A stretch of 64,000 nt of DNA from an uncultured Solirubrobacterales bacterium (GCA_963702875.1 OY969768.1:875876-939875); one strand, 5' to 3'; positions 1 to 64,000 are shown, numbered from the stretch's first letter. The notes: a model not told the origin generated them from the sequence alone. Made by a program: numbers and translations.

Positions 1-184
1 TACTGGATCGCGCGAACTCGACCGCCGCTGGCGCCCTTCTTGACGATCGGCCACGACGTGGCCTTCAGCCCGGCGCCTGAGGCCCGGGGGCAGCGCTCGC
101 CCCGGCCGTCGAGACGACGGCCGGGGCCGCCGATGCGCCCAGCGTAATGACGGCGACGAGGATCGTGCGCCTGAAGCTCCGCAT
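1..184 (-). pseudogene. Secreted protein, N-terminal part, with an apparent frameshift; runs off the window edge
   Basis: ATG at 184 is preceded by GAAGGGAG. The N-terminus MRSFRRTILVAVITLGASAAPAVV is signal-peptide-like. There is an in-frame stop at 65-67, but the neighbouring frame continues LKATSWPIVKKGASGGRVRAIQ (resembles the start of a peptidoglycan-binding domain) to position 1. Confidence 0.35.
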
Positions 185-272
185 GAGACTCCCTTCTGTT
201 GTGCGGCCACGCGGACCGCAGCTGATATGGCCGCCGGCCGCCCCCGACGCGGTCGGCGCGGGGAATTGTGAC

Positions 273-1096
273 CTACGAGCTAAATCCAGCCTTAGCCGGG
301 CGCGCGCGTGCACGCGCCCTGATCGAGAACGGTCTTCGCCGCAGGACCTCGAGCACGATCACGGTCAGCGCCACCGGAACCGTCGCCGGCAGCTCGTCGA
401 CGAAGAAGAACAGCAGGTCGAATACGGCCGCCAGTCGCGAACGTGAGCAGCGCGGCGCCGCCCTGGCTGCGCCGCTGCACCGCCAGCGCGGCGCCCAGCA
501 GCGCCGCCACGAACAGGTCGCCGTAGCCCATCGAGACGGTCCCGAACAGCTCGCTCTGGAGGCTCGGCAGGCTCGCCGCCGGGTGCGCCGCGATCAGCGT
601 CGCGTTCGGGGCCTGAAGCAGGTCCGACACGACCAGCCAGCGTGTCGGCGATCGCCATCAGCACGATCCCGACCTTGAGCCAGCCCGGGGGCGTCACCGC
701 CGCGAGCAGGACGCCGAGGGTCACGCAGCTGAGCGCCGACAGGAGCGCCGCCGCGGCCTCGCCGCTCAGCGAGGTCCGCCACACCCACGCGATCACGAAC
801 AGCGGGATCGCGAGCAGCGCGAGCAGCGGCCTCGCGCCCCGCGCCGCCCAGCCGAGCGCCGCCGCCGCCAGCAGCGGCACCGCCACGAGCGCCAGATAGG
901 TCAGCCCTGTGGCCGTGTCCGACACGTAGCGGATCGCGAAGATGACCAGCACGATCGACGCGATCGGAACCAGCGCCCACGCGCGGCTCTGAAAGCGGTC
1001 GAGCAGCTCGACTCGCGGCGCCACCCGCGGCGCCGCGACGACGCCCGCCTGGAGGCCGAGCAGAGCAGCGTCAGACGGGATGAATGGCAGGGCCAC
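273..1096 (-). pseudogene. Polytopic membrane protein spread over three reading frames
   Basis: The first ~150 aa of ORF 365..1096 are TM-rich. ORF 292..630 contributes ...SMGYGDLFVAALLGAALA. An unlisted third frame reads LAAVFDLLFFFVDELPATVPVALTVIVLEVL with a stop near 273. Together they read as one hydrophobic protein only if the frame changes near 640 and near 440. Confidence 0.4.
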
Positions 1097-1164
1097 AGCC
1101 GCTTAGGGTACGGCTCCAGCTTCAGGGTTCCGTAAGAGCCGGCGAGCGAGCGCCGGCATCTGGC

Positions 1165-2986
1165 TCACGTGCCCAGGTGGTCCTCGAGCGCCTTGAGCTG
1201 GGCCCGCAGCTCGGCGGGCAGCTTCTCGCCGAACTTGGCGTAGTGCTCGCGCATCTGCGGCAGCTGCTCGCGCCAGCCGTCGATGTCGACCTCGAGCAGG
1301 CGCGCCATCGTCTCGTCGGTGACGTCGAGCGCGTCGATGTCGATCCCACCCTCGCCGACCGGCGGGACCAGCCCGATCGCGGTCTCATGCGCCCGCGCCT
1401 TGTTCTGGCAGCGCCGGAAGACCCAGGCCAGAACGCGCGAGTTCTCACCGTAGCCGGGCCACATGAACTTGCCGTCCTCGTCCTTGCGGAACCAGTTCAC
1501 ATAGAAGATCCGCGGCAGCTGAGCCCCCTTGCGCTCGCCGATCCGCAGCCAGTGGCCGAAGTAGTCGCCCATGTGGTAGCCGCAGAACGGGAGCATCGCC
1601 ATCGGGTCGAACCGCAGCTGGCCGACGGCCCCGGCCTGCGCCGCGGTTGTCTCGGAGGACATGATCGAGCCGAGGAACACGCCGTGCTCCCAGCCGCGCG
1701 CCTCGTGCACCAGCGGCACGACCGTCGCGCGGCGGCCGCCGAACAGGATCGCGTCGATCGGAACGCCGGCCGGATCGTCCCATTCCGGTGCGACCGAGGG
1801 ACACTGGGCGATCGGAACCGTGAAGCGCGCGTTCGGGTGAGCCGCGGGCGTCTCGGAGTCCGGCGTCCAGTCGTTGCCGCGCCAGTCGATCGCGTGGGCC
1901 GGGGGCTCGCCGGTCAGGCCCTCCCACCAGATGTCGCCGTCATCGGTCTTGGCGCAGTTCGTGAACACGGTGTTCCGAGAGACCATGTCGATCGCATTCG
2001 GATTCGTCCGCGCGCCCGGTGCCCGGCGCGACGCCGAAGAATCCGGCCTCCGGATTGGCCGCGTACAGCCGCCCGTCCTTGCCGAACTTCATCCAGGCGA
2101 TGTCGTCGCCGATCGTCTCGACCTTCCAGTCCGGGAGCGTCGGGATCATCATCGACAGGTTGGTCTTGCCGCAGGCGCTCGGGAAGGCGGCGGCGATGTA
2201 CCTGACCTCGCCCTCGGGCGAGGTCATCTTCAAGATCAGCATGTGCTCGGACAGCCACCCCTCATCGCGCGCCATCACCGAGGCGATCCGTAGCGCGAAG
2301 CACTTTTTGCCGAGCAGTGCATTGCCGCCGTAGCCGGAGCCGAACGACCAGATCTCGCGCGACTCGGGGAAGTGCACGATGTACTTGTTCTCGGCGTTGC
2401 ACGGCCACGGAACGTCCTCAGCCCCGGCTGCCAGCGGCATCCCGACCGAGTGCAGACACGGGACGAACTCGCCATCGCTGCCGAGCACATCGAGCGCGGG
2501 CTGCCCGGCCCGGGTCATGATCGCCATCGAGGCGGCCACGTACGCGGAGTCCGTCAGCTGTACGCCGATGTAGGAGATCGGCGATCCGAGCGGGCCCATG
2601 CTGAACGGCACCACGTACATCGTGCGCCCACGCATCGAGCCCTTGAACATGTCCGTCAGCTGCGCCCGCATCGCGCCCGGCTCTGACCAGTTGTTGGTCG
2701 GGCCGGCGTCCTCCTCGCGCTCGGAGCAGATGAAGGTACGGTCCTCGACCCGAGCGACATCGGCCGGGTCAGACAGCGCCAGGTAGGAGCCCGGCCGCTT
2801 GGCGGCGGAGAGCTTCTCAAAGGTCCCGGCGGCGACCAGCGTCTTCGCCAGCCAGTCGAATTCCTCAGGCGACCCGTCGCACCAGTGAACCTCGTCGGGC
2901 TGCGTCAGCGCGGCGATCTCCTCTACCCACGTCTGAAGCTGGGCATGATTGGTCGTAGCTTGGTTCGTGGGTGCGGTATGAGCCAT
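1165..2986 (-). pseudogene. pckG: Phosphoenolpyruvate carboxykinase (GTP), interrupted by one frameshift
   Basis: ORFs 1940..3157 (true ATG at 2986, MAHTAPTNQ) and 1165..1986 lie in different frames. Together they form a full-length GTP-PEPCK: [54 protein letters not shown]. The junction GVAPGTG / TNPNAIDM falls at 2008-2014. Confidence 0.85.
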
Positions 2987-3062
2987 TGGTTTTCTGGCAC
3001 TCCTTAGCTTCGGTGGTGAAGGAAGCGTACCCCGGAAACGCCCATAACAGCTTCCGTGGTAA

Positions 3063-3599
3063 CTACTCGACGTTGGCCTCGGCTGACTGCGGAGCCGCTC
3101 CGGGCTCCTTGCGGGGAACCAGCACGAGCCGCTTGAACTCGGCCACGAGCACGCCATCCTGGTTCAGAACGCGGGTGTGCACGCGCACCGTGCCGCGGTC
3201 GGGCTTTGACTGCGAGGGCTTGACCTCGAGCACCTCGGACTCGCAGAACAGCGTGTCACCGTGAAACACCGGCGCGGGGTGCTTGAGCTCCTCGGTCGCG
3301 AGGTTCGCGATCGCCTTGCCGCTCACATCCGAGACGCTCATCCCGAGCGCGAGCGAGTAGACCAGCGGCCCGACAACGACGTTGCGCCCCTGCTGGGACT
3401 GCTTGGCGTAGATGTCGTTGATGTGCAGCGGGTGATGATTCATCGTGATCAGGCAGAACAGGTGATCGTCGGACTCGGTCACGGTCTTGGCGGGCCAGTG
3501 CTTGTACACGGCGCCGACCTCGAACTCCTCGAGGTAGCGGCCGTATGGATGCGCGCCACTGGCCTCGCGCGCAGCCTGGTCTGTGTCGATCTGGTTCAT
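3063..3599 (-). CDS. MaoC-like (R)-specific enoyl-CoA hydratase/dehydratase, single hot-dog fold
   Basis: 178 aa. Contains ...[20 protein letters not shown]...[10 protein letters not shown]..., typical of MaoC/PhaJ hydratases. Divergent from the lyase gene. Confidence 0.75.
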
Positions 3600-3617
3600 G
3601 AACGGAGAATGTCAGGA

Positions 3618-3689
3618 GGTGACGCCGCATGCGGCGTCACCCAGGACCGCGCATGCGCGGTCCTGCGGTCGGGCGCATGCGCCCGACCG
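3618..3689. repeat. Three directly abutting perfect 24-nt palindromes, each centred on GCATGC
   Basis: GGTGACGCCGCATGCGGCGTCACC (3618-3641), CAGGACCGCGCATGCGCGGTCCTG (3642-3665), CGGTCGGGCGCATGCGCCCGACCG (3666-3689). They occupy 72 of the 111 intergenic nt between the starts at 3599(-) and 3711(+). Confidence 0.9.
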
Positions 3690-3710
3690 AACACCACTAC
3701 TGTTCAGAGC

Positions 3711-4775
3711 ATGCGAAACCCCCGTGACTTCGGAAAGCCGCTGGCGATCGGCGCCCCGCAGCCGATCCTTGAAATCCCCTTCAGGCCCAGCCGGATGATC
3801 CACTTCCTCGACTTCTCCAACGAGAAGATGGTGGCCAAGGCGCCCGAGATCGCCCCGACTGTCGACATCCTGCTCGGCAACCTCGAGGACGCGGTTCCGG
3901 TCGACCGCAAGGAGGCCGCGCGCGACGGGCTGATCCGGGTCGGTCGCGAGCTGGAGCTCGGTGACACGCAGCTGTGGACCCGCGTCAACAGCCTCGAGTC
4001 GCCGTGGGTGCTCGATGACCTCACACAGATCGTGTCCGAGATCGGCCACAGGCTCGACGTCGTGATGATCCCCAAGGTCGAGGGGCCGTGGGATATCCAC
4101 TACGTCGACCGCCTGCTCGCTCAGCTCGAGGCCAAGGCCGGGCTAGAGCGCCCGATCCTGATCCACGCGATCCTCGAGACCGGCCTCGGCGTCGTCAACC
4201 TCGAGCAGATCGCGACCGCCAGCCCGCGGATGCAGGGGATGAGCTTCGGACCGGCGGATCTCGCCGCCTCGAGGCGGATGAAGACGACCCGCGTCGGCGG
4301 CGGTCACCCGGGCTACCGGGTGATCAACGACCCCGATCCCGACAACCCCGACGCGCCCCGCCCGACCGCCCAGCAGGACCCCTGGCACTACTCGATCGCG
4401 CGCATGGTCGACGCCTGCACCTCAGCCGGGATCCTCCCGTTCTACGGTCCGTATGGCGACATCCGCGACGTCGAGGGGTGCGAGACGCAGTTCCGCGCCG
4501 CGTTCCTGCTCGGCTGTGTCGGCGCGTGGTCGCTGCACCCGGTGCAGATCGAGATCGCCAAGCGCGTGTTCAGCCCCGACCCCGACGAGGTGCTGTTCGC
4601 CAAGAAGGTGCTCGAGGCGATTCCCGACGGGCGCGGCGTGCACATGATCGACGGCAAGATGCAGGACGACGCGACCTGGAAGCAGTGCAAGGTGATGGTC
4701 AGCCTGGCCGAGATGCTTGCCAACAAGGACCCCGAGCTGGCCGAGGCGTACGGCTTCGCGCCGACGCCCGCGTAA
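3711..4775 (+). CDS. HpcH/CitE-family acyl-CoA lyase, of the L-malyl-CoA/beta-methylmalyl-CoA (or citramalyl-CoA) lyase type
   Basis: The internal ATG at 3711 ([11 protein letters not shown]) was chosen because the upstream part of ORF 3261..4775 is antisense to maoC. Motifs: [38 protein letters not shown]...[23 protein letters not shown]. Confidence 0.7.
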
Positions 4776-4786
4776 CAATCCCAGGC

Positions 4787-5245
4787 ATGCGGATCTCTGC
4801 GAAAGCCGATTACGCCGTGCGCGCCGCCGTCGAGCTGGCGGCCGCGACCGACGAGAAGCCGGTCAAGGCCGAGCGGATCGCGACCGCCCAGGAGATCCCG
4901 CTCAACTTCCTCGAGAACATTCTCGGCGAGCTCCGTCACGCCGGGATCGTCCGCAGCCACCGCGGTGCCGAGGGCGGCTTCAGGCTCGCCAAGCCGGCCA
5001 CGGAGCTGACCGTCGCCGACGTGATCCGGGCGGTCGAGGGACCGCTCGCGAGCGTCCGCGGCGGCCCGCCCGAGGACGCCGCCTACGCGGGTGCCTCCGA
5101 GGCGCTGCTGCGAGTCTGGATCGCGGTCCGCGCGAACCTCAGGGGCGTGGTCGAGCACGTGACCCTGGCCGACGTCGCCGGCGGCAAGCTCCCGCGCGCG
5201 GTCGACCGGTTGACCGAGGACCCGGAGGCCTGGGTCACGCGCTGA
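4787..5245 (+). CDS. Rrf2-family transcriptional regulator
   Basis: [19 protein letters not shown]...[34 protein letters not shown], the canonical Rrf2 winged helix. Lies 12 nt downstream of the lyase stop. Confidence 0.85.
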
Positions 5246-6206
5246 CGGCGTCCGCCGTCGTACGCGCCGGCGCCGGCGGCCGGACGTAGACGATGTCGCC
5301 GCGGCTGAGCTCGAGCTCCTCGGTCTGGGCGCGCGTCAGCTGCGCCCGCGCCACCTCTCCCCCGGGCAGCTCGAGCTCGATCCGCACCTCGAACCCGAGA
5401 TGCACGACGCGCAGCACCATCGCCTCGATCGTGCTCTCCTCCTGCGTCAGGGAGATCGCGACGTCGTGCGGGCGCACAAGCCGGCCCTCGAGCTTTGAGA
5501 CCGGACCGATGAAGCCCATCACGAACTCGCTGGCCGGCTTGTCGTAGACCTCGCGCGGCGATCCGACCTGTTCGATCCGTCCCTCGTTCATCACCGCCAG
5601 CTTGTCGGCGACCTCCATCGCCTCCTCCTGGTCGTGGGTCACGAGTACCGTCGTCACGCCCTGTTCGTCATGCAGCCGCCGCAGCCACTGGCGCAGCTCG
5701 GTGCGGACGTTGGCGTCGAGCGCACCGAACGGCTCATCGAGCAACAGCACCTGCGGGTCGACGGCCAGCGCTCGCGCCAGCGCCATCCGCTGACGCTGCC
5801 CGCCCGAGAGCTGCGCCGGCCGCTGCCCGCCCCACGCAGTGAGGCCGACCAAGGCCAGCAGCTCGTCCACCTTGGCCTTGATCTCGTCCTTCGGGCGCTT
5901 GCGGATGCGTAGACCGAAGGCGACGTTCTCGCGCACGCTCATGTGGGCAAAGGCCGCGTAGTGCTGGAATACGAAGCCGATCGCGCGATCCTGCGGACGC
6001 GCGGCGGTGACGTCGACCTCGTCGATCAGGATCGACCCCTCGTCGGGCGTCTCGAGCCCGGCGATGATCCGCAGCAGCGTCGACTTGCCCGATCCGCTGG
6101 GACCGAGCAGCGCCGTCAGCGAGCCCTTGGGAACCTCGAGCGTCACATCGTCGAGCGCCGTGAAATCGCCGAACGCTTTCGAGATGCCCTTCGCGTCGAT
6201 CCTCAT
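5235..6206 (-). CDS. cysA: Sulfate/thiosulfate ABC transporter ATP-binding protein
   Basis: Walker [12 protein letters not shown], signature LSGGQRQR, Walker [12 protein letters not shown], and a CysA-type C-terminal domain. Overlaps cysW by 4 nt. Confidence 0.85.
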
Positions 6207-7021
6207 GTGGCCTCCTCCCTCTTGGGTCCCAGCACGGTCATACCGAGGAGCACGACCAGCGACATCACGGCGAGCTCGGTCGCGGCCGCGTAGGCGCTCG
6301 TGATTGCCTGCGAGCCGATGTCCGAGCTGCGCTGGTAGACGAGCAGCGGCAGCGTCAGCGTCTGGCCGGCGACGTTCGAGGAGACGACCAGCACGGCGCC
6401 GATCTCGCCGAGCGCGCGCGCCGTGGTCAGCACGACCCCGTAGGCCACCCCCCAGCGGATCGAAGGCAGCGTGATCCTCCGGAAGGTCTGCCAGCTCGAG
6501 GCGCCAAGCGTGGCCGCCGCCTGCTCCTGCTCATCGCCGACCTCGATCAGCACGGGCGCCACCTCGCGGACGACGAACGGCAGCGACACGAAGATCGTCG
6601 CCAGCGCGATCCCTGGCACCGCGTAGATGATCTGGATGCCGTGGTTCGTGAAGAAGGTGCCGAACCACCCGTGCACGCCGTAGACGAGGATCAGAGCGAG
6701 CCCGACGATCACCGGCGAGACGACGAACGGGAGGTCGATCAGAGCATCGAGAATCGCCCGCCCGCGGGTCTTGCTCCTGACCAGGACCAGGGCCGCCCCG
6801 ACGCCGAAGATCGTGTTGAGCGGCACGGCGATGACCGCGACCAGCACCGACAGCCAGAAGGCGCTGATCGCCGCCGGAGTGGTGATCCACCCCCACGCCA
6901 CCCCAAGGCCGTGTTCGAAGGTACGGAGGAACACCACCCCCAGGGGCAGGAGCAGCAGCAGCACGAGGTACAGGATCGCGATCACACGCAGCGACAGCGT
7001 GGTGCGGCGGCTAATGAGCAA
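6203..7021 (-). CDS. cysW: Sulfate ABC transporter permease
   Basis: 272-aa multi-TM permease in the binding protein-cysT-cysW-cysA gene order. Confidence 0.75.
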
Positions 7022-7859
7022 CGCGGCCTCCCCAGCGGCGCAGCAGGAACAGAATTACCAGCGAAACGATCAGCAGGACCAGCGACAGCGAGGCTGCCGC
7101 CTGCTGAGCGTCGCTCTCGATGTCGGCGAAGATGACGATGCTGGCAATCTGGATCTTGCCCGCGATCAGTAGCAGCGTGCCGATCTCGCCCACCGAGCGG
7201 GCGAAGGACAGGGCAGCGCCGGACACGATCGCCGGCCGCAGCGCCGGCAGGATGATCCTGCGGAAGGTGGTCGCGTTGGAAGCGCCGAGCGAGGCGGCCG
7301 CCTGCTCGACCTCCTTGTCGAGCTCGATCAGCACGGGCTGCACGCTGCGTACGACGAACGGCAGCGTCACGAACAGCAGCGCCACCACGACCGCCGCGCG
7401 GGTGTACGCGAGATGGACCCCGAACGGGCTGTCTGGCCCGTACAGCGCCAGCAGGGTGAGGCCGGCGACGATCGTCGGCAGTGCGAACGGCAGATCGATC
7501 AGCGCGTTGATGAAGCGCTTGCCCGGGAACTGGTCGCGGACCAGCACCCAGGCCACCAGGGTTCCCATCACCGCGGCGATCGCCGCCACGATCAGCGATA
7601 TCAGCACCGTCACCCACAGCGCCTTGATCGCCAGCGGGTCGGTCACCGAGGTCCAGAACGTGCTCAGGCCCTGGTTGAGCGCATTGACCGCGACCGCGGC
7701 CAGCGGGATCAGGACGATCACGCTCAGATACAGCGTGCACAGCCCCAGTCCCAACCCGCCAGCCGGTAGGCGCCGACCGCGGGCCCGCGTACGAACGCGG
7801 GCCCGCGGTGGCAGCGCGGCAGCCTGTGTATCAGTGGCCGGCGCCATGAATTCGGTCAC
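7011..7859 (-). CDS. cysT: Sulfate ABC transporter permease
   Basis: 282-aa multi-TM permease, paralogous to the next gene, located directly downstream of the binding protein. Confidence 0.75.
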   Translation of the reverse strand: MTEFMAPATDTQAAALPPRARVRTRARGRRLPAGGLGLGLCTLYLSVIVLIPLAAVAVNALNQGLSTFWTSVTDPLAIKALWVTVLISLIVAAIAAVMGTLVAWVLVRDQFPGKRFINALIDLPFALPTIVAGLTLLALYGPDSPFGVHLAYTRAAVVVALLFVTLPFVVRSVQPVLIELDKEVEQAAASLGASNATTFRRIILPALRPAIVSGAALSFARSVGEIGTLLLIAGKIQIASIVIFADIESDAQQAAASLSLVLLIVSLVILFLLRRWGGRVAH

Positions 7860-7994
7860 ACCGAGAGTGGGGCCGGACGGATGAATGGCAAGGACGCAGG
7901 AGGCGACGCGCAGCAGCGCTGCGCGAGCCGACGAGGACGAAGCCAGACGTCGTCCGGAGCCGCTCGAATGGGACTGAATTCATGTGACGGCCAC

Positions 7995-9059
7995 TTAGCT
8001 GGAGGCAGTTGGGACTCCGGCTGCCTGCTCGATCTTGGTGATCGACCCGGTCGATGGATCGAAGAACTCGCTCTTCGCCTTCGTCCACCCGCCCAGGTAG
8101 TCGATCGTGAACAGCTGCGGCGGCGTCGGGAACTTGCTCGCGAACTTGCTCGCGACCGAAGCCAGCACCGGGCGGTAACCCTGCTGGGCCCAGATCGTCT
8201 GGCCGGCCGAGGACCACTGCCAGTTGACGAACGCCTTCGCCTGGGTCTGGTGCGAGCTCTTGCTCGTGACCGCGATCGGCGTCTGGATCAGGATCGTCTG
8301 CTTGGGGATGATGTACTGGACCGCGTCGCCGGCCTTCTCGGCGGCGATCGCGTCGCTTTCGTAGTCGAGCAGCACGTCGCCCTTGCCGCTGGTGAACGTC
8401 TGCAGCGCCGAGCTCGCGCTCGAGGGCTGCACGCTGACGTTCTTGGTCAGCAGCGTGTTCACGTAGGCGAGTGCCTGGGCCGGCGTCTTGCCCTCCTTCA
8501 GCTGCGCCCCGTAGCCGGCGAGCACGTTCCAGCGCGCGCTGCCCGAGGTCGAGGGGTTGGGGGTGATCACGTCGACGCCCGGCTTGACCAGGTCGTCCCA
8601 GCCGGTGATGTGCTTGGGGTTGCCCTTGCGAACGACCATCACGACGACCGAGTTGACCGCGATCCCCTTGTACGGGTTTGCATCCCAGTCCGAGGAGACG
8701 ATGTTGTCCTTGACCAGCCGCGTGATGTCCGGGGTGGTCGAGAACGCGACCACGTCGGCCGGCTGGCCCGAGTCGACCGCCCTGCTCTGCGAGCCCGAGG
8801 GCCCGAACGACGAGTTGAACGTGACGCCCTTGCCGGCGGGGATCTGCGCGAACGCCGAGGTCAGCGCGTCATACGCCTTCTTCGGCGTCGAGTAGGCGAC
8901 CAGCGCGAGCTGCGGTCCGCTCCCTCCAGACGAGCTACCGCTGCTGCTGCTGCTGGATGTGTCCGACGATCCGCCACAGCCCGCCAGCAAGCCCGCTCCG
9001 GACACCGCGGCGACCACGACGGCCACCCCGCTCCGCCTCAAGTTGATCGTTGCGCTCAT
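7995..9059 (-). CDS. sbp: Sulfate/thiosulfate-binding lipoprotein
   Basis: Signal peptide plus lipobox LLAGCGGSS, followed by a Ser-rich linker. Periplasmic-binding-protein-like body. First gene of the cysTWA operon. Confidence 0.75.
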   Translation of the reverse strand: MSATINLRRSGVAVVVAAVSGAGLLAGCGGSSDTSSSSSSGSSSGGSGPQLALVAYSTPKKAYDALTSAFAQIPAGKGVTFNSSFGPSGSQSRAVDSGQPADVVAFSTTPDITRLVKDNIVSSDWDANPYKGIAVNSVVVMVVRKGNPKHITGWDDLVKPGVDVITPNPSTSGSARWNVLAGYGAQLKEGKTPAQALAYVNTLLTKNVSVQPSSASSALQTFTSGKGDVLLDYESDAIAAEKAGDAVQYIIPKQTILIQTPIAVTSKSSHQTQAKAFVNWQWSSAGQTIWAQQGYRPVLASVASKFASKFPTPPQLFTIDYLGGWTKAKSEFFDPSTGSITKIEQAAGVPTASS

Positions 9060-9086
9060 GTGCTCCTCAGTACCAATTCGGGTTTG

Positions 9087-9108
9087 TCAATCAAATTTGG
9101 TGGATTGA
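9087..9108. promoter_or_regulatory. Inverted repeat TCAATC-N10-GATTGA in the most AT-rich stretch of the window
   Basis: Lies in the divergent intergenic region 9060..9205 between the sulfate-transport operon and the SucC-like gene. No known regulator can be assigned. Confidence 0.25.
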
Positions 9109-9205
9109 TGGAGATGGAGGTTGTAGCACAGTGTCAAGCGGAATGGTGAGGATTGCTGGCGGAGCACCGTTTCCACCGCCGTCCCGCTAGTCTCCCGCGC
9201 CGTCG

Positions 9206-10417
9206 ATGCGGTTCTTCGAGTACGAATCCCGCGCGATCGTCGCGAAGGCGGGGATCCCGGTCACCAAGCACGGCTTCGCCAACACGGCCGACGACGCGCG
9301 CCGGACCGCCGAGGAGATCGCGGGCCCGGTCGTGATCAAGTCCCAGGTCCTGACCGGCGGCCGGATGAAGGCCGGCGGCGTCCAGTTCGCCGATACGCCG
9401 GATCAGGCCGCCCGGCATGCCGAGCACGTGCTGAACCTCGAGATCAACGGCCACATGCCGCGCGGCGTGCTGGTCGACTCGCGGGCCGCGGTCAAGCACG
9501 AGTACTACGCGGGCGTCGTCTGGGACGGGATCCGAAAGCGCCCGGTGATGCTGTTCTCCGATATGGGCGGGATCGACATCGAGGAGGTCGCCGAGCAGCA
9601 CCCGGATCACGTCGCCCGGGGTCACTTCTCGGCGCTGCGGCCGTTCTCGGACTGGCAGGCCAAGCAGGTGATCGCGTCGCTCGGGATCACAGGCTCGGCG
9701 CTCAACCGGCTGACCCCGATCCTCGCGCGGCTGGCGCGGCTGTTCCTGCAGTACGACATGACGCTGGCCGAGATCAACCCGCTCGGCGAACTGCAGGACG
9801 GAAGCTTTGTCGCGCTCGACGCCCACATGGACATGGAGAACGAGGCCCGGCCGCGTCAGAAGGCGCTGCTGCACGAGCTCGGAGTCGGCGACGAGGAGAC
9901 GCGCCAGGCGCGCGAGGCGACGCCGTTCGAGCTCGCGGGCGAGCAGGTCGACGCGCAGGACCACCGCGGTGTCGCCGGCAACGTCACCGAGTTCGACGGC
10001 AACCTCGGGCTCGTGATCGGTGCGGGCGGCGGCTCGCTGACGCTGTTCGACGCGGTCCGCGCCCACGGCGGCGATCCCGCCAACTACTGCGAGATCGGCG
10101 GCAACCCATCGGTCGCGAAGGCGTGCGGTCTCGCCAAGCTCGTGCTGCAGAAGCCCGGCGTCGACAAGATCGCGGTGATGATGTCGATCGTCTCGAATAC
10201 GCGCGTGGACATCGTCGCGCGAGGGGTGATCAAGGCCTGCGTCGAGCTCGGCTACGACCCGGCCGAGAAGATCGCGATCTTCCGGATCCCCGGTGCGTGG
10301 GAGGAGGAGGGCTTCAAGATCCTCGAGAAGTACGGCGTCGATTACGCCGACCGGAGCGTCTCGCTGCATCAGGCGGCCAAGCGCGCGGTCGAGAAGATTC
10401 AGGGCGGCGCCGTCTAG
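9206..10417 (+). CDS. SucC-family ATP-grasp subunit of an ADP-forming acyl-CoA ligase; substrate uncertain
   Basis: MRFFEYESRAIVAKAGIPV...VVIKSQVLTGGRMKAGGVQFA...; GNLGLVIGAGGGSLTLFDAV. Followed 2 nt later by the alpha-like subunit. Confidence 0.7.
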   Translation: MRFFEYESRAIVAKAGIPVTKHGFANTADDARRTAEEIAGPVVIKSQVLTGGRMKAGGVQFADTPDQAARHAEHVLNLEINGHMPRGVLVDSRAAVKHEYYAGVVWDGIRKRPVMLFSDMGGIDIEEVAEQHPDHVARGHFSALRPFSDWQAKQVIASLGITGSALNRLTPILARLARLFLQYDMTLAEINPLGELQDGSFVALDAHMDMENEARPRQKALLHELGVGDEETRQAREATPFELAGEQVDAQDHRGVAGNVTEFDGNLGLVIGAGGGSLTLFDAVRAHGGDPANYCEIGGNPSVAKACGLAKLVLQKPGVDKIAVMMSIVSNTRVDIVARGVIKACVELGYDPAEKIAIFRIPGAWEEEGFKILEKYGVDYADRSVSLHQAAKRAVEKIQGGAV

Positions 10418-10419
10418 TC

Positions 10420-11343
10420 ATGTCGATCCTGATCGATGCGGACACGACCTTCCTGGTCCAGGGGATCACCGGCCGCGAGGCCGTCAACCTGACCCGCGAG
10501 TGCCTCGACTACGGTGCCGGCGCGAAGATCGTCGGCGGCGTCACGCCGGGGCGGCTCGGGCGCGACGTCCACGGCGTGCCCGTGTTCGACACGGTCGCGC
10601 AGGCGGTCGAGCACCACGGCGCCCCGATCGACGGCTCGGTCGTGACCGTCCCCCCCGCATTCACCAAGGACGCCGTGTTCGAGGCGCTCGAGAACGGGGT
10701 CAAGTTGGTCGTGATCGTGACCGAGCGGATCCCCCGCCGCGACGTCGCCGAGATGGTCGAGCTCGCCGCCGAGCGCCGAGCGCGAATCATCGGCCCCAAC
10801 TGCCTCGGGATCATCGTCCCCGACGTGATCAAGATGGGCGGGATCGGAGGACCGGCGAAGGACGCGGCCAAGTCCTACAGGCCGGGCCCCGTCGGCGTGA
10901 TCTCGCGCAGCGGCGGCATGACGACCGAGATGTCCTCGACCCTGACCGCCGCCGGACTGGGCCAGTCGACCGCCGTCTCGATCGGTGGCGACGCGATCAT
11001 CGGCTCAACCTACGCCGAGCTGATGCCGCTGTTCGAGGCCGACGAGCAGACCCAGGCGATCGTGATCTACACCGAGCCGGGCGGGCGGATGGAGGCCGAG
11101 CTCGCGCGCTGGGTGACCGAGACCGGCTCGCGCCTGCCGATCGTCGCGTTCATGGCCGGCCGCTTCATGGACGAGATGCCGGGCATGAGCTTCGGCCATG
11201 CCGGAACGATCGTCGAGGGCAAGGAGGACACCGCCACCGAGAAGATCACGCGGCTGGCCGAGGCGGGGATCGTCGTCGCTGAGGAGATCTCTCAGATCCC
11301 CGAGATCGTCAAGCAGAAGATCGCGGCAGGAGGGCGGACGTGA
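10420..11343 (+). CDS. SucD-family CoA-binding alpha subunit of an acyl-CoA ligase
   Basis: LVQGITGREA, IIGPNCLGII, VGVISRSGGMTTE, MSFGHAGTIV (phosphohistidine loop). Confidence 0.75.
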   Translation: MSILIDADTTFLVQGITGREAVNLTRECLDYGAGAKIVGGVTPGRLGRDVHGVPVFDTVAQAVEHHGAPIDGSVVTVPPAFTKDAVFEALENGVKLVVIVTERIPRRDVAEMVELAAERRARIIGPNCLGIIVPDVIKMGGIGGPAKDAAKSYRPGPVGVISRSGGMTTEMSSTLTAAGLGQSTAVSIGGDAIIGSTYAELMPLFEADEQTQAIVIYTEPGGRMEAELARWVTETGSRLPIVAFMAGRFMDEMPGMSFGHAGTIVEGKEDTATEKITRLAEAGIVVAEEISQIPEIVKQKIAAGGRT

Positions 11344-11582
11344 GCGCTGCGCTTTTCATCGGCATCGAGGTCGACGACTCGGTCGCCAGCGACCCTGCGC
11401 TCGCGGGCAAGCTGGTCGACGTTTGCCCGGTCGACATCTTCGCCAAGAACGACGACGGCACGCTGCGGATCGTGCAGGACAACCTCGACGAGTGCGTGCT
11501 GTGCCAGCTCTGCATCAACGCGGCGCCGGCCGGGACCGTCAAGGTCCTGAAGCTGTACTCGGGCGAGTCGCTCCCAGCCTGA
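11340..11582 (+). CDS. Small ferredoxin-like protein with partial 4Fe-4S motifs
   Basis: 80 aa. The GTG start overlaps the sucD-like stop (GTGA). Contains ...DVCPVDIF... and ...ECVLCQLCINAAP...; only one complete CxxCxxC motif plus one CP motif. Confidence 0.45.
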   Translation: MSAALFIGIEVDDSVASDPALAGKLVDVCPVDIFAKNDDGTLRIVQDNLDECVLCQLCINAAPAGTVKVLKLYSGESLPA

Positions 11583-11660
11583 GTTCGACCCACGGGCCGC
11601 AGCCGCGGCGAGCGACGCGTCAATTACCCGTGAACCGCGGCGGGGTAGGATCCAGGCGCG

Positions 11661-12035
11661 ATGGCCGCGAAGATCCTAATCCGAGGCTCGATCGTGCGCG
11701 CCGGCTACGGAATCCTTGCGCTGCTGTTCCCGAAGCTGCTGCTCGCCGGCTCGGGCATGACCGAGGACCAGCTCGGCCCCGACGCTCGCTACTTCAATCG
11801 GCTGTTCGGCGGTCGCGACCTGCTCGTCGCCGCCGCGACCGTGATCGCCGCGAAGGCCGGCGAGGAGGAGAAGGCGACCCAGGCCAACCTCGCCTGCGAG
11901 GCGACCGACACCGTTTCGTTCCTCGGCGAGCTGCGCAGCCGCGGCGGCCTCGATCGCACGCTCGCGATCGGGCTGGCGTTCAACCTGTTGGGCTACGCCA
12001 ACTGGCTGCGCGCGCTGCGCGCGCTCAAGCGCTAG
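11661..12035 (+). CDS. Hypothetical small protein, partly hydrophobic
   Basis: 124-aa ORF with coding-like composition; I recognise no motif. Confidence 0.4.
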   Translation: MAAKILIRGSIVRAGYGILALLFPKLLLAGSGMTEDQLGPDARYFNRLFGGRDLLVAAATVIAAKAGEEEKATQANLACEATDTVSFLGELRSRGGLDRTLAIGLAFNLLGYANWLRALRALKR

Positions 12036-15013
12036 GCGGCCCGACCGGCCAGCCGCCTGTGCGCGGCGTCGGTCAGCGGACGGTAGGTCTCGCCGCCGGC
12101 GTCGAGATACCAGGCCTGCCCTGACTCGTCGGGCTCGGGGATCCCGGCTGCCCGCAGCGGCGCGGTCAGCGGCCGGAACCATGTCGTGACCGGGATCTCG
12201 CCGACCACGTGCACGATCGCGGGCCGCTCGCGCCGGTGCAGCCGGCGCACCGCCCGGCCGAGCTCCTGCGGGCGCAGCTCGCAGCCGTCGCGCAGCGTGA
12301 TCGCGGCGACCGCCACCTCATGCTGATCGTGGGCGGCGACGCCATAGGCGACGGCGAGGTCGACCCCGGGAAGGTCGGACAGCGCGTCGCGGATCGGCGT
12401 CGTGAACACGGCGCCGTCCGCGGTCCGGATCACGTCGGCGATGTTGTCGAGACGCCAGTAGTCGCCGTCGGGGTCGCGGCGGAACAGGTCGCCGGTCGCC
12501 AGCCACGAGTCCTCGGGTGCGAACAGTCCGCGCAGCGGGATCGTGCTCGAGGTCTCCTCCGGGTCGACGCGGGCCAGCAGCATCCCGACCTTGTTTGGTC
12601 CGCACTCGCGCGCGAGCCCGTCGCGGCCGAGCACCAGCCGTTCGTGCTCGAGGTCGTAGACCGCGATCCGGACCGATGCGCTGCCCGGCAGCGGGCGCCC
12701 CATGCAGCCCTCCTTGGCGCCGCTGAGGTTGACGAGGATCGCTCCCGCTTCGGTCGAGGCATAGAACTCGAGCACGCGCGCGGGCCTGAAGCGCTCCTGC
12801 ACGCGCCGCCACAGTCCCCGCGGCATCCCCGAGCCGATGAACAGCCGCAGCGAGTGGTGGCGCTCGCCTGGTTGGGGCGGGGCGGCGAGCAGGTCGTGCA
12901 GCAGGGTCCAGGTGTAGGACGCGACGGTCACGCCATAGCGTCGCGCCTCCTCCCAGAACGTCGTCGGCTCGAACTCGCTCGCCATCGCCAGCCGGGCGCC
13001 GCCCGCGACCGCGCCGCCGATGCTCATCATCAGCCCCGACGGGTGATACAGCGGCGTCACGCTGTAGACCGTGTCGCCCCCGCTCAGTGCCGCCGATGAC
13101 GCGGTGCCGAACGCCGACAGCGCCCAGCGCCGGTTCGTGATCCGGCTCATCCGCGTCCGGCTCCCAGAACCGGTGAAGAGGATGAACGCGGCGTCACTCG
13201 CGCGCCCAGGGTTGGGCCGGTACCAGCGCGGGAGCGTAACCGCGTCGGGATCGATCTGCTCCATGTCGGTGGTCAGCGGGATCCCCAGATCGCGCGGTCC
13301 TCCCCCACCGCCGAGCACGAACGTGTGGAGCTTGCCGAGCCCGGAGGCGAGCGGCGCGCGCTCGGGGTCGGCGATGATCCGGTCGACCTGGCCGAGCTCG
13401 ACCTCGCGCGCAAGGTCTCCGTCGGGCCGGAGCAGCACCGCAACGGCGCCGAGACGGCTGATCGCGACCACCAACGCGAGCGCGCTCGGACGCGTTCCCA
13501 TCAGGACGCCGACATGCTGTCCGCGGCGAACGCCGATCGAGATCAGCCCGCGGACGACGTTGTCGATCCGCTCGTTGATCTCTTGCGCGCTGTAGGCGCG
13601 ATCCTCGAACAGGAAGAAGATCTCATCGCCGGCCCTGCGGCGTCGCTCCTGCACCAGCAGCCCGAGCGAGATCCGGGTGCTCGGCTGGATCTGCTCAAGC
13701 CGCGCCAGTCGCGGGAGCGCGCCGGCCGCCTCGAACGCGAGCTCGCGCATGCTGCGAGCTGTCCGCTCGGCCGTCCGCAGCACCGATCGCCCGATTCCGG
13801 CTCCGACGCCGCCGGCGAGCTCAAGTCCGTAGCCGACGCGATTTCGGACCTCGGGCACGAGCTGGGTCGAGGGCTCGTCGGGGATCGGCTGAAGCTCGGA
13901 CGGGAGCTCGCCTCGGCCGGCACGCCAGCGGATCCACGCGCCGACCGTCGGCCATGTGACCTCGTTCGCGGTCGTGCCGACGACGAGTCCGAAGTGGCCC
14001 GCCCGCAGCGCGAGCTCGTAGATGTCAGCGCGGGGCGCAGCCTGGCGGATCGCGCGTACTCCGGGGGCCGGCGCGATCTCGTCGACGGTGCCGACGACCG
14101 ACATGATCGGGCAGTCGATGTCGGCGAGCGTCACCAGCCGATCCTCGATCACGAACCCGCCCTGGAGCATCCGGTTGTGGGCGATGAACTGGCTCAGGAA
14201 GTCCGCCATCGCGGGTCCCGGCCATGCGACCCAGCCCTCGGCCTCGAGGAACCTGCGGGTGCCCTCGCGCGGGAGCAGCGCGTCGCGATCATGGAGCTGG
14301 AGGATGAATTCGACCCGGCTGCGCAGCGACTTGACCGGGTCGAGCAGTCTGAACCCGGTCCGGCTGGCCCACGCCGGCAGCGCCCAGGCGCGGAACACGT
14401 GCTCGGCGAGCACGCCCGCGGCACCGGCGGCGAGCTGCTCGGGGATCCCGAACGGCATCGCCAGACGCGTGTCGACGGGGCTGCCGAACGTCACCAGCGA
14501 CACGATGCCGTCGCTGCGCCGGTAGGCGGCGGTCTGGTAGCAGAACATCCCACCCTGCGAGTAGCCGGCCAGGTGGACGTCCTGCCCGGTGACCTCGCGA
14601 ACGCGTTGCACCGCGTCTGAGACCGCGAGCACGTGGTCGGTCAGGGTCCGCTCGAGCCCTCCCTCCTCATGCTCGGGCGAGCCGAAGTCGACGACCCACG
14701 GGTCGACCCCGCGCTCGTGCAGGATCGTGACCGCGCTTGTCATCGTCGAGACGTCGTAGACCTCGGCGGCGAGCATCATCGGCGGTACCAGCAGGATCGG
14801 CGCACGCGCGGTGCGCGCGCCGTCCCCCGGGTCCGGGTAATAACGCCGAAGCCGGTAAACCCGCTCCTCGCTGACGACCTCGTACGGCGACGGCTCCTCG
14901 TCGGTTTCGAGCCCGCCGAACCGCGCGACCTCGAGCGCGTTCTGGGCGGCGGCGCCGATCCGGGCCGCCGGCCCCGTGATCGTCTTCGAAATGATCGACA
15001 TCGGCGAGCGCAC
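12032..15013 (-). CDS. Bifunctional alpha/beta-hydrolase (PHA-synthase/lipase-like) plus AMP-dependent acyl-CoA synthetase fusion, resembling M. tuberculosis Rv1683
   Basis: 993 aa. The N-terminal half has HLAGYSQGG (nucleophile elbow). The C-terminal half has adenylate-forming motifs (ILFTGSGSRTRMS, YASTEAG, WLATGDLF). Confidence 0.7.
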   Translation of the reverse strand: MRSPMSIISKTITGPAARIGAAAQNALEVARFGGLETDEEPSPYEVVSEERVYRLRRYYPDPGDGARTARAPILLVPPMMLAAEVYDVSTMTSAVTILHERGVDPWVVDFGSPEHEEGGLERTLTDHVLAVSDAVQRVREVTGQDVHLAGYSQGGMFCYQTAAYRRSDGIVSLVTFGSPVDTRLAMPFGIPEQLAAGAAGVLAEHVFRAWALPAWASRTGFRLLDPVKSLRSRVEFILQLHDRDALLPREGTRRFLEAEGWVAWPGPAMADFLSQFIAHNRMLQGGFVIEDRLVTLADIDCPIMSVVGTVDEIAPAPGVRAIRQAAPRADIYELALRAGHFGLVVGTTANEVTWPTVGAWIRWRAGRGELPSELQPIPDEPSTQLVPEVRNRVGYGLELAGGVGAGIGRSVLRTAERTARSMRELAFEAAGALPRLARLEQIQPSTRISLGLLVQERRRRAGDEIFFLFEDRAYSAQEINERIDNVVRGLISIGVRRGQHVGVLMGTRPSALALVVAISRLGAVAVLLRPDGDLAREVELGQVDRIIADPERAPLASGLGKLHTFVLGGGGGPRDLGIPLTTDMEQIDPDAVTLPRWYRPNPGRASDAAFILFTGSGSRTRMSRITNRRWALSAFGTASSAALSGGDTVYSVTPLYHPSGLMMSIGGAVAGGARLAMASEFEPTTFWEEARRYGVTVASYTWTLLHDLLAAPPQPGERHHSLRLFIGSGMPRGLWRRVQERFRPARVLEFYASTEAGAILVNLSGAKEGCMGRPLPGSASVRIAVYDLEHERLVLGRDGLARECGPNKVGMLLARVDPEETSSTIPLRGLFAPEDSWLATGDLFRRDPDGDYWRLDNIADVIRTADGAVFTTPIRDALSDLPGVDLAVAYGVAAHDQHEVAVAAITLRDGCELRPQELGRAVRRLHRRERPAIVHVVGEIPVTTWFRPLTAPLRAAGIPEPDESGQAWYLDAGGETYRPLTDAAHRRLAGRAA

Positions 15014-15120
15014 ATCTTCTCGGAACTCGCGTCACGCTGCTGCCGCGGCCGCTATCGTCGTGCCGCGCCCGTGCCCGAGAAGCCTGCCACCGACACGCCT
15101 CGCCAAGCGGCTCCCGGGCG

Positions 15121-16278
15121 GTGAGCGACAGCTCTCCTCGCGTCTCGCTGCGGACGGTCGCGATCGATTGGACGCGGATCGGCGTGACCGGCTTCGGCGG
15201 GCCGCCGACCCACATCGCCCTACTTCGCCAGCTCGTCGTCACACGGCACAATTGGATCAGCGAGCGCGAGATGGAGGACGCGATCGCGGCCTGCAACCTG
15301 CTGCCCGGGCCGGCGTCGACGCAGCTCGCGATCTTCTGCGCCCGGCGAGTGGCAGGGGCGGCCGGAGCGATCGTCGGCGGTCTCGGGTTCATCCTCCCAG
15401 CGGTCGCGATGATCACGGCGCTGTCGGCGCTGTTCCTGGCGCAGTCGCCGCCGACCTGGGTGCGGGGCGCGGGCGCGGGTGCGGGAGCGGTCGTCGCTGC
15501 CGTCGCCGTGCGCGCGGCGTTTGAGCTGCTCGGGCCGAGCTGGCGACGCGCCGGCAGTGTCGGCGCCCGCCGGGCCCGCTGGCTTGCCTACGTCGCGATC
15601 GGCGCCGCGGCCGGGTCGGTGCTCGGCGCCTACCTGGTGCTCGTCCTGCTGCTCTGCGGACTGGTCGAGCTCACGATCAGGAGCGCGCCGGCCGGCCACC
15701 GCGCGCTGCTGCCGCTGCCGCTGCCGCTCGCGGCCGCCGGCGTCGGCGGTCTCGGCGCGCTCGCGTGGGTGGCGCTGAAGGTCGGCGCGCTGTCGTTCGG
15801 CGGAGGGTTCGTGATCGTCCCGCTGATGCGCGCCGACGCCGTCCACACCTATCACTGGATGAGCTCGACGCAGTTCCTGTACGCGGTCGCGCTCGGCCAG
15901 GTCACGCCCGGGCCGGTGGTCGCCACGATCGCGGCGGTCGGCTATGCGGCCGACGGCATCGGCGGCGCGATCCTCGCCGCGACGATCGCGTTTCTTCCGT
16001 CGTTCATATTCGTGCTGATCGGCGGCGGCCATTTCGAGCGGCTGCGCGCCAACGCGCGCGCGCAGACGTTCCTCGACGGCGCCGGGCCGGCCGCGATCGG
16101 CGCGATCTTCGGCGCCGCGATCCCGCTGGCGACGGCGCTATCTGAGGCGTGGCAGTTCGCGCTGCTCGCCGCCGCCGCGTTCGTGCTGCTGGCGCTGCGG
16201 CGAGGGATCGTGCAGACGCTGCTCGCCGCCGGCGTGATCGGCGCGATCATCGCCCTCGCTGGTGGCCCGCTGCCGTGA
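15121..16278 (+). CDS. chrA: Chromate transporter (CHR family)
   Basis: GFGGPPTHIALLRQLVV...LLPGPASTQLAIF, and a second half with FGGGFVIVPLM...LGQVTPGPVV. Two CHR repeats in 385 aa. Confidence 0.8.
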   Translation: MSDSSPRVSLRTVAIDWTRIGVTGFGGPPTHIALLRQLVVTRHNWISEREMEDAIAACNLLPGPASTQLAIFCARRVAGAAGAIVGGLGFILPAVAMITALSALFLAQSPPTWVRGAGAGAGAVVAAVAVRAAFELLGPSWRRAGSVGARRARWLAYVAIGAAAGSVLGAYLVLVLLLCGLVELTIRSAPAGHRALLPLPLPLAAAGVGGLGALAWVALKVGALSFGGGFVIVPLMRADAVHTYHWMSSTQFLYAVALGQVTPGPVVATIAAVGYAADGIGGAILAATIAFLPSFIFVLIGGGHFERLRANARAQTFLDGAGPAAIGAIFGAAIPLATALSEAWQFALLAAAAFVLLALRRGIVQTLLAAGVIGAIIALAGGPLP

Positions 16279-16380
16279 GCAGCGGGTCCGTCGGGAGTCC
16301 GTCGGGGCCGAGCGGATCGGTTGTGGGTCCGTCCCCGAGGAGCGGATTGGTTGGGGGTCCGTCCCGGAGGAGCGAGTGGA
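16278..16380. repeat. Degenerate tandem repeat (~30-nt unit, GGGTCCGTC core recurring four times)
   Basis: GAGCGGATCGGTTGTGGGTCCGTCCCCGAG (16310-16339) and GAGCGGATTGGTTGGGGGTCCGTCCCGGAG (16340-16369), plus partial units on either side. Confidence 0.7.
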
Positions 16381-16407
16381 GGCCTCACCCGGGTGGGCGA
16401 GGCCTCC
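16378..16407. terminator. GC-rich hairpin between convergent chrA and the acylase gene
   Basis: GGAGGCCTC-ACCCGGGTGGGC-GAGGCCTCC; 9-bp outer stem. Confidence 0.5.
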
Positions 16408-16417
16408 GGCTCCTGAT

Positions 16418-18913
16418 TCAGCGTCCGGTGTCCTGCGGCGCGTTGCCGGAGAAGCTGATGACCTGCTGGATCCCGCTCGGGCGGTTCGTGTAGCGCATCG
16501 TGAACGGGAGCAGACCGGGCACGAAGCTGATCCGTTCGGCCGTCGCGCTTGCGCGCCAGGCGGACGGATTTGCCCCCTGCTTCGCCGCGAGCTGATTGCC
16601 CGCGGTGTTGATCGCGCTCCACAGCTGCGTGCGACAGCGCTTCAGGCTGCCGCCGCCGCAGTAGCGGACAGCGTACTTGCCGCGCACGTGCATTCCGAGC
16701 ATCGTCCGCAGGTCCTTATCCATGTAGATGTGCCAGCCGGTGTACTGACCCCCGGGTGGCTGGTCGTACTGGCTGTCGAACGACGCGAGCTCCGCCGAGA
16801 GCTTGCCGCCGAGCACGGACGAGGCCCATGCGTTGGCGAGCAACGGCCACGACTGGTCCATGATCGCCGCCCCGGGGTCGGTGATGTTGCCGATCCCGGA
16901 CGCGTCGGTCCGATCCAGCCGGCTGCCGCCGTGGCGGTACCACGCATCGAGTAGCGACAGCATCGTCGCGTCACGGGCGCTGGGCGCCTTGCCGCCGTGC
17001 AGCAGCTTCGACAGCAGCGGCTCGATCGTCATCTCGCGCACATCCTGGGTGGCGGCCTCGTTCATCGCTGAGGTCACCCGGGCAGGCGTCAGATTGTTGC
17101 CGTGCCCGAGGTTGTGCAGGAGCAGATCGACTCGCTGGATCGCGCCGAGCGACCAGTTGTCGTCGGGCGCCTCGTACCCGGCCTCCGGCCGGTTGTTCCA
17201 GTTGACGATCTCACCGCTCGGCGGGTTGATCCCCTGTGGGTGGTTCTTGAACGGGACCCAGCCGCGCCACTCCTCGTGGCCGGTGCCGTTGATCGGCAGC
17301 GCCGGATCCGCGTTCGAGGGGCGGATCGGCACGAGGCCGCTGGTGAAGACGCCGATGTCCTTGTTGTCGACGTACAGCGAGTTGAACGTCTGCGGCGTCT
17401 GGTCGGCTGCGTGGAAGAACTGATGCACGTTGTGCACCAGGCCGTGCGCGAGGTCGTGGTAGAAGAGCAGGTCGAGCGTGTCCTTGCCGTAGCTCGCCCG
17501 CTTGGTCGATAGCGCGACCAGCCTGCCGTGAACCCGCGCGTACCCGAACACCGGCCCGTGAACGGTCCGGTAGAACGTGACCTCGTGCGGGTCCGATCCG
17601 CCGAGCGCGCCGGCGTCGAAGTACTCCATCTTCCTGCACTTGCCGTCGAACATGTAGCGGTGGACGCTGTGGCCACACAGGGTCTCGACGTAGGTGTCGA
17701 TCTGGTCGAGTCCGGCCGATGTCAGCGACCATGCGGAGTCCTGGCTGCGGCCGATGAAGATGTAGCCCGGGAACGGAGCCGACATCGCGCCGCGCTGGCT
17801 GATGCCGGGGCCCTCGAGATCCATCTCGAGCGTCAGGCCCGGATAGAAGTAGCCGATCTGCGGTCCGGCGACCATGATCGGATGATGAGTCGCCGAGCGC
17901 TTGCCCGAGACCAGCAGCGCGTTGCTCGCATGCGCGCGCTCGTGCTGTTGGACGGCGATCGCCTGCGTCGCGCTGCTCGACAGGCTGCCGGGGTCGAGCA
18001 GCACGTTGCCACTCTCGCTCTTGGGCCGCGGCTGGAACTGGACGTGACCCGGGACGCTTGCCGGCGCCTCGGGATCGTAGGCCTCGCGGAAGTCGTTCCA
18101 GACCTCACGGCCACGCTTGTTGCCGAGCTTGCGCATCAGCGCCGAGAGGAACTCGGCGCGCGGCGCCTCGTCTCCCCCGCCCTCACCGACGAACTGATCC
18201 TTCAGCGCGTTGAACGCGTAGATATCGGTGCGGGTGAACTTTGCGACGTTCGAGTAGAACCCGAGCTTGTCGCCGTGTGCGGTGATGTACGCGTTGATGC
18301 CCTGCAGGTAGACGTCGATGTCGTGCAGGACCTCGCGGCCCTTCTTGCCGTGGGCGAGCAGCACGTTCGTCTGCTTGGCGACCTCTTTCTCGGTCTGCGC
18401 CGAGGGCTTGAACGACGTCACGCTCGAGATCAGGCTGAGGGCGTTCAGCCCGGGAGCGTCGATCGCCGCGACCAGCGCTGGATAGCGCGCCTCCTGGAGC
18501 AGTAGACCGCGATCTTCGGCGACCACCCAGCCGGCCCCCCACGTCACATCGTCGCGGGTCACGCCGTAAATGTGCGGGACGTCGAAGCTGTCACGCAGGA
18601 TCGTGACGCCGGGGTGCGGCACCGACTCGTGCGTCAGCGTTCCAGTCACCGCGCTGCCGACGGCCTCGGACTTGAAGTCCGAGAACAGATCGGACTGGGT
18701 GACGTGGTTGAACAGCGGCGTCAGCGCGTTGTACATCATCGCCTGGGTGGTCGCGCCGGGCGGCGGCGGATCGGACCCGTACTGCCCGGACGGGATGATG
18801 TTGCGCGCGATATTCGCGTAGTCCTTGGCCGCGGCCCCGGCCGATGCCGGCGCGACACATGTCAGCGCCAGTGCAGCAGCCGAGAACGCCAGCGCAGCGA
18901 GCTTTCGGGACAA
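16418..18913 (-). CDS. Penicillin-acylase-family (S45 Ntn-hydrolase) secreted protein
   Basis: TTG at 18913 follows AAGGAG and yields the signal peptide LSRKLAALAFSAAALALTCVAPASA. Internal ...HERAHA/SNALLVSG is a candidate autoproteolytic Ser nucleophile. The ORF track starts at 18979. Confidence 0.7.
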   Translation of the reverse strand: MSRKLAALAFSAAALALTCVAPASAGAAAKDYANIARNIIPSGQYGSDPPPPGATTQAMMYNALTPLFNHVTQSDLFSDFKSEAVGSAVTGTLTHESVPHPGVTILRDSFDVPHIYGVTRDDVTWGAGWVVAEDRGLLLQEARYPALVAAIDAPGLNALSLISSVTSFKPSAQTEKEVAKQTNVLLAHGKKGREVLHDIDVYLQGINAYITAHGDKLGFYSNVAKFTRTDIYAFNALKDQFVGEGGGDEAPRAEFLSALMRKLGNKRGREVWNDFREAYDPEAPASVPGHVQFQPRPKSESGNVLLDPGSLSSSATQAIAVQQHERAHASNALLVSGKRSATHHPIMVAGPQIGYFYPGLTLEMDLEGPGISQRGAMSAPFPGYIFIGRSQDSAWSLTSAGLDQIDTYVETLCGHSVHRYMFDGKCRKMEYFDAGALGGSDPHEVTFYRTVHGPVFGYARVHGRLVALSTKRASYGKDTLDLLFYHDLAHGLVHNVHQFFHAADQTPQTFNSLYVDNKDIGVFTSGLVPIRPSNADPALPINGTGHEEWRGWVPFKNHPQGINPPSGEIVNWNNRPEAGYEAPDDNWSLGAIQRVDLLLHNLGHGNNLTPARVTSAMNEAATQDVREMTIEPLLSKLLHGGKAPSARDATMLSLLDAWYRHGGSRLDRTDASGIGNITDPGAAIMDQSWPLLANAWASSVLGGKLSAELASFDSQYDQPPGGQYTGWHIYMDKDLRTMLGMHVRGKYAVRYCGGGSLKRCRTQLWSAINTAGNQLAAKQGANPSAWRASATAERISFVPGLLPFTMRYTNRPSGIQQVISFSGNAPQDTGR

Positions 18914-19150
18914 GTTGTCTCCTTCGTTCCGTCGTTGGAGCCTCCCGGCCAGGCCTCTCCAAGGCTCAGCGTAGCTCATTAAACATGTGCTGGCTGACCG
19001 GCCAGTTGAAGCTGGCCGATCGGCAGCCGAATGTGGCTGACCCGAGCGATCGAATCGCGATTGCGCCCATCTCGACGCGCCGGTACCGTGCCGTCTCCAA
19101 CGTACATGCGCGGAGGGGCAGCGCCCGCGCTGGAATCCAAGGAGGACGGT

Positions 19151-19822
19151 GTGTCAACTTTCGCTCTCGGTGGGCCCGGTCGACGGCGGCTCATAGCGGC
19201 CCCCTTCCGACGGCAGCTCGCGGGGGCCCACCGACGGCAGCTCGCGGCGGTCGGTCCCCGTCGGCTCGCAATGCGCCCGTGGCGGTTGCTGTCGCCCCGG
19301 GTCGTGGGTGCGCTCCTCGGCGCGTCGGCGATGGCCTGGTTCTGCATGGTGCCGGTCGCCGGGGCGGCGCCGACGCACCGCAAGGTCAAGGTCGTCAGCG
19401 AGAGCGCGAAGTCACATGGCGTCGCCGTGACGTTGTCCTGTGGCGCCAGGGCCAGCGCCGATTGCGCCGGCAACGTGGCGCTGACGACGGTCCCGCGGGG
19501 AAGCAGCTCGAACCTGGCGACCGCGTCGAACCTGGCGACCGCGTCCTTCTCGCGCGGGCGCGGGCGCGGGCGCGGCTACGGCGGCTCGGCCGGCGAACGT
19601 CGCCGCGCGTCGCTCGCCGCACACGGGAAGCTCGTCGTCGGGCTGAAGAACTACAAGCTCGCGCCGGGACATCAGCGAATGCTGTTCGTCGCGCTCAACA
19701 GCCTCGGCCGCCAGCTGTTGCGTGAGGCCGGCAAGCTGCACGTGGCGGTCGAGGTGGCGCAGACCTTCGCCAACAAGACGGTCACCGTCTCGATCCGGCG
19801 CCTGGAGATCAAGAAGGGGTAG
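19151..19822 (+). CDS. Hypothetical secreted protein
   Basis: GTG at 19151 is preceded by AAGGAGGA; an alternative ATG is at 19271 (MRPWRLLSPRVVGALLGASAMA). Contains an SNLATA SNLATA duplication and an RGRGRGRG tract. Its C-terminal Cys-x-Cys module is shared with 52562..54133. Confidence 0.5.
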   Translation: MSTFALGGPGRRRLIAAPFRRQLAGAHRRQLAAVGPRRLAMRPWRLLSPRVVGALLGASAMAWFCMVPVAGAAPTHRKVKVVSESAKSHGVAVTLSCGARASADCAGNVALTTVPRGSSSNLATASNLATASFSRGRGRGRGYGGSAGERRRASLAAHGKLVVGLKNYKLAPGHQRMLFVALNSLGRQLLREAGKLHVAVEVAQTFANKTVTVSIRRLEIKKG

Positions 19823-19830
19823 CGCCAATA

Positions 19831-19859
19831 GAGAAGCCCCGCCGGGGGCGGGGCTTCTC
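19831..19859. terminator. Hairpin shared by convergent transcripts (hypothetical gene and rnpB)
   Basis: GAGAAGCCCCGCC-GGG-GGCGGGGCTTCTC; 13-bp perfect stem. Confidence 0.6.
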
Positions 19860-19861
19860 CG

Positions 19862-20195
19862 TAGCAGGCCTATAAGCCGGATCTTGTCGAGAGCAGTCAT
19901 CCATCTACGCGGCCTACCCGGACCTTGGCGGGTCACCTGCAAACGGTCCTGCTTGGCCTAGCATCAGGTGGGGTTTGCCTGGCCGCCGCGTCACCGCGAC
20001 GCCGGTGCGCTCTTACCGCACCATTTCACCCTTACCGGCCTGGAGCTCTGCAGCGGCCCCAGGCTTAGGCGGTGTCATTTCTGTGGCACTTTCCCGCGGG
20101 TTTCCCCGGGTCGGCGTTACCGACCACCTTGCCCTTTGATGTCCGGACTTTCCTCGAAGGCGGTTCCACCTCCGCGACTGCTCAGCCTGCGTCGC
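19862..20195 (-). ncRNA. rnpB: RNase P RNA (bacterial type A); ends approximate
   Basis: The reverse strand contains GAGGAAAGTCCGGAC (20141-20156) and, near the 3-prime end, ACAAGATCCGGCTTAT. GCAGGC/GCCTGC can pair as P1. Confidence 0.8.
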
Positions 20196-20275
20196 AAAGC
20201 ATAGCCCCGGATCGGCCGGCCGATGGTCGTCGCGCGTCGCGGCGGTCGCGCCACGCCGAGCGACGCTGCCCAGCT

Positions 20276-20491
20276 CTAGCTCAGGGTCGAGCCGCAGCTG
20301 TCGCAGCGACCGCTGATCGGTCGCGCATGCACGCCGTATTCAGGGTGCATCTGTCCGCCGCAGACCGGACAGGGGACGAGTTCGTGAGCGGTGAGCCCCT
20401 CCCAAACACCGGCCAGCAGATCGGCCAGCGTGGACTCACCACCCACTCCCTCGCAAGCGACGGGAGCTCTCGTGGCGAGCGCCATGCTCAT
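20276..20491 (-). CDS. Small zinc-ribbon protein
   Basis: 71 aa with CPVCGG...CDSCGS. Lies 14 nt downstream of lexA on the same strand. Confidence 0.5.
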   Translation of the reverse strand: MSMALATRAPVACEGVGGESTLADLLAGVWEGLTAHELVPCPVCGGQMHPEYGVHARPISGRCDSCGSTLS

Positions 20492-20504
20492 GCCGGGCTC
20501 CCGA

Positions 20505-21116
20505 TCAAGTGATGCTCCTCATCAATCCGACGACCTTGCCGAGCACGCGCACGTCGCGGCTGCGGATCGGATCCATCGTCTCGTTCTCAGGCTGCAGGCG
20601 CACGTGGTCGGCCTCCTGGAAGAAGCGCTTGACGGTCGCCTCCTCCCCCACCAGCGCCACGACGATGTCACCGTCGGTCGCCGTCTCCTGCGGCCTGACG
20701 ACGACCAGGTCGCCCTCGATGATCCCGATGTTCTTCATCGACTCGCCGCGCACGCGGAGCAGGTACTCGCCATCCTCGCCGCCCGCATAAGTCGGCGTCT
20801 GGACGTAATCCTCGATGTTCTCCTCAGCGAGCACCGGCTGGCCCGCGGCCACCTGCCCGACAAGCGGCAGCCCCGGCTTGACGAAGCTCCGCATGCCGGC
20901 GGCCGCACGATCGAGCAGCTCGATCGCCCGCGGCTTCGACGGGTCGCGTCGCAACAGCCCGATCCGCTCGAGATTGGCGAGGTGCGCGTGAACGGTCGAG
21001 GACGACGCAAGACCGACCGCCTTGCCGATATCCCGGACCGTCGGCGGATACCCGTACCTGGCCGAGTAGCGCTTGATGAAGTCGAAGATCTCCTGTTGAC
21101 GCTTGGTCAGGTCCAT
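20505..21116 (-). CDS. lexA: LexA repressor
   Basis: MDLTKRQQEIFDFIKRY...YPPTVRDIGKAVGLASSSTVHAHL; cleavage region VAAGQP; S24 domain GESMKNIGIIEGDLVVV. Confidence 0.92.
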   Translation of the reverse strand: MDLTKRQQEIFDFIKRYSARYGYPPTVRDIGKAVGLASSSTVHAHLANLERIGLLRRDPSKPRAIELLDRAAAGMRSFVKPGLPLVGQVAAGQPVLAEENIEDYVQTPTYAGGEDGEYLLRVRGESMKNIGIIEGDLVVVRPQETATDGDIVVALVGEEATVKRFFQEADHVRLQPENETMDPIRSRDVRVLGKVVGLMRSIT

Positions 21117-21157
21117 CCGTCCACTCCTTGCTCGGTTTCCCTCGGTGGGCCAGCTAC

Positions 21158-21173
21158 GTCGAACATGTGTTCG
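21158..21173. promoter_or_regulatory. SOS (LexA) box
   Basis: TCGAACATGTGTTCGG, 42 nt upstream of the lexA start. Matches the Gram-positive/actinobacterial GAAC-N4-GTTC consensus. Confidence 0.75.
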
Positions 21174-21390
21174 GAAATCTAGCGCCGGGGGCGGACGGAC
21201 TCAAGGGCACGCCGCAGGCCATCGCTCAACTTCCTGCCGAGTCGGCGCCGACGAAGCCCCCGCAAAAGCCGGCGAAACCGGGGCGTGCGCACCGTTCGTG
21301 GGTCGGAGGTCAGGTCCCGCGTACGCACGGGCCGCGGACCGCTCCGAGCGATCCCGTGGGAAGCCTGCCGAGGCTATACTGGCCGGCCCA

Positions 21391-21476
<86 letters not shown>

Positions 21477-21480
21477 CTGG

Positions 21481-21504
21481 GAAAGCCCCGCTAGCGGGGC
21501 TTTC
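21481..21504 (+). terminator. Hairpin immediately after tRNA-Leu
   Basis: GAAAGCCCCGC-TA-GCGGGGCTTTC followed by TTCGG. Confidence 0.55.
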
Positions 21505-22254
21505 TTCGGTCCAAGCGGTTCAGGTCTGAGGAAGCGGCATGCGCCTATGACGAGACAACGGACCCAGGTCTTGGCCCGCCCTTGATGTCCGCCGGCGCGG
21601 TGGGCGTTGTTCGGCGGCATGCCGAGCTCGGCTCGCTCCAACTGTCCTGCCGCCCGCACCACTGTCGACGGGTGGTCGAGCTTCGGATACTCCTGCTCTT
21701 CGCTGGCTTAGCGGCAGTCCGCGACAACCGCGCGCCTGTCTCCGGGCAGACTCGGCAGTCCGGGTGCCAAAACGCTGCTGCTGCGGCTTTGATGGCGCGA
21801 CGAGCATCCCGCCTACACGACGGTCTCGGGCACTCCGAGGACGCCCGGCGTAACGAGCGGCCGCTGGTCTCGAGCGATCTTCTCGCTGGAAGGACCGTTC
21901 GGGCGGATCAACCGATGTGGACGATGCCCGGCGGGGCGGCGTTCGACGGTGGGCGCGCGTAGACAGGCTCCTGAGCAATACAGCGAGTCGCCACCAGCGA
22001 GGTGCGCCAATGACCGGAGCAGTGAAACTGAGCGATGGAACCGAACTGGTCGTGGAGGCGACCTAGCCGAGTGCGAGGGCATGCTTCAAAGAGCCACCAA
22101 GTACGGCTCCTTGCTCGAGATCGAGTACCCCGACGACGGTCACATCATCGCGGTCACTCCTCAGGGGGTTCAGTAGTTCGTGGAGGATCAGACGGGCTAG
22201 GTCCGACCTTCGGCTCGACGCTGTGGACAGGCGGGCTCGGGCGCCGTGAGCCGG

Positions 22255-22659
22255 TCAGCGGAAGGCATCCGCGAGCTCGATGCCGGCGGAACGGGTGCCG
22301 CGGCGAACGCGCTGATCGAACGACGCGACGCTGGCGTGGTGGGCACGCGCCGTTGCCAGCGCGAACCCGTCGGCGAGACTGATGTTCAATCCGCGCAGAC
22401 GCGCGGCGTCCCGGGCAATCGCAGGCGTCGGAGCGCTCAGCTGGATGCCGAGCGCGTCGATCGCTGCGACGGCGGCGCGCAGCGTTGACCCGTTCTCGGC
22501 GGGCCGCACGAGCGTCTCGGCGTAGTTGATCATCGACAGTAGGAGAGCGACTTCCTCTGCGAGCATGCTGCGGATTGCCCGCGCCGCTCTCTGGTGGTGT
22601 GCGTCGGCGCGATCAAGTGCAGCTATGACGACGTCCGTGTCGAGGACGCAGACTCTCAC
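22255..22659 (-). CDS. vapC: PIN-domain toxin
   Basis: MRVCVLDTDVVIAAL..., acidic residues in a PIN-like arrangement, 134 aa. Overlaps the antitoxin gene by 4 nt. Confidence 0.75.
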   Translation of the reverse strand: MRVCVLDTDVVIAALDRADAHHQRAARAIRSMLAEEVALLLSMINYAETLVRPAENGSTLRAAVAAIDALGIQLSAPTPAIARDAARLRGLNISLADGFALATARAHHASVASFDQRVRRGTRSAGIELADAFR

Positions 22660-22874
22660 GTTCGCTCTTCGCGACGCAGGTTTTCCAGGTAGTCCGGTTC
22701 GAATAGCCCATCGAACAGCCCGAGGGCCTTGTCGAGGTTGTGACTGGCGCGGCGCACGACAATCGTGTCCGGTCCCTGAGCTTCGATCGTCACCTCGTCC
22801 CCGGCCCTGAGGCCCGCGCTGGCCAGGCTGTCAACCGGAAGCGTGATCTGGTGCTTGCTGGAAATCCGCGGCAT
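22656..22874 (-). CDS. vapB: AbrB/SpoVT-type antitoxin
   Basis: MPRISSKHQITLPVDSLASAGLRAGDEVTIEA (SpoVT/AbrB swapped-hairpin signature); 72 aa. Confidence 0.7.
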   Translation of the reverse strand: MPRISSKHQITLPVDSLASAGLRAGDEVTIEAQGPDTIVVRRASHNLDKALGLFDGLFEPDYLENLRREERT

Positions 22875-22875
22875 T

Positions 22876-22895
22876 CCTTTACCATATCGTAAAGG
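22876..22895. promoter_or_regulatory. Palindrome abutting the vapB start; candidate autoregulatory operator
   Basis: CCTTTAC-CATATC-GTAAAGG, 2 nt upstream of the vapB ATG. Confidence 0.4.
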
Positions 22896-23406
22896 CATCT
22901 GGGGATTCGCGATCAGATCGCCGCCTGGAAGGAGCGACCAGCGGCCTGTTCCAGCGGCTGGTGCTCGAGCTTCTAGAGATCGACGGTCGCTAGGACGTCG
23001 GTTCTGTCGGGTCGTTCTCGGCTGTCTCCACTTGCGCGGCTCCGCGATTGACGCCTCCCGGACCACCGCCGGCTGGCTTGCGGCCGCTTCGAAATCAGAA
23101 GCAACTGGCGCGGGCGGCCACGGCCCCACCCGCAAACGTGACCTCAGCGCAGCGCCTAACGAAAGTCCTCGCTCCGCTCGCCAAGCGGACGATCCTTCGC
23201 GCGACTCGGCCCGCTGGTCCCGGCGCGTCCGCCACCGAGGTCGGGACCACCCAGATCGCGCCGGTCGCGATCGCCGTGCTCACCGCCTACCTCGCGCCCC
23301 AAGCGCCTTGGGGTCGGGGGGACTTGGGGAGGCAGCGAAAGCTCGGGGGTGGTCTCATCCTTTTTGGCCGATGTGCGTGCGTCGCGCTGCGGCATAGCCT
23401 GTTGCC

Positions 23407-23856
23407 ATGGAACCAGGCAACAGGATGGACATATCAACGCATCGCAGGGGTCGCGCCGCGAGGCGCATTGCAGTCGCGACGGTAGCCGCCGGCACGCTGA
23501 TCGCGCTCGCCGGTTGTGGCAGCAGCAGCAAGCCGGCGTACTGCACTGATCGCACCAACCTCGAGAACTCAATCAAGAACCTGCCGAGCGTCACCTCCAG
23601 CAGCGGCGTCAGCGGCCTGAAGTCACAGATCACAACGATCGCGAGCGATGCCACCTCGGTAGTCAACTCGGCTAAGAGCGACTTCCCGAGTCAGACCAGC
23701 GCCGTCAAGACGTCGGTCGACACGCTCCAGAACGCCGTCAAGGCACTACCGTCGAGCCCTTCGGTCAGTCAGATCGCCGCGATCGGACTCGACGCCAAGA
23801 CCGTCGTGAGCTCGGTCACGAGCTTCACCGACGCCACTAAGTCGAAGTGCAGCTGA
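23407..23856 (+). CDS. Small lipoprotein
   Basis: Lipobox LIALAGCGSSS; Ser/Thr/Ala-rich helical body; Cys near each end of the mature part. Confidence 0.6.
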   Translation: MEPGNRMDISTHRRGRAARRIAVATVAAGTLIALAGCGSSSKPAYCTDRTNLENSIKNLPSVTSSSGVSGLKSQITTIASDATSVVNSAKSDFPSQTSAVKTSVDTLQNAVKALPSSPSVSQIAAIGLDAKTVVSSVTSFTDATKSKCS

Positions 23857-24058
23857 CACGTAAGTCCGCCACTGCGGGTCGGGGTGTTAGCCAACGCGAC
23901 GCTTGGCATCGTTGCCCTGGCACCGGCCCGGCTCGACCGGTTGGTCGTGCTCGGTGGGACCACGAGCGCGGGCAGGACTACCCGAAAGCGATCCGATGGC
24001 GAATGCCCTCGATTGGGTGCCTTCATGTGCTTTCGACACCGGGAGCGTGCCGCGAGGA

Positions 24059-24616
24059 ATGAAACGGCCACGCACGATCGAGCGCCGTATGAACCGGTTC
24101 CTACGCGAGCCGATTTCGGTGCGCAACGCGGCGAGCGTGATCGTGTTGGGGACGTTCATCGTCGTGGTCGTCGGCGGGATCGCGATCAGAGCGATCGACC
24201 ATCGCGAGTACTCGAGCATCTGGGAGGGCATGTGGTGGTCCCTGCAGACGGTCACGACAGTCGGGTACGGAGACGTGACGCCCAAGGACGCGGCCGGCAA
24301 GATCGTCGGCGCGGTGGTGATGCTCGAGGGGATAGCGTTCCTGGCGATCGTCACTGCAGCGATCACCTCGACGTTCGTGACCCGCGCGCAGCGCGAGCAG
24401 AAGTCCGGAGAGCCGGCCGGGAGGACCGACGCGGACGCACCAATCGACCCACGGGCGGACGCACCAACCGACCCACGGGCGGACGCACCAACCGACCCAC
24501 GGGCGGACGCACCAGCCGACCCACAGGCGGACGCACCAGCCGACCCACAGCTCAAACAGATCGCCGCGCGGCTCGAGCGAGTCGAGTCGCTACTGCTTGA
24601 GCTCACGAGACGGTGA
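24059..24616 (+). CDS. Two-TM (KcsA-like) potassium channel with a repeat-containing C-terminal tail
   Basis: Selectivity filter TVGYGD flanked by two TM helices. ATG 24059 (MKRPRTIERR) was chosen; alternatives are 23996 and 23903. Confidence 0.75.
   Translation: MKRPRTIERRMNRFLREPISVRNAASVIVLGTFIVVVVGGIAIRAIDHREYSSIWEGMWWSLQTVTTVGYGDVTPKDAAGKIVGAVVMLEGIAFLAIVTAAITSTFVTRAQREQKSGEPAGRTDADAPIDPRADAPTDPRADAPTDPRADAPADPQADAPADPQLKQIAARLERVESLLLELTRR
24431..24550 (+). repeat. 5 x 24-nt in-frame tandem repeat inside the channel gene
   Basis: Unit GCGGACGCACCAA(T/C/G)CGACCCAC(G/A)G, encoding ADAP(I/T/A)DP(R/Q) five times. Confidence 0.9.
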
Positions 24617-24741
24617 ATTCCATCGGCGCCGGGCTCAAGTCCGCGGGCGCCTCGAGCGCTCACCGGCTTCGGCCCACGCCTCTCGCGCGTGTGCATCTCG
24701 TCCAAAAAGGATGATTCCCAAACGCGTGGCCTTCCGCGATA

Positions 24742-25089
24742 TTGATCTCTATGGCGCAAGCGCCGAAACTGTTCGAACTCAACCGAGAAAGGCTCAACGT
24801 TCCGCCCGGGCTCATGTTGATCGGGGTTCTACTTGGGCCGGCATCATACTTTCCGCGCTCGACAAGCCGCAGTATCTGCTCAGCGCCGCGCTCTAGGGTG
24901 GTGTTGGTGGGCCCGAGCGATGCGCCCATGGAGTTCGAGTTGCCGGCGCGTCGGATGGCAGCGGTCGCGGTGGCAGGTGCGCTCTTGACCGCTCTGGGGT
25001 TTGGCATCGGTGCAGGCGCTTGGCGGATCGTCGCGCTGGCCACGTCGCTGGCAAGTACTCGTGATGCTGCCTCTGGGACGGCAACGTGA
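24742..25089 (+). pseudogene. N-terminal fragment of a FUSC-family membrane protein
   Basis: KLFELNRERLNVPPGLMLIGVLLG and AAVAVAGALLTALGFGIGAGAWRIVALA parallel KKVFEVKWQGFNLRRGAVLGVVLG and AAMAAAGALLTALGFGIGGGPWGFVVLA of the intact paralogue 28675..29772. It stops after ~115 aa. Confidence 0.5.
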
Positions 25090-26171
25090 GCGCTCATCCC
25101 GGCGATCCGAGCTTGCCGCGGTCAGCGGGGGCCAACGACCCCGCGAAGAACGGAACGCCGGTCGCGGATGAGACCGCGCCGAATGACACCTCGCCGCCGA
25201 GCGCCCCGCCGCCGGGCTCGAGAAGCCGGATCAGGCACGGTCTGTCAGAAGGGTGGCAGCTCGCGAAGATTGCCTATCGCGACCCCGAGCATGTCGCCGA
25301 GCGGATCGCGCTGCACAGCACGCAGAGCCTCGGCGAGCCATCTCTGGAGTGGGCACAGCGCGTCCGCAAGGAGCGTGAAGGTGTTCCGCGCGCGGTCATT
25401 GCCGAGCAGTTACGCACCGATAGCGCGAAGATCGCGGCGGTCGATGGGGCCGTCGCCGGGACGCCGTTCCTGGTCGCGCTGATCCCGGGCTATCTGGTGT
25501 ATCTCCGCCAGGAGGCGCGGATGCTGCTGCGCACCGCGGCGCTCTATGACCGCGACCCGCTGGCGCTCGAGACCGCCGCTGAGATGCTGGCGCTTCGCGG
25601 CGTGGACCCGTCGGTCGACGCGGCCCGCTCGGCCCTGCTCGCGGTGCGGGACACACCGCTGCCCGAGAAGCCGGTCGCGCGCCGCCCATGGCGTACGTGG
25701 GTCCGCGCCGTCTACGTGCTGCTGATCTACGGCGGGTTCGTCTCCGCCCCCTCCGACAAGAGCAAGGAGGGGGCCCATCCGTGGGTGAAGACAGGGCTCG
25801 GGTTCCTGACTTTTGCCATCTTCTGGGTCATCACCTGCGTGTTCCCGCTCACCTTCATAATCGCGATGGCCTGGGGTTGCGACAGCAGCGCGCGTGACCT
25901 TGGGCGGCGAGCGCTGATCTTTTACGACAGCGAGCCCGACAGCGCGCAAGCGGCGATCGCCGCCGCCAAACAGCAAAAGGACCTCGGACACAACAAGCGC
26001 CAGATCCTGCGGACCATACTGCTGGTCTTCTCTGTTGCGCTCCCGATCGCATTCGTCGCGTTCGTCGACCACGAGCGCCAGAGCACCGGCATCACCCCGC
26101 TCACCGCCGTCGGCGGCCTCGTCGCGCTCTCACTCGTGATCGCCACCGCCGTCATCGCCACCCGCCGCTAG
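25086..26171 (+). CDS. Hypothetical membrane protein with a Pro-rich N-terminus and several TM helices
   Basis: 361-aa ORF with coding-like composition and hydrophobic segments (FLVALIPGYLVYL, VYVLLIYGGFV, FLTFAIFWVITCVFPLTFIIAMAWG, ILLVFSVALPIAFVAFV). Confidence 0.55.
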   Translation: MSAHPGDPSLPRSAGANDPAKNGTPVADETAPNDTSPPSAPPPGSRSRIRHGLSEGWQLAKIAYRDPEHVAERIALHSTQSLGEPSLEWAQRVRKEREGVPRAVIAEQLRTDSAKIAAVDGAVAGTPFLVALIPGYLVYLRQEARMLLRTAALYDRDPLALETAAEMLALRGVDPSVDAARSALLAVRDTPLPEKPVARRPWRTWVRAVYVLLIYGGFVSAPSDKSKEGAHPWVKTGLGFLTFAIFWVITCVFPLTFIIAMAWGCDSSARDLGRRALIFYDSEPDSAQAAIAAAKQQKDLGHNKRQILRTILLVFSVALPIAFVAFVDHERQSTGITPLTAVGGLVALSLVIATAVIATRR

Positions 26172-26630
26172 GCGCGGCCCCTCGATATGACAGAGCGACC
26201 GAGCGTGGCTGCCACCGCAATCACGGGCTTCGGCCGGGGCAGCACCCAAGTGGGCGATGACCGGTTCCGGCGGCGGCGATGCCACCTGCCATAGGTTCCT
26301 CCCAACCCCCACTAAAAGAAGGGAGCGCCCGAACTGCCTAGGTTTCGCCGAGACTTGGTTGGTCGAGCGAGAAAGACACCGAAGGGCATGCACGACGTGA
26401 ACCAGCTACACGGGTTGGACGCCCCCACACTTGGGGCTCGCCTTGCTGGAGGCGAGGCGACCGACGAGCAGATCCGCTCCTCAAGGTTCGGGCCGAGTTT
26501 GACGATGAGCGACGCGGCGACATCCATACCAGAACGGAGAGCCGCGAGACCCGATCACGATCAGCGCGGCCTCGCCGGCGAGGAGACTCGCCAAGCTCCT
26601 TCAGGAGTTTTGCTTGCTCTTTTTCTTGGG

Positions 26631-27011
26631 TTATTCGTGGCGCCGGGCTCTGATCATTCGGCGACCGATCATGTCGCTGATCGAGGTCGCGATCCAGATG
26701 ATCAGGGTCGCGAACACGTACGTCTGAGCGCCATGAATCGCCAGCCCGCTGACGATCGCGTTGACGATGATCAATGCGACGATCGTCGAAGCGAGGGCCA
26801 GCAGTCCGGCCAGCGCTATCGACGGCTCATGAACCAGCACGCGAAGGGCGATCAGCTGAACCACAAGGTGAACGAGCCAGAAGATGAGGGTTGCCTCAAC
26901 GACAGCCGAAGTGTCGATCGAGAACTTGCTGAGCACCGCGCTCGAGACAAGGATCCCGACCGCGATACCGGCAAGCGAGCTAACGGCTCTGATCCCCCAG
27001 CGAGCCAACAT
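26631..27011 (-). CDS. Four-TM small membrane protein, resembling the phage-holin-4 / mycobacterial 4-TMS holin family
   Basis: 126 aa with four hydrophobic helices and a basic C-terminus (GRRMIRARRHE). Confidence 0.45.
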   Translation of the reverse strand: MLARWGIRAVSSLAGIAVGILVSSAVLSKFSIDTSAVVEATLIFWLVHLVVQLIALRVLVHEPSIALAGLLALASTIVALIIVNAIVSGLAIHGAQTYVFATLIIWIATSISDMIGRRMIRARRHE

Positions 27012-27032
27012 CGGCTGATCCTGACGAACGGG

Positions 27033-28511
27033 CTAGAGGCCCGTTTCGGCGGTGATCTTGCCGGATTTGACCGCCGCAGCCAGCTTCTGGTAGTCGCTTT
27101 CGTTCTGGTCGGCGTACGCCTTTGAGAACTCGACGATTGCACGGTCGAAGCTGTCGCCGTTGCCGAGGTACGCTGCGATCGCGATCCGGTCTCCGCTGCG
27201 CGCGTGCGCCCGGGCGAGCGTCCAGCCGCACAGCTTGCCGTAGGTGGCCATGCCCTTGGGGACCATCTGCTCGATTTCTGCCGAGCCCTTCCAGTCCTTC
27301 AGCTGCCGGCCGTAGAAGTCGCGCGCCTTGCCGTCCAACCCTGAGTCGATGTGCAGCCAGCCGAGGAAGATGTCGCTGCTGGCCTGCATCAATCGCTGGC
27401 CGACGACCACCCGCTCGCCGTGGTTTGAGAACTCGCTCGGGCCGAGGAATTCCTCCAGCACCGACGTCTCCGCCTCCTTCATCTGCAAGAACAACGGGTC
27501 CTGCCCATCACGGCCGAGCAGCAATGCAATATACGCCCGCGTGCCGACGCTCCCGACCCCGACCACCTTGCGCGCGAAGTCCATCAGCTCGAACTCCTCC
27601 AGCAGCACACGGCGATCGAACTCAAGCGTCTCCCGATAGCCGCGCAACAACTGGCGAAGCGCCTCGAACATCTGATCGCGCTCTCCGCCCTGGGCGAGCT
27701 GATCGATCGGCACGATCAGCGGCGACTGATCCACGATCCGTGCCTTCCCGTCGACGACCTCAGTCAGCTTCGAGAACGCCGCCATGCTGTCCTTCGTGCG
27801 AGCCTTCGCGAGATTCTTCTCGGTTCGCTTGACCATCTTCGGCTTGAACTGCGAACCGAACTCCTGGATCGCGCTGTCGACGTCCAGGTGCGAGTACCAC
27901 ACTTCGAGGGCCTTCATGCCGGCGAAGTTGGCCATCGCGGTGCGGTACTGCCCGACCGTGTCAAGCACGATCCGCTCCTGCTCCTTGTGGCGAAAACCGT
28001 TGGAGCGCGCCGCGATCAGCATGCTCACCGCGAGCCGCTTGACATCCCACTCCCACGGCCCCGGCAACGTCTCATCGAAATCGTTGACGTCGAACATCAA
28101 GCGCCGCTCCGGCGAGGCGAACACCCCGAAGTTCGACAGGTGCGCATCCCCGCAACACTGCACCGTCAACCCCGACCGCGGCGTCGACGAGAGATCATTG
28201 GCCATGATCAGCGCCGCCCCGCGATAAAACGTAAACGGCGAGACCAGCATCCGCCCGTAGCGGATCGGCACAAGCTCCGGCACACGCGTCTTCGCCTGAC
28301 GCTCCAACAACTTCACCGGATCAGGGCGACTCGCCGGCGCTTCGAACAGCGCATGATCCGCGCGCGGCACCTCAGCCCGCGCCGCCTTACCACGAGCAAC
28401 CCGCTCAGCCACCGACAAATGCGGAACCGCCGCGCTCTTCGGCTTCTTCCCTGGCGCGGCTGTCCCGCGCCTCGCAGCGGTCGTCCGTTTGCTTGAAGTT
28501 GTGGTCGCCAT
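27033..28511 (-). CDS. DUF2252-family protein
   Basis: ATG 28511 follows GGGAAGGAA. Contains ...LVPIRYGRMLVSPFTFYRGAA...CCGDAHLSNFG...DVNDFDETLPGPWEWDVKRLA..., as I recall for DUF2252. Confidence 0.6.
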   Translation of the reverse strand: MATTTSSKRTTAARRGTAAPGKKPKSAAVPHLSVAERVARGKAARAEVPRADHALFEAPASRPDPVKLLERQAKTRVPELVPIRYGRMLVSPFTFYRGAALIMANDLSSTPRSGLTVQCCGDAHLSNFGVFASPERRLMFDVNDFDETLPGPWEWDVKRLAVSMLIAARSNGFRHKEQERIVLDTVGQYRTAMANFAGMKALEVWYSHLDVDSAIQEFGSQFKPKMVKRTEKNLAKARTKDSMAAFSKLTEVVDGKARIVDQSPLIVPIDQLAQGGERDQMFEALRQLLRGYRETLEFDRRVLLEEFELMDFARKVVGVGSVGTRAYIALLLGRDGQDPLFLQMKEAETSVLEEFLGPSEFSNHGERVVVGQRLMQASSDIFLGWLHIDSGLDGKARDFYGRQLKDWKGSAEIEQMVPKGMATYGKLCGWTLARAHARSGDRIAIAAYLGNGDSFDRAIVEFSKAYADQNESDYQKLAAAVKSGKITAETGL

Positions 28512-28674
28512 CGCCGTTCGTTCCTTCCCTCGATCGGTTATCACAGCGGCGCGTGTCGCAGCCACCGATATTTCACAATTGTCGTATCAGGCTATGCTGC
28601 AGCGCGAGGCGGCGCATCGGCCAAAAAGGTTGAGATCACTCGCTGGCGCTCATCTGCAGGCCTCCTCGCCAGCG

Positions 28675-29772
28675 TCAGGCGGCGGTGCTGGCTTGTGGTG
28701 CTTGTGCAGGGACTTTGGCGGTGCGCTTTCGGAGTCGGTCTGCCAGGAACAGGACGATCACGGCGATCCCTACGCCGGCGAGCGTGAACAGGATCCTGCG
28801 TCCCTCGTCGGCAAGGTTGGATGGATGGGGCACGTCCATCGCGATAAGGAGGCCGGCGGCCACGGCTGCGGTGTACCAGGCGTAGTTAACGAAGCGGATC
28901 GAAGCAGCCACCGCGAACAGAACGACGACGATCACCTCGAGCGCGGTTCTGTTATCGACGGCCAGCAGGACGAGCGCAGCCACCGCGGCGCCCAGTACCG
29001 TCCCGACCACGCGCTGTACGGAAAAAAAGGTTGATTGCTGCAGGTCGGGCTTCATTGCAATGATGGCGGCGATGGGCATCCAGTAGGCGTTGGGCAGCTG
29101 CAGCCCGAAAGCGATCGCGACCGCGATCGACACCGCGACGGCGCGAATCACCGCAAAAAGGACTATCTGCCGGGTCAGCGGCCGCGGCGAGATATCCCCG
29201 GGGATCTCCGCGACAGGCTGCGGCGCCGCGACCCGCCCCCGCGCCAACCACATGATGAAGGTGTAAACGACCCACACTGCCGATCCGACGAGCCACGCCA
29301 GCGCCTGCTTCCACGGTTCGGTATGGGTCAAGCCGGAGCGGAAGGCGCCCGGATGGCCGAAGGCGATGAGCGTCGGCAGGCCGAGGACGAGAATGAACCA
29401 GATATTGAGGAGATGGGCCGCGACGAATCTGTGCAAGCCGTACTTCACCGCCAGCCCTCCGAGCAACGTGGCCACGAAAGCGGCCAGCACCACGAACCCC
29501 CACGGACCGCCGCCGATGCCGAACCCCAGGGCCGTCAGCAGTGCCCCGGCCGCGGCCATCGCAGCCATCCCCAGCACCCGGGGGCCGTATTTGCCGCCAG
29601 GGTCGCTGATGGCCACGAACAGCGCCCCGAAGAGTGCGCTAAGGAAGTACCTCCGCTCGTGCGGGAGGACGCCCACGACGATCATCAGCCCAAGCACGAC
29701 CCCCAACACGGCGCCTCTGCGCAGGTTGAATCCCTGCCACTTAACCTCGAACACTTTCTTTAGCTCGGTCAT
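28675..29772 (-). CDS. FUSC-family (fusaric-acid-resistance-like / aromatic acid exporter-like) membrane protein
   Basis: MTELKKVFEVKWQGFNLRRG...; about 10 TM segments. ATG 29772 was chosen over the ORF-track start at 29859. Confidence 0.6.
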   Translation of the reverse strand: MTELKKVFEVKWQGFNLRRGAVLGVVLGLMIVVGVLPHERRYFLSALFGALFVAISDPGGKYGPRVLGMAAMAAAGALLTALGFGIGGGPWGFVVLAAFVATLLGGLAVKYGLHRFVAAHLLNIWFILVLGLPTLIAFGHPGAFRSGLTHTEPWKQALAWLVGSAVWVVYTFIMWLARGRVAAPQPVAEIPGDISPRPLTRQIVLFAVIRAVAVSIAVAIAFGLQLPNAYWMPIAAIIAMKPDLQQSTFFSVQRVVGTVLGAAVAALVLLAVDNRTALEVIVVVLFAVAASIRFVNYAWYTAAVAAGLLIAMDVPHPSNLADEGRRILFTLAGVGIAVIVLFLADRLRKRTAKVPAQAPQASTAA

Positions 29773-30039
29773 ACTGTTCCTCTGTCTGTCTGGGGTGCTG
29801 CTGCGGCTGCTGTGGTGAGGCAGTCCGACCGGCGGGTTCCGGCTGCGTCCACCGGACACATCCTGTGCTCTTCCCGATGCCGATCTGAACCAAGCGGCGT
29901 GTCAGTGCGCGCACGCGTGGCGCTGGGAGGCGACCGCGTGATGGAGCCGTTGAAAGGTCTGAGAAACACGGTCGCCGCTTGTGTCGCTGCGGAGGGAGCC
30001 GGGGCGCTCTCACATCACCAAGCCAGCGGCCGCGCGAGA

Positions 30040-30729
30040 GCGCGCTGGCGAGAGCGGGCTGCTGCTAGGCGGGTAGCGCGTTGAGTTCCTTGGCGAGCTC
30101 CTTGCCGTCAGCGTCGATCTCCTTCTCCTGGGTCTTCTCAGCATGCGTCAGCGCCTTATCGAGCTGCTCCTGCAAGCGCGACTCACCGATCACGACCAGC
30201 GCCGCCTGGCCGGTATCGAGATAGTCGCCAAGCTCCTTAGCATCGCTACGCGACATACCACCCATCACATGCCCGATCCCCCCACCCGCCGCCGCACCAA
30301 CCACAGCCGCACCGAGGATCGCCGGCGGGAACACGATCCCCACCAACGCGCCAACCGCCGCACCCGTCCACGCGCCATGCTGCGTCGGCTTCTCGTGCTT
30401 GGTCACATGCACCTTACCGTCGTCGTCCTTGTACACCAACGCGACGTCATACGTGCCCACCAGATCAGCCGAATGCAGATCCAGCAACGTGTCGTAATCA
30501 GCATCAGCATCATCACGACCCGCATACACCGCCGCATACACAAACACAGGATTGTCCTTACTCATCGCCCTGCTCCTTTCCAATCATCCAAACCACAACA
30601 GCCACCACGGCAGCAGACAACACCCCGCTCGGGCCCAAACCTTCCCCGACGATGCCGCCACCGCCGCTACCAACAACCCTACGACCCCAAACCCCACCCC
30701 GCATCAGCCAAAAAGGATGAACCACACAC
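30040..30729. repeat. Copy A of a perfect 690-bp direct repeat
   Basis: Identical to 38778..39467 (offset 8738). Translations are identical in two frames on opposite strands, and I saw no mismatch in a line-by-line comparison. Confidence 0.9.
30065..30565 (-). CDS. DUF1269-like glycine-zipper membrane protein (copy A)
   Basis: MSKDNPVFVYAAVYAGRDDADADYDTLLDLH...GAAVGALVGIVFPPAILGAAVVGAAAGGGIGHV...; AAGGAG lies 7 nt before ATG 30565. Confidence 0.65.
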   Translation of the reverse strand: MSKDNPVFVYAAVYAGRDDADADYDTLLDLHSADLVGTYDVALVYKDDDGKVHVTKHEKPTQHGAWTGAAVGALVGIVFPPAILGAAVVGAAAGGGIGHVMGGMSRSDAKELGDYLDTGQAALVVIGESRLQEQLDKALTHAEKTQEKEIDADGKELAKELNALPA

Positions 30730-30878
30730 ACCCGCAAGGCCGCCTTGATGCAGCGCTGCGGTAGTTGCTCTGCTGGCCCCATGGTCGGTCACTCGGCCGC
30801 AAAGTGAGGCGCGAAATGGTAGCTGGCGAAGGCCCTCTCGACGCGCGACACCGAGCTTTCTACCTGGCAATCAGGCGG

Positions 30879-33245
30879 CTACGTTCGGGGTATGGCCGGT
30901 GAGCGAGGCATGTTGGGCGCTTCACCTTCGGACGAACCACGACGAACCGCATGATCCGTCAGCCAACGGCGATGCGGCAAGGCGACAGTCGGCATCTGGA
31001 CTGGCATCGTGGCCCTGGCTTCTGTCGATTCGAGGCCGGCCTGCTCAATGATCTCGACAGCGTCAGATCGGCCCGTGACGCCGAGCTTGACGTAGATAGA
31101 AGCGACGTGCGTCTTGACGGTCGGGCGCGCGAGGTGAAGCCGATCGGCGATGTCCTGGAGCGAAAGATGCGTCCGCAGGTAAGTCACGAGCCGGAGCTCG
31201 GCAGGCGTGAGTCCGTAGTCCTGGCCCCGCTTGATCCGCGCTTCGAGACGCTGTAACCGGGCCGGGAGCGTTCCGGCATCTGGGTACCCGTGGAGTGCGT
31301 CGTCCGCGATCTGCGCATGTTCGAGAGCGCCGACAACGTCACCGAGGTCGAGGCTGATGTCGGCGCAGCGCAGCGCGAGATCGGCGTTGAGCCACGGGCC
31401 CGTGCGGAGCAGTGGGCGCAGCCGCCGAACGTTCTCGAGCTGGCGCGCGGCCTCGGTCTGGTCACCGCGTTGGTTGTGCGCGAGCGCTCCCGCCGCGTAG
31501 CCGACGGCACCGTAAATTGTGTCGTGTAGGTGGTGCTGGCCGACCAGCCAGCCCGCTTCGATCGCCCATCGTTGCGCATCTCGCCGGTCGCCCACCTCGT
31601 TGGCCGCGAAGACGAGATAGCCGAGAGTGAAGACCCTCGTGTGGCTGAGATCGGGTCGGTCGCTCGAAATCGCCAGTGAATCTCGCAGCGCGTCGATTGC
31701 CTCGTGCGGTCGGCCCAGGAGAAGGTAAGCCGCGCCCATCGCGCGACGGGCGCTGAGGAGCCATCGAGTCCCCATCTTCTTCTCATACGCGTAGCCCAGC
31801 TCGGCATCACGCAGCATCTGCGGGATGCCGTCCGGCGCCATGGAGCTTCGGAGGTTGGCAAGTGCCGAGCGAAACGAAGACGCCCCGTCGGTGGATGCCA
31901 GAGGGAGCGGGGCCCGCTCGGCCGCAACCAAGAACCGCCTGGCCCGGGCCGCATCGCCAAGGTACCCGAAGACCCACGCAGCCGCGATAGCCAGCTGTGG
32001 ATCTGACTCGATCTCTCCGTCGGTGCAGCGGTTCAGCCACAACCGCAGACTTTCGATCTGTCCACGGCTGGCAAGCTCGTCCCGACACGCGAGAGCGATT
32101 CGGCCGGCGTGACCGAGATCGCCGCCCTCATGGGCGTAGGCGAACGCCTCGCCTGGCGATTCGTGTCGCTCACACCAATCTGCTGCCCGTCGGAGGTACA
32201 CGGGGAGGAGTTCCGGGTGGCCCCGCTTGAGCTCCGCGCGGAGGAGATCGCTGAACAGATGGTGGTAGCGATAGCGCTCGCGGTGATCGTCGAGCGAGAC
32301 CACGAAGGCATTGGAACGTGCGAGCTCCTCGAGCGAACGAGCCGCGTCGTCTGTGCCGAGCACGGCATCGCACAGGGGCGCGGTCATCTGATCGAGGATC
32401 GACGTCCCTAGCAGGAATCGCCTCAGATGATCCGGCTGGCGCTGCAGTACCTCTTCGACGAGGTAGTCGGCGATCTGCTGCTGATCGCCGGACAGGCCGG
32501 CGGCCTTCTCCGTGGCGTCGTCGCGGCCGCGCAGCGCCAGCGTGGCCAGCGCAACCGCGGCGGCCCATCCCTCCGTTCGCTCGCACAGGGCCTCGGCTGC
32601 CGCCTGTGACAGCTCCAGTCCTCGGCTCGCGGCCACATGACGGGTCTCCGTCGGATCCAGGGCAAGTAGCTCGCTCCCGATCTCCACCAGATCCCCACTT
32701 GCGCGCAGCCGGCCGAGCGGCACAACCGGATCGCCGCGCGTGACCAAGATCAACTGACAGCCGGATCGAACCTGATCGACTAGATGCGCGAGGATCGCAC
32801 GGCTCTCCCCAGCCGTTATGACATGTACATCGTCCAGCACCAGAACGAACGGATCGCGCTCGCCGAGGTCGGCCGCAAGGAGAGGAATGACAACTTCATC
32901 GATCCTGGGCATCCGTCCCGACAGCTCCTTCAGGAGTTCACTGCAAACCGGGCCAGTGCGCTCGAGGGCCGCCACTAAGCGGGCCAGCAGAACGACGGGG
33001 TCATTGTCGCGCGGGCCGAGCTGCACCCATGCGCTGGCCCTCGGATCCAGGTCACTCCACAGCGCGACAAGGGTCGACTTCCCGTAGCCGACCGGCGCAG
33101 AAACCAGCACCACCCGGCTGCGCTCGGCGACCGCCTGCAGCGAGGCGAGGCGAGGTCGGGCCACCGCCCGAGGCAGGACGGTCGGAACTCGACGCTTTGT
33201 CCGCGGCAACGGTGGCCTGGTCTCGGAAGACGCAACGCTACTCAT
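30879..33245 (-). CDS. Large ATP-binding LuxR-family (LAL/MalT-like) transcriptional regulator
   Basis: Walker A VSAPVGYGKSTLV, a long TPR-like middle region, and a C-terminal HTH LTPAELRLVTYLRTHLSLQDIADRLHLARPTVKTHVASIYVKLGV. ATG 33245 was chosen. Confidence 0.8.
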   Translation of the reverse strand: MSSVASSETRPPLPRTKRRVPTVLPRAVARPRLASLQAVAERSRVVLVSAPVGYGKSTLVALWSDLDPRASAWVQLGPRDNDPVVLLARLVAALERTGPVCSELLKELSGRMPRIDEVVIPLLAADLGERDPFVLVLDDVHVITAGESRAILAHLVDQVRSGCQLILVTRGDPVVPLGRLRASGDLVEIGSELLALDPTETRHVAASRGLELSQAAAEALCERTEGWAAAVALATLALRGRDDATEKAAGLSGDQQQIADYLVEEVLQRQPDHLRRFLLGTSILDQMTAPLCDAVLGTDDAARSLEELARSNAFVVSLDDHRERYRYHHLFSDLLRAELKRGHPELLPVYLRRAADWCERHESPGEAFAYAHEGGDLGHAGRIALACRDELASRGQIESLRLWLNRCTDGEIESDPQLAIAAAWVFGYLGDAARARRFLVAAERAPLPLASTDGASSFRSALANLRSSMAPDGIPQMLRDAELGYAYEKKMGTRWLLSARRAMGAAYLLLGRPHEAIDALRDSLAISSDRPDLSHTRVFTLGYLVFAANEVGDRRDAQRWAIEAGWLVGQHHLHDTIYGAVGYAAGALAHNQRGDQTEAARQLENVRRLRPLLRTGPWLNADLALRCADISLDLGDVVGALEHAQIADDALHGYPDAGTLPARLQRLEARIKRGQDYGLTPAELRLVTYLRTHLSLQDIADRLHLARPTVKTHVASIYVKLGVTGRSDAVEIIEQAGLESTEARATMPVQMPTVALPHRRWLTDHAVRRGSSEGEAPNMPRSPAIPRT

Positions 33246-33953
33246 CGTTCCGCCCTCGACGCCTCCCCGTTTCGCTGGCCAGAGCGACTTCGGGGCAGGC
33301 CCGCCACTCGCAGGTCTTAGACGCCGACATGAAGCCGCGGTGTCGGCGCAGGCGCGACCCGCACGCCACCTGGCGCTCAATCGTCTTGACGACAAACGCG
33401 CGCATGCCCATCGACGCGCTCTCATTCGGGGCCGCGCTCACAGTCGGGCGCGACCGCGCCAATATCTCGGACAAGTCGTCTCCTCTCGCGACCCAGGTCC
33501 CATTACCTAGTCTCAGCAAAGACGGTCCGCCGCATCAGGAGATGCCACTTCTCGCTGCCCAATCATCTGGACACCACCCAGCGTACCTGAGCCTGAAAGG
33601 CCGAGGATCCGTAAAAAACCCCGATAGAAACGGTGGAGAAGCTGCGGAGTCGGCGGGGCGTCGAACCGGCGCCGCGGCTCGGGCGCGATCGCGACCTATT
33701 CGCCCCTCAGAACGACCGGCGGTTGCCGGCAAACGGCTGCGGGCAAGCGCTTGCTCGAGTGGACCGAGGCGTCGCAGGCGACGACGACAACTTCCGGTCT
33801 ACCTCACGAGCGCCCACGGCGCCGCCGTGGGCCACCGGCTCAACTCAGGCGAGCGGGTTGTCACAGCGATATCAGCCAGATTGGCCGATAACGAATCGAC
33901 CGCCCGCGGCGTACCGTGACAGCACTATTACCGCCCAGCCGAAGCCGCCGAAC

Positions 33954-34325
33954 ATGAAGAAGTCACGTAAGACTGTTTCGTTGACGCCTGCCGAGACGCG
34001 CGTCCTGGCGCTCCTTACCACGTATCAAACGCTCGCTGGCATCGGCAGCCAGCTCGGCATCGCCCGTCCCACCGTGAAAACGCACGTCCAGAACATCTAC
34101 AAGAAACTCGGGGCCACCAAACGAGCCGAAGCAGTGAAGCTAGCTGAGAGCGCGGGCCTCCTGCCGGCCGGCGCCGGGCTGCTGAGCGGGAGGGATCCCG
34201 GGACGGCGTTGAGGCAGCGACGTGGGCTGCACGATCCGCGAAAGCGGGGCGGGCAGGTCGAAATCGAGCCGGAGACGGGCGAGCTCGACCGCTCATCGGT
34301 TGAGAGGAGTTGGGCGGGGAGATGA
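33954..34325 (+). CDS. Small GerE/LuxR-type HTH protein (stand-alone DNA-binding domain)
   Basis: MKKSRKTVSLTPAETRVLALLTTYQTLAGIGSQLGIARPTVKTHVQNIYKKLGATKRAEAV. The C-terminal tail is uncertain. Confidence 0.6.
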   Translation: MKKSRKTVSLTPAETRVLALLTTYQTLAGIGSQLGIARPTVKTHVQNIYKKLGATKRAEAVKLAESAGLLPAGAGLLSGRDPGTALRQRRGLHDPRKRGGQVEIEPETGELDRSSVERSWAGR

Positions 34326-35983
34326 CTTCCCAGGCGCATGTTCAACCGTCTGTGGGGGCGGGGGCCGCGGCAAAGAGCGCCGGCGCTGCGAAGATCGCCT
34401 TGATCACCCTGGCGGCCGGGCAGTTCGTGATGGCGCTGGACACGACGGTGATGAACACGGCGATCGCGACGGTCGCCAAGGACGTCGGAACGACGGTGAC
34501 CGGGATCCAGACCGCGATCACGCTCTACACGCTCGTGATGGCGTCGCTGATGATCACCGGCGGGAAGATTGGTCAGATGATCGGGCGCAAGCGCGCGTTC
34601 GCGATCGGATGCGTGATCTACGCCTGCGGCTCGTTGACCACCGCACTGTCGCATAGCCTGGTGGTGCTGATGTTCGGCTGGTCGTTCCTTGAGGGCTTGG
34701 GGGCGGTGCTGATCATGCCGGCGATCGTGGCGCTGGTGGCGTCGAATTTCGCAAAGCCCGAGCGTCCCCGCGCCTACGGGCTGGTCGCCGCTTCCGCCGC
34801 GATCGCCGCGGCACTCGGGCCGCTGATCGGCGGCATCTTCACCACGTACGCTTCGTGGCGATGGGTGTTCGTCGGGGAGGTGCTGATCGTGCTCGTCATC
34901 CTCGCCCTAGCCCGCCGCATGAACGACACGCCCGCGGAGGAGGGAGCCCGGCTGGATCTGGTCGGCACGGCTTTGTCCGCGCTCGGACTCGGTGCGATCG
35001 TGTTCGGGATCCTGAAGTCGGGGACATGGGGCTTCGTTAGATCGAAGCCGGACGCTCCGGAGTGGCTCGGACTCTCCCCCGTGATCTGGCTGATGTTCGC
35101 CGGTGCCCTGGTACTGGTCGGGTTCGTGTGGTGGGAGGGCCGGCGCATCAAGCGCGGCGAGGGCGTTCTGGTCGAACCCGCGATGTTGCGCAACCTCCAG
35201 CTCCGCAGCGGGGTCATGTCGTTCCTGTTCATGTTCCTGATCCAAGCCGGCATCTTCTTCACCGTCGCCCTGTTCCTGTCGGTCGCGCTCGGAATCTCGG
35301 CGGTCCAAACCGGCGTCCGGCTGCTGCCGCTCTCGCTCTCCCTGCTCCTGTTCGCCATCGGCGTCCCCAAGCTGCGTCCCAACGCGAACCCGCGGCGAGT
35401 CGTCCGCGTCGGCTTCATGCTGCTGTTCGCGGGTCTCGTCTTGCTGGTCGCGTTGCTCGACGTCGGCGTCGGCCCCGAGATCGTGACCTGGCCGCTGCTG
35501 CTCGCCGGCGCCGGCCTCGGCGCGATGGCCTCGCAGCTAGGCAGCGTGACCGTCTCAGCCGAGCCTGACGAGAAGAGCGGTGAGGTCGGCGGGCTCCAGA
35601 ACACCGGCACCCAGCTCGGCGCCTCGATCGGCACCGCCCTCGCAGGCGCCGTGCTCATCTCCGCGCTGACAGCGGCGTTCCTCGCCGGCATCCAGAACAA
35701 CCCCAACGTTCCCTCCAGCGTCGTCTCGAAGGCAAAGACGGAGCTCGCAAGCGGGGTGCCGTTCATGTCCGAGGCCGACGTCAAGGCCGCGCTCTCCAAG
35801 GCGAACGTGCCCGCCGCGACCGCCAACGAGATCATCAAGGTCAACAAGCAGAGCCAGATCGACGGGCTACGCACCGCGGAGGCCATCCTCGCACTCCTGG
35901 CGCTCATCGCCCTCCCGTTCACTCGAGGGATCCCGACCGTGCAACCCGGCGCCCAGACGAAACCCACGGCAGCGACCGGATAG
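34310..35983 (+). CDS. MFS transporter, DHA2 (EmrB/QacA-like, 14-TMS type)
   Basis: ~550 aa with many TM segments. LITLAAGQFVMALDTTVMNTAI and GGKIGQMIGRKRAF (motif-A-like). Alternative ATG at 34322. Confidence 0.8.
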   Translation: MGGEMTSQAHVQPSVGAGAAAKSAGAAKIALITLAAGQFVMALDTTVMNTAIATVAKDVGTTVTGIQTAITLYTLVMASLMITGGKIGQMIGRKRAFAIGCVIYACGSLTTALSHSLVVLMFGWSFLEGLGAVLIMPAIVALVASNFAKPERPRAYGLVAASAAIAAALGPLIGGIFTTYASWRWVFVGEVLIVLVILALARRMNDTPAEEGARLDLVGTALSALGLGAIVFGILKSGTWGFVRSKPDAPEWLGLSPVIWLMFAGALVLVGFVWWEGRRIKRGEGVLVEPAMLRNLQLRSGVMSFLFMFLIQAGIFFTVALFLSVALGISAVQTGVRLLPLSLSLLLFAIGVPKLRPNANPRRVVRVGFMLLFAGLVLLVALLDVGVGPEIVTWPLLLAGAGLGAMASQLGSVTVSAEPDEKSGEVGGLQNTGTQLGASIGTALAGAVLISALTAAFLAGIQNNPNVPSSVVSKAKTELASGVPFMSEADVKAALSKANVPAATANEIIKVNKQSQIDGLRTAEAILALLALIALPFTRGIPTVQPGAQTKPTAATG

Positions 35984-36028
35984 GTCACGATCGCTCAAGG
36001 GCACCGAGAGGTCTCGCACAGCACCAGC

Positions 36029-36619
36029 ATGCGGTCCCATCGCGCCACCGACTCGTTCACGGGACTCTCAATGTCGCAGGCCGCGCTCGAGTTCGCCTGT
36101 GCCCGCCACGCCAATCAGTACCGGGAGATCGACCACGCACCCTTCATCATCCATTCGATCGAGGTTGGATCGCTCCTGCACGGCGATGGGCAGCCAGACG
36201 AAGTCATCGCCGCCGGGTTGCTTCATGACCTGCTCGAGAAGACCCAAACCACGGGCGCGGAGCTTCAGCGCCGCTTCGGAGCCTCCATCGCCACGCTTGT
36301 CGAGTCGGTCTCAGACGATCCATCGATTGACGATTACGCGTCACGCAAGCACGAGCTACGCGATCGCATAGAGCGCGCCAGCTCCAGGACGGTCGCGATC
36401 TTCACCGCCGACAAGATCTCCAAAGTCCGGGAGCTCGCGCTCCTGCCAAGCTCGAGCCTTGACGAAACCACGACCCGCACCAAGCTCGCCCATTACCAGG
36501 AGAGCCTCAAGATGCTTCGCAGAGTTGCCGGGAAAAGCGCCCTCGTCGACCTTCTTGACGCCGAACTCAACCGGCTGCGGCGCAAGCAGTCACCAGAACT
36601 CGCTGACGGCGCAACCTAA
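36029..36619 (+). CDS. HD-domain protein resembling the SpoT/RelA hydrolase domain (small alarmone hydrolase-like)
   Basis: ARHANQYREIDHAPFIIHSIEVGSLL...EVIAAGLLHDLLEKTQTT...RFGASIATLVESVSD. Alternative start at 36071. Confidence 0.6.
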   Translation: MRSHRATDSFTGLSMSQAALEFACARHANQYREIDHAPFIIHSIEVGSLLHGDGQPDEVIAAGLLHDLLEKTQTTGAELQRRFGASIATLVESVSDDPSIDDYASRKHELRDRIERASSRTVAIFTADKISKVRELALLPSSSLDETTTRTKLAHYQESLKMLRRVAGKSALVDLLDAELNRLRRKQSPELADGAT

Positions 36620-36755
36620 GGCACTGCAGGCGCGAAGCGCATCAAGCCGCGAGCTCGCACAATCGGGACAGTCAGCGGGTCGTCTTCGGGCGCTGGCGGG
36701 ACGGTCCGTGTCTCGTGTCGGCTCCTGGAGGTGCCGCATGGACGGCGTTCGACCT

Positions 36756-37325
36756 TCAGCCGCTCGGCAGCGTGGCGGGGCCGCGCGTCCGGTGCTCGTG
36801 CATCGGTTTGCTTTCCATCACCGTGGGGCGCTTGTCCGCGGCGGTTCGGTACCAGTTGGCGTAACGACTCACCAGTGGCGCCGCCGAGAGCCCGTGCACG
36901 AGCACCGAGAGGCCGACCGTCAGGTAGGTGGCCGCGACGATGGTTGAGGCGTGAGCGAGATGAGCATCCTCGACCATCACCGCGAACACGATCGACGCGA
37001 GCCCACGTGGGCCGAACCAGCCGATGAACGCCACCGTCGGACCCAGCGCGTGAGTGCCCCAAAGCGAGATCGCCACCGGCAGCATCCGCACGATCGTCAA
37101 GCTGAGCACGGCATACAGCGCAATCTGCCAGCTCAAGTGCTCGAACACCGGGCCGAGCAGCACGGCACCGAAGACTAGGAGCGTGACGCTGTCAAGCGCC
37201 GCCCCGGTCTCCTCGGTGAAACGCATCATCGTTGCGAGGTTCTCGCGGGCGATGAGGCCGAACAGCGAGCCGGCAACGAACGCAGCGATGAACCCCGACC
37301 CCCCTAGGTCGACCGCGATCCCGTG
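36756..37325 (-). pseudogene. C-terminal fragment of a CPA1-type cation/proton antiporter
   Basis: ...GIAVDLGGSGFIAAFVAGSLFG...VAFIGWFGPRGLASIVFAVMV... Only the last TM helices are present. Coding-like sequence stops near 37325; upstream is Arg-rich noise. Confidence 0.55.
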
Positions 37326-37564
37326 CCGCGCGGATCGCCGCCTTAGCCGCCGTCGGTGCGCCTGCGGCGTCGTATCTTGTCCACGTCCGCCCTGCGATGG
37401 ATGCAGGTGTCACCGTGAAGCAGATCCAGGACATCCTGATTGCCGTCGCTCCGATCGTCGGCACGCCGCGTACTATGGACGCTGCCCTGAACGTCGCCGA
37501 GGCGCTGGGGATCGTCATCGCCGTACTCGAGGACGAACTCGAGGCTGAGGAGGAGGCGGAGTAG
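37322..37564 (+). pseudogene. C-terminal fragment of a carboxymuconolactone-decarboxylase (AhpD-like) family protein
   Basis: The in-frame reading ...ARIAALAAVGAPAASYLVHVRPAMDAGVTVKQIQDILIAVAPIVGTPRTMDAALNVAEALGIV...EEEAE with stop at 37562-37564 resembles the C-terminal half of CMD-family proteins. There is no N-terminal half. Confidence 0.45.
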
Positions 37565-37760
37565 GTCCTCGGAGCGCTCCCGCCGCTTGGCCTGATGGCG
37601 GCGTGCGCGGGGATCCCGACCACAGAGTCACGCACAGCACCAATCTCCCCGTGGTCGCTGCCGGGCTGGAGGACGCATTGGGCGTACCTCCGCGTACCTC
37701 CTCGCAACCCGGCTGGGCCGGTTCGGATCGAGCGGCTGTCTCGCGCGATCGCGCGAGGAT

Positions 37761-38240
37761 CTAGCGCCTGCGATCGCGTCGCCGCTCCCGCCGCCTCACC
37801 CCGCATACAGATACGGGCGAGAGCGGCCGGCCGAACGGGTCGATGAACAGTGTGACGGGCCCCGTCTCCGCCGGAACCGTGCCCTCGAGAGTCTCGATGG
37901 AGTAGGAGAGCTGGCCTCTCTCAAGACGCGGTTGCCGGATCACGACGACCGCGTCTTCGGGTGCTTTATCGCCGGGCTCGAGGAACGCCAGCACCGCGTT
38001 GGGCGGGTCTTCCTCGAAGCTGTTGTCCCCTTCGGCCCAGAGGTCGACGAAGTCCAAGGTGGTCATGTGTCCCACAACCCGTTTTGGGCGATCGGAGAAG
38101 TAGAGCGTCGATGGTGTGACCTCCCTCAGCGTCAGGGTCGTACCGTCGCTCGTCATGGCGTTCGCGGTCTGCACGAACATCGACTGCTCGGCCTGAAGCT
38201 GGTCAATCATCCGCTCGTCGGTCATCTGCTCGTCGCTCAT
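37761..38240 (-). CDS. Hypothetical protein
   Basis: 159-aa acidic ORF with coding-like composition (LYFSDRPKRVVGHMTTLDFVDLW); I recognise no family. Confidence 0.5.
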   Translation of the reverse strand: MSDEQMTDERMIDQLQAEQSMFVQTANAMTSDGTTLTLREVTPSTLYFSDRPKRVVGHMTTLDFVDLWAEGDNSFEEDPPNAVLAFLEPGDKAPEDAVVVIRQPRLERGQLSYSIETLEGTVPAETGPVTLFIDPFGRPLSPVSVCGVRRRERRRDRRR

Positions 38241-38349
38241 TTCAACCTTCCTTTGTCGTCTTCGGAGCCTGTGCGACCGCCATCCGACGCCGGTTACCCG
38301 AGCGATGGGGGCTCAAGCAACCGACGTTACCTGGCGGCACGGTGCGACC

Positions 38350-38526
38350 CTATGCAACCCCAGCGGCACGTGGAGTCGGGCCGATCAACGCGCCAATGAT
38401 CCAGAGGAACGGGAAGAAGAATCCGATCCAGAACATCCAGTAGTGCCCTTTGCGGAACGTTGTTAGCCCGAAATAGAGCCAGCATGCCACGTAGATGATG
38501 CCCAACAGAATCCAGAGGAATGTCAT
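38350..38526 (-). CDS. Small two-TM membrane protein (58 aa), below the ORF-track length cut-off
   Basis: MTFLWILLGIIYVACWLYFGLTTFRKGHYWMFWIGFFFPFLWIIGALIGPTPRAAGVA; locally lower GC. Confidence 0.45.
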   Translation of the reverse strand: MTFLWILLGIIYVACWLYFGLTTFRKGHYWMFWIGFFFPFLWIIGALIGPTPRAAGVA

Positions 38527-38777
38527 TTAGTCCACCGCCTTCGAGATAGGTCCCCGGGGCCGTCACTATCCCCGCGTTCTTCGTGTATGTGCCTTCCCCG
38601 CCAAGACTCCCACCCCGCGATCGTTATATGCAGCGTGTGAACCGGCGGTGTGACTCAGTAGTTCTCCGCCGGTGACGGTCCGCCGACCTGACCGCAGCTC
38701 AAACGTTCCCAGGTATCCAGTGCGCGCCCAATCCACCTCCACTGTCCGACCTCGAATCGTGGAGGGGCCACAGACCG

Positions 38778-39467
38778 GCGCGCTGGCGAGAGCGGGCTGC
38801 TGCTAGGCGGGTAGCGCGTTGAGTTCCTTGGCGAGCTCCTTGCCGTCAGCGTCGATCTCCTTCTCCTGGGTCTTCTCAGCATGCGTCAGCGCCTTATCGA
38901 GCTGCTCCTGCAAGCGCGACTCACCGATCACGACCAGCGCCGCCTGGCCGGTATCGAGATAGTCGCCAAGCTCCTTAGCATCGCTACGCGACATACCACC
39001 CATCACATGCCCGATCCCCCCACCCGCCGCCGCACCAACCACAGCCGCACCGAGGATCGCCGGCGGGAACACGATCCCCACCAACGCGCCAACCGCCGCA
39101 CCCGTCCACGCGCCATGCTGCGTCGGCTTCTCGTGCTTGGTCACATGCACCTTACCGTCGTCGTCCTTGTACACCAACGCGACGTCATACGTGCCCACCA
39201 GATCAGCCGAATGCAGATCCAGCAACGTGTCGTAATCAGCATCAGCATCATCACGACCCGCATACACCGCCGCATACACAAACACAGGATTGTCCTTACT
39301 CATCGCCCTGCTCCTTTCCAATCATCCAAACCACAACAGCCACCACGGCAGCAGACAACACCCCGCTCGGGCCCAAACCTTCCCCGACGATGCCGCCACC
39401 GCCGCTACCAACAACCCTACGACCCCAAACCCCACCCCGCATCAGCCAAAAAGGATGAACCACACAC
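38778..39467. repeat. Copy B of the perfect 690-bp direct repeat
   Basis: See 30040..30729. Confidence 0.9.
38803..39303 (-). CDS. DUF1269-like glycine-zipper membrane protein (copy B, identical to copy A)
   Basis: The 172-aa ORF-track translation is identical to that of 30065..30583. Confidence 0.65.
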   Translation of the reverse strand: MSKDNPVFVYAAVYAGRDDADADYDTLLDLHSADLVGTYDVALVYKDDDGKVHVTKHEKPTQHGAWTGAAVGALVGIVFPPAILGAAVVGAAAGGGIGHVMGGMSRSDAKELGDYLDTGQAALVVIGESRLQEQLDKALTHAEKTQEKEIDADGKELAKELNALPA

Positions 39468-40136
39468 CCCAAAAGCTGGAGGCGTGAAGGAGCAGTCGGT
39501 CAACCGCGATCAGTTGTCGGGCTCCGAGGCACTGGACGAGTCGCGGGAGTTCTGCTTCTCGGCGCGACGAACATAACGGCCGCGCCGGGCCCAGTCTCGC
39601 AATCCGCGAGAAGGTCGGCCCTTCTCGGAGCGTATTGCTCGCGCTCTCGCTGGCGGCGCCATGGGGTGGCAGTGATCACTGCAGAAGCGAGCAGCAGGCA
39701 TCGTGGCCGGCTGAGGATCATTCCAACGATAAGGTCGCGAAGAGGCTCGGATCGCGACGACGCCGGCGGTGAACTGAGGTTCATGAACCACCCGCCGTCG
39801 GGTCCGATGAGCAGCGCACCCACGAGATCCCCACCCAGGCCGGACCGGGCGCGGCCAGTGTGCTGGTTGCGATGCAAGGACCAAGAGACGCGGCACGTGG
39901 TCGCCGTGGGATCTCGCCGACTGTGCGAGATATAGCTGGGACGGCTCGACGTCAGACTTCCTCGCCGGCCTGACCCGGGCAGCAAGCACGACTGGGTGCG
40001 CGCCGCTCTCGACAAGCCCACGAGCACCCAGACCTAGATCTCCTCCTGAAAGCTCCGCTCTACGATCGGCCCTGCGCCGCCCCGGACGATCCGGTCTCGC
40101 GAGCCGGCGGTTTCACAAGAAGCTCACAGGATCTGC

Positions 40137-41408
40137 ATGTCGGCCCAGACGAATCCGGGTGCACGCCTCATTGCGGATCGCGTAGGCACACGCCATCATG
40201 GGCGGGTGGCTGCTTCGAGCCCGCGCTCGACTACCGACCGGCCGGTCGGTGATCGCGCTCAGCCGTCATGGGCGCGGTGGAACGATCGTCTCGGTGCGCG
40301 GTACACACTCGGGGTCGAGGAGGAGCTGATGCTGCTCGAGCGATCTGATTGGTCGCTTGCGCAGTCGAGCGACGTGGTGCTCGCGGGGCTTTCGGACGAC
40401 CTGTCTGCGCACACCTCACCGGAGACCCACGCCGCGGTGATCGAGCTCGCCACCGGCATACACCACGACCTCGACGGAGTCGTTGCAGAACTGGCTTCGC
40501 TGCGGAGCCGGCTGTCGGTCGAGCTGGACGCGCTGGGATTGACGGCCGCCGCTGCTGGCACACACCCGCGGACCATGCGCGAGGAGACTGAGGTCTCAGG
40601 CGCGAAGCGCTACCGAGCGCTCGACGACTCGCTGCGCGTCCTGGCACGGCGCGAGCCGACGATGGCCCTCCATGTTCACGTGGGTGTGCCGGTCGCCGAG
40701 GACGCGATTCGCGTTTTCAATGGTTTGCGACCCCGGATCCCGGTTCTGCTCGCCTTGTCGGGCAACTCGCCCTTCTGGCAGGGGCGCGATAGCGGTTTCG
40801 CGTCAGCCCGTACGCTGATCTTCCAGGCGTTCCCTCGGGCAGGCCTGCCACGAGCGTTTGCCGACTACGCTGACTACAGCCAAGCGGTCGACGGGCTGAT
40901 CGCCCCGGGAGCGATACCCGATCCGAGCTTTTTGTGGTGGGACGTGAGGCTGCAGCCCGCGCTCGGGACCGTCGAGGTGCGGGTAATGGACGCTCAGTCG
41001 ACGATCCGGGAGGTCGCGCCACTGGTCGCGCTGATCCAGTCGCTCGCCCACCTCGCGCTCGAGGGAGACGCCTCATCGGCGATGCCTGGTGCGGAGGTTC
41101 TCGCCGAGAACCGCTTCTTAGCTGCCCGCGACGGGATGGATGCCCGGCTGATCGACCCGGTTGCCCGATCCTTGATCCCCGTGCGAGAAACGCTCGAAGC
41201 GCTGCTGACCGACTGCCGCCCGCATGCCGTCGCGCTCGGCTGTGACCAGGCGCTGGACCGTGTCCGATGGCTGGCGGCCGCTACCGGTGCCGATCGCCAG
41301 CGTGCGTTCGCCGCCGAACGCGGAAGTCTCGACGATCTGGTCGCAAGGCTCGCTGGCCGATTTCTCGCGCCAAGCGAGCCCTCCGTACGGTCAGAGCAAA
41401 GCAAGTGA
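40137..41408 (+). CDS. Carboxylate-amine ligase, YbdK / glutamate-cysteine ligase family 2
   Basis: YTLGVEEELMLL..., HVHVGV..., NSPFWQGRDSGFASARTLIFQAFPRAG. The start is uncertain and probably downstream of 40137. Confidence 0.75.
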   Translation: MSAQTNPGARLIADRVGTRHHGRVAASSPRSTTDRPVGDRAQPSWARWNDRLGARYTLGVEEELMLLERSDWSLAQSSDVVLAGLSDDLSAHTSPETHAAVIELATGIHHDLDGVVAELASLRSRLSVELDALGLTAAAAGTHPRTMREETEVSGAKRYRALDDSLRVLARREPTMALHVHVGVPVAEDAIRVFNGLRPRIPVLLALSGNSPFWQGRDSGFASARTLIFQAFPRAGLPRAFADYADYSQAVDGLIAPGAIPDPSFLWWDVRLQPALGTVEVRVMDAQSTIREVAPLVALIQSLAHLALEGDASSAMPGAEVLAENRFLAARDGMDARLIDPVARSLIPVRETLEALLTDCRPHAVALGCDQALDRVRWLAAATGADRQRAFAAERGSLDDLVARLAGRFLAPSEPSVRSEQSK

Positions 41409-41441
41409 AGAAATATGGACTCCGACAGAAAGGAGCGGCAT

Positions 41442-42296
41442 ATGTGCCGCTGGCTCGCATACTCCGGCTCTCCGATCCTGATGAAAGACGTGCTCTACGC
41501 GGGGACCAACTCGCTCGTTGACCAGAGCCTGCACTCGCGGCTTGGAGCCGAGCCCACGAACGGCGACGGGTTCGGCGTCGGCTGGTACGGCGTTCCGGAC
41601 ACGCCGGGCATGTTTCACAGCACCGAGCCGGCCTGGAATGACCAGAACCTCCGCGAGCTCTCCGGTCATATCAGCTCGCCGCTGTTCTTCACCCACATCC
41701 GGGCGGCGATCGGCAGCGCCGTGCAGCAGACCAACTGCCACCCCTTCCGCCACGACCGCTGGCTGTTCATGCACAACGGCTACATCAACGAGTTCGCCAC
41801 GATCAAACGCGACCTCATCCTCGCCGTCGACCCGTCGCTGTATCCGGAGATCAAAGGCCAGGCCGACACCGAGGTCCTGTTCTACCTAGCCCTGACCTTC
41901 GGTTTAGAAGACGACCCTCCGGCTGCCGTCGAGCAGGCGATCGGACTCGTCGAAGCGGTGGCTGAGCGCCACGGAGTCCCGCATCCATTTCAGGGCACCG
42001 TTGCGACCACCGACGGCGACAGCATCTGGGCGTTCCGCTACTCCAGCGAGCGAAACTCGCGCACTCTGTTCTACACCACTGACCTCCCGACGCTGCGGCG
42101 CCTCCAGCCCGACCGGGAGTTGCTCAAGGAATTCTCAGATGACGCGCGGCTGATCGTCTCCGAACCGCTCGGTGACGTCGCCGGTGTCTGGAACGAGGTA
42201 CCCGAATCCACATGCTGCATCGTCAGACAAGACCAGGCGGACCTCCGGCAATTTCGACCCAAAGCGCCGTCGACCTCGGTACCCGCCGTCGCGTGA
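41442..42296 (+). CDS. Class II (Ntn) glutamine amidotransferase
   Basis: The MC start (MCRWLAYSGSPILM) provides the Cys2 nucleophile. Contains TNGDGFGVGWY and NCHPFRHDRWLFMHNG. Confidence 0.75.
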   Translation: MCRWLAYSGSPILMKDVLYAGTNSLVDQSLHSRLGAEPTNGDGFGVGWYGVPDTPGMFHSTEPAWNDQNLRELSGHISSPLFFTHIRAAIGSAVQQTNCHPFRHDRWLFMHNGYINEFATIKRDLILAVDPSLYPEIKGQADTEVLFYLALTFGLEDDPPAAVEQAIGLVEAVAERHGVPHPFQGTVATTDGDSIWAFRYSSERNSRTLFYTTDLPTLRRLQPDRELLKEFSDDARLIVSEPLGDVAGVWNEVPESTCCIVRQDQADLRQFRPKAPSTSVPAVA

Positions 42297-42485
42297 GCTA
42301 CGCGCTGCCGGCCCATCCGGCCCGGGAGTCGGACCAACGGTGATGACTCGCCCTCTGCCGATCCGGCGAGCATCTCATGCAGATCGGGTGATGTCTCGTG
42401 CGCTCGGGTTGTTGACGATTCAACGGCAATCTCGCCGCGTGGACCAAGCGGCTGTTCCCAAGCAAGAAGACTGAAAGGAAGTCAG

Positions 42486-42863
42486 ATGAAAGGCGCAGGC
42501 AGGATGTTGTTCGTCGCGGCGCTATTGCTGATCGCGGGCACACTCAACATCATTTACGGCATCGCTGCGGTGGGCAACGCTCACTTCTTCGATGGCACGC
42601 AATACGTGTTCTCAAGCCTCCACACGTGGGGCTGGATCACGATCATCATTGGCATCATCCAGCTGACCGCGGGGTTCTCGCTGTTCGGTGGCGGAGCGTA
42701 CGGGCGGATAATCGGGATCATCGCCGCGAGCATCGGCGCCCTCGAGTCGCTGCTGTCTATCGGCGGGACACACCCGTGGTGGTCACTGGCCATCTTCGCG
42801 CTGTGCGTGTACATCCTGCACGGCCTGATCATCTACGGCGAGGAAGATCCAACGCAAACCTAG
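42486..42863 (+). CDS. Four-TM small membrane protein (HdeD/DUF308-like or DUF7144-like)
   Basis: 125 aa; GGAAAGGAAG lies before the ATG; hydrophobic repeats WGWITIIIGIIQLTAGFSLF and WWSLAIFALCVYILHG. Confidence 0.5.
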   Translation: MKGAGRMLFVAALLLIAGTLNIIYGIAAVGNAHFFDGTQYVFSSLHTWGWITIIIGIIQLTAGFSLFGGGAYGRIIGIIAASIGALESLLSIGGTHPWWSLAIFALCVYILHGLIIYGEEDPTQT

Positions 42864-42962
42864 CCGTATCGACGATGTCTCCTGAGGCGGTGTCAGGCGA
42901 GCAGCTCTATCAGGGCCTTGCCTGACAGCGGGCGCTGACGTCGTGAGTCGCCTCTGTCCCGC

Positions 42963-43712
42963 TTACGGGGCGGTGCCGGCGGGCCTAGGTCGCCTCTTGG
43001 CAGCGGCATGCGCGGTGGGCTGGGCGCGTACTCCTCCGGCGTCTGGGAGGGCGTCCAGCTCGGCTGCCAGTGCAGCGACGAGCGGAGAACCGGGGAGGCG
43101 CTCCTCAAGCATCGTGAGTGAAAGTCGGTAGTGCTTCAGCGTTCTGCTGCGGACCTTGATTCCCGAGCCGTCGCCGAGGCGAAGCTCGCGTAACTTTGAA
43201 ACCTTGTCGGCCGCGAACACGGTCAGCGCTTCGTCGCCGGCGCTGGCGACCTGCTCGCGCAGCGCGGCCTTGCGACGCGCGTAGCCGGGGATCCCCGGAT
43301 CGTGGCTGACCGCGCATACGATGTCGCCAACTCGGCGTCCGAACCGCGCGTAGATGTCGTACTCGGTCGTGTTGGTCTTCTCAAGCACGTCGTGCAACAC
43401 GCCCGCAGCGATCACCTCGTCGGCTGCTCGGGACTCGTAGAGCAACACCCCAACCTCGATCGGATGCACGATGAACGGCGCGCCGTCGACCGCACGATGC
43501 TGCCCCTGATGCAGCGCCTCGGCATACGCGAGCGCCGCCTGCGTCCTCGGCAGTCGCGCAGCAAACTCCGGGAGCCGATCCGCGCTGATCAAGGTTGGGA
43601 ACCATAACCACTCCGCAAACTGCGAGCAAATCCTCGCTCGCCGGGCTTGACGCGCGCCCGCGTCGATGTCTGGGGCGGCTTGGCAATCCCGCGCGATTCG
43701 CGCTGCCCACAT
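42963..43712 (-). CDS. Second HD-domain protein resembling the SpoT/RelA hydrolase domain
   Basis: YAEALHQGQHRAVDGAPFIVHPIEVGVLL...EVIAAGVLHDVLEKTNTT...RFGRRVGDIVCAVSHD. Start uncertain. Confidence 0.6.
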   Translation of the reverse strand: MWAARIARDCQAAPDIDAGARQARRARICSQFAEWLWFPTLISADRLPEFAARLPRTQAALAYAEALHQGQHRAVDGAPFIVHPIEVGVLLYESRAADEVIAAGVLHDVLEKTNTTEYDIYARFGRRVGDIVCAVSHDPGIPGYARRKAALREQVASAGDEALTVFAADKVSKLRELRLGDGSGIKVRSRTLKHYRLSLTMLEERLPGSPLVAALAAELDALPDAGGVRAQPTAHAAAKRRPRPAGTAP

Positions 43713-43911
43713 CTCGGACGCCGTCGCTCTCCAAGACCCTCACACCGGCATCCGCTCTCCGTGGGAACCTGACCGCGACACCGCCACGACGCTGGCGATC
43801 AGGACGCGAGCACAGCGGTCATCAATCGACGAGAGGAGGGTTGTGATGTTCGTCCACCTGGCCGCCGTCACTGGCCCCGCCGGCGGCGATGTCGCTCCTG
43901 CTGTGACGGCA

Positions 43912-45670
43912 TCAGGGGCGCTCGACACCGCCGTCTGACTCGCCTCTGCTGCCCGATAGCAGCTTGCTCTCGTCTCGGTCCACTAGTTGCGCTTCGATCG
44001 CTCGATCGACGTTGCCGTGGATGTGGTCGACGCCGATTCGCTGGACCAGGCCGTCAGCCTGCAGCACCTTGAGCACGTTTGGTTTTAGGCGGGCTAGCCG
44101 CAGCGTGACGCCGTTGGTCTGGGCCGCGTCGGTGATTTCGGACAGTTTCGCCGCGCCCTGCGAGTCGACGAAATCGACCCCCTCCAGATCGAGCACGAGC
44201 GCGTCTGGCTGCCGCGCCTGATCGATCAGCTCGCGGACCCGTTCATCGAGCGCCTCCGCCGTAGCGAAGAACAAGCCGCCGTCGAGACGCAGCACCGCGA
44301 TCCCGGGGAACGTCTCGTCGCCGGGGTTCTCCTCGAGATCGCGGAACACCTGCGTCCCGGCCTCGCGACCTAGCACTGGCATCGGAGGCCGCGTGGCGAC
44401 GTAGATCAACCACCCCAGCGAAAGCACAACGCCGATCACGACACCCGCCAGCACGCCGGCTGACAGCACGCCCACGATCGCGGCGATCGCGACCCAGAAG
44501 TCAAACCGGGTCACGCCGTACAGACGACGCAGCTCGGCGAGATCGATCATCCCGAACACCACGGCGTCGATGATCACCGCTCCCAAGACCGCCTTCGGAA
44601 GATGCGAGAACAGGGGCGCGAGCACAATCAGCGTCGCGATCACGAGCGCGCCCGTCGTCAGCGACGCGACCGGGGTGCGCGCCCCCGCAGACTCGTTCAG
44701 CGAGCTGGCAGACAGGCTGGTCGATACCGGCATCCCCTGGAACACGCCGGCGCCGAGGTTCGCCATCCCCTGCGCGACGGACTCCTGGTTGACGTCGATG
44801 CGGTAGCGATGGCGAGTCGCAAACGCTCGCGCATCGCCCGCCGTTTGCGAAAAGCCGATCAGCAGCAAGGCGAACGCGGCGATCAGAATCGTCGCGTAAT
44901 GCTGGCGCATGAGCGTCAGATCCGGCAGCTGCGGTGCGGGGAGCCCGCGCGGCACGTGACCGACGAGCGCGACCCCGTGCGCTCCGAGGTCAAAGGCTGC
45001 CGAGGCCAACAGCCCGCCAACGACCAGGACGAGCGCGCCCGGGATTGCCGGCGCCAGGAATCGCAGACCGATGATCACCGAGCGAAATCACCGCCACGAG
45101 CACCGTCGTCCAATGCACATCACCGAGCGATGACACCCAGGTCGCGAGCTCTCGCCACGCGCTGTCCCCCTCCGAGGAGGTGCCAGTCAGCTTCGGCAAC
45201 TCCCCGATCACGACGTCGACGGCCGCTCCGGCGAGGAATCCCGTAACCACCGCTTTGGACAGAAACCGCGAGATCCACCCCATTCGGAACACCGCCAGCA
45301 AGAGGAACAAGAGCCCGGTCGCGAGCGTAATCGCGGCGACCAGCTGCGCTGCCTGCGGTCCTCCGACGCCGGTGACGAGCACCGCGCCTCCGGCCACCGC
45401 CGCCAGCGATGAGCTCGGCCCCGTCGAGATGTGACGCGAGGTGCAGAAGAGCGCGTAGATGATCGCGCCGGCCGCCGCCGCATAGAGACCGTTCTGGAGG
45501 GGCACGCCCGCGATTCCGGCATAGCCGAGGTTCTTGGGTACAACCAGAGCCGTGACGGCGACGCCCGCCATGAGGTCGCCGCGAAGCCATTTGCACTCGT
45601 ACCGGGGCAGCCAGCCTGCAGCCGGCAGAAAACGGGCCACGCCCCGGCGGTTGGCGTCATTGGTCACCAT
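43912..45670 (-). pseudogene. SulP-family anion permease with a C-terminal STAS domain, interrupted by one frameshift
   Basis: The N-terminal ORF (ATG 45670, ...LPRYECKWLRGDLMAGVAVTALVVPKNLGYAGIAG...) and the C-terminal ORF 43912..45078 (...STAS: IAVLRLDGGLFFATAE...DLEGVDFVDSQG) are in different frames. The junction is near 45075-45090. Confidence 0.75.
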
Positions 45671-46034
45671 GGCTGCTGAGCGGCAGCTCATCGAGCCCCG
45701 CTCGCGACAACTCCACCATTCGACGCGGACGATTAATCGGATCTGGCGACGCATGCGGCTCAGGACGCGACAGCCGGCCCGCTGCTTTCGTCCGGGGCCG
45801 CCACGGTTTTGTGGGTAGGGATGCCCCCGTTATCACCCGGTTTGGGGTATGAAGAGAGCCAGTGGGCGGTCTAGGCTCGCGGTCTGCAGAAACGAACGTG
45901 TCGCTCGGCAGCCCGCTGCCGGAAGAGGACCACGTTGGGCGGTCGCTGTAGCGCCGCATTGCGTAATCGCGCGTGAGTCCTAGCTCGACGGTGGCAACCG
46001 AACTAACGACAAACCACAGCGACTGGAGCGTGCG

Positions 46035-46250
46035 ATGGAGCTGGAACTCAAAGAGAGGAGCACGATGTCGCGCGAGGACGCCGCCGCGCGCCTTCGTGCA
46101 ATCGCAGACGAACTCGCGTCCGGCAACGACATCATCCTTGAGCGAGGTCAGGCCCGGTTCGTCGCGAAGGTACCCGACGAGGTTGCACTGAAGATTGAGT
46201 TCGAGGTGGAGGACGACAAAACCGAGTTCGAGATCGAGTTGACCTGGTAA
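46035..46250 (+). CDS. Amphi-Trp-domain small protein
   Basis: ...MSREDAAARLRAIADELASG...KIEFEVEDDKTEFEIELTW, ending in Trp as is typical for this family. Confidence 0.55.
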   Translation: MELELKERSTMSREDAAARLRAIADELASGNDIILERGQARFVAKVPDEVALKIEFEVEDDKTEFEIELTW

Positions 46251-46394
46251 AGCACGCGGCGCAGTTGCGCCGACCCCTTCGGGATTGCGCGTCTGAGCTC
46301 TCAGTTCTGCTGTTGAGCGAGGGCACATCCCACGCCCGTCGCGTGTCGGTCACGGGAGCTGGGCACGGGGTCCAAGCGGAGATTCCGAGCCGGC

Positions 46395-46898
46395 ATGAAC
46401 CAGCATCTGAAGCGATTCATTCTGGGCGACCGGGATAGGATCTCCGGGACCGTCTACGGGACGATCATCGTGATGTCGGTCCTCGCGGCCGGGGCGAACG
46501 CATACGAACACCACCTGTGGCGGCTGGTTGTCCTGGCGGGCGGGAGCGTGGTCGTGCTGTGGCTCGCGCACGTCTACTCGCACGCCCTTGGGGAGAGCCT
46601 CAGGATCGGACGTCGCGCCACAATCACCGAGCTCTCGTCGCTCGCCCGTCGCGAGTACTCGGTTGTCGGCGCCGCGATTCTCCCGTTGGCCGCCGTTGGG
46701 GGAGGCGCTGCAGGGGTGCTGGCCGAACGAACCGCAGTCCAACTAGCGCTCTGGCTCGGCGTGGTCACGCTCACCGCTCAGGGAATCCGATACGCGCAGT
46801 TGGAGCGCCTCAGTCGCAGCGCTACCGTCGTCACGGTCACGCTGAATCTTGCGATCGGCTTGGCGATCATCGCCCTGGAAGTTCTGGTCGCGCACTAG
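46395..46898 (+). CDS. Hypothetical membrane protein
   Basis: 167 aa with 4-5 hydrophobic helices. Confidence 0.5.
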   Translation: MNQHLKRFILGDRDRISGTVYGTIIVMSVLAAGANAYEHHLWRLVVLAGGSVVVLWLAHVYSHALGESLRIGRRATITELSSLARREYSVVGAAILPLAAVGGGAAGVLAERTAVQLALWLGVVTLTAQGIRYAQLERLSRSATVVTVTLNLAIGLAIIALEVLVAH

Positions 46899-46922
46899 AT
46901 CAGCCTGCGGCTCTTGCCACTG

Positions 46923-46978
46923 GGGTGAGGGCGTTGTGGACGGTATGGTCCATGGAAGTTCGAGTCTTCTCGGGCGCA
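46923..46978 (+). pseudogene. 3-prime fragment of a tRNA-Leu gene (anticodon loop to acceptor end)
   Basis: 49/56 nt identical to 21421..21476 in my hand alignment. The T-arm is intact with a compensatory pair change. No D-arm or 5-prime acceptor strand lies upstream. Confidence 0.7.
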
Positions 46979-46983
46979 CTTCA

Positions 46984-47011
46984 GAAAGCCCCGCACAGAC
47001 AGCGGGGCTTC
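46984..47011 (+). terminator. Hairpin after the tRNA fragment, related to the one after the intact tRNA
   Basis: GAAAGCCCCGC-ACAGACA-GCGGGGCTTC followed by TTCC. Confidence 0.5.
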
Positions 47012-47179
47012 TTCCTACTTAGGACCGGAGGTTGCTTCCGCCCGGTCCTAGTACGCGCTTTCGTCCTCAGACGCGATGCAGTCCGCCGCCCGCACGCGCG
47101 TGCCCGGGACGTGGCGCTGCCGCGATCCTCCGGGCACCGCCGACGGGGCCCTCAGACCTACTCGCGGACCTCGGATCAG

Positions 47180-47330
47180 CGCGGGCAGTACGCCAGCAAG
47201 GCCAGCACCGCGACCGGACGCGACGCGATGCGACGCAGACGTTGGACGGGATCCTGGACGACCAGACGGTATTGCCGATTGAGGGGCACACGACCGATAC
47301 GCACGGGTACACCGAGATGGGCGCCTGCGA
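47180..47330 (+). mobile_element. Short relic of a Tn3-family transposase gene
   Basis: The in-frame peptide TLDGILDDQTVLPIEGHTTDTHGYTEM resembles the conserved ...LDGLL...L.IEEHYTDTGGYT... block of Tn3 TnpA. The surrounding sequence is not coding-like. Confidence 0.4.
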
Positions 47331-47530
47331 CCACCTGTACGGCGACCAGCCAAACATGCGCCGGCGGCAGGCGCAGATCGGGCACCCTTCTTCCAGTGAC
47401 GAACTCGTCCGGCTGCCCCGATTGCGCCGTGTGCCCGCCCGTATAGTGGCCACGTGGGCGGCACGGGCACCCCTGCAAGTTTGCGGAACTTTGGCGTCTG
47501 CGTCACCGGTCCGCGCAAGGGACAGCGCGA

Positions 47531-48175
47531 GTGATGACCCACGTGCTGCTGATCGCGTTGCCGTTGGCGTTGGCGGCGGCACTCAGCCCATCGGGCTTGC
47601 TGTTCGTCATGCTGATTCTCAGCGAGGACGAGAACCCTAAGCTCAAGGCGCTGAAGTTCGTACTCGGCGCCACTGTGTTCCTGGTCGCGTTCGCGGCGTT
47701 CATCTTCCTGACGGTCAAGCAGGCGGTCGGCGCTACCTCTCACCCGAGCAAGACGTCAGCCGTGCTCGACATCGTGTTCGCCGTCCTGATTGCCGCGATC
47801 GTCACCCGCAACTTCCTGACGCGCCACAAGACCAAGCCGGAGAAGACGCACACCCATCGCCCGTATTTGCTGCTCGGATTTGTGTACATGCTCGTTAACG
47901 TGTCCTCGCTGATTCCATTCGCCGCCGCCGTGAAGCTGATCGCCACGAGCAGGCTTGCCGTCTGGGAGCATGTCGGCGCGCTTGCGGTCATCGTCGTCGT
48001 CGCGATGTCGCTCATTGCCTTCCCGGTCGTCGTCACCTACGCGCTGCCTGAGAAGTCCCAGCGGATCCTCGGGCCGACAACCAGGTTCTTCAAGCGTTAC
48101 GGGACGACCATCGCGAACGTGTACTTCCTCATCATGGCTGTGTACCTGCTGGCGCACGGAATCGCGCACCTCTGA
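47531..48175 (+). CDS. Multi-TM membrane protein (GAP/DUF2910-like)
   Basis: 214 aa with six hydrophobic helices and visibly lower GC than the surroundings. Confidence 0.5.
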   Translation: MMTHVLLIALPLALAAALSPSGLLFVMLILSEDENPKLKALKFVLGATVFLVAFAAFIFLTVKQAVGATSHPSKTSAVLDIVFAVLIAAIVTRNFLTRHKTKPEKTHTHRPYLLLGFVYMLVNVSSLIPFAAAVKLIATSRLAVWEHVGALAVIVVVAMSLIAFPVVVTYALPEKSQRILGPTTRFFKRYGTTIANVYFLIMAVYLLAHGIAHL

Positions 48176-48402
48176 CCGAAGCATCCGACCTGCGAGGTCG
48201 CCGTCGGTGCTGACCTTGACCAGGGGTACCAACCAGCTCATGACGCCGGCCTCGCTGGTTGGGTCGAGCTCCGCGCATCACCCCGCCGCGGCCCTCGGCG
48301 CAATCCCACGATCTTCGTCGCGAAGCGGCGTGAAGGGCACGAAACTTGCGTCGCGCGCGTATCGGAACTCCACCGGACTGCTACGTGCTACGCTATATCG
48401 CG

Positions 48403-48708
48403 ATGCGTAGTAGCGATCCATCTTTACTCATCATGGCGAGTCTTGCCGAGGGCCCGAAACATGGCTATGCAATGACCCGCGACGTCGAAGAAATGGCCGG
48501 GGTCAAGCTCGGTCCCGGGACGCTCTATGGCGCGATTGCTCGCCTCGAAAAGCGCGGCCTGATCGAGCCGCTCGAAACTGAGGATCGGCGTCGGCCCTAT
48601 CGGCTGACCGGCTCCGGGGCCGCCGCGCTTCGGGAGCAGCTGACCGCGCTGGAGCGCGTGGCGAGACTCGGGCTCGGTCGTCTGTCCGCTGCCGAGCTGC
48701 GAGCATGA
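48403..48708 (+). CDS. PadR-family transcriptional regulator
   Basis: LLIMASLAEGPKHGYAMTRDVEEMAGVKLGPGTLYGAIARLEKRGLIE. Confidence 0.85.
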   Translation: MRSSDPSLLIMASLAEGPKHGYAMTRDVEEMAGVKLGPGTLYGAIARLEKRGLIEPLETEDRRRPYRLTGSGAAALREQLTALERVARLGLGRLSAAELRA

Positions 48709-49577
48709 GAAAGCGCTTGCTGTCGCTGTATCCGGAGGCGTGGCGCGATCGCTACGGGGCAGAGATGTCAGCGCTACTCGATGAAACTCCGGCCGGCGCC
48801 GCCGCCACTCTGGATCTGGTGTGGGGTGCGCTAGCGGCGCATCTGCGACCGCTATCCGACACAGCGCCGGCGACCCGCGCGAGAAGCACCATCGCCGGTG
48901 TCCTGGGCTGCTTCATTGTCTTCTGCGTCTTCGGCGCCGGCTTTGCCAAGACGACCGAGAACTACGACCACATCGAGCACGTTCATCCGCTGCTCGGCAT
49001 TTCCCACTCGCTGATCCTGACCGCTGCGATCGTCGGCGCGAGTGCGCTGGCACTGGCCGCGACGCCGCTCGTGCGCGCCTCACTGGCCCAGGCATATCGG
49101 ATGCGCGACCCGACCCTGATGAAGCTGATCGCCCTACCGCCGGCAGGGATCAGCGTGTTTGCCGGCTCGGTTGGCCTGCTCGTCCTATGGTTGAACGCTC
49201 ATCACCACCGGGGCGGCGCCGGCGGATGGTTACTGCTCGGGTTCTGCGCGCTCTGCGCTGCGGCCAGCGGCTTCGCTTGTTGGGCCGCTCCGCGCGCGAT
49301 CATGCGCCGAATCGAGATCCCACGCAGCGCATTTGCCGTCTCTGTACCGGCGATGGCGCTGGTCACGCTGTGCATGGCGGCGATCGCGCTGGCCACTGGC
49401 GCCTTTCTGGTGGGAATCCTCGCGGACTCACCCAACATCGGCGCGGCGAGCAACGGCCCCGGGCAGCTGATCGATGTCACGACGAGCATCGCGATCCAGC
49501 TCGCCGCGATGCTCGCACTTACCGCGATCGCCGCCCTCAGCGCCGTGCGCGGCCTTCGCTCCCTAGCCGCGCTATAG
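48705..49577 (+). CDS. Membrane protein co-transcribed with PadR
   Basis: The start overlaps the padR stop (ATGA). The cytoplasmic N-terminus LYPEAWRDRYGAEMSALLDE is followed by ~6 TM helices. Confidence 0.6.
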   Translation: MRKRLLSLYPEAWRDRYGAEMSALLDETPAGAAATLDLVWGALAAHLRPLSDTAPATRARSTIAGVLGCFIVFCVFGAGFAKTTENYDHIEHVHPLLGISHSLILTAAIVGASALALAATPLVRASLAQAYRMRDPTLMKLIALPPAGISVFAGSVGLLVLWLNAHHHRGGAGGWLLLGFCALCAAASGFACWAAPRAIMRRIEIPRSAFAVSVPAMALVTLCMAAIALATGAFLVGILADSPNIGAASNGPGQLIDVTTSIAIQLAAMLALTAIAALSAVRGLRSLAAL

Positions 49578-49709
49578 CCGCGCTATAGCCGCGACATCGC
49601 GGGGTAGCAACCAGTCGGGTTCCGACACGACCCGAGCGCCTGCGGACCGGGCTGTCCGATACCGACAGCCGAACTGTGATGCTCGGGGCCTGTCCTAGAG
49701 TGACGCGAT

Positions 49710-50210
49710 GTGGGTGTAATACGCCCTTGTCGCGATCTGGAGCGCTCGCGGATCCTCGAGATCGTCAACTGCGCAGCCGAGGCCTACCGTGACGTGATCC
49801 CTCCGGACCGCTGGCAGGAGCCCTACATGCCGGCGGAGGAGCTTGATCAAGAGCTCGCGGCAGGAGTGAGATTCTGGGGCTACGAGGCCGACGGCTCGCT
49901 CGTCGGGGTGATGGGAATTCAACGCGTGCGCGACGCCGGGCTGATCCGCCACGCATACGTCCTCCCCGGCAGCCAGGGTCAGGGCGTCGGTGGTGCCCTG
50001 CTCGAGCACCTGCAACGCGTTGGTACTCGACGCATGCTGGTGGGCACATGGGCGGCCGCCGAGTGGGCGATCCGCTTCTATCGCCATCACGGCTTCCAAC
50101 TAGTCGCGCCGGAGCGCACGGCCTCATTGCTAAAGGACTACTGGACGATCCCCGACCGACAGATCGCGACGTCGGTTGTGCTGGCGAAGCCCCCGTTCGC
50201 CGAAGATTGA
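49710..50210 (+). CDS. GNAT-family N-acetyltransferase
   Basis: ...RHAYVLPGSQGQGVGGALLEHL... (acetyl-CoA-binding Q/RxxGxG/A motif) ...FYRHHGFQLV. Confidence 0.75.
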   Translation: MGVIRPCRDLERSRILEIVNCAAEAYRDVIPPDRWQEPYMPAEELDQELAAGVRFWGYEADGSLVGVMGIQRVRDAGLIRHAYVLPGSQGQGVGGALLEHLQRVGTRRMLVGTWAAAEWAIRFYRHHGFQLVAPERTASLLKDYWTIPDRQIATSVVLAKPPFAED

Positions 50211-50273
50211 GTCCGCGGCGATCGGCTCGACGCGATCGTTGACAGGTACTCCATCTCGATTCAATGTCACCGC

Positions 50274-51572
50274 TCAGTCGGCGGCGCCGAGCCCGAGTCG
50301 GTCGGGTCTACCGACGATGGCCTGCTCCTCCGGGTCGGGGAAGAACCGGGTGAGCGCCCGGTCGAGCAGGCGCCGCTCGAGCTCGACGCGGGGCCGGGCG
50401 GCCTCGTCGATCTCTGCCGCGAGGTGGTCGTAGAGCGCGTGCAGTCGCCGGCCGACCTGTACCGAGCCAGCGCCGTAATGGCGGATCTCGGTCAGCCCAA
50501 GCTCCAAGTAGTCCGTCCACGTCGGCGCTCGGACACGCCCGACGGCCACGCCATCTGCGTCGAACACGAGCGCTGGCCCCGGAGCGCGGCGATTGAGCTC
50601 GAGGAGCAGCCCCTCGATTCGGTCGAGCGCCTGAACAGCGGTGGTCGGATCGTTGACCGCGGGTGACAGCGCGCGGATCGCGATATCGACGAGCATGCGC
50701 AGCAGGAATGCGGGGTCCTGGTCGATCGTGCGCTGGCGGGCCAGGACGACCACCCGCCGGGCGCGGGCGGGGTCCGGTGCGGAGTTCCCTCCATGGACAC
50801 GCAGCGTCGGGGTCCCAGGCGCGAGATACTGGCCGACCATCGGGAGGATCTCGACGAAGCCGCCCGTCTCGGACGCGAGCCGCAACAGCGCCGCGCGATC
50901 GATCGCGGCGAACACCGCGGGCGCCCCTTCGTGTGTGACCACGGCAGCCTCGCCGTCGAGCGCCATCCCCGGCACGTTTCCCGCGTGCTGCGCGCCGACG
51001 GGATGTACGTCGTCGATCACCGCGCCAGCCCGGCGCATCAAGCCGCGGAAGATCCCGCCGATCTGCGTCAGCTCGAACGCCCGTTGCACGAGCGCGACGA
51101 ACGCGCCGAGCGTGACGACGAGCAGGACCAGTCCGCAGATCACCGTCGCTATCGGGACGAAATTTCGACCCGTGCGGTCGGAGTGCCCGCCGATCGCCGC
51201 GAGCGCGAACAGCGCGTAGGTCGCGGTGGCGGTCGGGAGGGCCAAGCCGGCGATGACCACAGGATCGCGACGCAGCCGCGCCGCGAGCCTTGGCGAGTAC
51301 GACGACGTCTGGATCTGCGCGGCGACGAACACCGCCGAGAAGATGATGCCGGTGAAGGTGATCATGCCGGCCGCGAGCGCGCCGAAGATCTGCTGCACGG
51401 CGGCGGCGGCGATCGGCGAGCTCAGGCCCTCGCCCAGTTGCTCGTCGAGGACCGGGAGCACGAGCGCCAGCACGACCGCGACGACGTTCGCGACGAGCAC
51501 GGGAACCCACATCGCCGAGGCCAGCCAGAGCCGCTCTCGCAGGAAGCGACCGGGAGCCAACCCGCGACTCAC
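50274..51572 (-). CDS. DUF2254-family membrane protein
   Basis: 432 aa with an N-terminal 4-TM region followed by a soluble domain. The family assignment is from memory of the architecture. Confidence 0.5.
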   Translation of the reverse strand: MSRGLAPGRFLRERLWLASAMWVPVLVANVVAVVLALVLPVLDEQLGEGLSSPIAAAAVQQIFGALAAGMITFTGIIFSAVFVAAQIQTSSYSPRLAARLRRDPVVIAGLALPTATATYALFALAAIGGHSDRTGRNFVPIATVICGLVLLVVTLGAFVALVQRAFELTQIGGIFRGLMRRAGAVIDDVHPVGAQHAGNVPGMALDGEAAVVTHEGAPAVFAAIDRAALLRLASETGGFVEILPMVGQYLAPGTPTLRVHGGNSAPDPARARRVVVLARQRTIDQDPAFLLRMLVDIAIRALSPAVNDPTTAVQALDRIEGLLLELNRRAPGPALVFDADGVAVGRVRAPTWTDYLELGLTEIRHYGAGSVQVGRRLHALYDHLAAEIDEAARPRVELERRLLDRALTRFFPDPEEQAIVGRPDRLGLGAAD

Positions 51573-52504
51573 GGGGCGCCACCAGCCAGGCCCGGGGACT
51601 CCGCCGCGGGCGGAGGAGCCCCCGCCGGCGCGTCGCCGCGTAGTCGCAGGCCCAGCAATGGGTAGACGAGCGTCGACAGCACGGCGGCGCCCACCAACGA
51701 CGCCGCCGTGGAGGCACGCATGTGCCCGCTGCTCTCCGCCAGCGTCGTGATGGCGAGCACCAGCGGCAGCTGCGTCGAGCAGAAGAACGCAAGCGCCAGG
51801 CGGCCGCGCCGGTCGAGCACGCCGCGGTAGAGCAGCAGCGCCGGCGCGCCGCGCACGACCAGAAACAAGCCGAAGAACGCGAACATCTTGATGAGGCCCG
51901 ACACGCTCGCAAACAGCGCGTTGATGTCGAGCTGCATCCCGCTGACAACGAAGAAGAACGGAATGAACACGCCGAATGCCACCGCCGTGAGCTTCGAATC
52001 GAACCCAGGGACCTCGCGCTTCTTGAGCATCTGGCGCGTGATCAGCCCCGCCGCAAACCCGCCGAGCAGCAGATCGAGCCCCAGGTCAGAGGCGAGCAAC
52101 GCGAGCGCGAACACGAGCACCACGATCCAGCGGACCGCCAGCTGCGAACTCTTCTCAAGCGTGCTCTCGAACAGCGAGACCGTCCGATCCGAAGCGCGCA
52201 CGGCGACCAGGGCTACCCCGACTGCCAGCGCCACGAACGCAACCAGGATCGCGGCATTGTGAAGCGCGCTCTGCGTCGACAGAATCAGCGTGATCAGAAG
52301 GATCGGCCCGAACTCGCCGACCGCTCCGGCGCCCAGCAGATAGGTGCCAAAGGGCGTCTTGAGCTCGCCCGAGCCCGACAGGATCGGGATCAGCGTCCCG
52401 ATCGCCGTCGTCGCGATCGCCGAGCCCGTATAGAGCAGCGACAACACGATGCCGACCGCCGCGAGCACGCCGCCAATCGTGTACGCCAGCGCCAGCGAGA
52501 TCAC
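51569..52504 (-). CDS. Cation:proton antiporter (CPA2-like), possibly N-terminally short
   Basis: TM-rich 311 aa with GELKTPFGTYLLGAGAVGEFGPILLITL and KLTAVAFGVFIPFFFVVSGMQLD. Overlaps the downstream gene by 4 nt. Confidence 0.6.
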   Translation of the reverse strand: MISLALAYTIGGVLAAVGIVLSLLYTGSAIATTAIGTLIPILSGSGELKTPFGTYLLGAGAVGEFGPILLITLILSTQSALHNAAILVAFVALAVGVALVAVRASDRTVSLFESTLEKSSQLAVRWIVVLVFALALLASDLGLDLLLGGFAAGLITRQMLKKREVPGFDSKLTAVAFGVFIPFFFVVSGMQLDINALFASVSGLIKMFAFFGLFLVVRGAPALLLYRGVLDRRGRLALAFFCSTQLPLVLAITTLAESSGHMRASTAASLVGAAVLSTLVYPLLGLRLRGDAPAGAPPPAAESPGLAGGAP

Positions 52505-52561
52505 CCAGCCGAGCGCGCCGAGGCGAAGCGGCCGGCCGGCTCGAGTAGGGTGCAGCGTGAG

Positions 52562-54133
52562 ATGGGGATCCGATCAAGCGCAGTGGGGCTGACTGCGATC
52601 GTCGCTGCCGCTCTCGGGTGCGCTGCGGCCGGACCGGCATCGGCCGCCCAATTCACGATCGACTCGCACGCGAGCTCGATCGGCCCGATCGTCACCGACG
52701 CGGCCGGCAACGGCTACATCGCCTGGGAGCGAGCGGGCAGTGGCGCGAGCACCCCGACGTTCTGCAAGCTCTCGCCGGTAGCCACCAAATGCGCTCATCC
52801 GATCACGCTGGCGCTTCCCGGCGGCGCCCAGAGCTCCGAGAACCAAGCGCTGGCGCTGTTCCCGATTCTCGGCCCCGGCAAGGTGGTGTGGATCGTGACC
52901 GACCGTTACGTCAGGAACGACACGGTGATTTGGACCTCGACCAACGGCGGTAAGAGCTTCGGCGCGCCGCACGACATCCCCAGCGGCGAGGTGTGCCGGG
53001 TCGGCGCACCCTGCCAGGACAGCGTTCCGTACACCGACCTCACAGGCCTCGATGACACTCAGCCGATCACTGACAGCGGCGACACCTACAACCGCCAGAG
53101 CTCGGTCGGACCGGCCGTGGCGTTCCTGCAGAGCTCGCACGGTCCCGGCCTGGGATGGGATTGGGACGCGACGGATGTCGTCGACCAGTTCGAGCCGGGC
53201 GTATCGGAGTTCACATTCTCACGCGCCGCGTCGTTCATCGACATCGTCGACTCGGCGCTCGGGACCACGACCACAGGTGACGTGGTGGAGGCCTACACGT
53301 CTGATGGTCCTCGCAACGATGCCGTGCAGTACTTCTCCTACGCTCACTCGGCCGCGCACCCATCGGTTCTCGACGCCACTCAGGCAGGTTGGAAGGGCCC
53401 GGGGTCCTTCGCCGACAGCTACGCCCCGCGGCTTGCAGACGGCCGTTCAGGTCTGTTCATGGTCTCGGCGAGCGATCCGACAGGAAAGCCCCAATCGATT
53501 GACCTGCGCCGATGGAATGCCAACACCCACAGCTTCGCGGCCCCCAGACGAATCGCCGGAATTGCGTCTGCCGACGACGGAGACGGTGGTGGGCTGGGCG
53601 AGAACTACGACACGGGCGAGCTGGCAGCCGTCTGGCCGACGGCGACCGCGAGCGGCTCCGATCTGATCAGCCTGCGCGTGTCGGTCGGCGGCGGAACGCA
53701 TTTCTCGCCTCCTGAGGACATCGCCAAGGTCGCGAGCGACTACGGTGGATTTGGCACAGCGCGTGTGGCAATCGCGGACAGCGGCACCGGGTTCGTCACC
53801 TTCGAGGACTCACGCGGCTTGGAGGTCGCCGACCTCGAGCCGATAGCGGCTCAGTATTCCGGCATGCATTCAACCGGGAAGACCCTGGCCGTGCCGGTGA
53901 CCTGCTCGGCGCCCACACATCCGTGCACTGCGAAGCTGTTGCTGAGCCTGAAGGGAATCACCATCGGCCAGACCTCAAGCATTCGCGCCGGCGTCACCCG
54001 GACGCTGAGACTCAAGCTGACGCCGGCCGCGCTCAACGCGCTCAAGCACGGTCACCCCCGCGGCACCCTCACGCTGAAGCTGTCTTCGCACGGAACCAGC
54101 CTCTACCGGCTCGTCCTGCACCCCAGGCTGTAG
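52562..54133 (+). CDS. Large secreted hypothetical protein
   Basis: ATG 52562 gives the signal peptide MGIRSSAVGLTAIVAAALGCAAAGPASA. The upstream part of ORF 51722..54133 is antisense to the antiporter. The C-terminal Cys-x-Cys module is shared with 19151..19822. Confidence 0.6.
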   Translation: MGIRSSAVGLTAIVAAALGCAAAGPASAAQFTIDSHASSIGPIVTDAAGNGYIAWERAGSGASTPTFCKLSPVATKCAHPITLALPGGAQSSENQALALFPILGPGKVVWIVTDRYVRNDTVIWTSTNGGKSFGAPHDIPSGEVCRVGAPCQDSVPYTDLTGLDDTQPITDSGDTYNRQSSVGPAVAFLQSSHGPGLGWDWDATDVVDQFEPGVSEFTFSRAASFIDIVDSALGTTTTGDVVEAYTSDGPRNDAVQYFSYAHSAAHPSVLDATQAGWKGPGSFADSYAPRLADGRSGLFMVSASDPTGKPQSIDLRRWNANTHSFAAPRRIAGIASADDGDGGGLGENYDTGELAAVWPTATASGSDLISLRVSVGGGTHFSPPEDIAKVASDYGGFGTARVAIADSGTGFVTFEDSRGLEVADLEPIAAQYSGMHSTGKTLAVPVTCSAPTHPCTAKLLLSLKGITIGQTSSIRAGVTRTLRLKLTPAALNALKHGHPRGTLTLKLSSHGTSLYRLVLHPRL

Positions 54134-54227
54134 CCGTCAGGGCGGCGCTCGGTCACGCGAGGAAGGGCTACAGGCAGGCTCCGACGAGAGCCCACCGCCC
54201 GTCGCCTCCTCGCCCCAGGCGCTGACG

Positions 54228-54320
54228 ATGCAGCTGGCCGCCCTCAGCAAGATGCACGGCGGCGGGAAGCTCAGCGACGAGCAGTTCGCGACCGCGAAGG
54301 CCAAGCTGCTCGGCCGCTGA
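54228..54320 (+). CDS. Mini-ORF resembling a SHOCT domain (30 aa)
   Basis: MQLAALSKMHGGGKLSDEQFATAKAKLLGR, comparable to the SHOCT pattern L..L...G.L.deEF...K.kLL. Confidence 0.3.
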   Translation: MQLAALSKMHGGGKLSDEQFATAKAKLLGR

Positions 54321-54341
54321 GACCTCGAGTCGGGCCTCAGC

Positions 54342-56042
54342 TCATGCGGTCGCGCCGTCGGCCATCGGATAGGCCGAGATGGCGATTTCCTTGCGGGTGA
54401 TGAATTCGAGGAGGGCGGGCGTGCCAGCCTCGGTCTGCGCGATGCCACGCCGGATCGCGGGTTCGATCTGTGCCGGGTCAGTGACTCGCTCGCCATAGCC
54501 GCCCAACGCCCGCGCGGCCGCGGCGTAGTCACCGCTGATGTCGGTCGATCGATACCGCTCGGTGGCGATCGGCATGACCGGCAGCTCGATCGCCATCGAG
54601 AAATTGTTCAGCAGAATCGAGAGGATCGGAATTCGCTCCCGAACAGCTGTCTCGAAGTCCATTCCCGTGAATCCGATCGCCGAGTCGCCCCACACGTTGA
54701 TACACAGCTTCTCCGGCGCGGCGAGCTTGGCACCCAAAGCGAGGCCCAAGCCGTAACCCAACTGCGTGGTCTTGCCCCAACCGAGGTACGACAGCGGTGT
54801 CGTACAGCTCCAGAACGGCGACAGCTGGTCGCGCGGGCTGCCCGCATCATGCGTGATGATCGTCGCGGCGACGTCGACGATCGCATGAAGGTCGCGAAGC
54901 ACACGGTAGGGGCTGAGTGGCATCCCGTCGTCATCGAGCTTCGGGCGCCATTCCTGTAGCCATGCGGACCTCGCCTGTGCGATCTCCGCAGCGATCGCCT
55001 CACGGCGACCGCGGGGCCCGTCCCCCGATCGCTCGCGCACGGCCTCGATCAGCGCCGCGAGGATCAGCTTCGCATCGCCGACGACCGCATGCGTGACCGG
55101 GAGATCCTTGTTTAGATCGGCGGGATCGAGCGTTGAATGGATCACCGTCTTACCGCTGGGGAAAGGCACCCCGTACAGCGTCGACGCGAACGAGCAGCCG
55201 ACGCCGAAGAGCACATCGCAGCGCCACAAGAAGTCGATTACCGGTCTCGGGTACGCGCGACCGCCAGAGCCAAGCGCAAGCGGGTGCGTCTCCGGGAAGG
55301 CGCTCTTGCCCTCGAGACTGGTCGTGACCGGCGCTTCGAGAAGCTCAGCGAGAGCCAGCAGCTCCGGCCAAGCCTTGGCGTAGTGAATGCCCTGCCCCGC
55401 GTAGATGACCGGCCGCTCAGCGCCGAGGAGCGCGGCCGCGACAGCATCAATCGCCGCAGGGTCCGGACCCGACCGCGCCACCGGCACCGGTTCGTAGTCG
55501 ACATCGACCGGCAACGAGCGTTTCAGCAGGTCCTGCGGGAACTCGACCATCACTGGGCGAGGTCGACCGTTTCTGACCTGTGTGAACGCGCGGCGGAGCG
55601 CTGCTGGGGCGTTAGCAGCCTCGCTCACGTACTCGACCGACTTCGTGACGTGCTGAAAATTGAGGTAGGCGTTGAAGTTGGGTGGTGTAAACGCGACGTC
55701 ACTGTCATAGCCGGCGGGCAGCACGACGATCGGCGACGACTCGCCGAACGCCTGTGCGACTCCTCCGAATGCGTTTTCCGTCCCTGGGCCGTGCTGCATC
55801 GCAAACACACCGATCTTCTCGCGGGAGTGCACACGGCTGTAGCCATCTGCCATGTGCAGACCCACCCGCTCCTGTCGCACGACGATCGGCCTGATGCCGG
55901 CGCGCGCGGCGGCCTCGATGATCGGATTGACCGGGTAGCAGAACAGGACCTCGACGCCCTCGCGGCGCAAGATCTCAACCACGGCATCGTCCACTCTAGT
56001 CCCGCGAGCAAGCCTGCTTGTGGTGGAGGCGTCTGTACCCAA
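54342..56042 (-). CDS. Thiamine-diphosphate-dependent enzyme (acetolactate-synthase-like family)
   Basis: 566 aa. N-terminal Pyr domain (VEVLFCYPVNPIIEAA...HGPGTENAFGGVAQAF) and C-terminal PP domain (GLGLALGAKLAAPEKLCINVWGDSAIGF). Confidence 0.75.
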   Translation of the reverse strand: MGTDASTTSRLARGTRVDDAVVEILRREGVEVLFCYPVNPIIEAAARAGIRPIVVRQERVGLHMADGYSRVHSREKIGVFAMQHGPGTENAFGGVAQAFGESSPIVVLPAGYDSDVAFTPPNFNAYLNFQHVTKSVEYVSEAANAPAALRRAFTQVRNGRPRPVMVEFPQDLLKRSLPVDVDYEPVPVARSGPDPAAIDAVAAALLGAERPVIYAGQGIHYAKAWPELLALAELLEAPVTTSLEGKSAFPETHPLALGSGGRAYPRPVIDFLWRCDVLFGVGCSFASTLYGVPFPSGKTVIHSTLDPADLNKDLPVTHAVVGDAKLILAALIEAVRERSGDGPRGRREAIAAEIAQARSAWLQEWRPKLDDDGMPLSPYRVLRDLHAIVDVAATIITHDAGSPRDQLSPFWSCTTPLSYLGWGKTTQLGYGLGLALGAKLAAPEKLCINVWGDSAIGFTGMDFETAVRERIPILSILLNNFSMAIELPVMPIATERYRSTDISGDYAAAARALGGYGERVTDPAQIEPAIRRGIAQTEAGTPALLEFITRKEIAISAYPMADGATA

Positions 56043-56149
56043 CTGGTTCGTTAGTCGTTCTGCGGGAGGCGAGCGGCCGGAGCCATCGCCATCGTCGGCA
56101 CCGATGCACCAGACGACAAGTATCTCGTGATCTAACCGTGCTCACGTGT

Positions 56150-57700
56150 TTGAAGCCGACGCTAGACCCTATGGCGTGGGTCGGCTCTTGCAGGGTTGAC
56201 CGCCGGGGTTAGTGGCCGGACGCTCCTCGCGGGGATTTGTCTGGCCGGAGAGTGGCTCCGGCTGACCCGAGATGAGTGAGGAGGTCCGGCCATGTCCGGA
56301 ACGATGACGTGGGTGGGGTTTGATGTCCATGCTCGCTCGGCGCACGCCGCGGCGATCGATACCGGGACCGGGGAGTTGCAGCGATGGCGGTTCGGGCCGG
56401 GGGTGGAGGCGCCGGTCGTGTGGCTGCGGTCTTTGGCGGGTCCGGTGCGGGCGTGTTATGAGGCGGGGCCGACCGGGTTCGGGCTCTACCGGGCGGCGGT
56501 GGCGGCGGGGATCGGTATGGAGGTGGTCGCGCCGGGGAAGACACCGCGTGGTCGCTCTGACCGGGTCAAGACTGATCGCAAGGACGCTGAGTTGCTCGCT
56601 CGGCTGCTGTTGGCGGGGTCGCTGACGCCGGTCACGGTTCCGTCCGTCGAGGTCGAGGCCGCGAGGGAGCTGACGCGCTGTCATGACGCGTGCCGACGGG
56701 ATCTGATGAACGCGAGGCATCGTGTCTCGAAGATGCTGTTGCGCCACGGCGGGGTGTATCCGAAGCCGTCGACCTGGAGCCGGGAGCATCGACGCTGGCT
56801 CTCACGTCAGCAATTCGATCAGCCGGCCAGCGAGCTCACCTTCGCGAACCTGCTCGCGTCGGTCGACGGGTTGAGTGCCCGCAAGATCGCGCTGGCCGAG
56901 CGGCTCTCAAGGCTGGCTATCGAAGGGGAGTGGTGGCCGACGGTCGCTCGCTTGCGCTGCTTCCGGGGCGTCGACACGCTGACCGCGCTGACGATCCACC
57001 TCGAGCTCGGCGGTGATTGGCGACGGTTCCAGAAGGCCCACCGGGTCGGGTCATGGCTGGGGCTGACACCATCGCTGAACCAGTCCGGTGAATCCTCCCA
57101 TCAGGGGTCGATCACCAAGACCGGATCCACCCTGGCCCGTCGGCTGCTCGTCGAAGCCGCCTGGCACTACGCGCGCGAGCCACGGATCGGCGCGACGTTG
57201 GAGAGCCGCCAGCACGGCCAGCCCGAGCACGTGGTCGCGATCGCCAACCGCGCGCAGCACCGTCTGCACCGCGTCTATCACCGCATGCGCGCCCGCGGCA
57301 AGCCTCACAACGTCACCATCGTGGCCTGCGCGCGCGAGCTCGCATGCTTCCTCTGGGCCGCAGCCACCGCGGACTGACCGCCCAGGACAGCACCACCGTT
57401 CAGGAGGCCGGGGCGCCGGGTCAACGAAGCGGCCGGGCACGCGCGATACACCTATGAGCAACACCTTCAACGGGTGTCACGCTCGTTCCTAGACACGCGC
57501 ACGCCGGCAGCGAAACCGGGCCTTGGGGTACACAAAATCCCCGCATATCAGACTGGCAACGCCGACACACCAGCCCGACGCCCCGCCCTCCTGAACACCA
57601 CCCACCGTCCCTCCCAGCGGGCGCGACCAGCCACGCCCCCTTGACAAACGAACCGCCATATCAGATGTCGCTGGCACATGGCGCTCGTGAGCTCTGGCCT
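56150..57700 (+). mobile_element. IS110-family insertion sequence; boundaries not determined
   Basis: A single DEDD-type transposase ORF sits in a 1.87-kb gap between the starts of two divergent metabolic genes. I could not identify terminal inverted repeats, which fits this family. Confidence 0.6.
56292..57377 (+). CDS. IS110-family transposase/recombinase
   Basis: WVGFDVHARS..., YEAGPTGFGLY, KTDRKDAELLARLL, GVDTLTALTIHLELGD, LGLTPSLNQSGESSHQGSITKTGSTLARRLLVEAA. Confidence 0.9.
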   Translation: MSGTMTWVGFDVHARSAHAAAIDTGTGELQRWRFGPGVEAPVVWLRSLAGPVRACYEAGPTGFGLYRAAVAAGIGMEVVAPGKTPRGRSDRVKTDRKDAELLARLLLAGSLTPVTVPSVEVEAARELTRCHDACRRDLMNARHRVSKMLLRHGGVYPKPSTWSREHRRWLSRQQFDQPASELTFANLLASVDGLSARKIALAERLSRLAIEGEWWPTVARLRCFRGVDTLTALTIHLELGGDWRRFQKAHRVGSWLGLTPSLNQSGESSHQGSITKTGSTLARRLLVEAAWHYAREPRIGATLESRQHGQPEHVVAIANRAQHRLHRVYHRMRARGKPHNVTIVACARELACFLWAAATAD

Positions 57701-57911
57701 AAGCTGTGCCCGCCGCGGCTCACCTCACACGGGAAACGGGTCGCAATCCGGCCACCAGAATCACGATGCCCGACTCACTCGAGCTTGAACGGTTTGCGCA
57801 GGGCGTGAACATCGTCCGTCACTGTCGCGAGATGTGGCGGCGTCGAGCCGACCTCCGCGCGTGGGCAATTACCTGAGCCCGGGCATCCGCCGCGATCGCC
57901 CGCTGGGCGTG

Positions 57912-59108
57912 ATGCCGGCCTCCGCGCTCGACTATCGCGAGCTCGCTCGGCGCCGACTGCCTCGACAGCTGTTCGACTACGTCGATGGAGGAGCGATCAG
58001 CGAGGCTACGCAGCGAGCGAACGTCGAGGACCTTGCCCGGGTTGTGCTCCGTCAACGGGTCATGCGGGATGTTTCGGCGCGTGAGCTGTCAGTGTCGGTT
58101 CTCGGTCAGCGGCTCGCGATGCCGGTGATCCTGGCGCCGGTCGGCTACGGCGGAATGGTCGCGCGCAGGGGTGAGGTGCAGGCGACGCGTGCAGCTGATG
58201 CGATCGGCGTCCCGTTCGTCGAGTCGACCCTGTCGGTCTGCAGTCTGGAGGAGGTCGCGGGGGCGACGTCGGCGCCACCTTGGTTCCAGCTCTACGTGAT
58301 GCGCGACCGCGACTATGCCGAGGCGCTGATGGCGCGCGCGCGGGCGATCGGGACCCCTGTGCTGCTGCTGACGGTCGACCTTGCCGTGCCCGGCTTGCGC
58401 TACCGCGACAAGCGCAACGGGCTCGTCGAGAACCCCACCCGCCGGGCGCTGCTGGGGCGCGGCCTCGATATCTTCGGACATCCCCGTTGGGTGAGCGACG
58501 TCGTTCTGTCGGGCAGGCCGCTGCGATTCGGGAATCTCCACGCCGGTGTGCCCGGCGCGTTCAACCGTGCGGCGGCCAACAAATGGACGATCGAGCAATT
58601 CGATCCTGGAGTTACGTGGGAGGACGTCGCCTGGGTGCGGGAGCACTGGCCCGGACCTCTGGTCCTCAAAGGCATCATGGACTTGGACGACGCGCGCCGG
58701 GCGGTGGCGATCGGCGTCGATGGGGTCGTGGTTTCCAACCATGGTGGGCGCCAACTGGACTCGGCCCCCTCGACGGCCAGCGTCCTACCGGCAATCGCAG
58801 ACGCGGTCGGTCACGATCTGGAAGTCCTCGTCGATGGCGGCGTACGGACTGGCATCGACGTGATCAAGATGATCGCGCTCGGGGCCAAGGCCGTGTTCAT
58901 CGGGCGCCCTTGGGCATGGGCGTTGGCCGCCCGAGGCGAGCACGGGATCCGGCATCTCCTGAAAGCAACCATGGCGGACATCGACGTCGCGCTGGCGCTG
59001 ACCGGGCAGACGTCGATCAGTGCAATCGATCGTTCGATTCTGTACACAGATCCGCCTCACATCGCCCGCGAGGAAGCTGCGAGCCGATCGCCAAACAGCG
59101 TCATCTAG
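57912..59108 (+). CDS. FMN-dependent alpha-hydroxy-acid oxidase/dehydrogenase (L-lactate dehydrogenase-like)
   Basis: LDYRELARRRLPRQLFDYVDGGA..., PWFQLYVMRDR, LLLTVDLAVPGLRYRDKRNG, VVVSNHGGRQLD. Confidence 0.8.
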   Translation: MPASALDYRELARRRLPRQLFDYVDGGAISEATQRANVEDLARVVLRQRVMRDVSARELSVSVLGQRLAMPVILAPVGYGGMVARRGEVQATRAADAIGVPFVESTLSVCSLEEVAGATSAPPWFQLYVMRDRDYAEALMARARAIGTPVLLLTVDLAVPGLRYRDKRNGLVENPTRRALLGRGLDIFGHPRWVSDVVLSGRPLRFGNLHAGVPGAFNRAAANKWTIEQFDPGVTWEDVAWVREHWPGPLVLKGIMDLDDARRAVAIGVDGVVVSNHGGRQLDSAPSTASVLPAIADAVGHDLEVLVDGGVRTGIDVIKMIALGAKAVFIGRPWAWALAARGEHGIRHLLKATMADIDVALALTGQTSISAIDRSILYTDPPHIAREEAASRSPNSVI

Positions 59109-59186
59109 CGCCGATATAGCTGCGACCCGAGCTTTGTATGCCCGACTAATAGCCGGGCGTGGATCGCATCGGCAGGCTCCCGTGCA

Positions 59187-59981
59187 ATGAAGCTGGCCAC
59201 ATTCGACCCCGGCGACGGTCGTCCCCCACGCACGGGTTCGGTCGACGGGGATCGTGTCACGGCGCTCGACGGCGCCCCGAGCGCCGTCGATGTCCTCACC
59301 GGGAAAGCAAGCGTCCAGTCCTCGGACGAGTCGTGGCCGCTGTCTGACGTACGTCTGCTTGCGCCAATTCCCAACCCTCGCACGGTCTACGCGATCGGTC
59401 TCAACTACGAGAAGCACATCGAGGAGACGGGGAACGCGAGGCCTGATGCACCGATCGTGTTCGTCAAGGTCGCCAATTCGGTCGCGCCGCCGTTCGGAAC
59501 GGTTGTCTGCCCGAAGGTCGTGCAGCGCCTCGACTATGAAGGTGAGCTCACGATCGTCGTCGGGGCGAACAACGAGATCGCGGGTTACTGCGTGGCTAAT
59601 GACGTCAGCGCGCGCGACCTCCAGCGCCGCGAGCCACAATGGACCCGAGCAAAGGGCGCCGATACGTTCTGCCCGTTCGGTCCATGGGTGACGACCGCCG
59701 ACGAGGTGCCGGACCCGGAGAATCTCCAGCTGCGCACGTGGGTCAACGGTGAGCTGCGCCAGGACTCGAGCACCTCGGATCTCCTGTTCGGTTGCAGGCA
59801 GGTCGTCGACTTCATCTCCGAGACATGCACCCTCAGTCCCGGCGATTTGATCCTCACCGGGACTCCCAGCGGCGTCGGCATGGGATTCGACCCGCCCCGC
59901 TTCCTGGCACACGGTGACACCGTTCGCATCGAGATCGAGCGTCTCGGCGCGATCGAGCAGGTGATCGAGATCGACCGCTAA
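59187..59981 (+). CDS. Fumarylacetoacetate hydrolase (FAH) family protein
   Basis: VYAIGLNYEKHIEE, LDYEGELTIVVG, NDVSARDLQ, PGDLILTGTPSGVG. Confidence 0.8.
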   Translation: MKLATFDPGDGRPPRTGSVDGDRVTALDGAPSAVDVLTGKASVQSSDESWPLSDVRLLAPIPNPRTVYAIGLNYEKHIEETGNARPDAPIVFVKVANSVAPPFGTVVCPKVVQRLDYEGELTIVVGANNEIAGYCVANDVSARDLQRREPQWTRAKGADTFCPFGPWVTTADEVPDPENLQLRTWVNGELRQDSSTSDLLFGCRQVVDFISETCTLSPGDLILTGTPSGVGMGFDPPRFLAHGDTVRIEIERLGAIEQVIEIDR

Positions 59982-60215
59982 ACCCGGCGGGACGCGCTGA
60001 CCAAGGCGCCCGCCGACGGGAAGAACCAACGATCCGCTCCTGCGTGGTCCGATCGCGCCTGCGGTCGGAGCGCGGATCAATGCCCAGTCGCAGCGCTCGG
60101 CCGAGGAGCCGACGCAGCTGATCGAAGAAGTCGGCGCGCCGGCTGCGTAACCGCGCGCGTTGGTTCCGCCATCGTCAGGGCGGGTAGCCAAACCTCTCGT
60201 GAAGAAACGAGAGGA

Positions 60216-61172
60216 GTGACGATGGCATACAGGTTCGGAGCGGACGAGTCGGTGCACGGCGCGATCCTGCGATGCGCCCGCGAGCAGCTCGATCAAGCGT
60301 CTTACGAGCTGAGCGAGCGGGTCGGCCGCGACCCCATCGACGCGATCCACACCGCCCGCAAGGCGATCAAGAAGGAGCGCTCGCTGTTGCGCCTCGCTCG
60401 AGGCGCGATGCCTCGCGACCAGCGCGAGCGCGAGAACGCGGCTCTGCGCGAAGCCGCGCGCCGCGTCTCCGACACGCGTGACGCCGACGTGATGGTCGAG
60501 TCGACCAGCCAGCTCTCAGAGCGGTTCGCGGGTCAGCTTCCAGCCACCGCCTTTCAAACGATCCAGGCGCATCTCGAAACTCGCCGAGCGCTCGACAGCG
60601 CGTTTCGGAAGTCCGCGGTCGTCGATCCGAGCGCGCTCGATGAGCTCGCGGATGCATACGCCCGCGTCGACGATTGGCAGCTGCGCAAAGGAGGGTGGAA
60701 GGCACTCGACAGCGGACTCCTTCGCGCCTATCGGCGTGGGCGCCGATCCTTTGTCCGTGCCCGTGTCAGCGGCGCAACGGATGATCTACACGCCTGGCGC
60801 AAGCGAGTGAAGGACCTCTGGTACCACGAGCGCCTGCTCGCTCCGACCTGCGGCCCGGCCGTAAGGGGCCACGCCAAAGATCTCGACAGGCTGTCCGATC
60901 TACTCGGCGACGACCACGACCTGGCGCTTCTCAGGCAGGAGCTGGACCATGACAGCACCCCAGTTGCGGTCGACCTCGACGCGGTCATCGGGCTGATAGA
61001 CCATCGGCGCTCCGAGCTGCAAGCCGAGGCCATCAGCATCGGTCAGCGCGTGTACGCCGAGAAGCCGAAGGCCTTCCGGCGCAGAATGCGCCGCGTCTGG
61101 AAGGCTGGACGGACGCTGGCTCGTGCCCCGCAGGAGCAACATCCCGCGCAGCTGGCCGCAGCGACCAGGTGA
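60216..61172 (+). CDS. CHAD-domain protein
   Basis: ...IHTARKAIKKERSLLRL... and ...LHAWRKRVKDLWYHERLL..., the conserved His/Arg-rich helices typical of CHAD. Confidence 0.6.
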   Translation: MTMAYRFGADESVHGAILRCAREQLDQASYELSERVGRDPIDAIHTARKAIKKERSLLRLARGAMPRDQRERENAALREAARRVSDTRDADVMVESTSQLSERFAGQLPATAFQTIQAHLETRRALDSAFRKSAVVDPSALDELADAYARVDDWQLRKGGWKALDSGLLRAYRRGRRSFVRARVSGATDDLHAWRKRVKDLWYHERLLAPTCGPAVRGHAKDLDRLSDLLGDDHDLALLRQELDHDSTPVAVDLDAVIGLIDHRRSELQAEAISIGQRVYAEKPKAFRRRMRRVWKAGRTLARAPQEQHPAQLAAATR

Positions 61173-61209
61173 CGATCGGCGGTCGATACTCGTCACCATC
61201 ACGCCGGCG

Positions 61210-61887
61210 TCAGGTCCGGTCCCGCTGCTCGCTGCCCGGTCTCACGATCCCGGTCTCGTAGGCGAGCACCACCGCCTGGATTCGGTCGCGAAGATCGAGC
61301 TTGTCGAGCACGCGGGCGACGTGCGTCTTGATCGTCAGCGGCGACACGACGAGCTGCTCGGCGATCTCGGCGTTGGACAAGCCCCGCGCGACGAGCATCA
61401 GGATCTCGTGCTCGCGCGGCGTGAGCTCGCGCAGACCCGGTGGCGGCTGCCGTGTCGGCGCGTGGTCGCGGACGAAGGCCTCGATCAGGCGGCGGGTGAC
61501 GGACGGGGCCAGCAGGGAGTCGCCGTCGGCGATCGTGTGGATCGCGCTCAGAAGCTGTTCGGGCGCGACGTCCTTCAGCAGGAAGCCACTGGAACCCGCG
61601 ACGAGCGCGTCGAACACGTACTCGTCGAGGTCGAATGTCGTCAGCATCAGGACCCGCGGGGCGCTCGGACCCGCGAGGATCCGGCGAGTCGCCTCGAGCC
61701 CGTCCATGACCGGCATCCGGATGTCCATCAGGACGACGTCGGGTCGCGCGCGCCGGCTCGCATCGACCGCCTCGGCGCCGTCGGAGGCCTCGCCGATCAC
61801 GCGAATCTGTGGGTCAGTCTCGAGGATCATCCGGAACCCGGCGCGGACGAGCACCTGGTCGTCGGCGATCACGACGCTGACGCTCAA
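61210..61887 (-). CDS. NarL/LuxR-family two-component response regulator
   Basis: Receiver domain VVIADDQVLVRAGF...VVLMDIRMPVMDG; C-terminal HTH LTPREHEILMLVARGLSNAEIAEQLVVSPLTIKTHV. Confidence 0.9.
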   Translation of the reverse strand: MSVSVVIADDQVLVRAGFRMILETDPQIRVIGEASDGAEAVDASRRARPDVVLMDIRMPVMDGLEATRRILAGPSAPRVLMLTTFDLDEYVFDALVAGSSGFLLKDVAPEQLLSAIHTIADGDSLLAPSVTRRLIEAFVRDHAPTRQPPPGLRELTPREHEILMLVARGLSNAEIAEQLVVSPLTIKTHVARVLDKLDLRDRIQAVVLAYETGIVRPGSEQRDRT

Positions 61888-63065
61888 ACCGGGGCACCTG
61901 CGTCGAGTGGCAGGCGAGCGGTCAGCGCGAACCCCTGAGCGTCACGCTCGGTGAGCAGCTTTCCGCGGTACAGAGCGATGCGCTGTGCGAGGCCGGCGAC
62001 TCTGCGGTCGAGTTCCGGGATCGGGGTTTCGCCGGTGACTACGAGCTCGAGGTTCCGCGGCTGGTAGTGGATCGTGACGACGCTCCGGACCGCGTTGCGC
62101 TCGGCGGCGGCCTGAAGCGCGGTCTCGATCACGCGATAGGCGACGAGGTCGATCCCCGGCGTCAGATCGATCGGCTGGCCGAGCGTGCGCCGCTCGCATT
62201 CGAGCCCGGCACGTTGCGCGGCATCGATCAGTGCCGGCAGTTGACCCAGGCCCGGCTGCGGGCTCAGCGCTCGCGGATCGTCGTCCTTTCGCAGCATCCC
62301 GAGCAGCCGCCGAAGATCGCTCAACGCCTGACGGCCGGTCCGCTCGACGTTCAGGATCGCCGCGCGAGACTGGTCGGGCTCGGCGTTCAGCAACAGCCTC
62401 GCGCTCGCTGCCTGCACGACCATCGCGCTGATCGCATGGGCGACGATGTCATGGAGCTCGGCGCCGATCCGCGCTCGTTCGTCGGCGACCGCGGTCGCGT
62501 CCCGCAGATCCCGCTCGGCGGCGGCGTCCTCGGCGAGCTCGTGAAACGCGCGCGTGCGCTCACCGTGCCGCCCGACGAACCAGCCGACGAGCCACACCGG
62601 CACCAGCAGCACAGTCACGTAGAACAGCGCCCAAGCAGCCTGACCGGTTCCGGTCGACGAACCGTCGGGGCCCGGTAGCAACGCCCAGGCGTACAGCAGC
62701 GCCAGGGCCGCGCACAGCGCCACGGCGGCGCGCCGTGCGCCGGCCCATGCGCCTGCGGAATACGCGAGCACGAGCACTGGGATCACGTACGCGTTGTCGT
62801 TGGACAGCAGCTGACCTCCAAGCGGCATCGACACGGTCACGGCGGCGGCCGACACGACCAGCGCCGCGGCGGGCCACCGGCGCCGGACCGCGATCGGGGC
62901 CACGAACGGAATTGCGGCGATCGCCGTGATAACGCGATCGTGCGTGAAGGTCCCGGGCGTCAGCCAGCAGGTCAGCTCGATCGCGACGAGTGCAGCAGCC
63001 GCCACGATCGCGTCGAGCACTTGGCGATCGATCCCGGTCAGCAGCTTGCGGGCATCGCTCAACAC
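61884..63065 (-). CDS. HisKA_3-type sensor histidine kinase
   Basis: TM-rich N-terminus; ERARIGAELHDIVAHAISAMVVQA (H-box); HATPase region. Overlaps the regulator gene by 4 nt. Confidence 0.85.
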   Translation of the reverse strand: MLSDARKLLTGIDRQVLDAIVAAAALVAIELTCWLTPGTFTHDRVITAIAAIPFVAPIAVRRRWPAAALVVSAAAVTVSMPLGGQLLSNDNAYVIPVLVLAYSAGAWAGARRAAVALCAALALLYAWALLPGPDGSSTGTGQAAWALFYVTVLLVPVWLVGWFVGRHGERTRAFHELAEDAAAERDLRDATAVADERARIGAELHDIVAHAISAMVVQAASARLLLNAEPDQSRAAILNVERTGRQALSDLRRLLGMLRKDDDPRALSPQPGLGQLPALIDAAQRAGLECERRTLGQPIDLTPGIDLVAYRVIETALQAAAERNAVRSVVTIHYQPRNLELVVTGETPIPELDRRVAGLAQRIALYRGKLLTERDAQGFALTARLPLDAGAPV

Positions 63066-64000
63066 TGCGCCTCCTCAGCGAGCGGAAGGCGGGCCAGCAC
63101 CATGAACCCTCCCGCCGGGCGGACGCCGGCGACGAGGGTTCCGCTGTGCAGCGCGACACGCTCGCGCATGCCCGCGATTCCGTGCCCGCTGCCGGCGCCG
63201 TTGGCGGTGAGGTGACCGCATCCGTCGTCTGAGATCTCCAGCTCGAGTTCGGACCGGCTCCAGCGGACGTTGACCGAGGCGTTTGCGGGCGCGGCGTGCT
63301 TGATCGCGTTGGTCAGCGACTCCTGGACGATTCTGTACGCGCACAAGTCGAGCGCCGGTGACACGGGCGCGGGCTGGCCGTCGACCCGCAGATCGGCGGC
63401 GATTCCCGCCGTACGAGCTCGAACGAGCAGCGGCGCGATGTCGGCCAGGCCCGGCTGGGGCGCAAGCGCGCGCGGATCGCCCTCGCCGAGGATTCCCAGC
63501 AGCCTGCGCATCTCCGCGAGCGCGTCGCGGCCGGCGCGCTCGACGCTTTGCAACGACTGCTCGGCGCGCTGCGGGTCGGTTCCCATCACGAGCCGCGCGC
63601 CGCCCGCCTGGATCACCATCACCGACACGCTGTGGGCGATCACGTCGTGCAGCTCGCGCGCAATCCGCGCCCGCTCACCGAACGCCGCCGCGCGTGCGCT
63701 CGCCTCTCGCGTCGCGTCGGCCTGCTCGGCGACAGCACGGGACTCGCGCTCGCGCCGCGCCCGCACCCTCACCGTGCGCCCGAGCGCGTATGGCGCCAGA
63801 ACCGCGAACAGCTCCATCGGCACCAGACTCCCAAGCCCTCCGCCCGGCTTGGTCAGCGAGTTGACCGACGTGACCACGATCGCCAACGCGAGCATCGCCG
63901 CCGATCGCCGAGCGGGGGCGAACGCCCCGAGCCCGTAGAACAGCATGATCACCGCGATCTGCGCCCCGGCCGCGTTGGCGAACTCGGCGGACTCGCCGGT
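63059..64000 (-). CDS. Second HisKA_3-type sensor histidine kinase; N-terminus lies outside the window
   Basis: ERARIARELHDVIAHSVSVMVIQA, ...GSGHGIAGMRERV.... The reading frame is open to the window end. Confidence 0.8.
   Translation of the reverse strand, partial: TGESAEFANAAGAQIAVIMLFYGLGAFAPARRSAAMLALAIVVTSVNSLTKPGGGLGSLVPMELFAVLAPYALGRTVRVRARRERESRAVAEQADATREASARAAAFGERARIARELHDVIAHSVSVMVIQAGGARLVMGTDPQRAEQSLQSVERAGRDALAEMRRLLGILGEGDPRALAPQPGLADIAPLLVRARTAGIAADLRVDGQPAPVSPALDLCAYRIVQESLTNAIKHAAPANASVNVRWSRSELELEISDDGCGHLTANGAGSGHGIAGMRERVALHSGTLVAGVRPAGGFMVLARLPLAEEAQC

Follow-up and report, generated by a model that had tools for sequence, protein, structure and literature searches.

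Three abutting palindromes between divergent maoC-like and lyase genes of a Solirubrobacterales bacterium, probably one copy of a dispersed REP/BIME-like repeat family

What is a block of three abutting palindromes doing between the starts of two divergent genes? The question is raised by positions 3618 to 3689 of the window, as we call the 64,000-nt stretch of DNA from an uncultured Solirubrobacterales bacterium that was analyzed here. The first-pass annotation had described the block as three abutting perfect 24-nt palindromes in a divergent promoter region and had read it as a triple operator for the Rrf2 regulator encoded in cis or, alternatively, as three hairpins that insulate or attenuate the divergent transcripts. 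Inspection of the sequence and a script confirmed the arrangement: the units are perfect 12+12 palindromes of 24 nt each, they abut without spacer, and all three have the centre CGCATGCG in common. The array takes up 72 of the 111 nt between the start codon of the maoC-like gene (CAT at 3597 to 3599) and the ATG of the lyase gene (3711). The calls of the maoC-like, lyase, and Rrf2 genes also held when checked against Pfam. The features are as follows.

3063 to 3599, minus strand: gene for a MaoC-like (R)-specific enoyl-CoA hydratase, nearest to RipB/Ich (below cut-off), with a Pfam MaoC/mesaconyl-CoA hydratase domain
3618 to 3641: palindrome unit 1, GGTGACGCCGCATGCGGCGTCACC, composed of GGTGACGCCG-CATG-CGGCGTCACC, a 10-bp stem and a CATG centre
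3642 to 3665: palindrome unit 2, CAGGACCGCGCATGCGCGGTCCTG, composed of CAGGACCGCG-CATG-CGCGGTCCTG
3666 to 3689: palindrome unit 3, CGGTCGGGCGCATGCGCCCGACCG, composed of CGGTCGGGCG-CATG-CGCCCGACCG; the "first" unit in the usual orientation of the family described below
3690 to 3692: AAC flank, GTT on the opposite strand, corresponding to the moderately conserved (c)TGTT flank at one end of family arrays
3711 to 4775, plus strand: gene for an HpcH/CitE-type CoA-ester lyase (Pfam HpcH/HpaI), which sources name malyl-/citramalyl-CoA lyase
4787 to 5245, plus strand: gene for a cysteine-free Rrf2-family regulator, nearest to CymR, starting 11 nt after the lyase stop codon

The lyase is 82 to 94% identical to proteins of uncultured soil Solirubrobacterales metagenome-assembled genomes (MAGs), and an exact-protein look-up returned no record for it. 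The rrf2 gene converges on cysA, encoding a sulfate transporter, the ends of the two open reading frames (ORFs) overlapping by 11 nt (5235 to 5245). On the other side of the array, the gene for a GTP-dependent PEP carboxykinase (1165 to 3157, minus strand) is split across two reading frames. The ORF at 1940 to 3157 encodes the N-terminal domain and positions 1 to 86 of the C-terminal-domain profile, and that at 1165 to 1986 encodes positions 92 to 356. This implies a frameshift near 1940 to 1986, from either a pseudogene or an assembly indel error.

The array is not a product of chance, since base composition predicts about 8e-16 abutting triples in 64 kb, and 0.015 perfect 24-mers. In first-order Markov simulations (n = 100), perfect 24-mers numbered 0.01 on average, compared to four in the window. 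Neither is it an assembly artefact, because positions 3501 to 3702 recur with zero differences in an independent 202-nt contig of short-read soil data. The fourth perfect 24-nt palindrome of the window, GAAAGCCCCGCTAGCGGGGCTTTC (21481 to 21504), directly follows a tRNA-Leu(GAG) gene (21391 to 21477). With its T-rich tail, it resembles an ordinary terminator hairpin rather than the CATG array.

Folding of the 72-nt array is predicted to be very stable, with -68.8 kcal/mol as RNA, -42 kcal/mol as DNA, and a z score of about -6.5. No Rfam family matched the array at its gathering score. A search of positions 3400 to 3900 with an E value of up to 10 returned only sub-threshold hairpin-rich sRNAs, the best being BjrC80 with 21.4 bits against a gathering score of 80. 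No terminator was detected in positions 3300 to 4000, and scans for sigma-70 promoters were negative as well. A CRISPR-like reading, with an 8-nt constant part and 16-nt "spacers", was discarded because each "spacer" simply joins one arm from either of two neighbouring palindromes. Reading the arrays as coding was considered and rejected as well, though some frames are open.

Orthologous loci were compared using a set of 80 species-level lyase loci (L001 to L080). Three abutting palindromes, with centres spaced 23 to 24 nt apart, occupy the orthologous place in seven of them (L001, L002, L010, L020, L023, L032, and L038), and in all of these except L001 the arm sequences differ from those of the window. 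The arms of unit 1 are different in L002, L010, L020, L023, and L038, yet its symmetry is perfect there too, and unit 2 of L010 and L020 is 22 nt long, giving a centre-to-centre spacing of 23. One perfect and one half-decayed unit were found in L021 and remnants in L011, L013, L014, and L016, the remaining loci having unrelated spacers.

Covariation was evaluated in an alignment of seven genomes, comprising the window and six other species-level genomes. In this alignment, 99.5% of the stem cells are Watson-Crick paired and 18 of the 30 stem pairs have changed on both sides. Many of the changes are CG<->GC flips, for which there is no route via a G-U intermediate. The observed covariation was reached by 0 of 500 shuffles, and partners slid by 1 to 3 columns paired at only 32 to 46%. 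Mean identity was 0.67 for stem pairs and 0.71 at the third codon positions of the neighbouring lyase gene; stem pairs thus diverge about as fast as third codon/synonymous positions. Invariant across the seven orthologous arrays are the CATG and its closing G-C pair, plus scattered stem columns, and most arm positions vary. On these comparative grounds, what is conserved at the array is complementarity, that is, hairpin or cruciform potential on both strands, together with the CATG centre and the unit length, with the arm sequence being free.

Compensatory evolution through deleterious intermediates is expected to be slower than neutral. The stems change at the synonymous rate, on both arms and often by transversions, and arrays are either perfect or decaying, which fits templated correction from arm to arm. 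Symmetry could be kept in this way by quasipalindrome template switching or by hairpin-directed repair, and selection for hairpins on both strands may add to it.

One comparison does not fit this picture completely. Positions 3617 to 3692 of the window are 100% identical to positions 3907 to 3982 of L001, and the 72-nt array within them is the longest identical run between the two sequences. Window and L001 are 69% identical at third codon positions and 84% identical overall across 8.8 kb, which makes them as diverged as any other pair, and there are three differences within 20 nt on each side of the array. Two further soil contigs (runs X49 and X50) showed 16 to 19 differences from the window, all located in the flanks except for one base inserted in the array. 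Flanks and coding DNA differ by 13 to 20% between the lineages with identical arrays, whereas in equally distant lineages about a third of the stem pairs have changed. The identical array of the window and L001 argues against neutral drift plus arm correction as the full explanation and would reflect either a strong lineage-specific constraint or replacement of the cassette.

The distribution beyond this locus was assessed by scanning metagenome contigs for three GCATGC motifs at 23- to 24-nt spacing, a pattern that is blind to palindromy. At least 120 loci matched. Among the matches listed, 86 were ordinary tandem or low-complexity repeats, and at least 34 loci (GC content of 0.67 to 0.75) carry three to eight abutting perfect palindromes of the same build. 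Homologues of lyase, maoC, and rrf2 accompanied none of the 34 array loci among the matches listed. Their neighbours include genes for acyl-CoA dehydrogenase and peptidase S51, an MFS transporter, pheS/pheT, valS, a methyltransferase, an alcohol dehydrogenase, Ppx/GppA, and PfkB. Because flanking genes are shared in only two small groups of these loci, at least about 30 array sites can be considered independent. The same pattern run on viral contigs gave 39 matches and no palindromic array, thus providing no link to phages.

According to rough gene calls, the arrays usually start 0 to 10 nt after a stop codon. Between convergent genes they fill the whole gap between the two stops; in tandem pairs they are located behind the stop of the first gene, with 30 to 110 nt left before the start of the second. 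Divergent gene pairs with an array, like that of the window, were found at four or five independent sites. A hand tally of the tandem cases gave no consistent polarity relative to the upstream gene (6 distal versus 4 proximal).

The build of the family is uniform. Across 45 arrays, the inner 10 pairs are free of mismatches in 147 of 149 units, the number of different arms is 128, and centres are spaced 23 to 24 bp apart. The loose unit consensus is SGGGKCGGYG-CATG, in which CATG is invariant and mostly extended to GCATGC, a few units having ACATGT. Most arrays contain three units, some four or five, and one eight (L085, 5269 to 5459, between divergent acyl-CoA dehydrogenase and peptidase S51 genes). 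The units carry neither a GTAG nor a CGTC tag, and the sole conserved flank is (c)TGTT, usually at one end of the whole array; of 37 arrays, 70% have G at -3 and 65% have T at -2, the maoC/lyase site being counted as one locus. The unit adjoining this GTT flank starts with CGG or CCGG in most family members, and the arrays lack T-runs on at least one side. Position by position, arms of non-orthologous arrays showed 5.64 versus 5.34 matches of 10, a weak similarity that is partly circular, as arrays were oriented by the initial bases of unit 1, and that was given no weight.

Unit number is not fixed. One orthologous site in three genomes carries arrays with different arms and five (L148, 7623 to 7742), three (L152, 2320 to 2393), and three (L187, 1595 to 1666) units, from which it follows that arrays expand and contract. 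Downstream of a three-unit array, L138 (2075 to 2170) contains tandem duplications of about 42 nt with half-units (...gcaccgatccctcggcgcatgcgccgaggcttgcgcccaagt...), which suggests rearranged or decaying array material. A separate 28-nt perfect, AT-containing palindrome, CTGGTGTATAGCCATGGCTATACACCAG, was found just upstream of thrS in L243 (5693 to 5720) and L252 (around 1499 to 1526), downstream of a DSBA-like gene and about 1 kb from a gene for an IclR-type regulator. This palindrome resembles a genuine operator and bears no relation to the GC-rich arrays.

Constant centres at a regular pitch could also mean that the arrays are phased sites, 24 bp apart, for a protein that reads GCATGC across the genome and could be nucleoid-associated, a methyltransferase or restriction-like protein, or a global regulator, the arms being a mutational by-product. 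GCATGC is a classical type II recognition sequence, and the invariance of CATG, the near invariance of GCATGC, and the 23- to 24-bp spacing in 45 arrays would be in line with such a reader. A dimer contacting 6 to 8 bp leaves 10 further bp of perfect symmetry in free sequence (147 of 149 units) unexplained, as well as the double substitutions on both arms, and the octamer CGCATGCG alone is not over-represented in the window (7 matches versus 6.5 expected). We consider this reading very unlikely.

Two further sites allow filled and empty positions to be compared. In three Solirubrobacterales MAGs, triple arrays lie between the convergent ends of rrf2 and cysA (L004, 5538 to 5609; L009, 5534 to 5605; L030, 5526 to 5597), exactly where the two ORFs overlap in the window. 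The cysA ORF of L004 and of L030 continues across the entire array, which would encode a 24-residue C-terminal extension. This region is variable in all genomes, and comparison of filled and empty rrf2/cysA sites revealed no clean insertion boundary and no target duplication. The second site is on metagenome contig L177, where an array (1243 to 1314) separates pheS from pheT. The PheS of this contig is 85% identical to Solirubrobacteraceae proteins, and in four relatives (L240 to L243, around 11068) pheS and pheT overlap or lie no more than about 30 nt apart, with no array. From this comparison, the L177 array is taken to be an insertion inside a normally translationally coupled pheS-pheT operon. 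The 64-kb window contains a single array, and the roughly 84 kb surveyed around pheS in the four genomes contain none. The copy number per genome therefore looks low, unlike that of classical high-copy REPs.

These data bear directly on the operator reading. Rrf2-family sites are palindromic and roughly 20 to 30 bp long, and the 24-bp unit lies within this range. Furthermore, all array-bearing maoC/lyase loci with downstream sequence encode an Rrf2 protein, except for L032, which has the array and no rrf2 match in the 4 kb downstream. Conservation upstream of the maoC/lyase orthologues does not include a half-site, the arms being without one between orthologues, and the same arrays recur at at least about 30 unrelated intergenic sites without rrf2, maoC, or lyase. 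In addition, approximately 25 genomes keep the lyase-rrf2 pair and have no array, and the regulator itself is nearest to CymR and adjoins cysA sulfate-transporter genes. The first-pass annotation had set a dispersed REP-like element against its own proposal, and this is what the searches of metagenome contigs and related genomes found. It is thus extremely improbable that the Rrf2 regulator, whose gene follows that of the lyase, uses the array as a triple operator.

Whether the array could act on the transcripts depends on its position relative to the transcription starts. Two short boxes lie between the array and the genes.

3606 to 3616, minus strand: CCTGACATTCT, extended -10-like box (TG-n-CATTCT), 6 nt before the maoC-like ATG
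3698 to 3703, plus strand: TACTGT, a TAnnnT -10-like hexamer, 7 nt before the lyase ATG

On the lyase side, TACTGTTC is invariant in the seven aligned genomes, and the box YTACTGTTCA contains TACTGT. Its counterpart AGRATGYCAGGA (cTGaCATTCT, minus strand) is nearly invariant in them and is present in array-less relatives. Both boxes, AGAATGTCAGG (3606 to 3616) and CTACTGTTCAG (3696 to 3706), are far better conserved than the array between them, and the 35-nt intergenic region of L030 consists of just these two. A TAnnnT motif 5 to 10 nt before the start, combined with the lack of a Shine-Dalgarno sequence, was observed in 31 of 81 lyase loci, including every array-bearing one (chance, 0.4% per locus); 48 of the 81 have a 40- to 60-nt leader with AGGAG. 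Judged from the 40 nt preceding the lyase start, the orthologues alternate between these two types of 5' architecture. Leaderless transcription from TAnnnT promoters is common in Actinomycetota. Assigned from comparative conservation only, the two boxes are probably back-to-back -10 elements of leaderless maoC-like and lyase mRNAs; alternatively, they could be real regulator-binding sites of the divergent pair. Both mRNAs most likely start downstream of the array, which would then be no part of the 5' untranslated regions (UTRs) but would fill the -35/upstream spacer, spanning roughly -19 to -90 relative to one gene and -22 to -93 relative to the other. Soil metatranscriptome contigs from relatives cover the coding parts, their intergenic part being too divergent to align, and the sequencing runs that contain the array itself are DNA runs only.

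The hairpin alternative of the first-pass annotation has consequently to be divided. Its structural part stands, as the covariation preserves pairing and not sequence, and an insulating role for the divergent genes may be considered. Attenuation of the maoC and lyase mRNAs is unlikely with an array upstream of both starts. It would require that each promoter lies inside the opposite gene, so that both transcripts carry the three hairpins in their 5' UTRs and are attenuated or stabilized by them. Pairing by Watson-Crick pairs only, without G-U, is what would be expected if both strands fold as RNA, and the predicted fold is very stable. The conserved TAnnnT and extended -10-like boxes 6 to 7 nt before the start codons, placed between array and genes, speak against this arrangement, as do the L030 intergenic region that retains the boxes alone in 35 nt and the location of most family members at 3' rather than 5' ends of genes. 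Hairpins acting within both 5' UTRs are therefore highly improbable.

We consider it probable that positions 3618 to 3689 represent one copy of a dispersed intergenic palindromic repeat family of Solirubrobacterales (Thermoleophilia, Actinomycetota), REP/BIME-like in character, which is here a passenger or a structural spacer or insulator and not a gene-specific operator. Each strand of an array could fold into three independent hairpins, as a DNA cruciform, as a single-strand DNA hairpin, or as RNA in either direction. Behind stop codons, arrays would be transcribed and might form a block of 3'-end hairpins in either orientation, like REP/BIME or hairpin-cluster terminators, and identical hairpins on both strands would suit bidirectional action. 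The lack of U-tracts, the array inside pheS-pheT, and the conventional hairpin after the tRNA gene argue against strong termination. No gene end faces the array of the window, which may have been resident since before these lineages split and could serve as a spacer, an insulator, or a supercoil-absorbing cruciform between the divergent promoters.

How such a family spreads could be answered by mobility. The arrays might be mobile cassettes, devoid of host function, for which a trans-acting nuclease or transposase (RAYT/IS200-like or new) recognizes, on single-stranded DNA, the GTT flank together with the CATG loops and copies or replaces whole arrays, symmetry and trimer being requirements of the enzyme. 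An invariant centre, variable stems, and a fixed unit length form the pattern expected for recognition of structure plus loop. The array is identical in the window, L001, and the two soil contigs despite diverged flanks and coding DNA, presence and absence alternate at orthologous sites, including the insertion between pheS and pheT, and the decayed remnants in relatives indicate that arrays are either perfect or decaying. Processing of perfect-palindrome REPs by TnpA-REP is known (PMC8266576). On the other side, no transposase gene, including Y1/HUH, recurs near the arrays among 118 ORFs within 4 kb and 198 Pfam families, the units lack GTAG and CGTC tags, and rrf2/cysA showed neither a target-site duplication nor a clean empty-site boundary. 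With 128 distinct arms among 149 units, recent copy-and-paste is not evident, though the loci come from many genomes. Overall, a mobile cassette of this kind is doubtful.

In a bolder version, the arrays would constitute an undescribed class of elements defined by structure, in which a dedicated hairpin-recognizing activity enforces symmetry, the CATG loop, and the trimer and replaces the 72-nt cassette in place. We regard this as quite unlikely. If true, cassette replacement would explain identical arrays in lineages with diverged coding DNA and flanks, next to equally distant lineages in which about a third of the stem pairs have changed.

The dispersed-repeat reading has practical consequences. 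In annotation, the palindrome cluster should not be read as the operator of a regulator, and similar clusters in Solirubrobacterales MAGs should be treated as repeat elements. The arrays also provide an unusually clean natural case of both arms of a palindrome evolving together at an approximately neutral rate, through which templated correction and selection for hairpins can be tested against each other. Should they prove to be orientation-independent 3'-end blocks or insulators, they would be useful as annotation landmarks and as compact parts for synthetic biology. A description of such arrays, in Thermoleophilia or elsewhere, was not found in the literature searched (one library).

Among known systems, operators of the Rrf2 family (IscR, NsrR, and CymR) resemble the arrays in being palindromic with a unit of 20 to 30 bp. 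They conserve their half-sites, whereas CATG arrays conserve the centre only, with arms that covary and no tie to rrf2. Selfish palindromic repeats of organelle genomes, for example those of Volvox and Lobosphaera mitochondria, are also short, hairpin-forming palindromes that spread in noncoding DNA; this is a resemblance only, with hosts and base composition unrelated to those of the CATG arrays.

Quasipalindrome template-switch mutagenesis (the Ripley model, studied in E. coli by the Lovett laboratory) copies one arm onto the other and thereby yields perfect palindromes. Correction of quasipalindromes by this route is established in E. coli (PMC7202029), and template switching would explain the double changes at an approximately neutral rate in the CATG arrays. 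It is a mutational process, however, and not an element, and it leaves the invariant centre and the trimer unexplained.

Hairpin clusters and "I-shaped" terminators without U-tract, known from GC-rich bacteria, share with the arrays adjacent stable hairpins that lie within a few tens of nt of stops and could work bidirectionally between convergent genes (PMC8355165). To count as such a cluster, at least two hairpins must follow a stop codon within about 80 nt, with fewer than 15 nt separating them (PMC8355165). Most family arrays lie 0 to 10 nt from a stop; the copy in the window is located between two gene starts. Neither is the latter a canonical intrinsic terminator, that is, a hairpin with a U-tract downstream of a gene. 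Hairpin-cluster terminators, moreover, do not form a sequence family in which the loop is invariant and the unit always 24 nt long, and CATG arrays are also found between divergent genes and inside an operon.

The closest likeness is to REP/BIME elements, which are short GC-rich intergenic palindromes among unrelated genes, clustered and often placed after stops or inside operons (PMC8266576; PMC3733652). REPs are defined by GTAG- and CGTC-tagged superfamilies (PMC3733652) and include a group of perfect palindromes (PMC8266576; PMC3733652). They are mobilized by RAYT/TnpA-REP, whose gene typically has REPs on its flanks (a REPtron), and a genome usually contains many nearly identical copies. 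The size and placement of REPs, as dispersed intergenic palindromes of 20 to 40 nt, agree with 24-nt units at at least about 30 unrelated sites. The CATG units differ in that they have no GTAG or CGTC, and their conserved part is the centre or loop instead of the foot. They abut without spacer, mostly as a fixed trimer, and their arms, instead of repeating a single master sequence, vary between units and loci. The ORFs within 4 kb included no RAYT gene, and the copy number is apparently low. Since tag and RAYT are missing in this sense and the copy number is seemingly low, we did not file the array as a member of REP/BIME. The host belongs to the Actinomycetota (Thermoleophilia), which are absent from the 2013 REP survey. 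The arrays thus extend REP-like repeats to a deep actinobacterial order that is mostly uncultured, and they follow unusual rules: the loop is conserved, stems vary freely but stay perfectly paired, units abut, and trimers are preferred.

Follow-up and report, generated by a model that had tools for sequence, protein, structure and literature searches.

The repeated unit and its surroundings

The window, a 64,000-nt stretch from an uncultured Solirubrobacterales bacterium (GCA_963702875.1 OY969768.1:875876-939875), carries a 690-bp unit twice in direct orientation, at 30040–30729 (U1) and 38778–39467 (U2), both described here on the minus strand. Sequence comparison shows that the copies are identical at 690 of 690 positions with an offset of 8738, and they form the top-ranked direct repeat in the window. 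The exact match continues for 0 further bases on either side and the outer 200 bp are 26% identical, which is the random level, so the perfect repeat with abrupt ends reported in the initial annotation is confirmed. Each copy consists of a 25-nt 3' tail, a DUF1269 gene and a 164-nt upstream leader.

The gene encodes a glycine-zipper membrane protein of 166 aa and occupies, stop codon included, 30065–30565 of the minus strand in U1 (ATG at 30565, stop at 30065) and 38803–39303 in U2 (ATG at 39303, stop at 38803), with the ribosome-binding site GGAAAGGAG just upstream of the start. Its product matches PF06897 with 37.5 bits, above the Pfam gathering threshold of 26.9, and is therefore a DUF1269 member, each repeat holding a complete gene as had been proposed; other glycine-zipper families match more weakly and below threshold (for example, Gly-zipper_Omp, 20.3 bits versus 25). 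DUF1269 has been described as a glycine zipper inside a ferredoxin-like fold (10.1101/2024.07.07.602159). The 172-aa reading frame of the initial annotation corresponds to this real gene, with its start wrongly placed at an upstream TTG. Across 43 homologous units, variation at codon positions 1, 2 and 3 of the sense frame is 0.039, 0.015 and 0.136. The long antisense frame was rejected as a gene, since it has no Pfam match (0), is broken in about one third of the same 43 units and lies in DNA whose variation tracks the sense frame.

Upstream of the gene lies a G/T-rich leader or promoter region (30566–30729 in U1, minus strand) that belongs to the paralogous unit in every genome and contains a nearly invariant block, CATCCTTTTTGG, at 30708–30719 read on the minus strand. 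Folding 40 leaders together with RNAalifold yields a weak consensus (–12.15 kcal/mol, covariation term –0.37) whose main helix joins two invariant blocks. Rfam at E ≤ 1 returned no match in or around the unit and a sigma-70 promoter scan of the unit no match, while a terminator scan gave a single terminator-like match, at background level. Hairpins directly 3' of the two copies are as stable as shuffled sequence (z = 0.42 and –0.47).

Between the copies we find the regulator and exporter genes named in the initial annotation, and profile matches support all of them. Directly upstream of U1 is a LAL-type LuxR regulator (30879–33425, minus strand; AAA_16, TPR and GerE domains, partial MalT match), and this LuxR–U adjacency is widely conserved. 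It is followed on the plus strand by a stand-alone GerE/LuxR-type HTH protein (33633–34325; domain match), a DHA2-like MFS efflux transporter (34310–35983; TIGR00711 146.7 bits, below its cutoff, and MFS_1 E = 1.4e–41) and a small HD_4 protein resembling RelA/SpoT hydrolases (36029–36619; domain match). The HD_4 protein has a 49%-identical paralogue at 42963–43712. The two truncated genes said to stand head to head prove to be a Na+/H+ exchanger remnant (36756–37325, minus strand), comprising the C-terminal 189 of 441 aa and sharing 95.8% identity with the full-length protein of CAWJOS, and the C-terminal part of a carboxymuconolactone decarboxylase (CMD; 37326–37563, plus strand); both are 5'-truncated and face away from one junction. 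Of the two small hypothetical genes only one is convincing, a 159-aa frame without family match (O159; 37761–38240, minus strand), the conserved downstream partner of U2, whose adjacency to U is kept down to 60–70% aa identity. The conserved downstream partners of U1, supported by domain matches and by relatives, are a FUSC_2/YccS-like membrane protein (28675–29859, minus strand) and a DUF2252 protein (27033–28565, minus strand).

The locus in related species

At least five other Solirubrobacterales species have the LuxR/GerE/MFS/HD cassette between two U copies whose order and orientation match those of the window. From 39469 to 23347 the window is collinear, at 82–93% nucleotide identity, with contigs of CAWJOS, CAVOHJ, CAWIII and CAVTTU, each of which has both units; in CAWDJM (locus L044) both are present as well, 7.4 kb apart. 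The alignments run unbroken across both edges of U1, with LuxR upstream and FUSC_2 downstream collinear straight across the repeat edges, and across the downstream edge of U2, whose flank on that side (38777–37634) is collinear at 82–89%. The upstream flank of U2 is poorly conserved apart from about 150 bp (39475–39622) kept in CAWIII and CAWDJM. The block shared with relatives spans 23347–39622; sequence outside it matches no fetched locus at those positions, and no two species have the conserved block in the same genomic context.

The initial annotation had suggested searching relatives for a single-copy locus. Both copies were found instead at orthologous loci of at least five other species, where they are 90.8–100% identical to each other; by the yardstick of the initial annotation itself, for which such two-copy loci with diverged copies would speak for an old arrangement, the recent origin fails. 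Judging from these alignments, the two-copy layout predates the divergence of the species; therefore any founding insertion would also be old and the perfect identity in the window would be secondary homogenisation. A product joining the upstream flank of U2, U and FUSC was absent among the matches listed, and it would be hard to recognise, that flank being poorly conserved.

The U gene is also multi-copy in many genomes, next to differing neighbours, and sits at rearrangement junctions in relatives. The LuxR-U-O159 junction occurs in L011, L037, L082, L023, L041 and L042, the junctions LuxR-U-O159-CMD and LuxR-U-O159-FUSC are seen in other species, and CAWHMX has a scrambled locus with three copies. 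On paper, the layout types A, B1 and B2 are interconvertible by crossovers inside the U unit.

The cassette of the window is shorter than that of its relatives because of a window-specific deletion at 37324/37325, which has a 3-bp microhomology (ACG). Relatives carry 10.2–11.1 kb at this position, and about 10.5 kb is missing compared with them: the rest of CMD, a gluconolactonase, a glucose dehydrogenase-like protein, a 1030-aa Fe-S flavoprotein, Fer4_11, a molybdopterin oxidoreductase and the N-terminal part of the Na/H exchanger. This loss explains both the 8-kb spacing of U1 and U2, as against about 19 kb in relatives, and the two truncated genes. It was a separate illegitimate event inside the cassette.

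Identity of the copies within and between genomes

Within genomes, copies of the 690-bp unit are 100% identical in the window and in CAVOHJ and 99/99/99% among the three copies of CAWHMX; the other genomes give 97.7, 95.0, 93.6, 92.9, 92.2, 90.8 (CAWIII), 88.9 (CAVYQU) and 87.3% (CAWCDS). Comparisons between genomes have a median of 87.1%, with 91.3% as the 95th percentile. Where a genome has several copies, many of these are closest to a paralogue in that genome and not to the positional orthologue. This pattern is clear in the window, CAVOHJ, CAWHMX, CAVVNG and CAWDJM but not universal, failing for example in CAWIII, CAVYQU and CAWCDS. CAVOHJ has an exact repeat of its own, 716 bp long; its two copies lie 19,629 bp from each other, occupy the orthologous sites and end at slightly shifted positions.

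Homogenisation is not confined to the gene. The coding sequence is 96.2% identical within genomes and 90.4% between them; for the non-coding leader the corresponding values are 97.6% and 78.1%. Homogenisation thus reaches weakly constrained sequence, and purifying selection does not explain it. The diverged pairs are mosaic, with identical runs of 82–256 bp that exceed the length predicted by permutation (P ≤ 0.0075 in 6/8 diverged pairs, in a test assuming equal rates along the unit). In CAWJOS, for instance, the leaders have only four differences and include an identical run of 134 bp, and the 3' half of the gene differs.

At the 14 position-diagnostic sites the copies of the window are U2-like in 11 cases and U1-like in three; the last conversion may have run from U2 to U1, although this is suggested weakly. 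Looking up the exact 166-aa protein gave no recorded entry, an exact lineage-specific 27-mer from the MFS gene, halfway between the copies, hit 0 metagenome contigs, and a protein-guided metagenome scan gave no contig of the same species (best 95% aa among the matches listed). These searches thus yielded no second genome of the species from which the conversion could be dated or polarised.

Origin of the repeat pair and known parallels

Taken together, it is very probable that U1 and U2 are an old pair of paralogues made identical by gene conversion, that is, by concerted evolution, and not the product of a recent insertion or duplication. Two DUF1269 units, each with its own leader, have bracketed the regulator/exporter module since before several species diverged. 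In a recent non-reciprocal homologous recombination, presumably of the RecA type, one copy would have served as template and overwritten the other across nearly the whole common stretch, and the same homogenisation would recur independently in related genomes. On this reading, identity starts and stops abruptly because conversion covered essentially the whole stretch still common to both loci, and the edges of U1 and U2 are about where paralogous homology stops, not insertion junctions. There may also be a selective reason for keeping two copies. It should be noted that classical conversion needs homology beyond the tract, and here the tract fills the entire common segment. Since, in addition, the 3' end of the unit adjoins a gap of about 27 nt relative to the U2 flank of relatives, the last conversion may have ended in a non-homologous join or come with a small deletion.

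The initial annotation had explained the pair by a segmental duplication of very recent date or by Campbell-type insertion, through a single crossover, of circular DNA that included the gene; the second copy and the cassette would then be newly arrived in this lineage. Perfect identity and abrupt edges are what such an event would leave; the topology is exactly the Campbell product of a circular LuxR-U-O159-CMD... module and a chromosomal U-FUSC site, with one common segment duplicated at both ends of the insert, and the LuxR-U-O159 junction does exist elsewhere, in the six loci listed above. This origin is contradicted, however, by the same layout in at least five other species, whose orthologous flanks have diverged by 7–18%; any such insertion therefore predates their split and does not account for the present 0% divergence of the copies. 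Pfam reveals in the cassette no integrase, no genes for replication or transfer and no other plasmid, phage or ICE functions, and the GC content of the cassette, 63–69%, is like that of the flanks. We consider a recent arrival very improbable; if a circular form of the cassette did once recombine with a chromosomal copy in a Campbell crossover to give the layout, that event predates the species split. Still harder to credit is a small mobile element or gene cassette inserted twice in the manner of a composite transposon. The multi-copy gene with its varying neighbours, and a DUF772 transposase upstream of U2 in CAWJOS, would fit such an element, but the unit has no terminal inverted repeats (best 15/40), no target duplications at its ends and no transposase, Pfam finds no integrase or transposase from 20.5 to 48 kb of the window, and both copies hold orthologous positions across species.

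Somewhat more room is left for an assembly or polishing artefact, by which slightly different copies were merged into a single consensus or one of them was misplaced, although we regard this too as improbable. A 690-bp repeat exceeds short-read length, its identity is known from the assembly alone, and in relatives, contigs from short-read metagenomes stop at the unit's edges (L081, L086). Against this, both copies of the window join unique flanks orthologous to those of relatives, and CAVOHJ and CAWHMX show independently an exact repeat and a set of near-identical copies. As the cause of the layout an artefact is unlikely, because long-read MAGs of relatives have the same layout on single contigs of 0.25–1.0 Mb; a few real differences between the copies may nevertheless have been lost in polishing. 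A further reading, doubtful but less so than these three rivals, takes the DUF1269 unit as a portable homology handle of this clade through which copy-by-copy crossovers would repeatedly excise, re-insert, invert or amplify the LuxR/GerE/MFS/HD (and redox) module, much like an amplifiable unit of the Streptomyces type. Gene conversion would then hold the handles similar enough for crossovers to go on, and the LuxR-U-O159-CMD and -FUSC junctions, the scrambled CAWHMX locus and the shifting context of the block would be crossover footprints.

Concerted evolution of an old pair has good precedents. The tufA and tufB genes of Salmonella and E. coli evolve in concert by RecA-dependent gene conversion. 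As with U1 and U2, these are paralogues on one chromosome that stay nearly identical there even though orthologues from different species have diverged, and their tracts measure hundreds of bp. The tuf genes, in contrast, are essential genes with high expression that lie far apart in inverted orientation; the U copies are direct repeats separated by 8.7–19.6 kb, homogenisation takes in a non-coding leader, the gene is known by its DUF family alone and the role of RecA here is one that we infer. For bacterial paralogues, among them tufA/tufB and the rrn operons, gene conversion is an established process (PMC5485169, PMC8022953), tract kinetics have been described for tufA/tufB (PMC5485169), and long-lasting recurrent concerted evolution in prokaryotes has been reported for 26 genes (PMC6053082). 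Like the rrn operons and those 26 genes, the U copies of several lineages resemble their paralogue in the same species more than they resemble orthologues; the 26 genes do so over hundreds of millions of years, whereas the depth of the U pair is shallow (species at about 82–93% nucleotide identity).

In Streptomyces, recombination amplifies or deletes the type II amplifiable units of DNA (AUD), segments with direct repeats of about 1 kb at both ends. The cassette resembles them as an actinobacterial segment between direct repeats of about 0.7 kb, each a complete gene, and as an expected substrate of amplification and loop-out; it differs in that neither amplification, a change in copy number nor a deletion product was seen, the junction types of relatives being compatible with such events and not proof. 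It is plausible that 690 bp of perfect direct homology could drive loop-out or amplification, which is consistent with the presence of the U gene at rearrangement junctions in relatives.

The pair adds an example from little-studied soil bacteria, the uncultured Thermoleophilia, to a known process, concerted evolution; the example spans several species and takes in a gene of unknown function together with its non-coding leader. The pair is also a caution for genome scans: a sharp-edged perfect repeat resembles a fresh insertion, yet is here an old and, very probably, repeatedly homogenised pair. Since short-read contigs break at the unit, this matters for assembling these genomes. For the organism itself, the 690-bp perfect direct repeat could delete or amplify the regulator/efflux module and might possibly give it copy-number plasticity.

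The repeat pair and its gene

The two direct repeats (U1 at 30040–30729 and U2 at 38778–39467) match in 690 of 690 bases at an offset of 8738, as the initial annotation had described, and a separate repeat search of the window returned the same pair. At neither end does the match run one base further, and the 200 bp beyond are 26% identical, as random sequence is. On the minus strand of the repeat unit (U) a ribosome-binding site, GGAAAGGAG, precedes an ATG at 30565 (39303 in U2) that opens an ORF of 166 aa ending at 30065 (38803 in U2). Given these start and stop positions, each repeat is made up of a 25-nt stretch past the stop codon, the gene itself and its 164-nt upstream leader. The encoded protein scores above the Pfam threshold for DUF1269, while its glycine-zipper matches are weaker and sub-threshold. 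We know of no function for DUF1269 proteins. Structurally, the domain has been described as a glycine-zipper hairpin inside a ferredoxin-like, CutA1-like fold (preprint 10.1101/2024.07.07.602159). The antisense ORF also proposed for the repeat has no family match and its frame is broken in about one third of homologous units; it is a by-product of high G+C. Across 43 units, taken from the window and the assemblies of 29 relatives (30 genomes in all), variation tracks the sense frame, with values of 0.039, 0.015 and 0.136 at codon positions 1, 2 and 3.

An Rfam search of the U leader gave no match, and no sigma-70 consensus was found in it. Its most conserved block, CATCCTTTTTGG (minus strand, 30708–30719 and 39446–39457), is complementary to the Shine-Dalgarno region of the gene (AAAGGAG, about 30572–30580), and RNAalifold pairs the two; both blocks are invariant, hence there is no covariation signal either way. 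On the plus strand the block contains GGATGAA (30715–30721), which resembles the MalT-box core GGA(T/G)GA; the regulator beside U is MalT-like. This likeness may serve as a lead only.

The two-copy layout and its surroundings

At least 80 loci were gathered in a protein-guided scan that took a single genome for each bacterial species. Those listed, none of which is the source genome, come nearly all from Solirubrobacterales MAGs, with the protein 65–97% identical, and several of their contigs carry two or three copies of U; copy numbers in other genomes are to be read as "at least". Close homologues also lie on short metagenome contigs (L081, L084–L087; 1–1.8 kb, short-read), some of which begin at or inside U (L086 at its first base, L081 within it), as would be expected of populations in which U is repeated in several near-identical copies.

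The window is collinear with the merged loci of four relatives (CAWJOS, CAVOHJ, CAWIII and CAVTTU) from 39469 down to 23347 at 82–93% nucleotide identity. Each has two copies of U, in the same order and orientation and with the same genes between them, and the alignments cross both edges of U1, into LuxR and into the FUSC_2 membrane-protein gene (FUSC), as well as the downstream edge of U2 into O159, a 159-aa ORF. In a fifth species, CAWDJM (L044), both copies are present 7.4 kb apart. A recent segmental duplication or Campbell-type insertion, which had been proposed as the origin of the pair, is refuted by five other species that share the layout: under the test that the initial annotation had itself set, the arrangement is old.

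Gene content between the copies agrees in profile annotation with the original description. It comprises a LAL-type LuxR regulator (30879–33425, minus), a GerE HTH protein (33633–34325, plus), a DHA2-like MFS transporter (34310–35983, plus), a small HD_4 RelA/SpoT-like protein (36029–36619, plus), a C-terminal fragment of a Na/H exchanger (36756–37325, minus) and O159, which has no family match (37761–38240, minus). At 37324/37325 the relatives have 10.2–11.1 kb more. This stretch holds the remainder of a carboxymuconolactone-decarboxylase (CMD) family gene and the N-terminal portion of the Na/H exchanger, together with genes for a gluconolactonase, a glucose-dehydrogenase-like protein, an Fe-S flavoprotein of 1030 aa, a 4Fe-4S protein (Fer4_11) and a molybdopterin oxidoreductase. 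The two sides of the junction share a 3-bp microhomology, ACG. This gap of ∼10.5 kb is a lineage-specific illegitimate deletion, unconnected with the repeats, through which the redox gene set from gluconolactonase to molybdopterin oxidoreductase was lost. The join at ACG accounts for the two truncated genes reported earlier (5′-truncated CMD and Na/H-exchanger genes within 36756–37563), and the deletion for the 8-kb spacer of the window. Another HD_4 protein is encoded 3.5 kb past U2 (42963–43712, minus) and shares 49% identity with that of the cassette. Several relatives (L011, L037) likewise have additional diverged HD and GerE copies, pointing to duplications in the region that were larger and older.

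Collinearity with the relatives stops at both sides of the block 23347–39622. In no pair of the four do the flanks agree, so that the context of the block differs in each species. A tRNA-Leu gene (21391–21477) lies 1.9 kb to its left, near LexA (20505–21116) and PIN (22255–22659) genes, and to the right of this tRNA gene GC3 falls from about 0.9 to 0.75–0.85; no integrase was found. The block may represent an old island or plastic accessory DNA. In CAWJOS an ORF with a DUF772 transposase domain (L005 8521–9204, minus) lies immediately upstream of U2, where synteny with other genomes stops.

Elsewhere in the window, a sulfate permease (Sulfate_transp and STAS; 43912–45754, minus) is split into two overlapping ORFs (43912–45078 and 44990–45754), which likely reflects a frameshift, a pseudogene or a sequencing error. 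A perfectly phased 24-bp tandem repeat of five consecutive units, neighbours being 90–98% identical, occupies 24431–24550 within the C-terminal region of a potassium-channel-like ORF (23903–24616), where relatives align poorly. A 220-bp direct repeat (6390–6609 and 7171–7390; 71% identical, 781 bp apart) falls in two adjacent ORFs of similar size (6203–7021 and 7011–7859) that are probably tandem paralogues.

Gene orders around U

Species differ in gene order around U. The window-like order, type A, reads U2-O159-CMD...NaH-HD-MFS-GerE-LuxR-U1-FUSC-DUF2252. Type B1, LuxR-U-O159-FUSC-DUF2252, is found in L023, L041 and L042, and in L019 and L038 the part resolved is U-O159-FUSC-DUF2252; type B2, LuxR-U-O159-CMD, is found in L011, L037 and L082. 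Distant homologues at 60–70% amino acid identity (L149, L152) also show LuxR-U-O159, which is probably the ancestral neighbourhood. CAWHMX has three 99%-identical copies in scrambled and partly inverted order (L035/L036/L037). Two of them are divergent and 5 kb apart (CAWHMX010000008.1, about 277–296 kb), and compared with the window their neighbouring genes are inverted and reordered, which suggests inversions and translocations via U.

Judged by topology, a circular B2-type module that crossed over once, within U, with a chromosomal U-FUSC site would formally give type A, and B2 would be the junction expected of a circle or tandem array of type A. These topologies fit the idea, put forward in the initial annotation, that the repeats may mediate loop-out or amplification. 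A perfect direct repeat of 690 bp is far over the minimal length for efficient homologous recombination, and therefore 30730–38777 should be deleted or amplified at some frequency. That U is a recombination handle by which the module can be amplified or relocated seems to us rather unlikely.

Origin of the identity between the copies

Copy-copy identity is 100% in the window and CAVOHJ, 99/99/99% among the three copies of CAWHMX, 97.7% in CAVVNG, 95.0% in CAWDJM, 93.6% in CAVTTU, 92.9% in CAWGQT, 92.2% in CAWJOS, 90.8% in CAWIII, 88.9% in CAVYQU and 87.3% in CAWCDS, while between-genome pairs have a median of 87.1% and a 95th percentile of 91.3%. Many copies are nearest to the paralogue of their own genome and not to the positional orthologue. 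At the orthologous sites CAVOHJ carries an exact repeat of its own (716 bp, 19,629 bp apart), with end points slightly outside those of the window, so complete homogenisation occurred independently at least twice. Diverged pairs are mosaics, with identical runs of 82–256 bp that exceed the permutation expectation in six of eight pairs; the two leaders of CAWJOS show just four differences and a 134-bp identical run, and it is the 3′ half of the gene that differs.

Several explanations of the identity can be weighed. Selection is ruled out by the non-coding leader, which is 97.6% identical within genomes versus 78.1% between them (coding sequence, 96.2% versus 90.4%). A transposon is rejected, as the ends of U show neither terminal inverted repeats (best 15/40) nor target duplications and Pfam found no transposase in the cassette; nor did it find integrase or replication genes there, and composition is uniform over the repeat boundaries, and a recent plasmid or phage insertion is rejected too. 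The abrupt edges are not insertion junctions. In all genomes similarity of the two paralogous loci starts near ...GTGGTTCATCCTTTTTGG and fades 20–35 nt past the stop codon, so the edges lie approximately where the loci stop being homologous. Identity in the window is known from the assembly alone, and polishing may have erased a few true differences; against this stand the independent cases of homogenised copies in relatives, which make a biological cause much more likely.

We consider gene conversion between the copies of an old paralogue pair to be, very probably, the best explanation, a process that would have left U1 and U2 identical. Of 14 sites at which U1-type and U2-type copies of four diverged genomes can be told apart, the window unit resembles U2 at 11 and U1 at three, the latter including the last two bases: a hint, though a faint one, that U2 was the main donor. 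It should be noted that ∼27 nt present in the U2 flank of relatives are missing just past the 3′ edge of U2, unlike what a textbook tract of conversion would show; the last conversion event may have been closed by non-homologous joining or with a small deletion.

Higher identity within than between genomes, a homogenised leader and mosaic pairs are the usual mark of concerted evolution by gene conversion, known for tufA/tufB and rrn operons (PMC5485169, PMC8022953) and listed for a limited group of prokaryotic genes (PMC6053082). The repeat pair of the window would be a new example of this known process.
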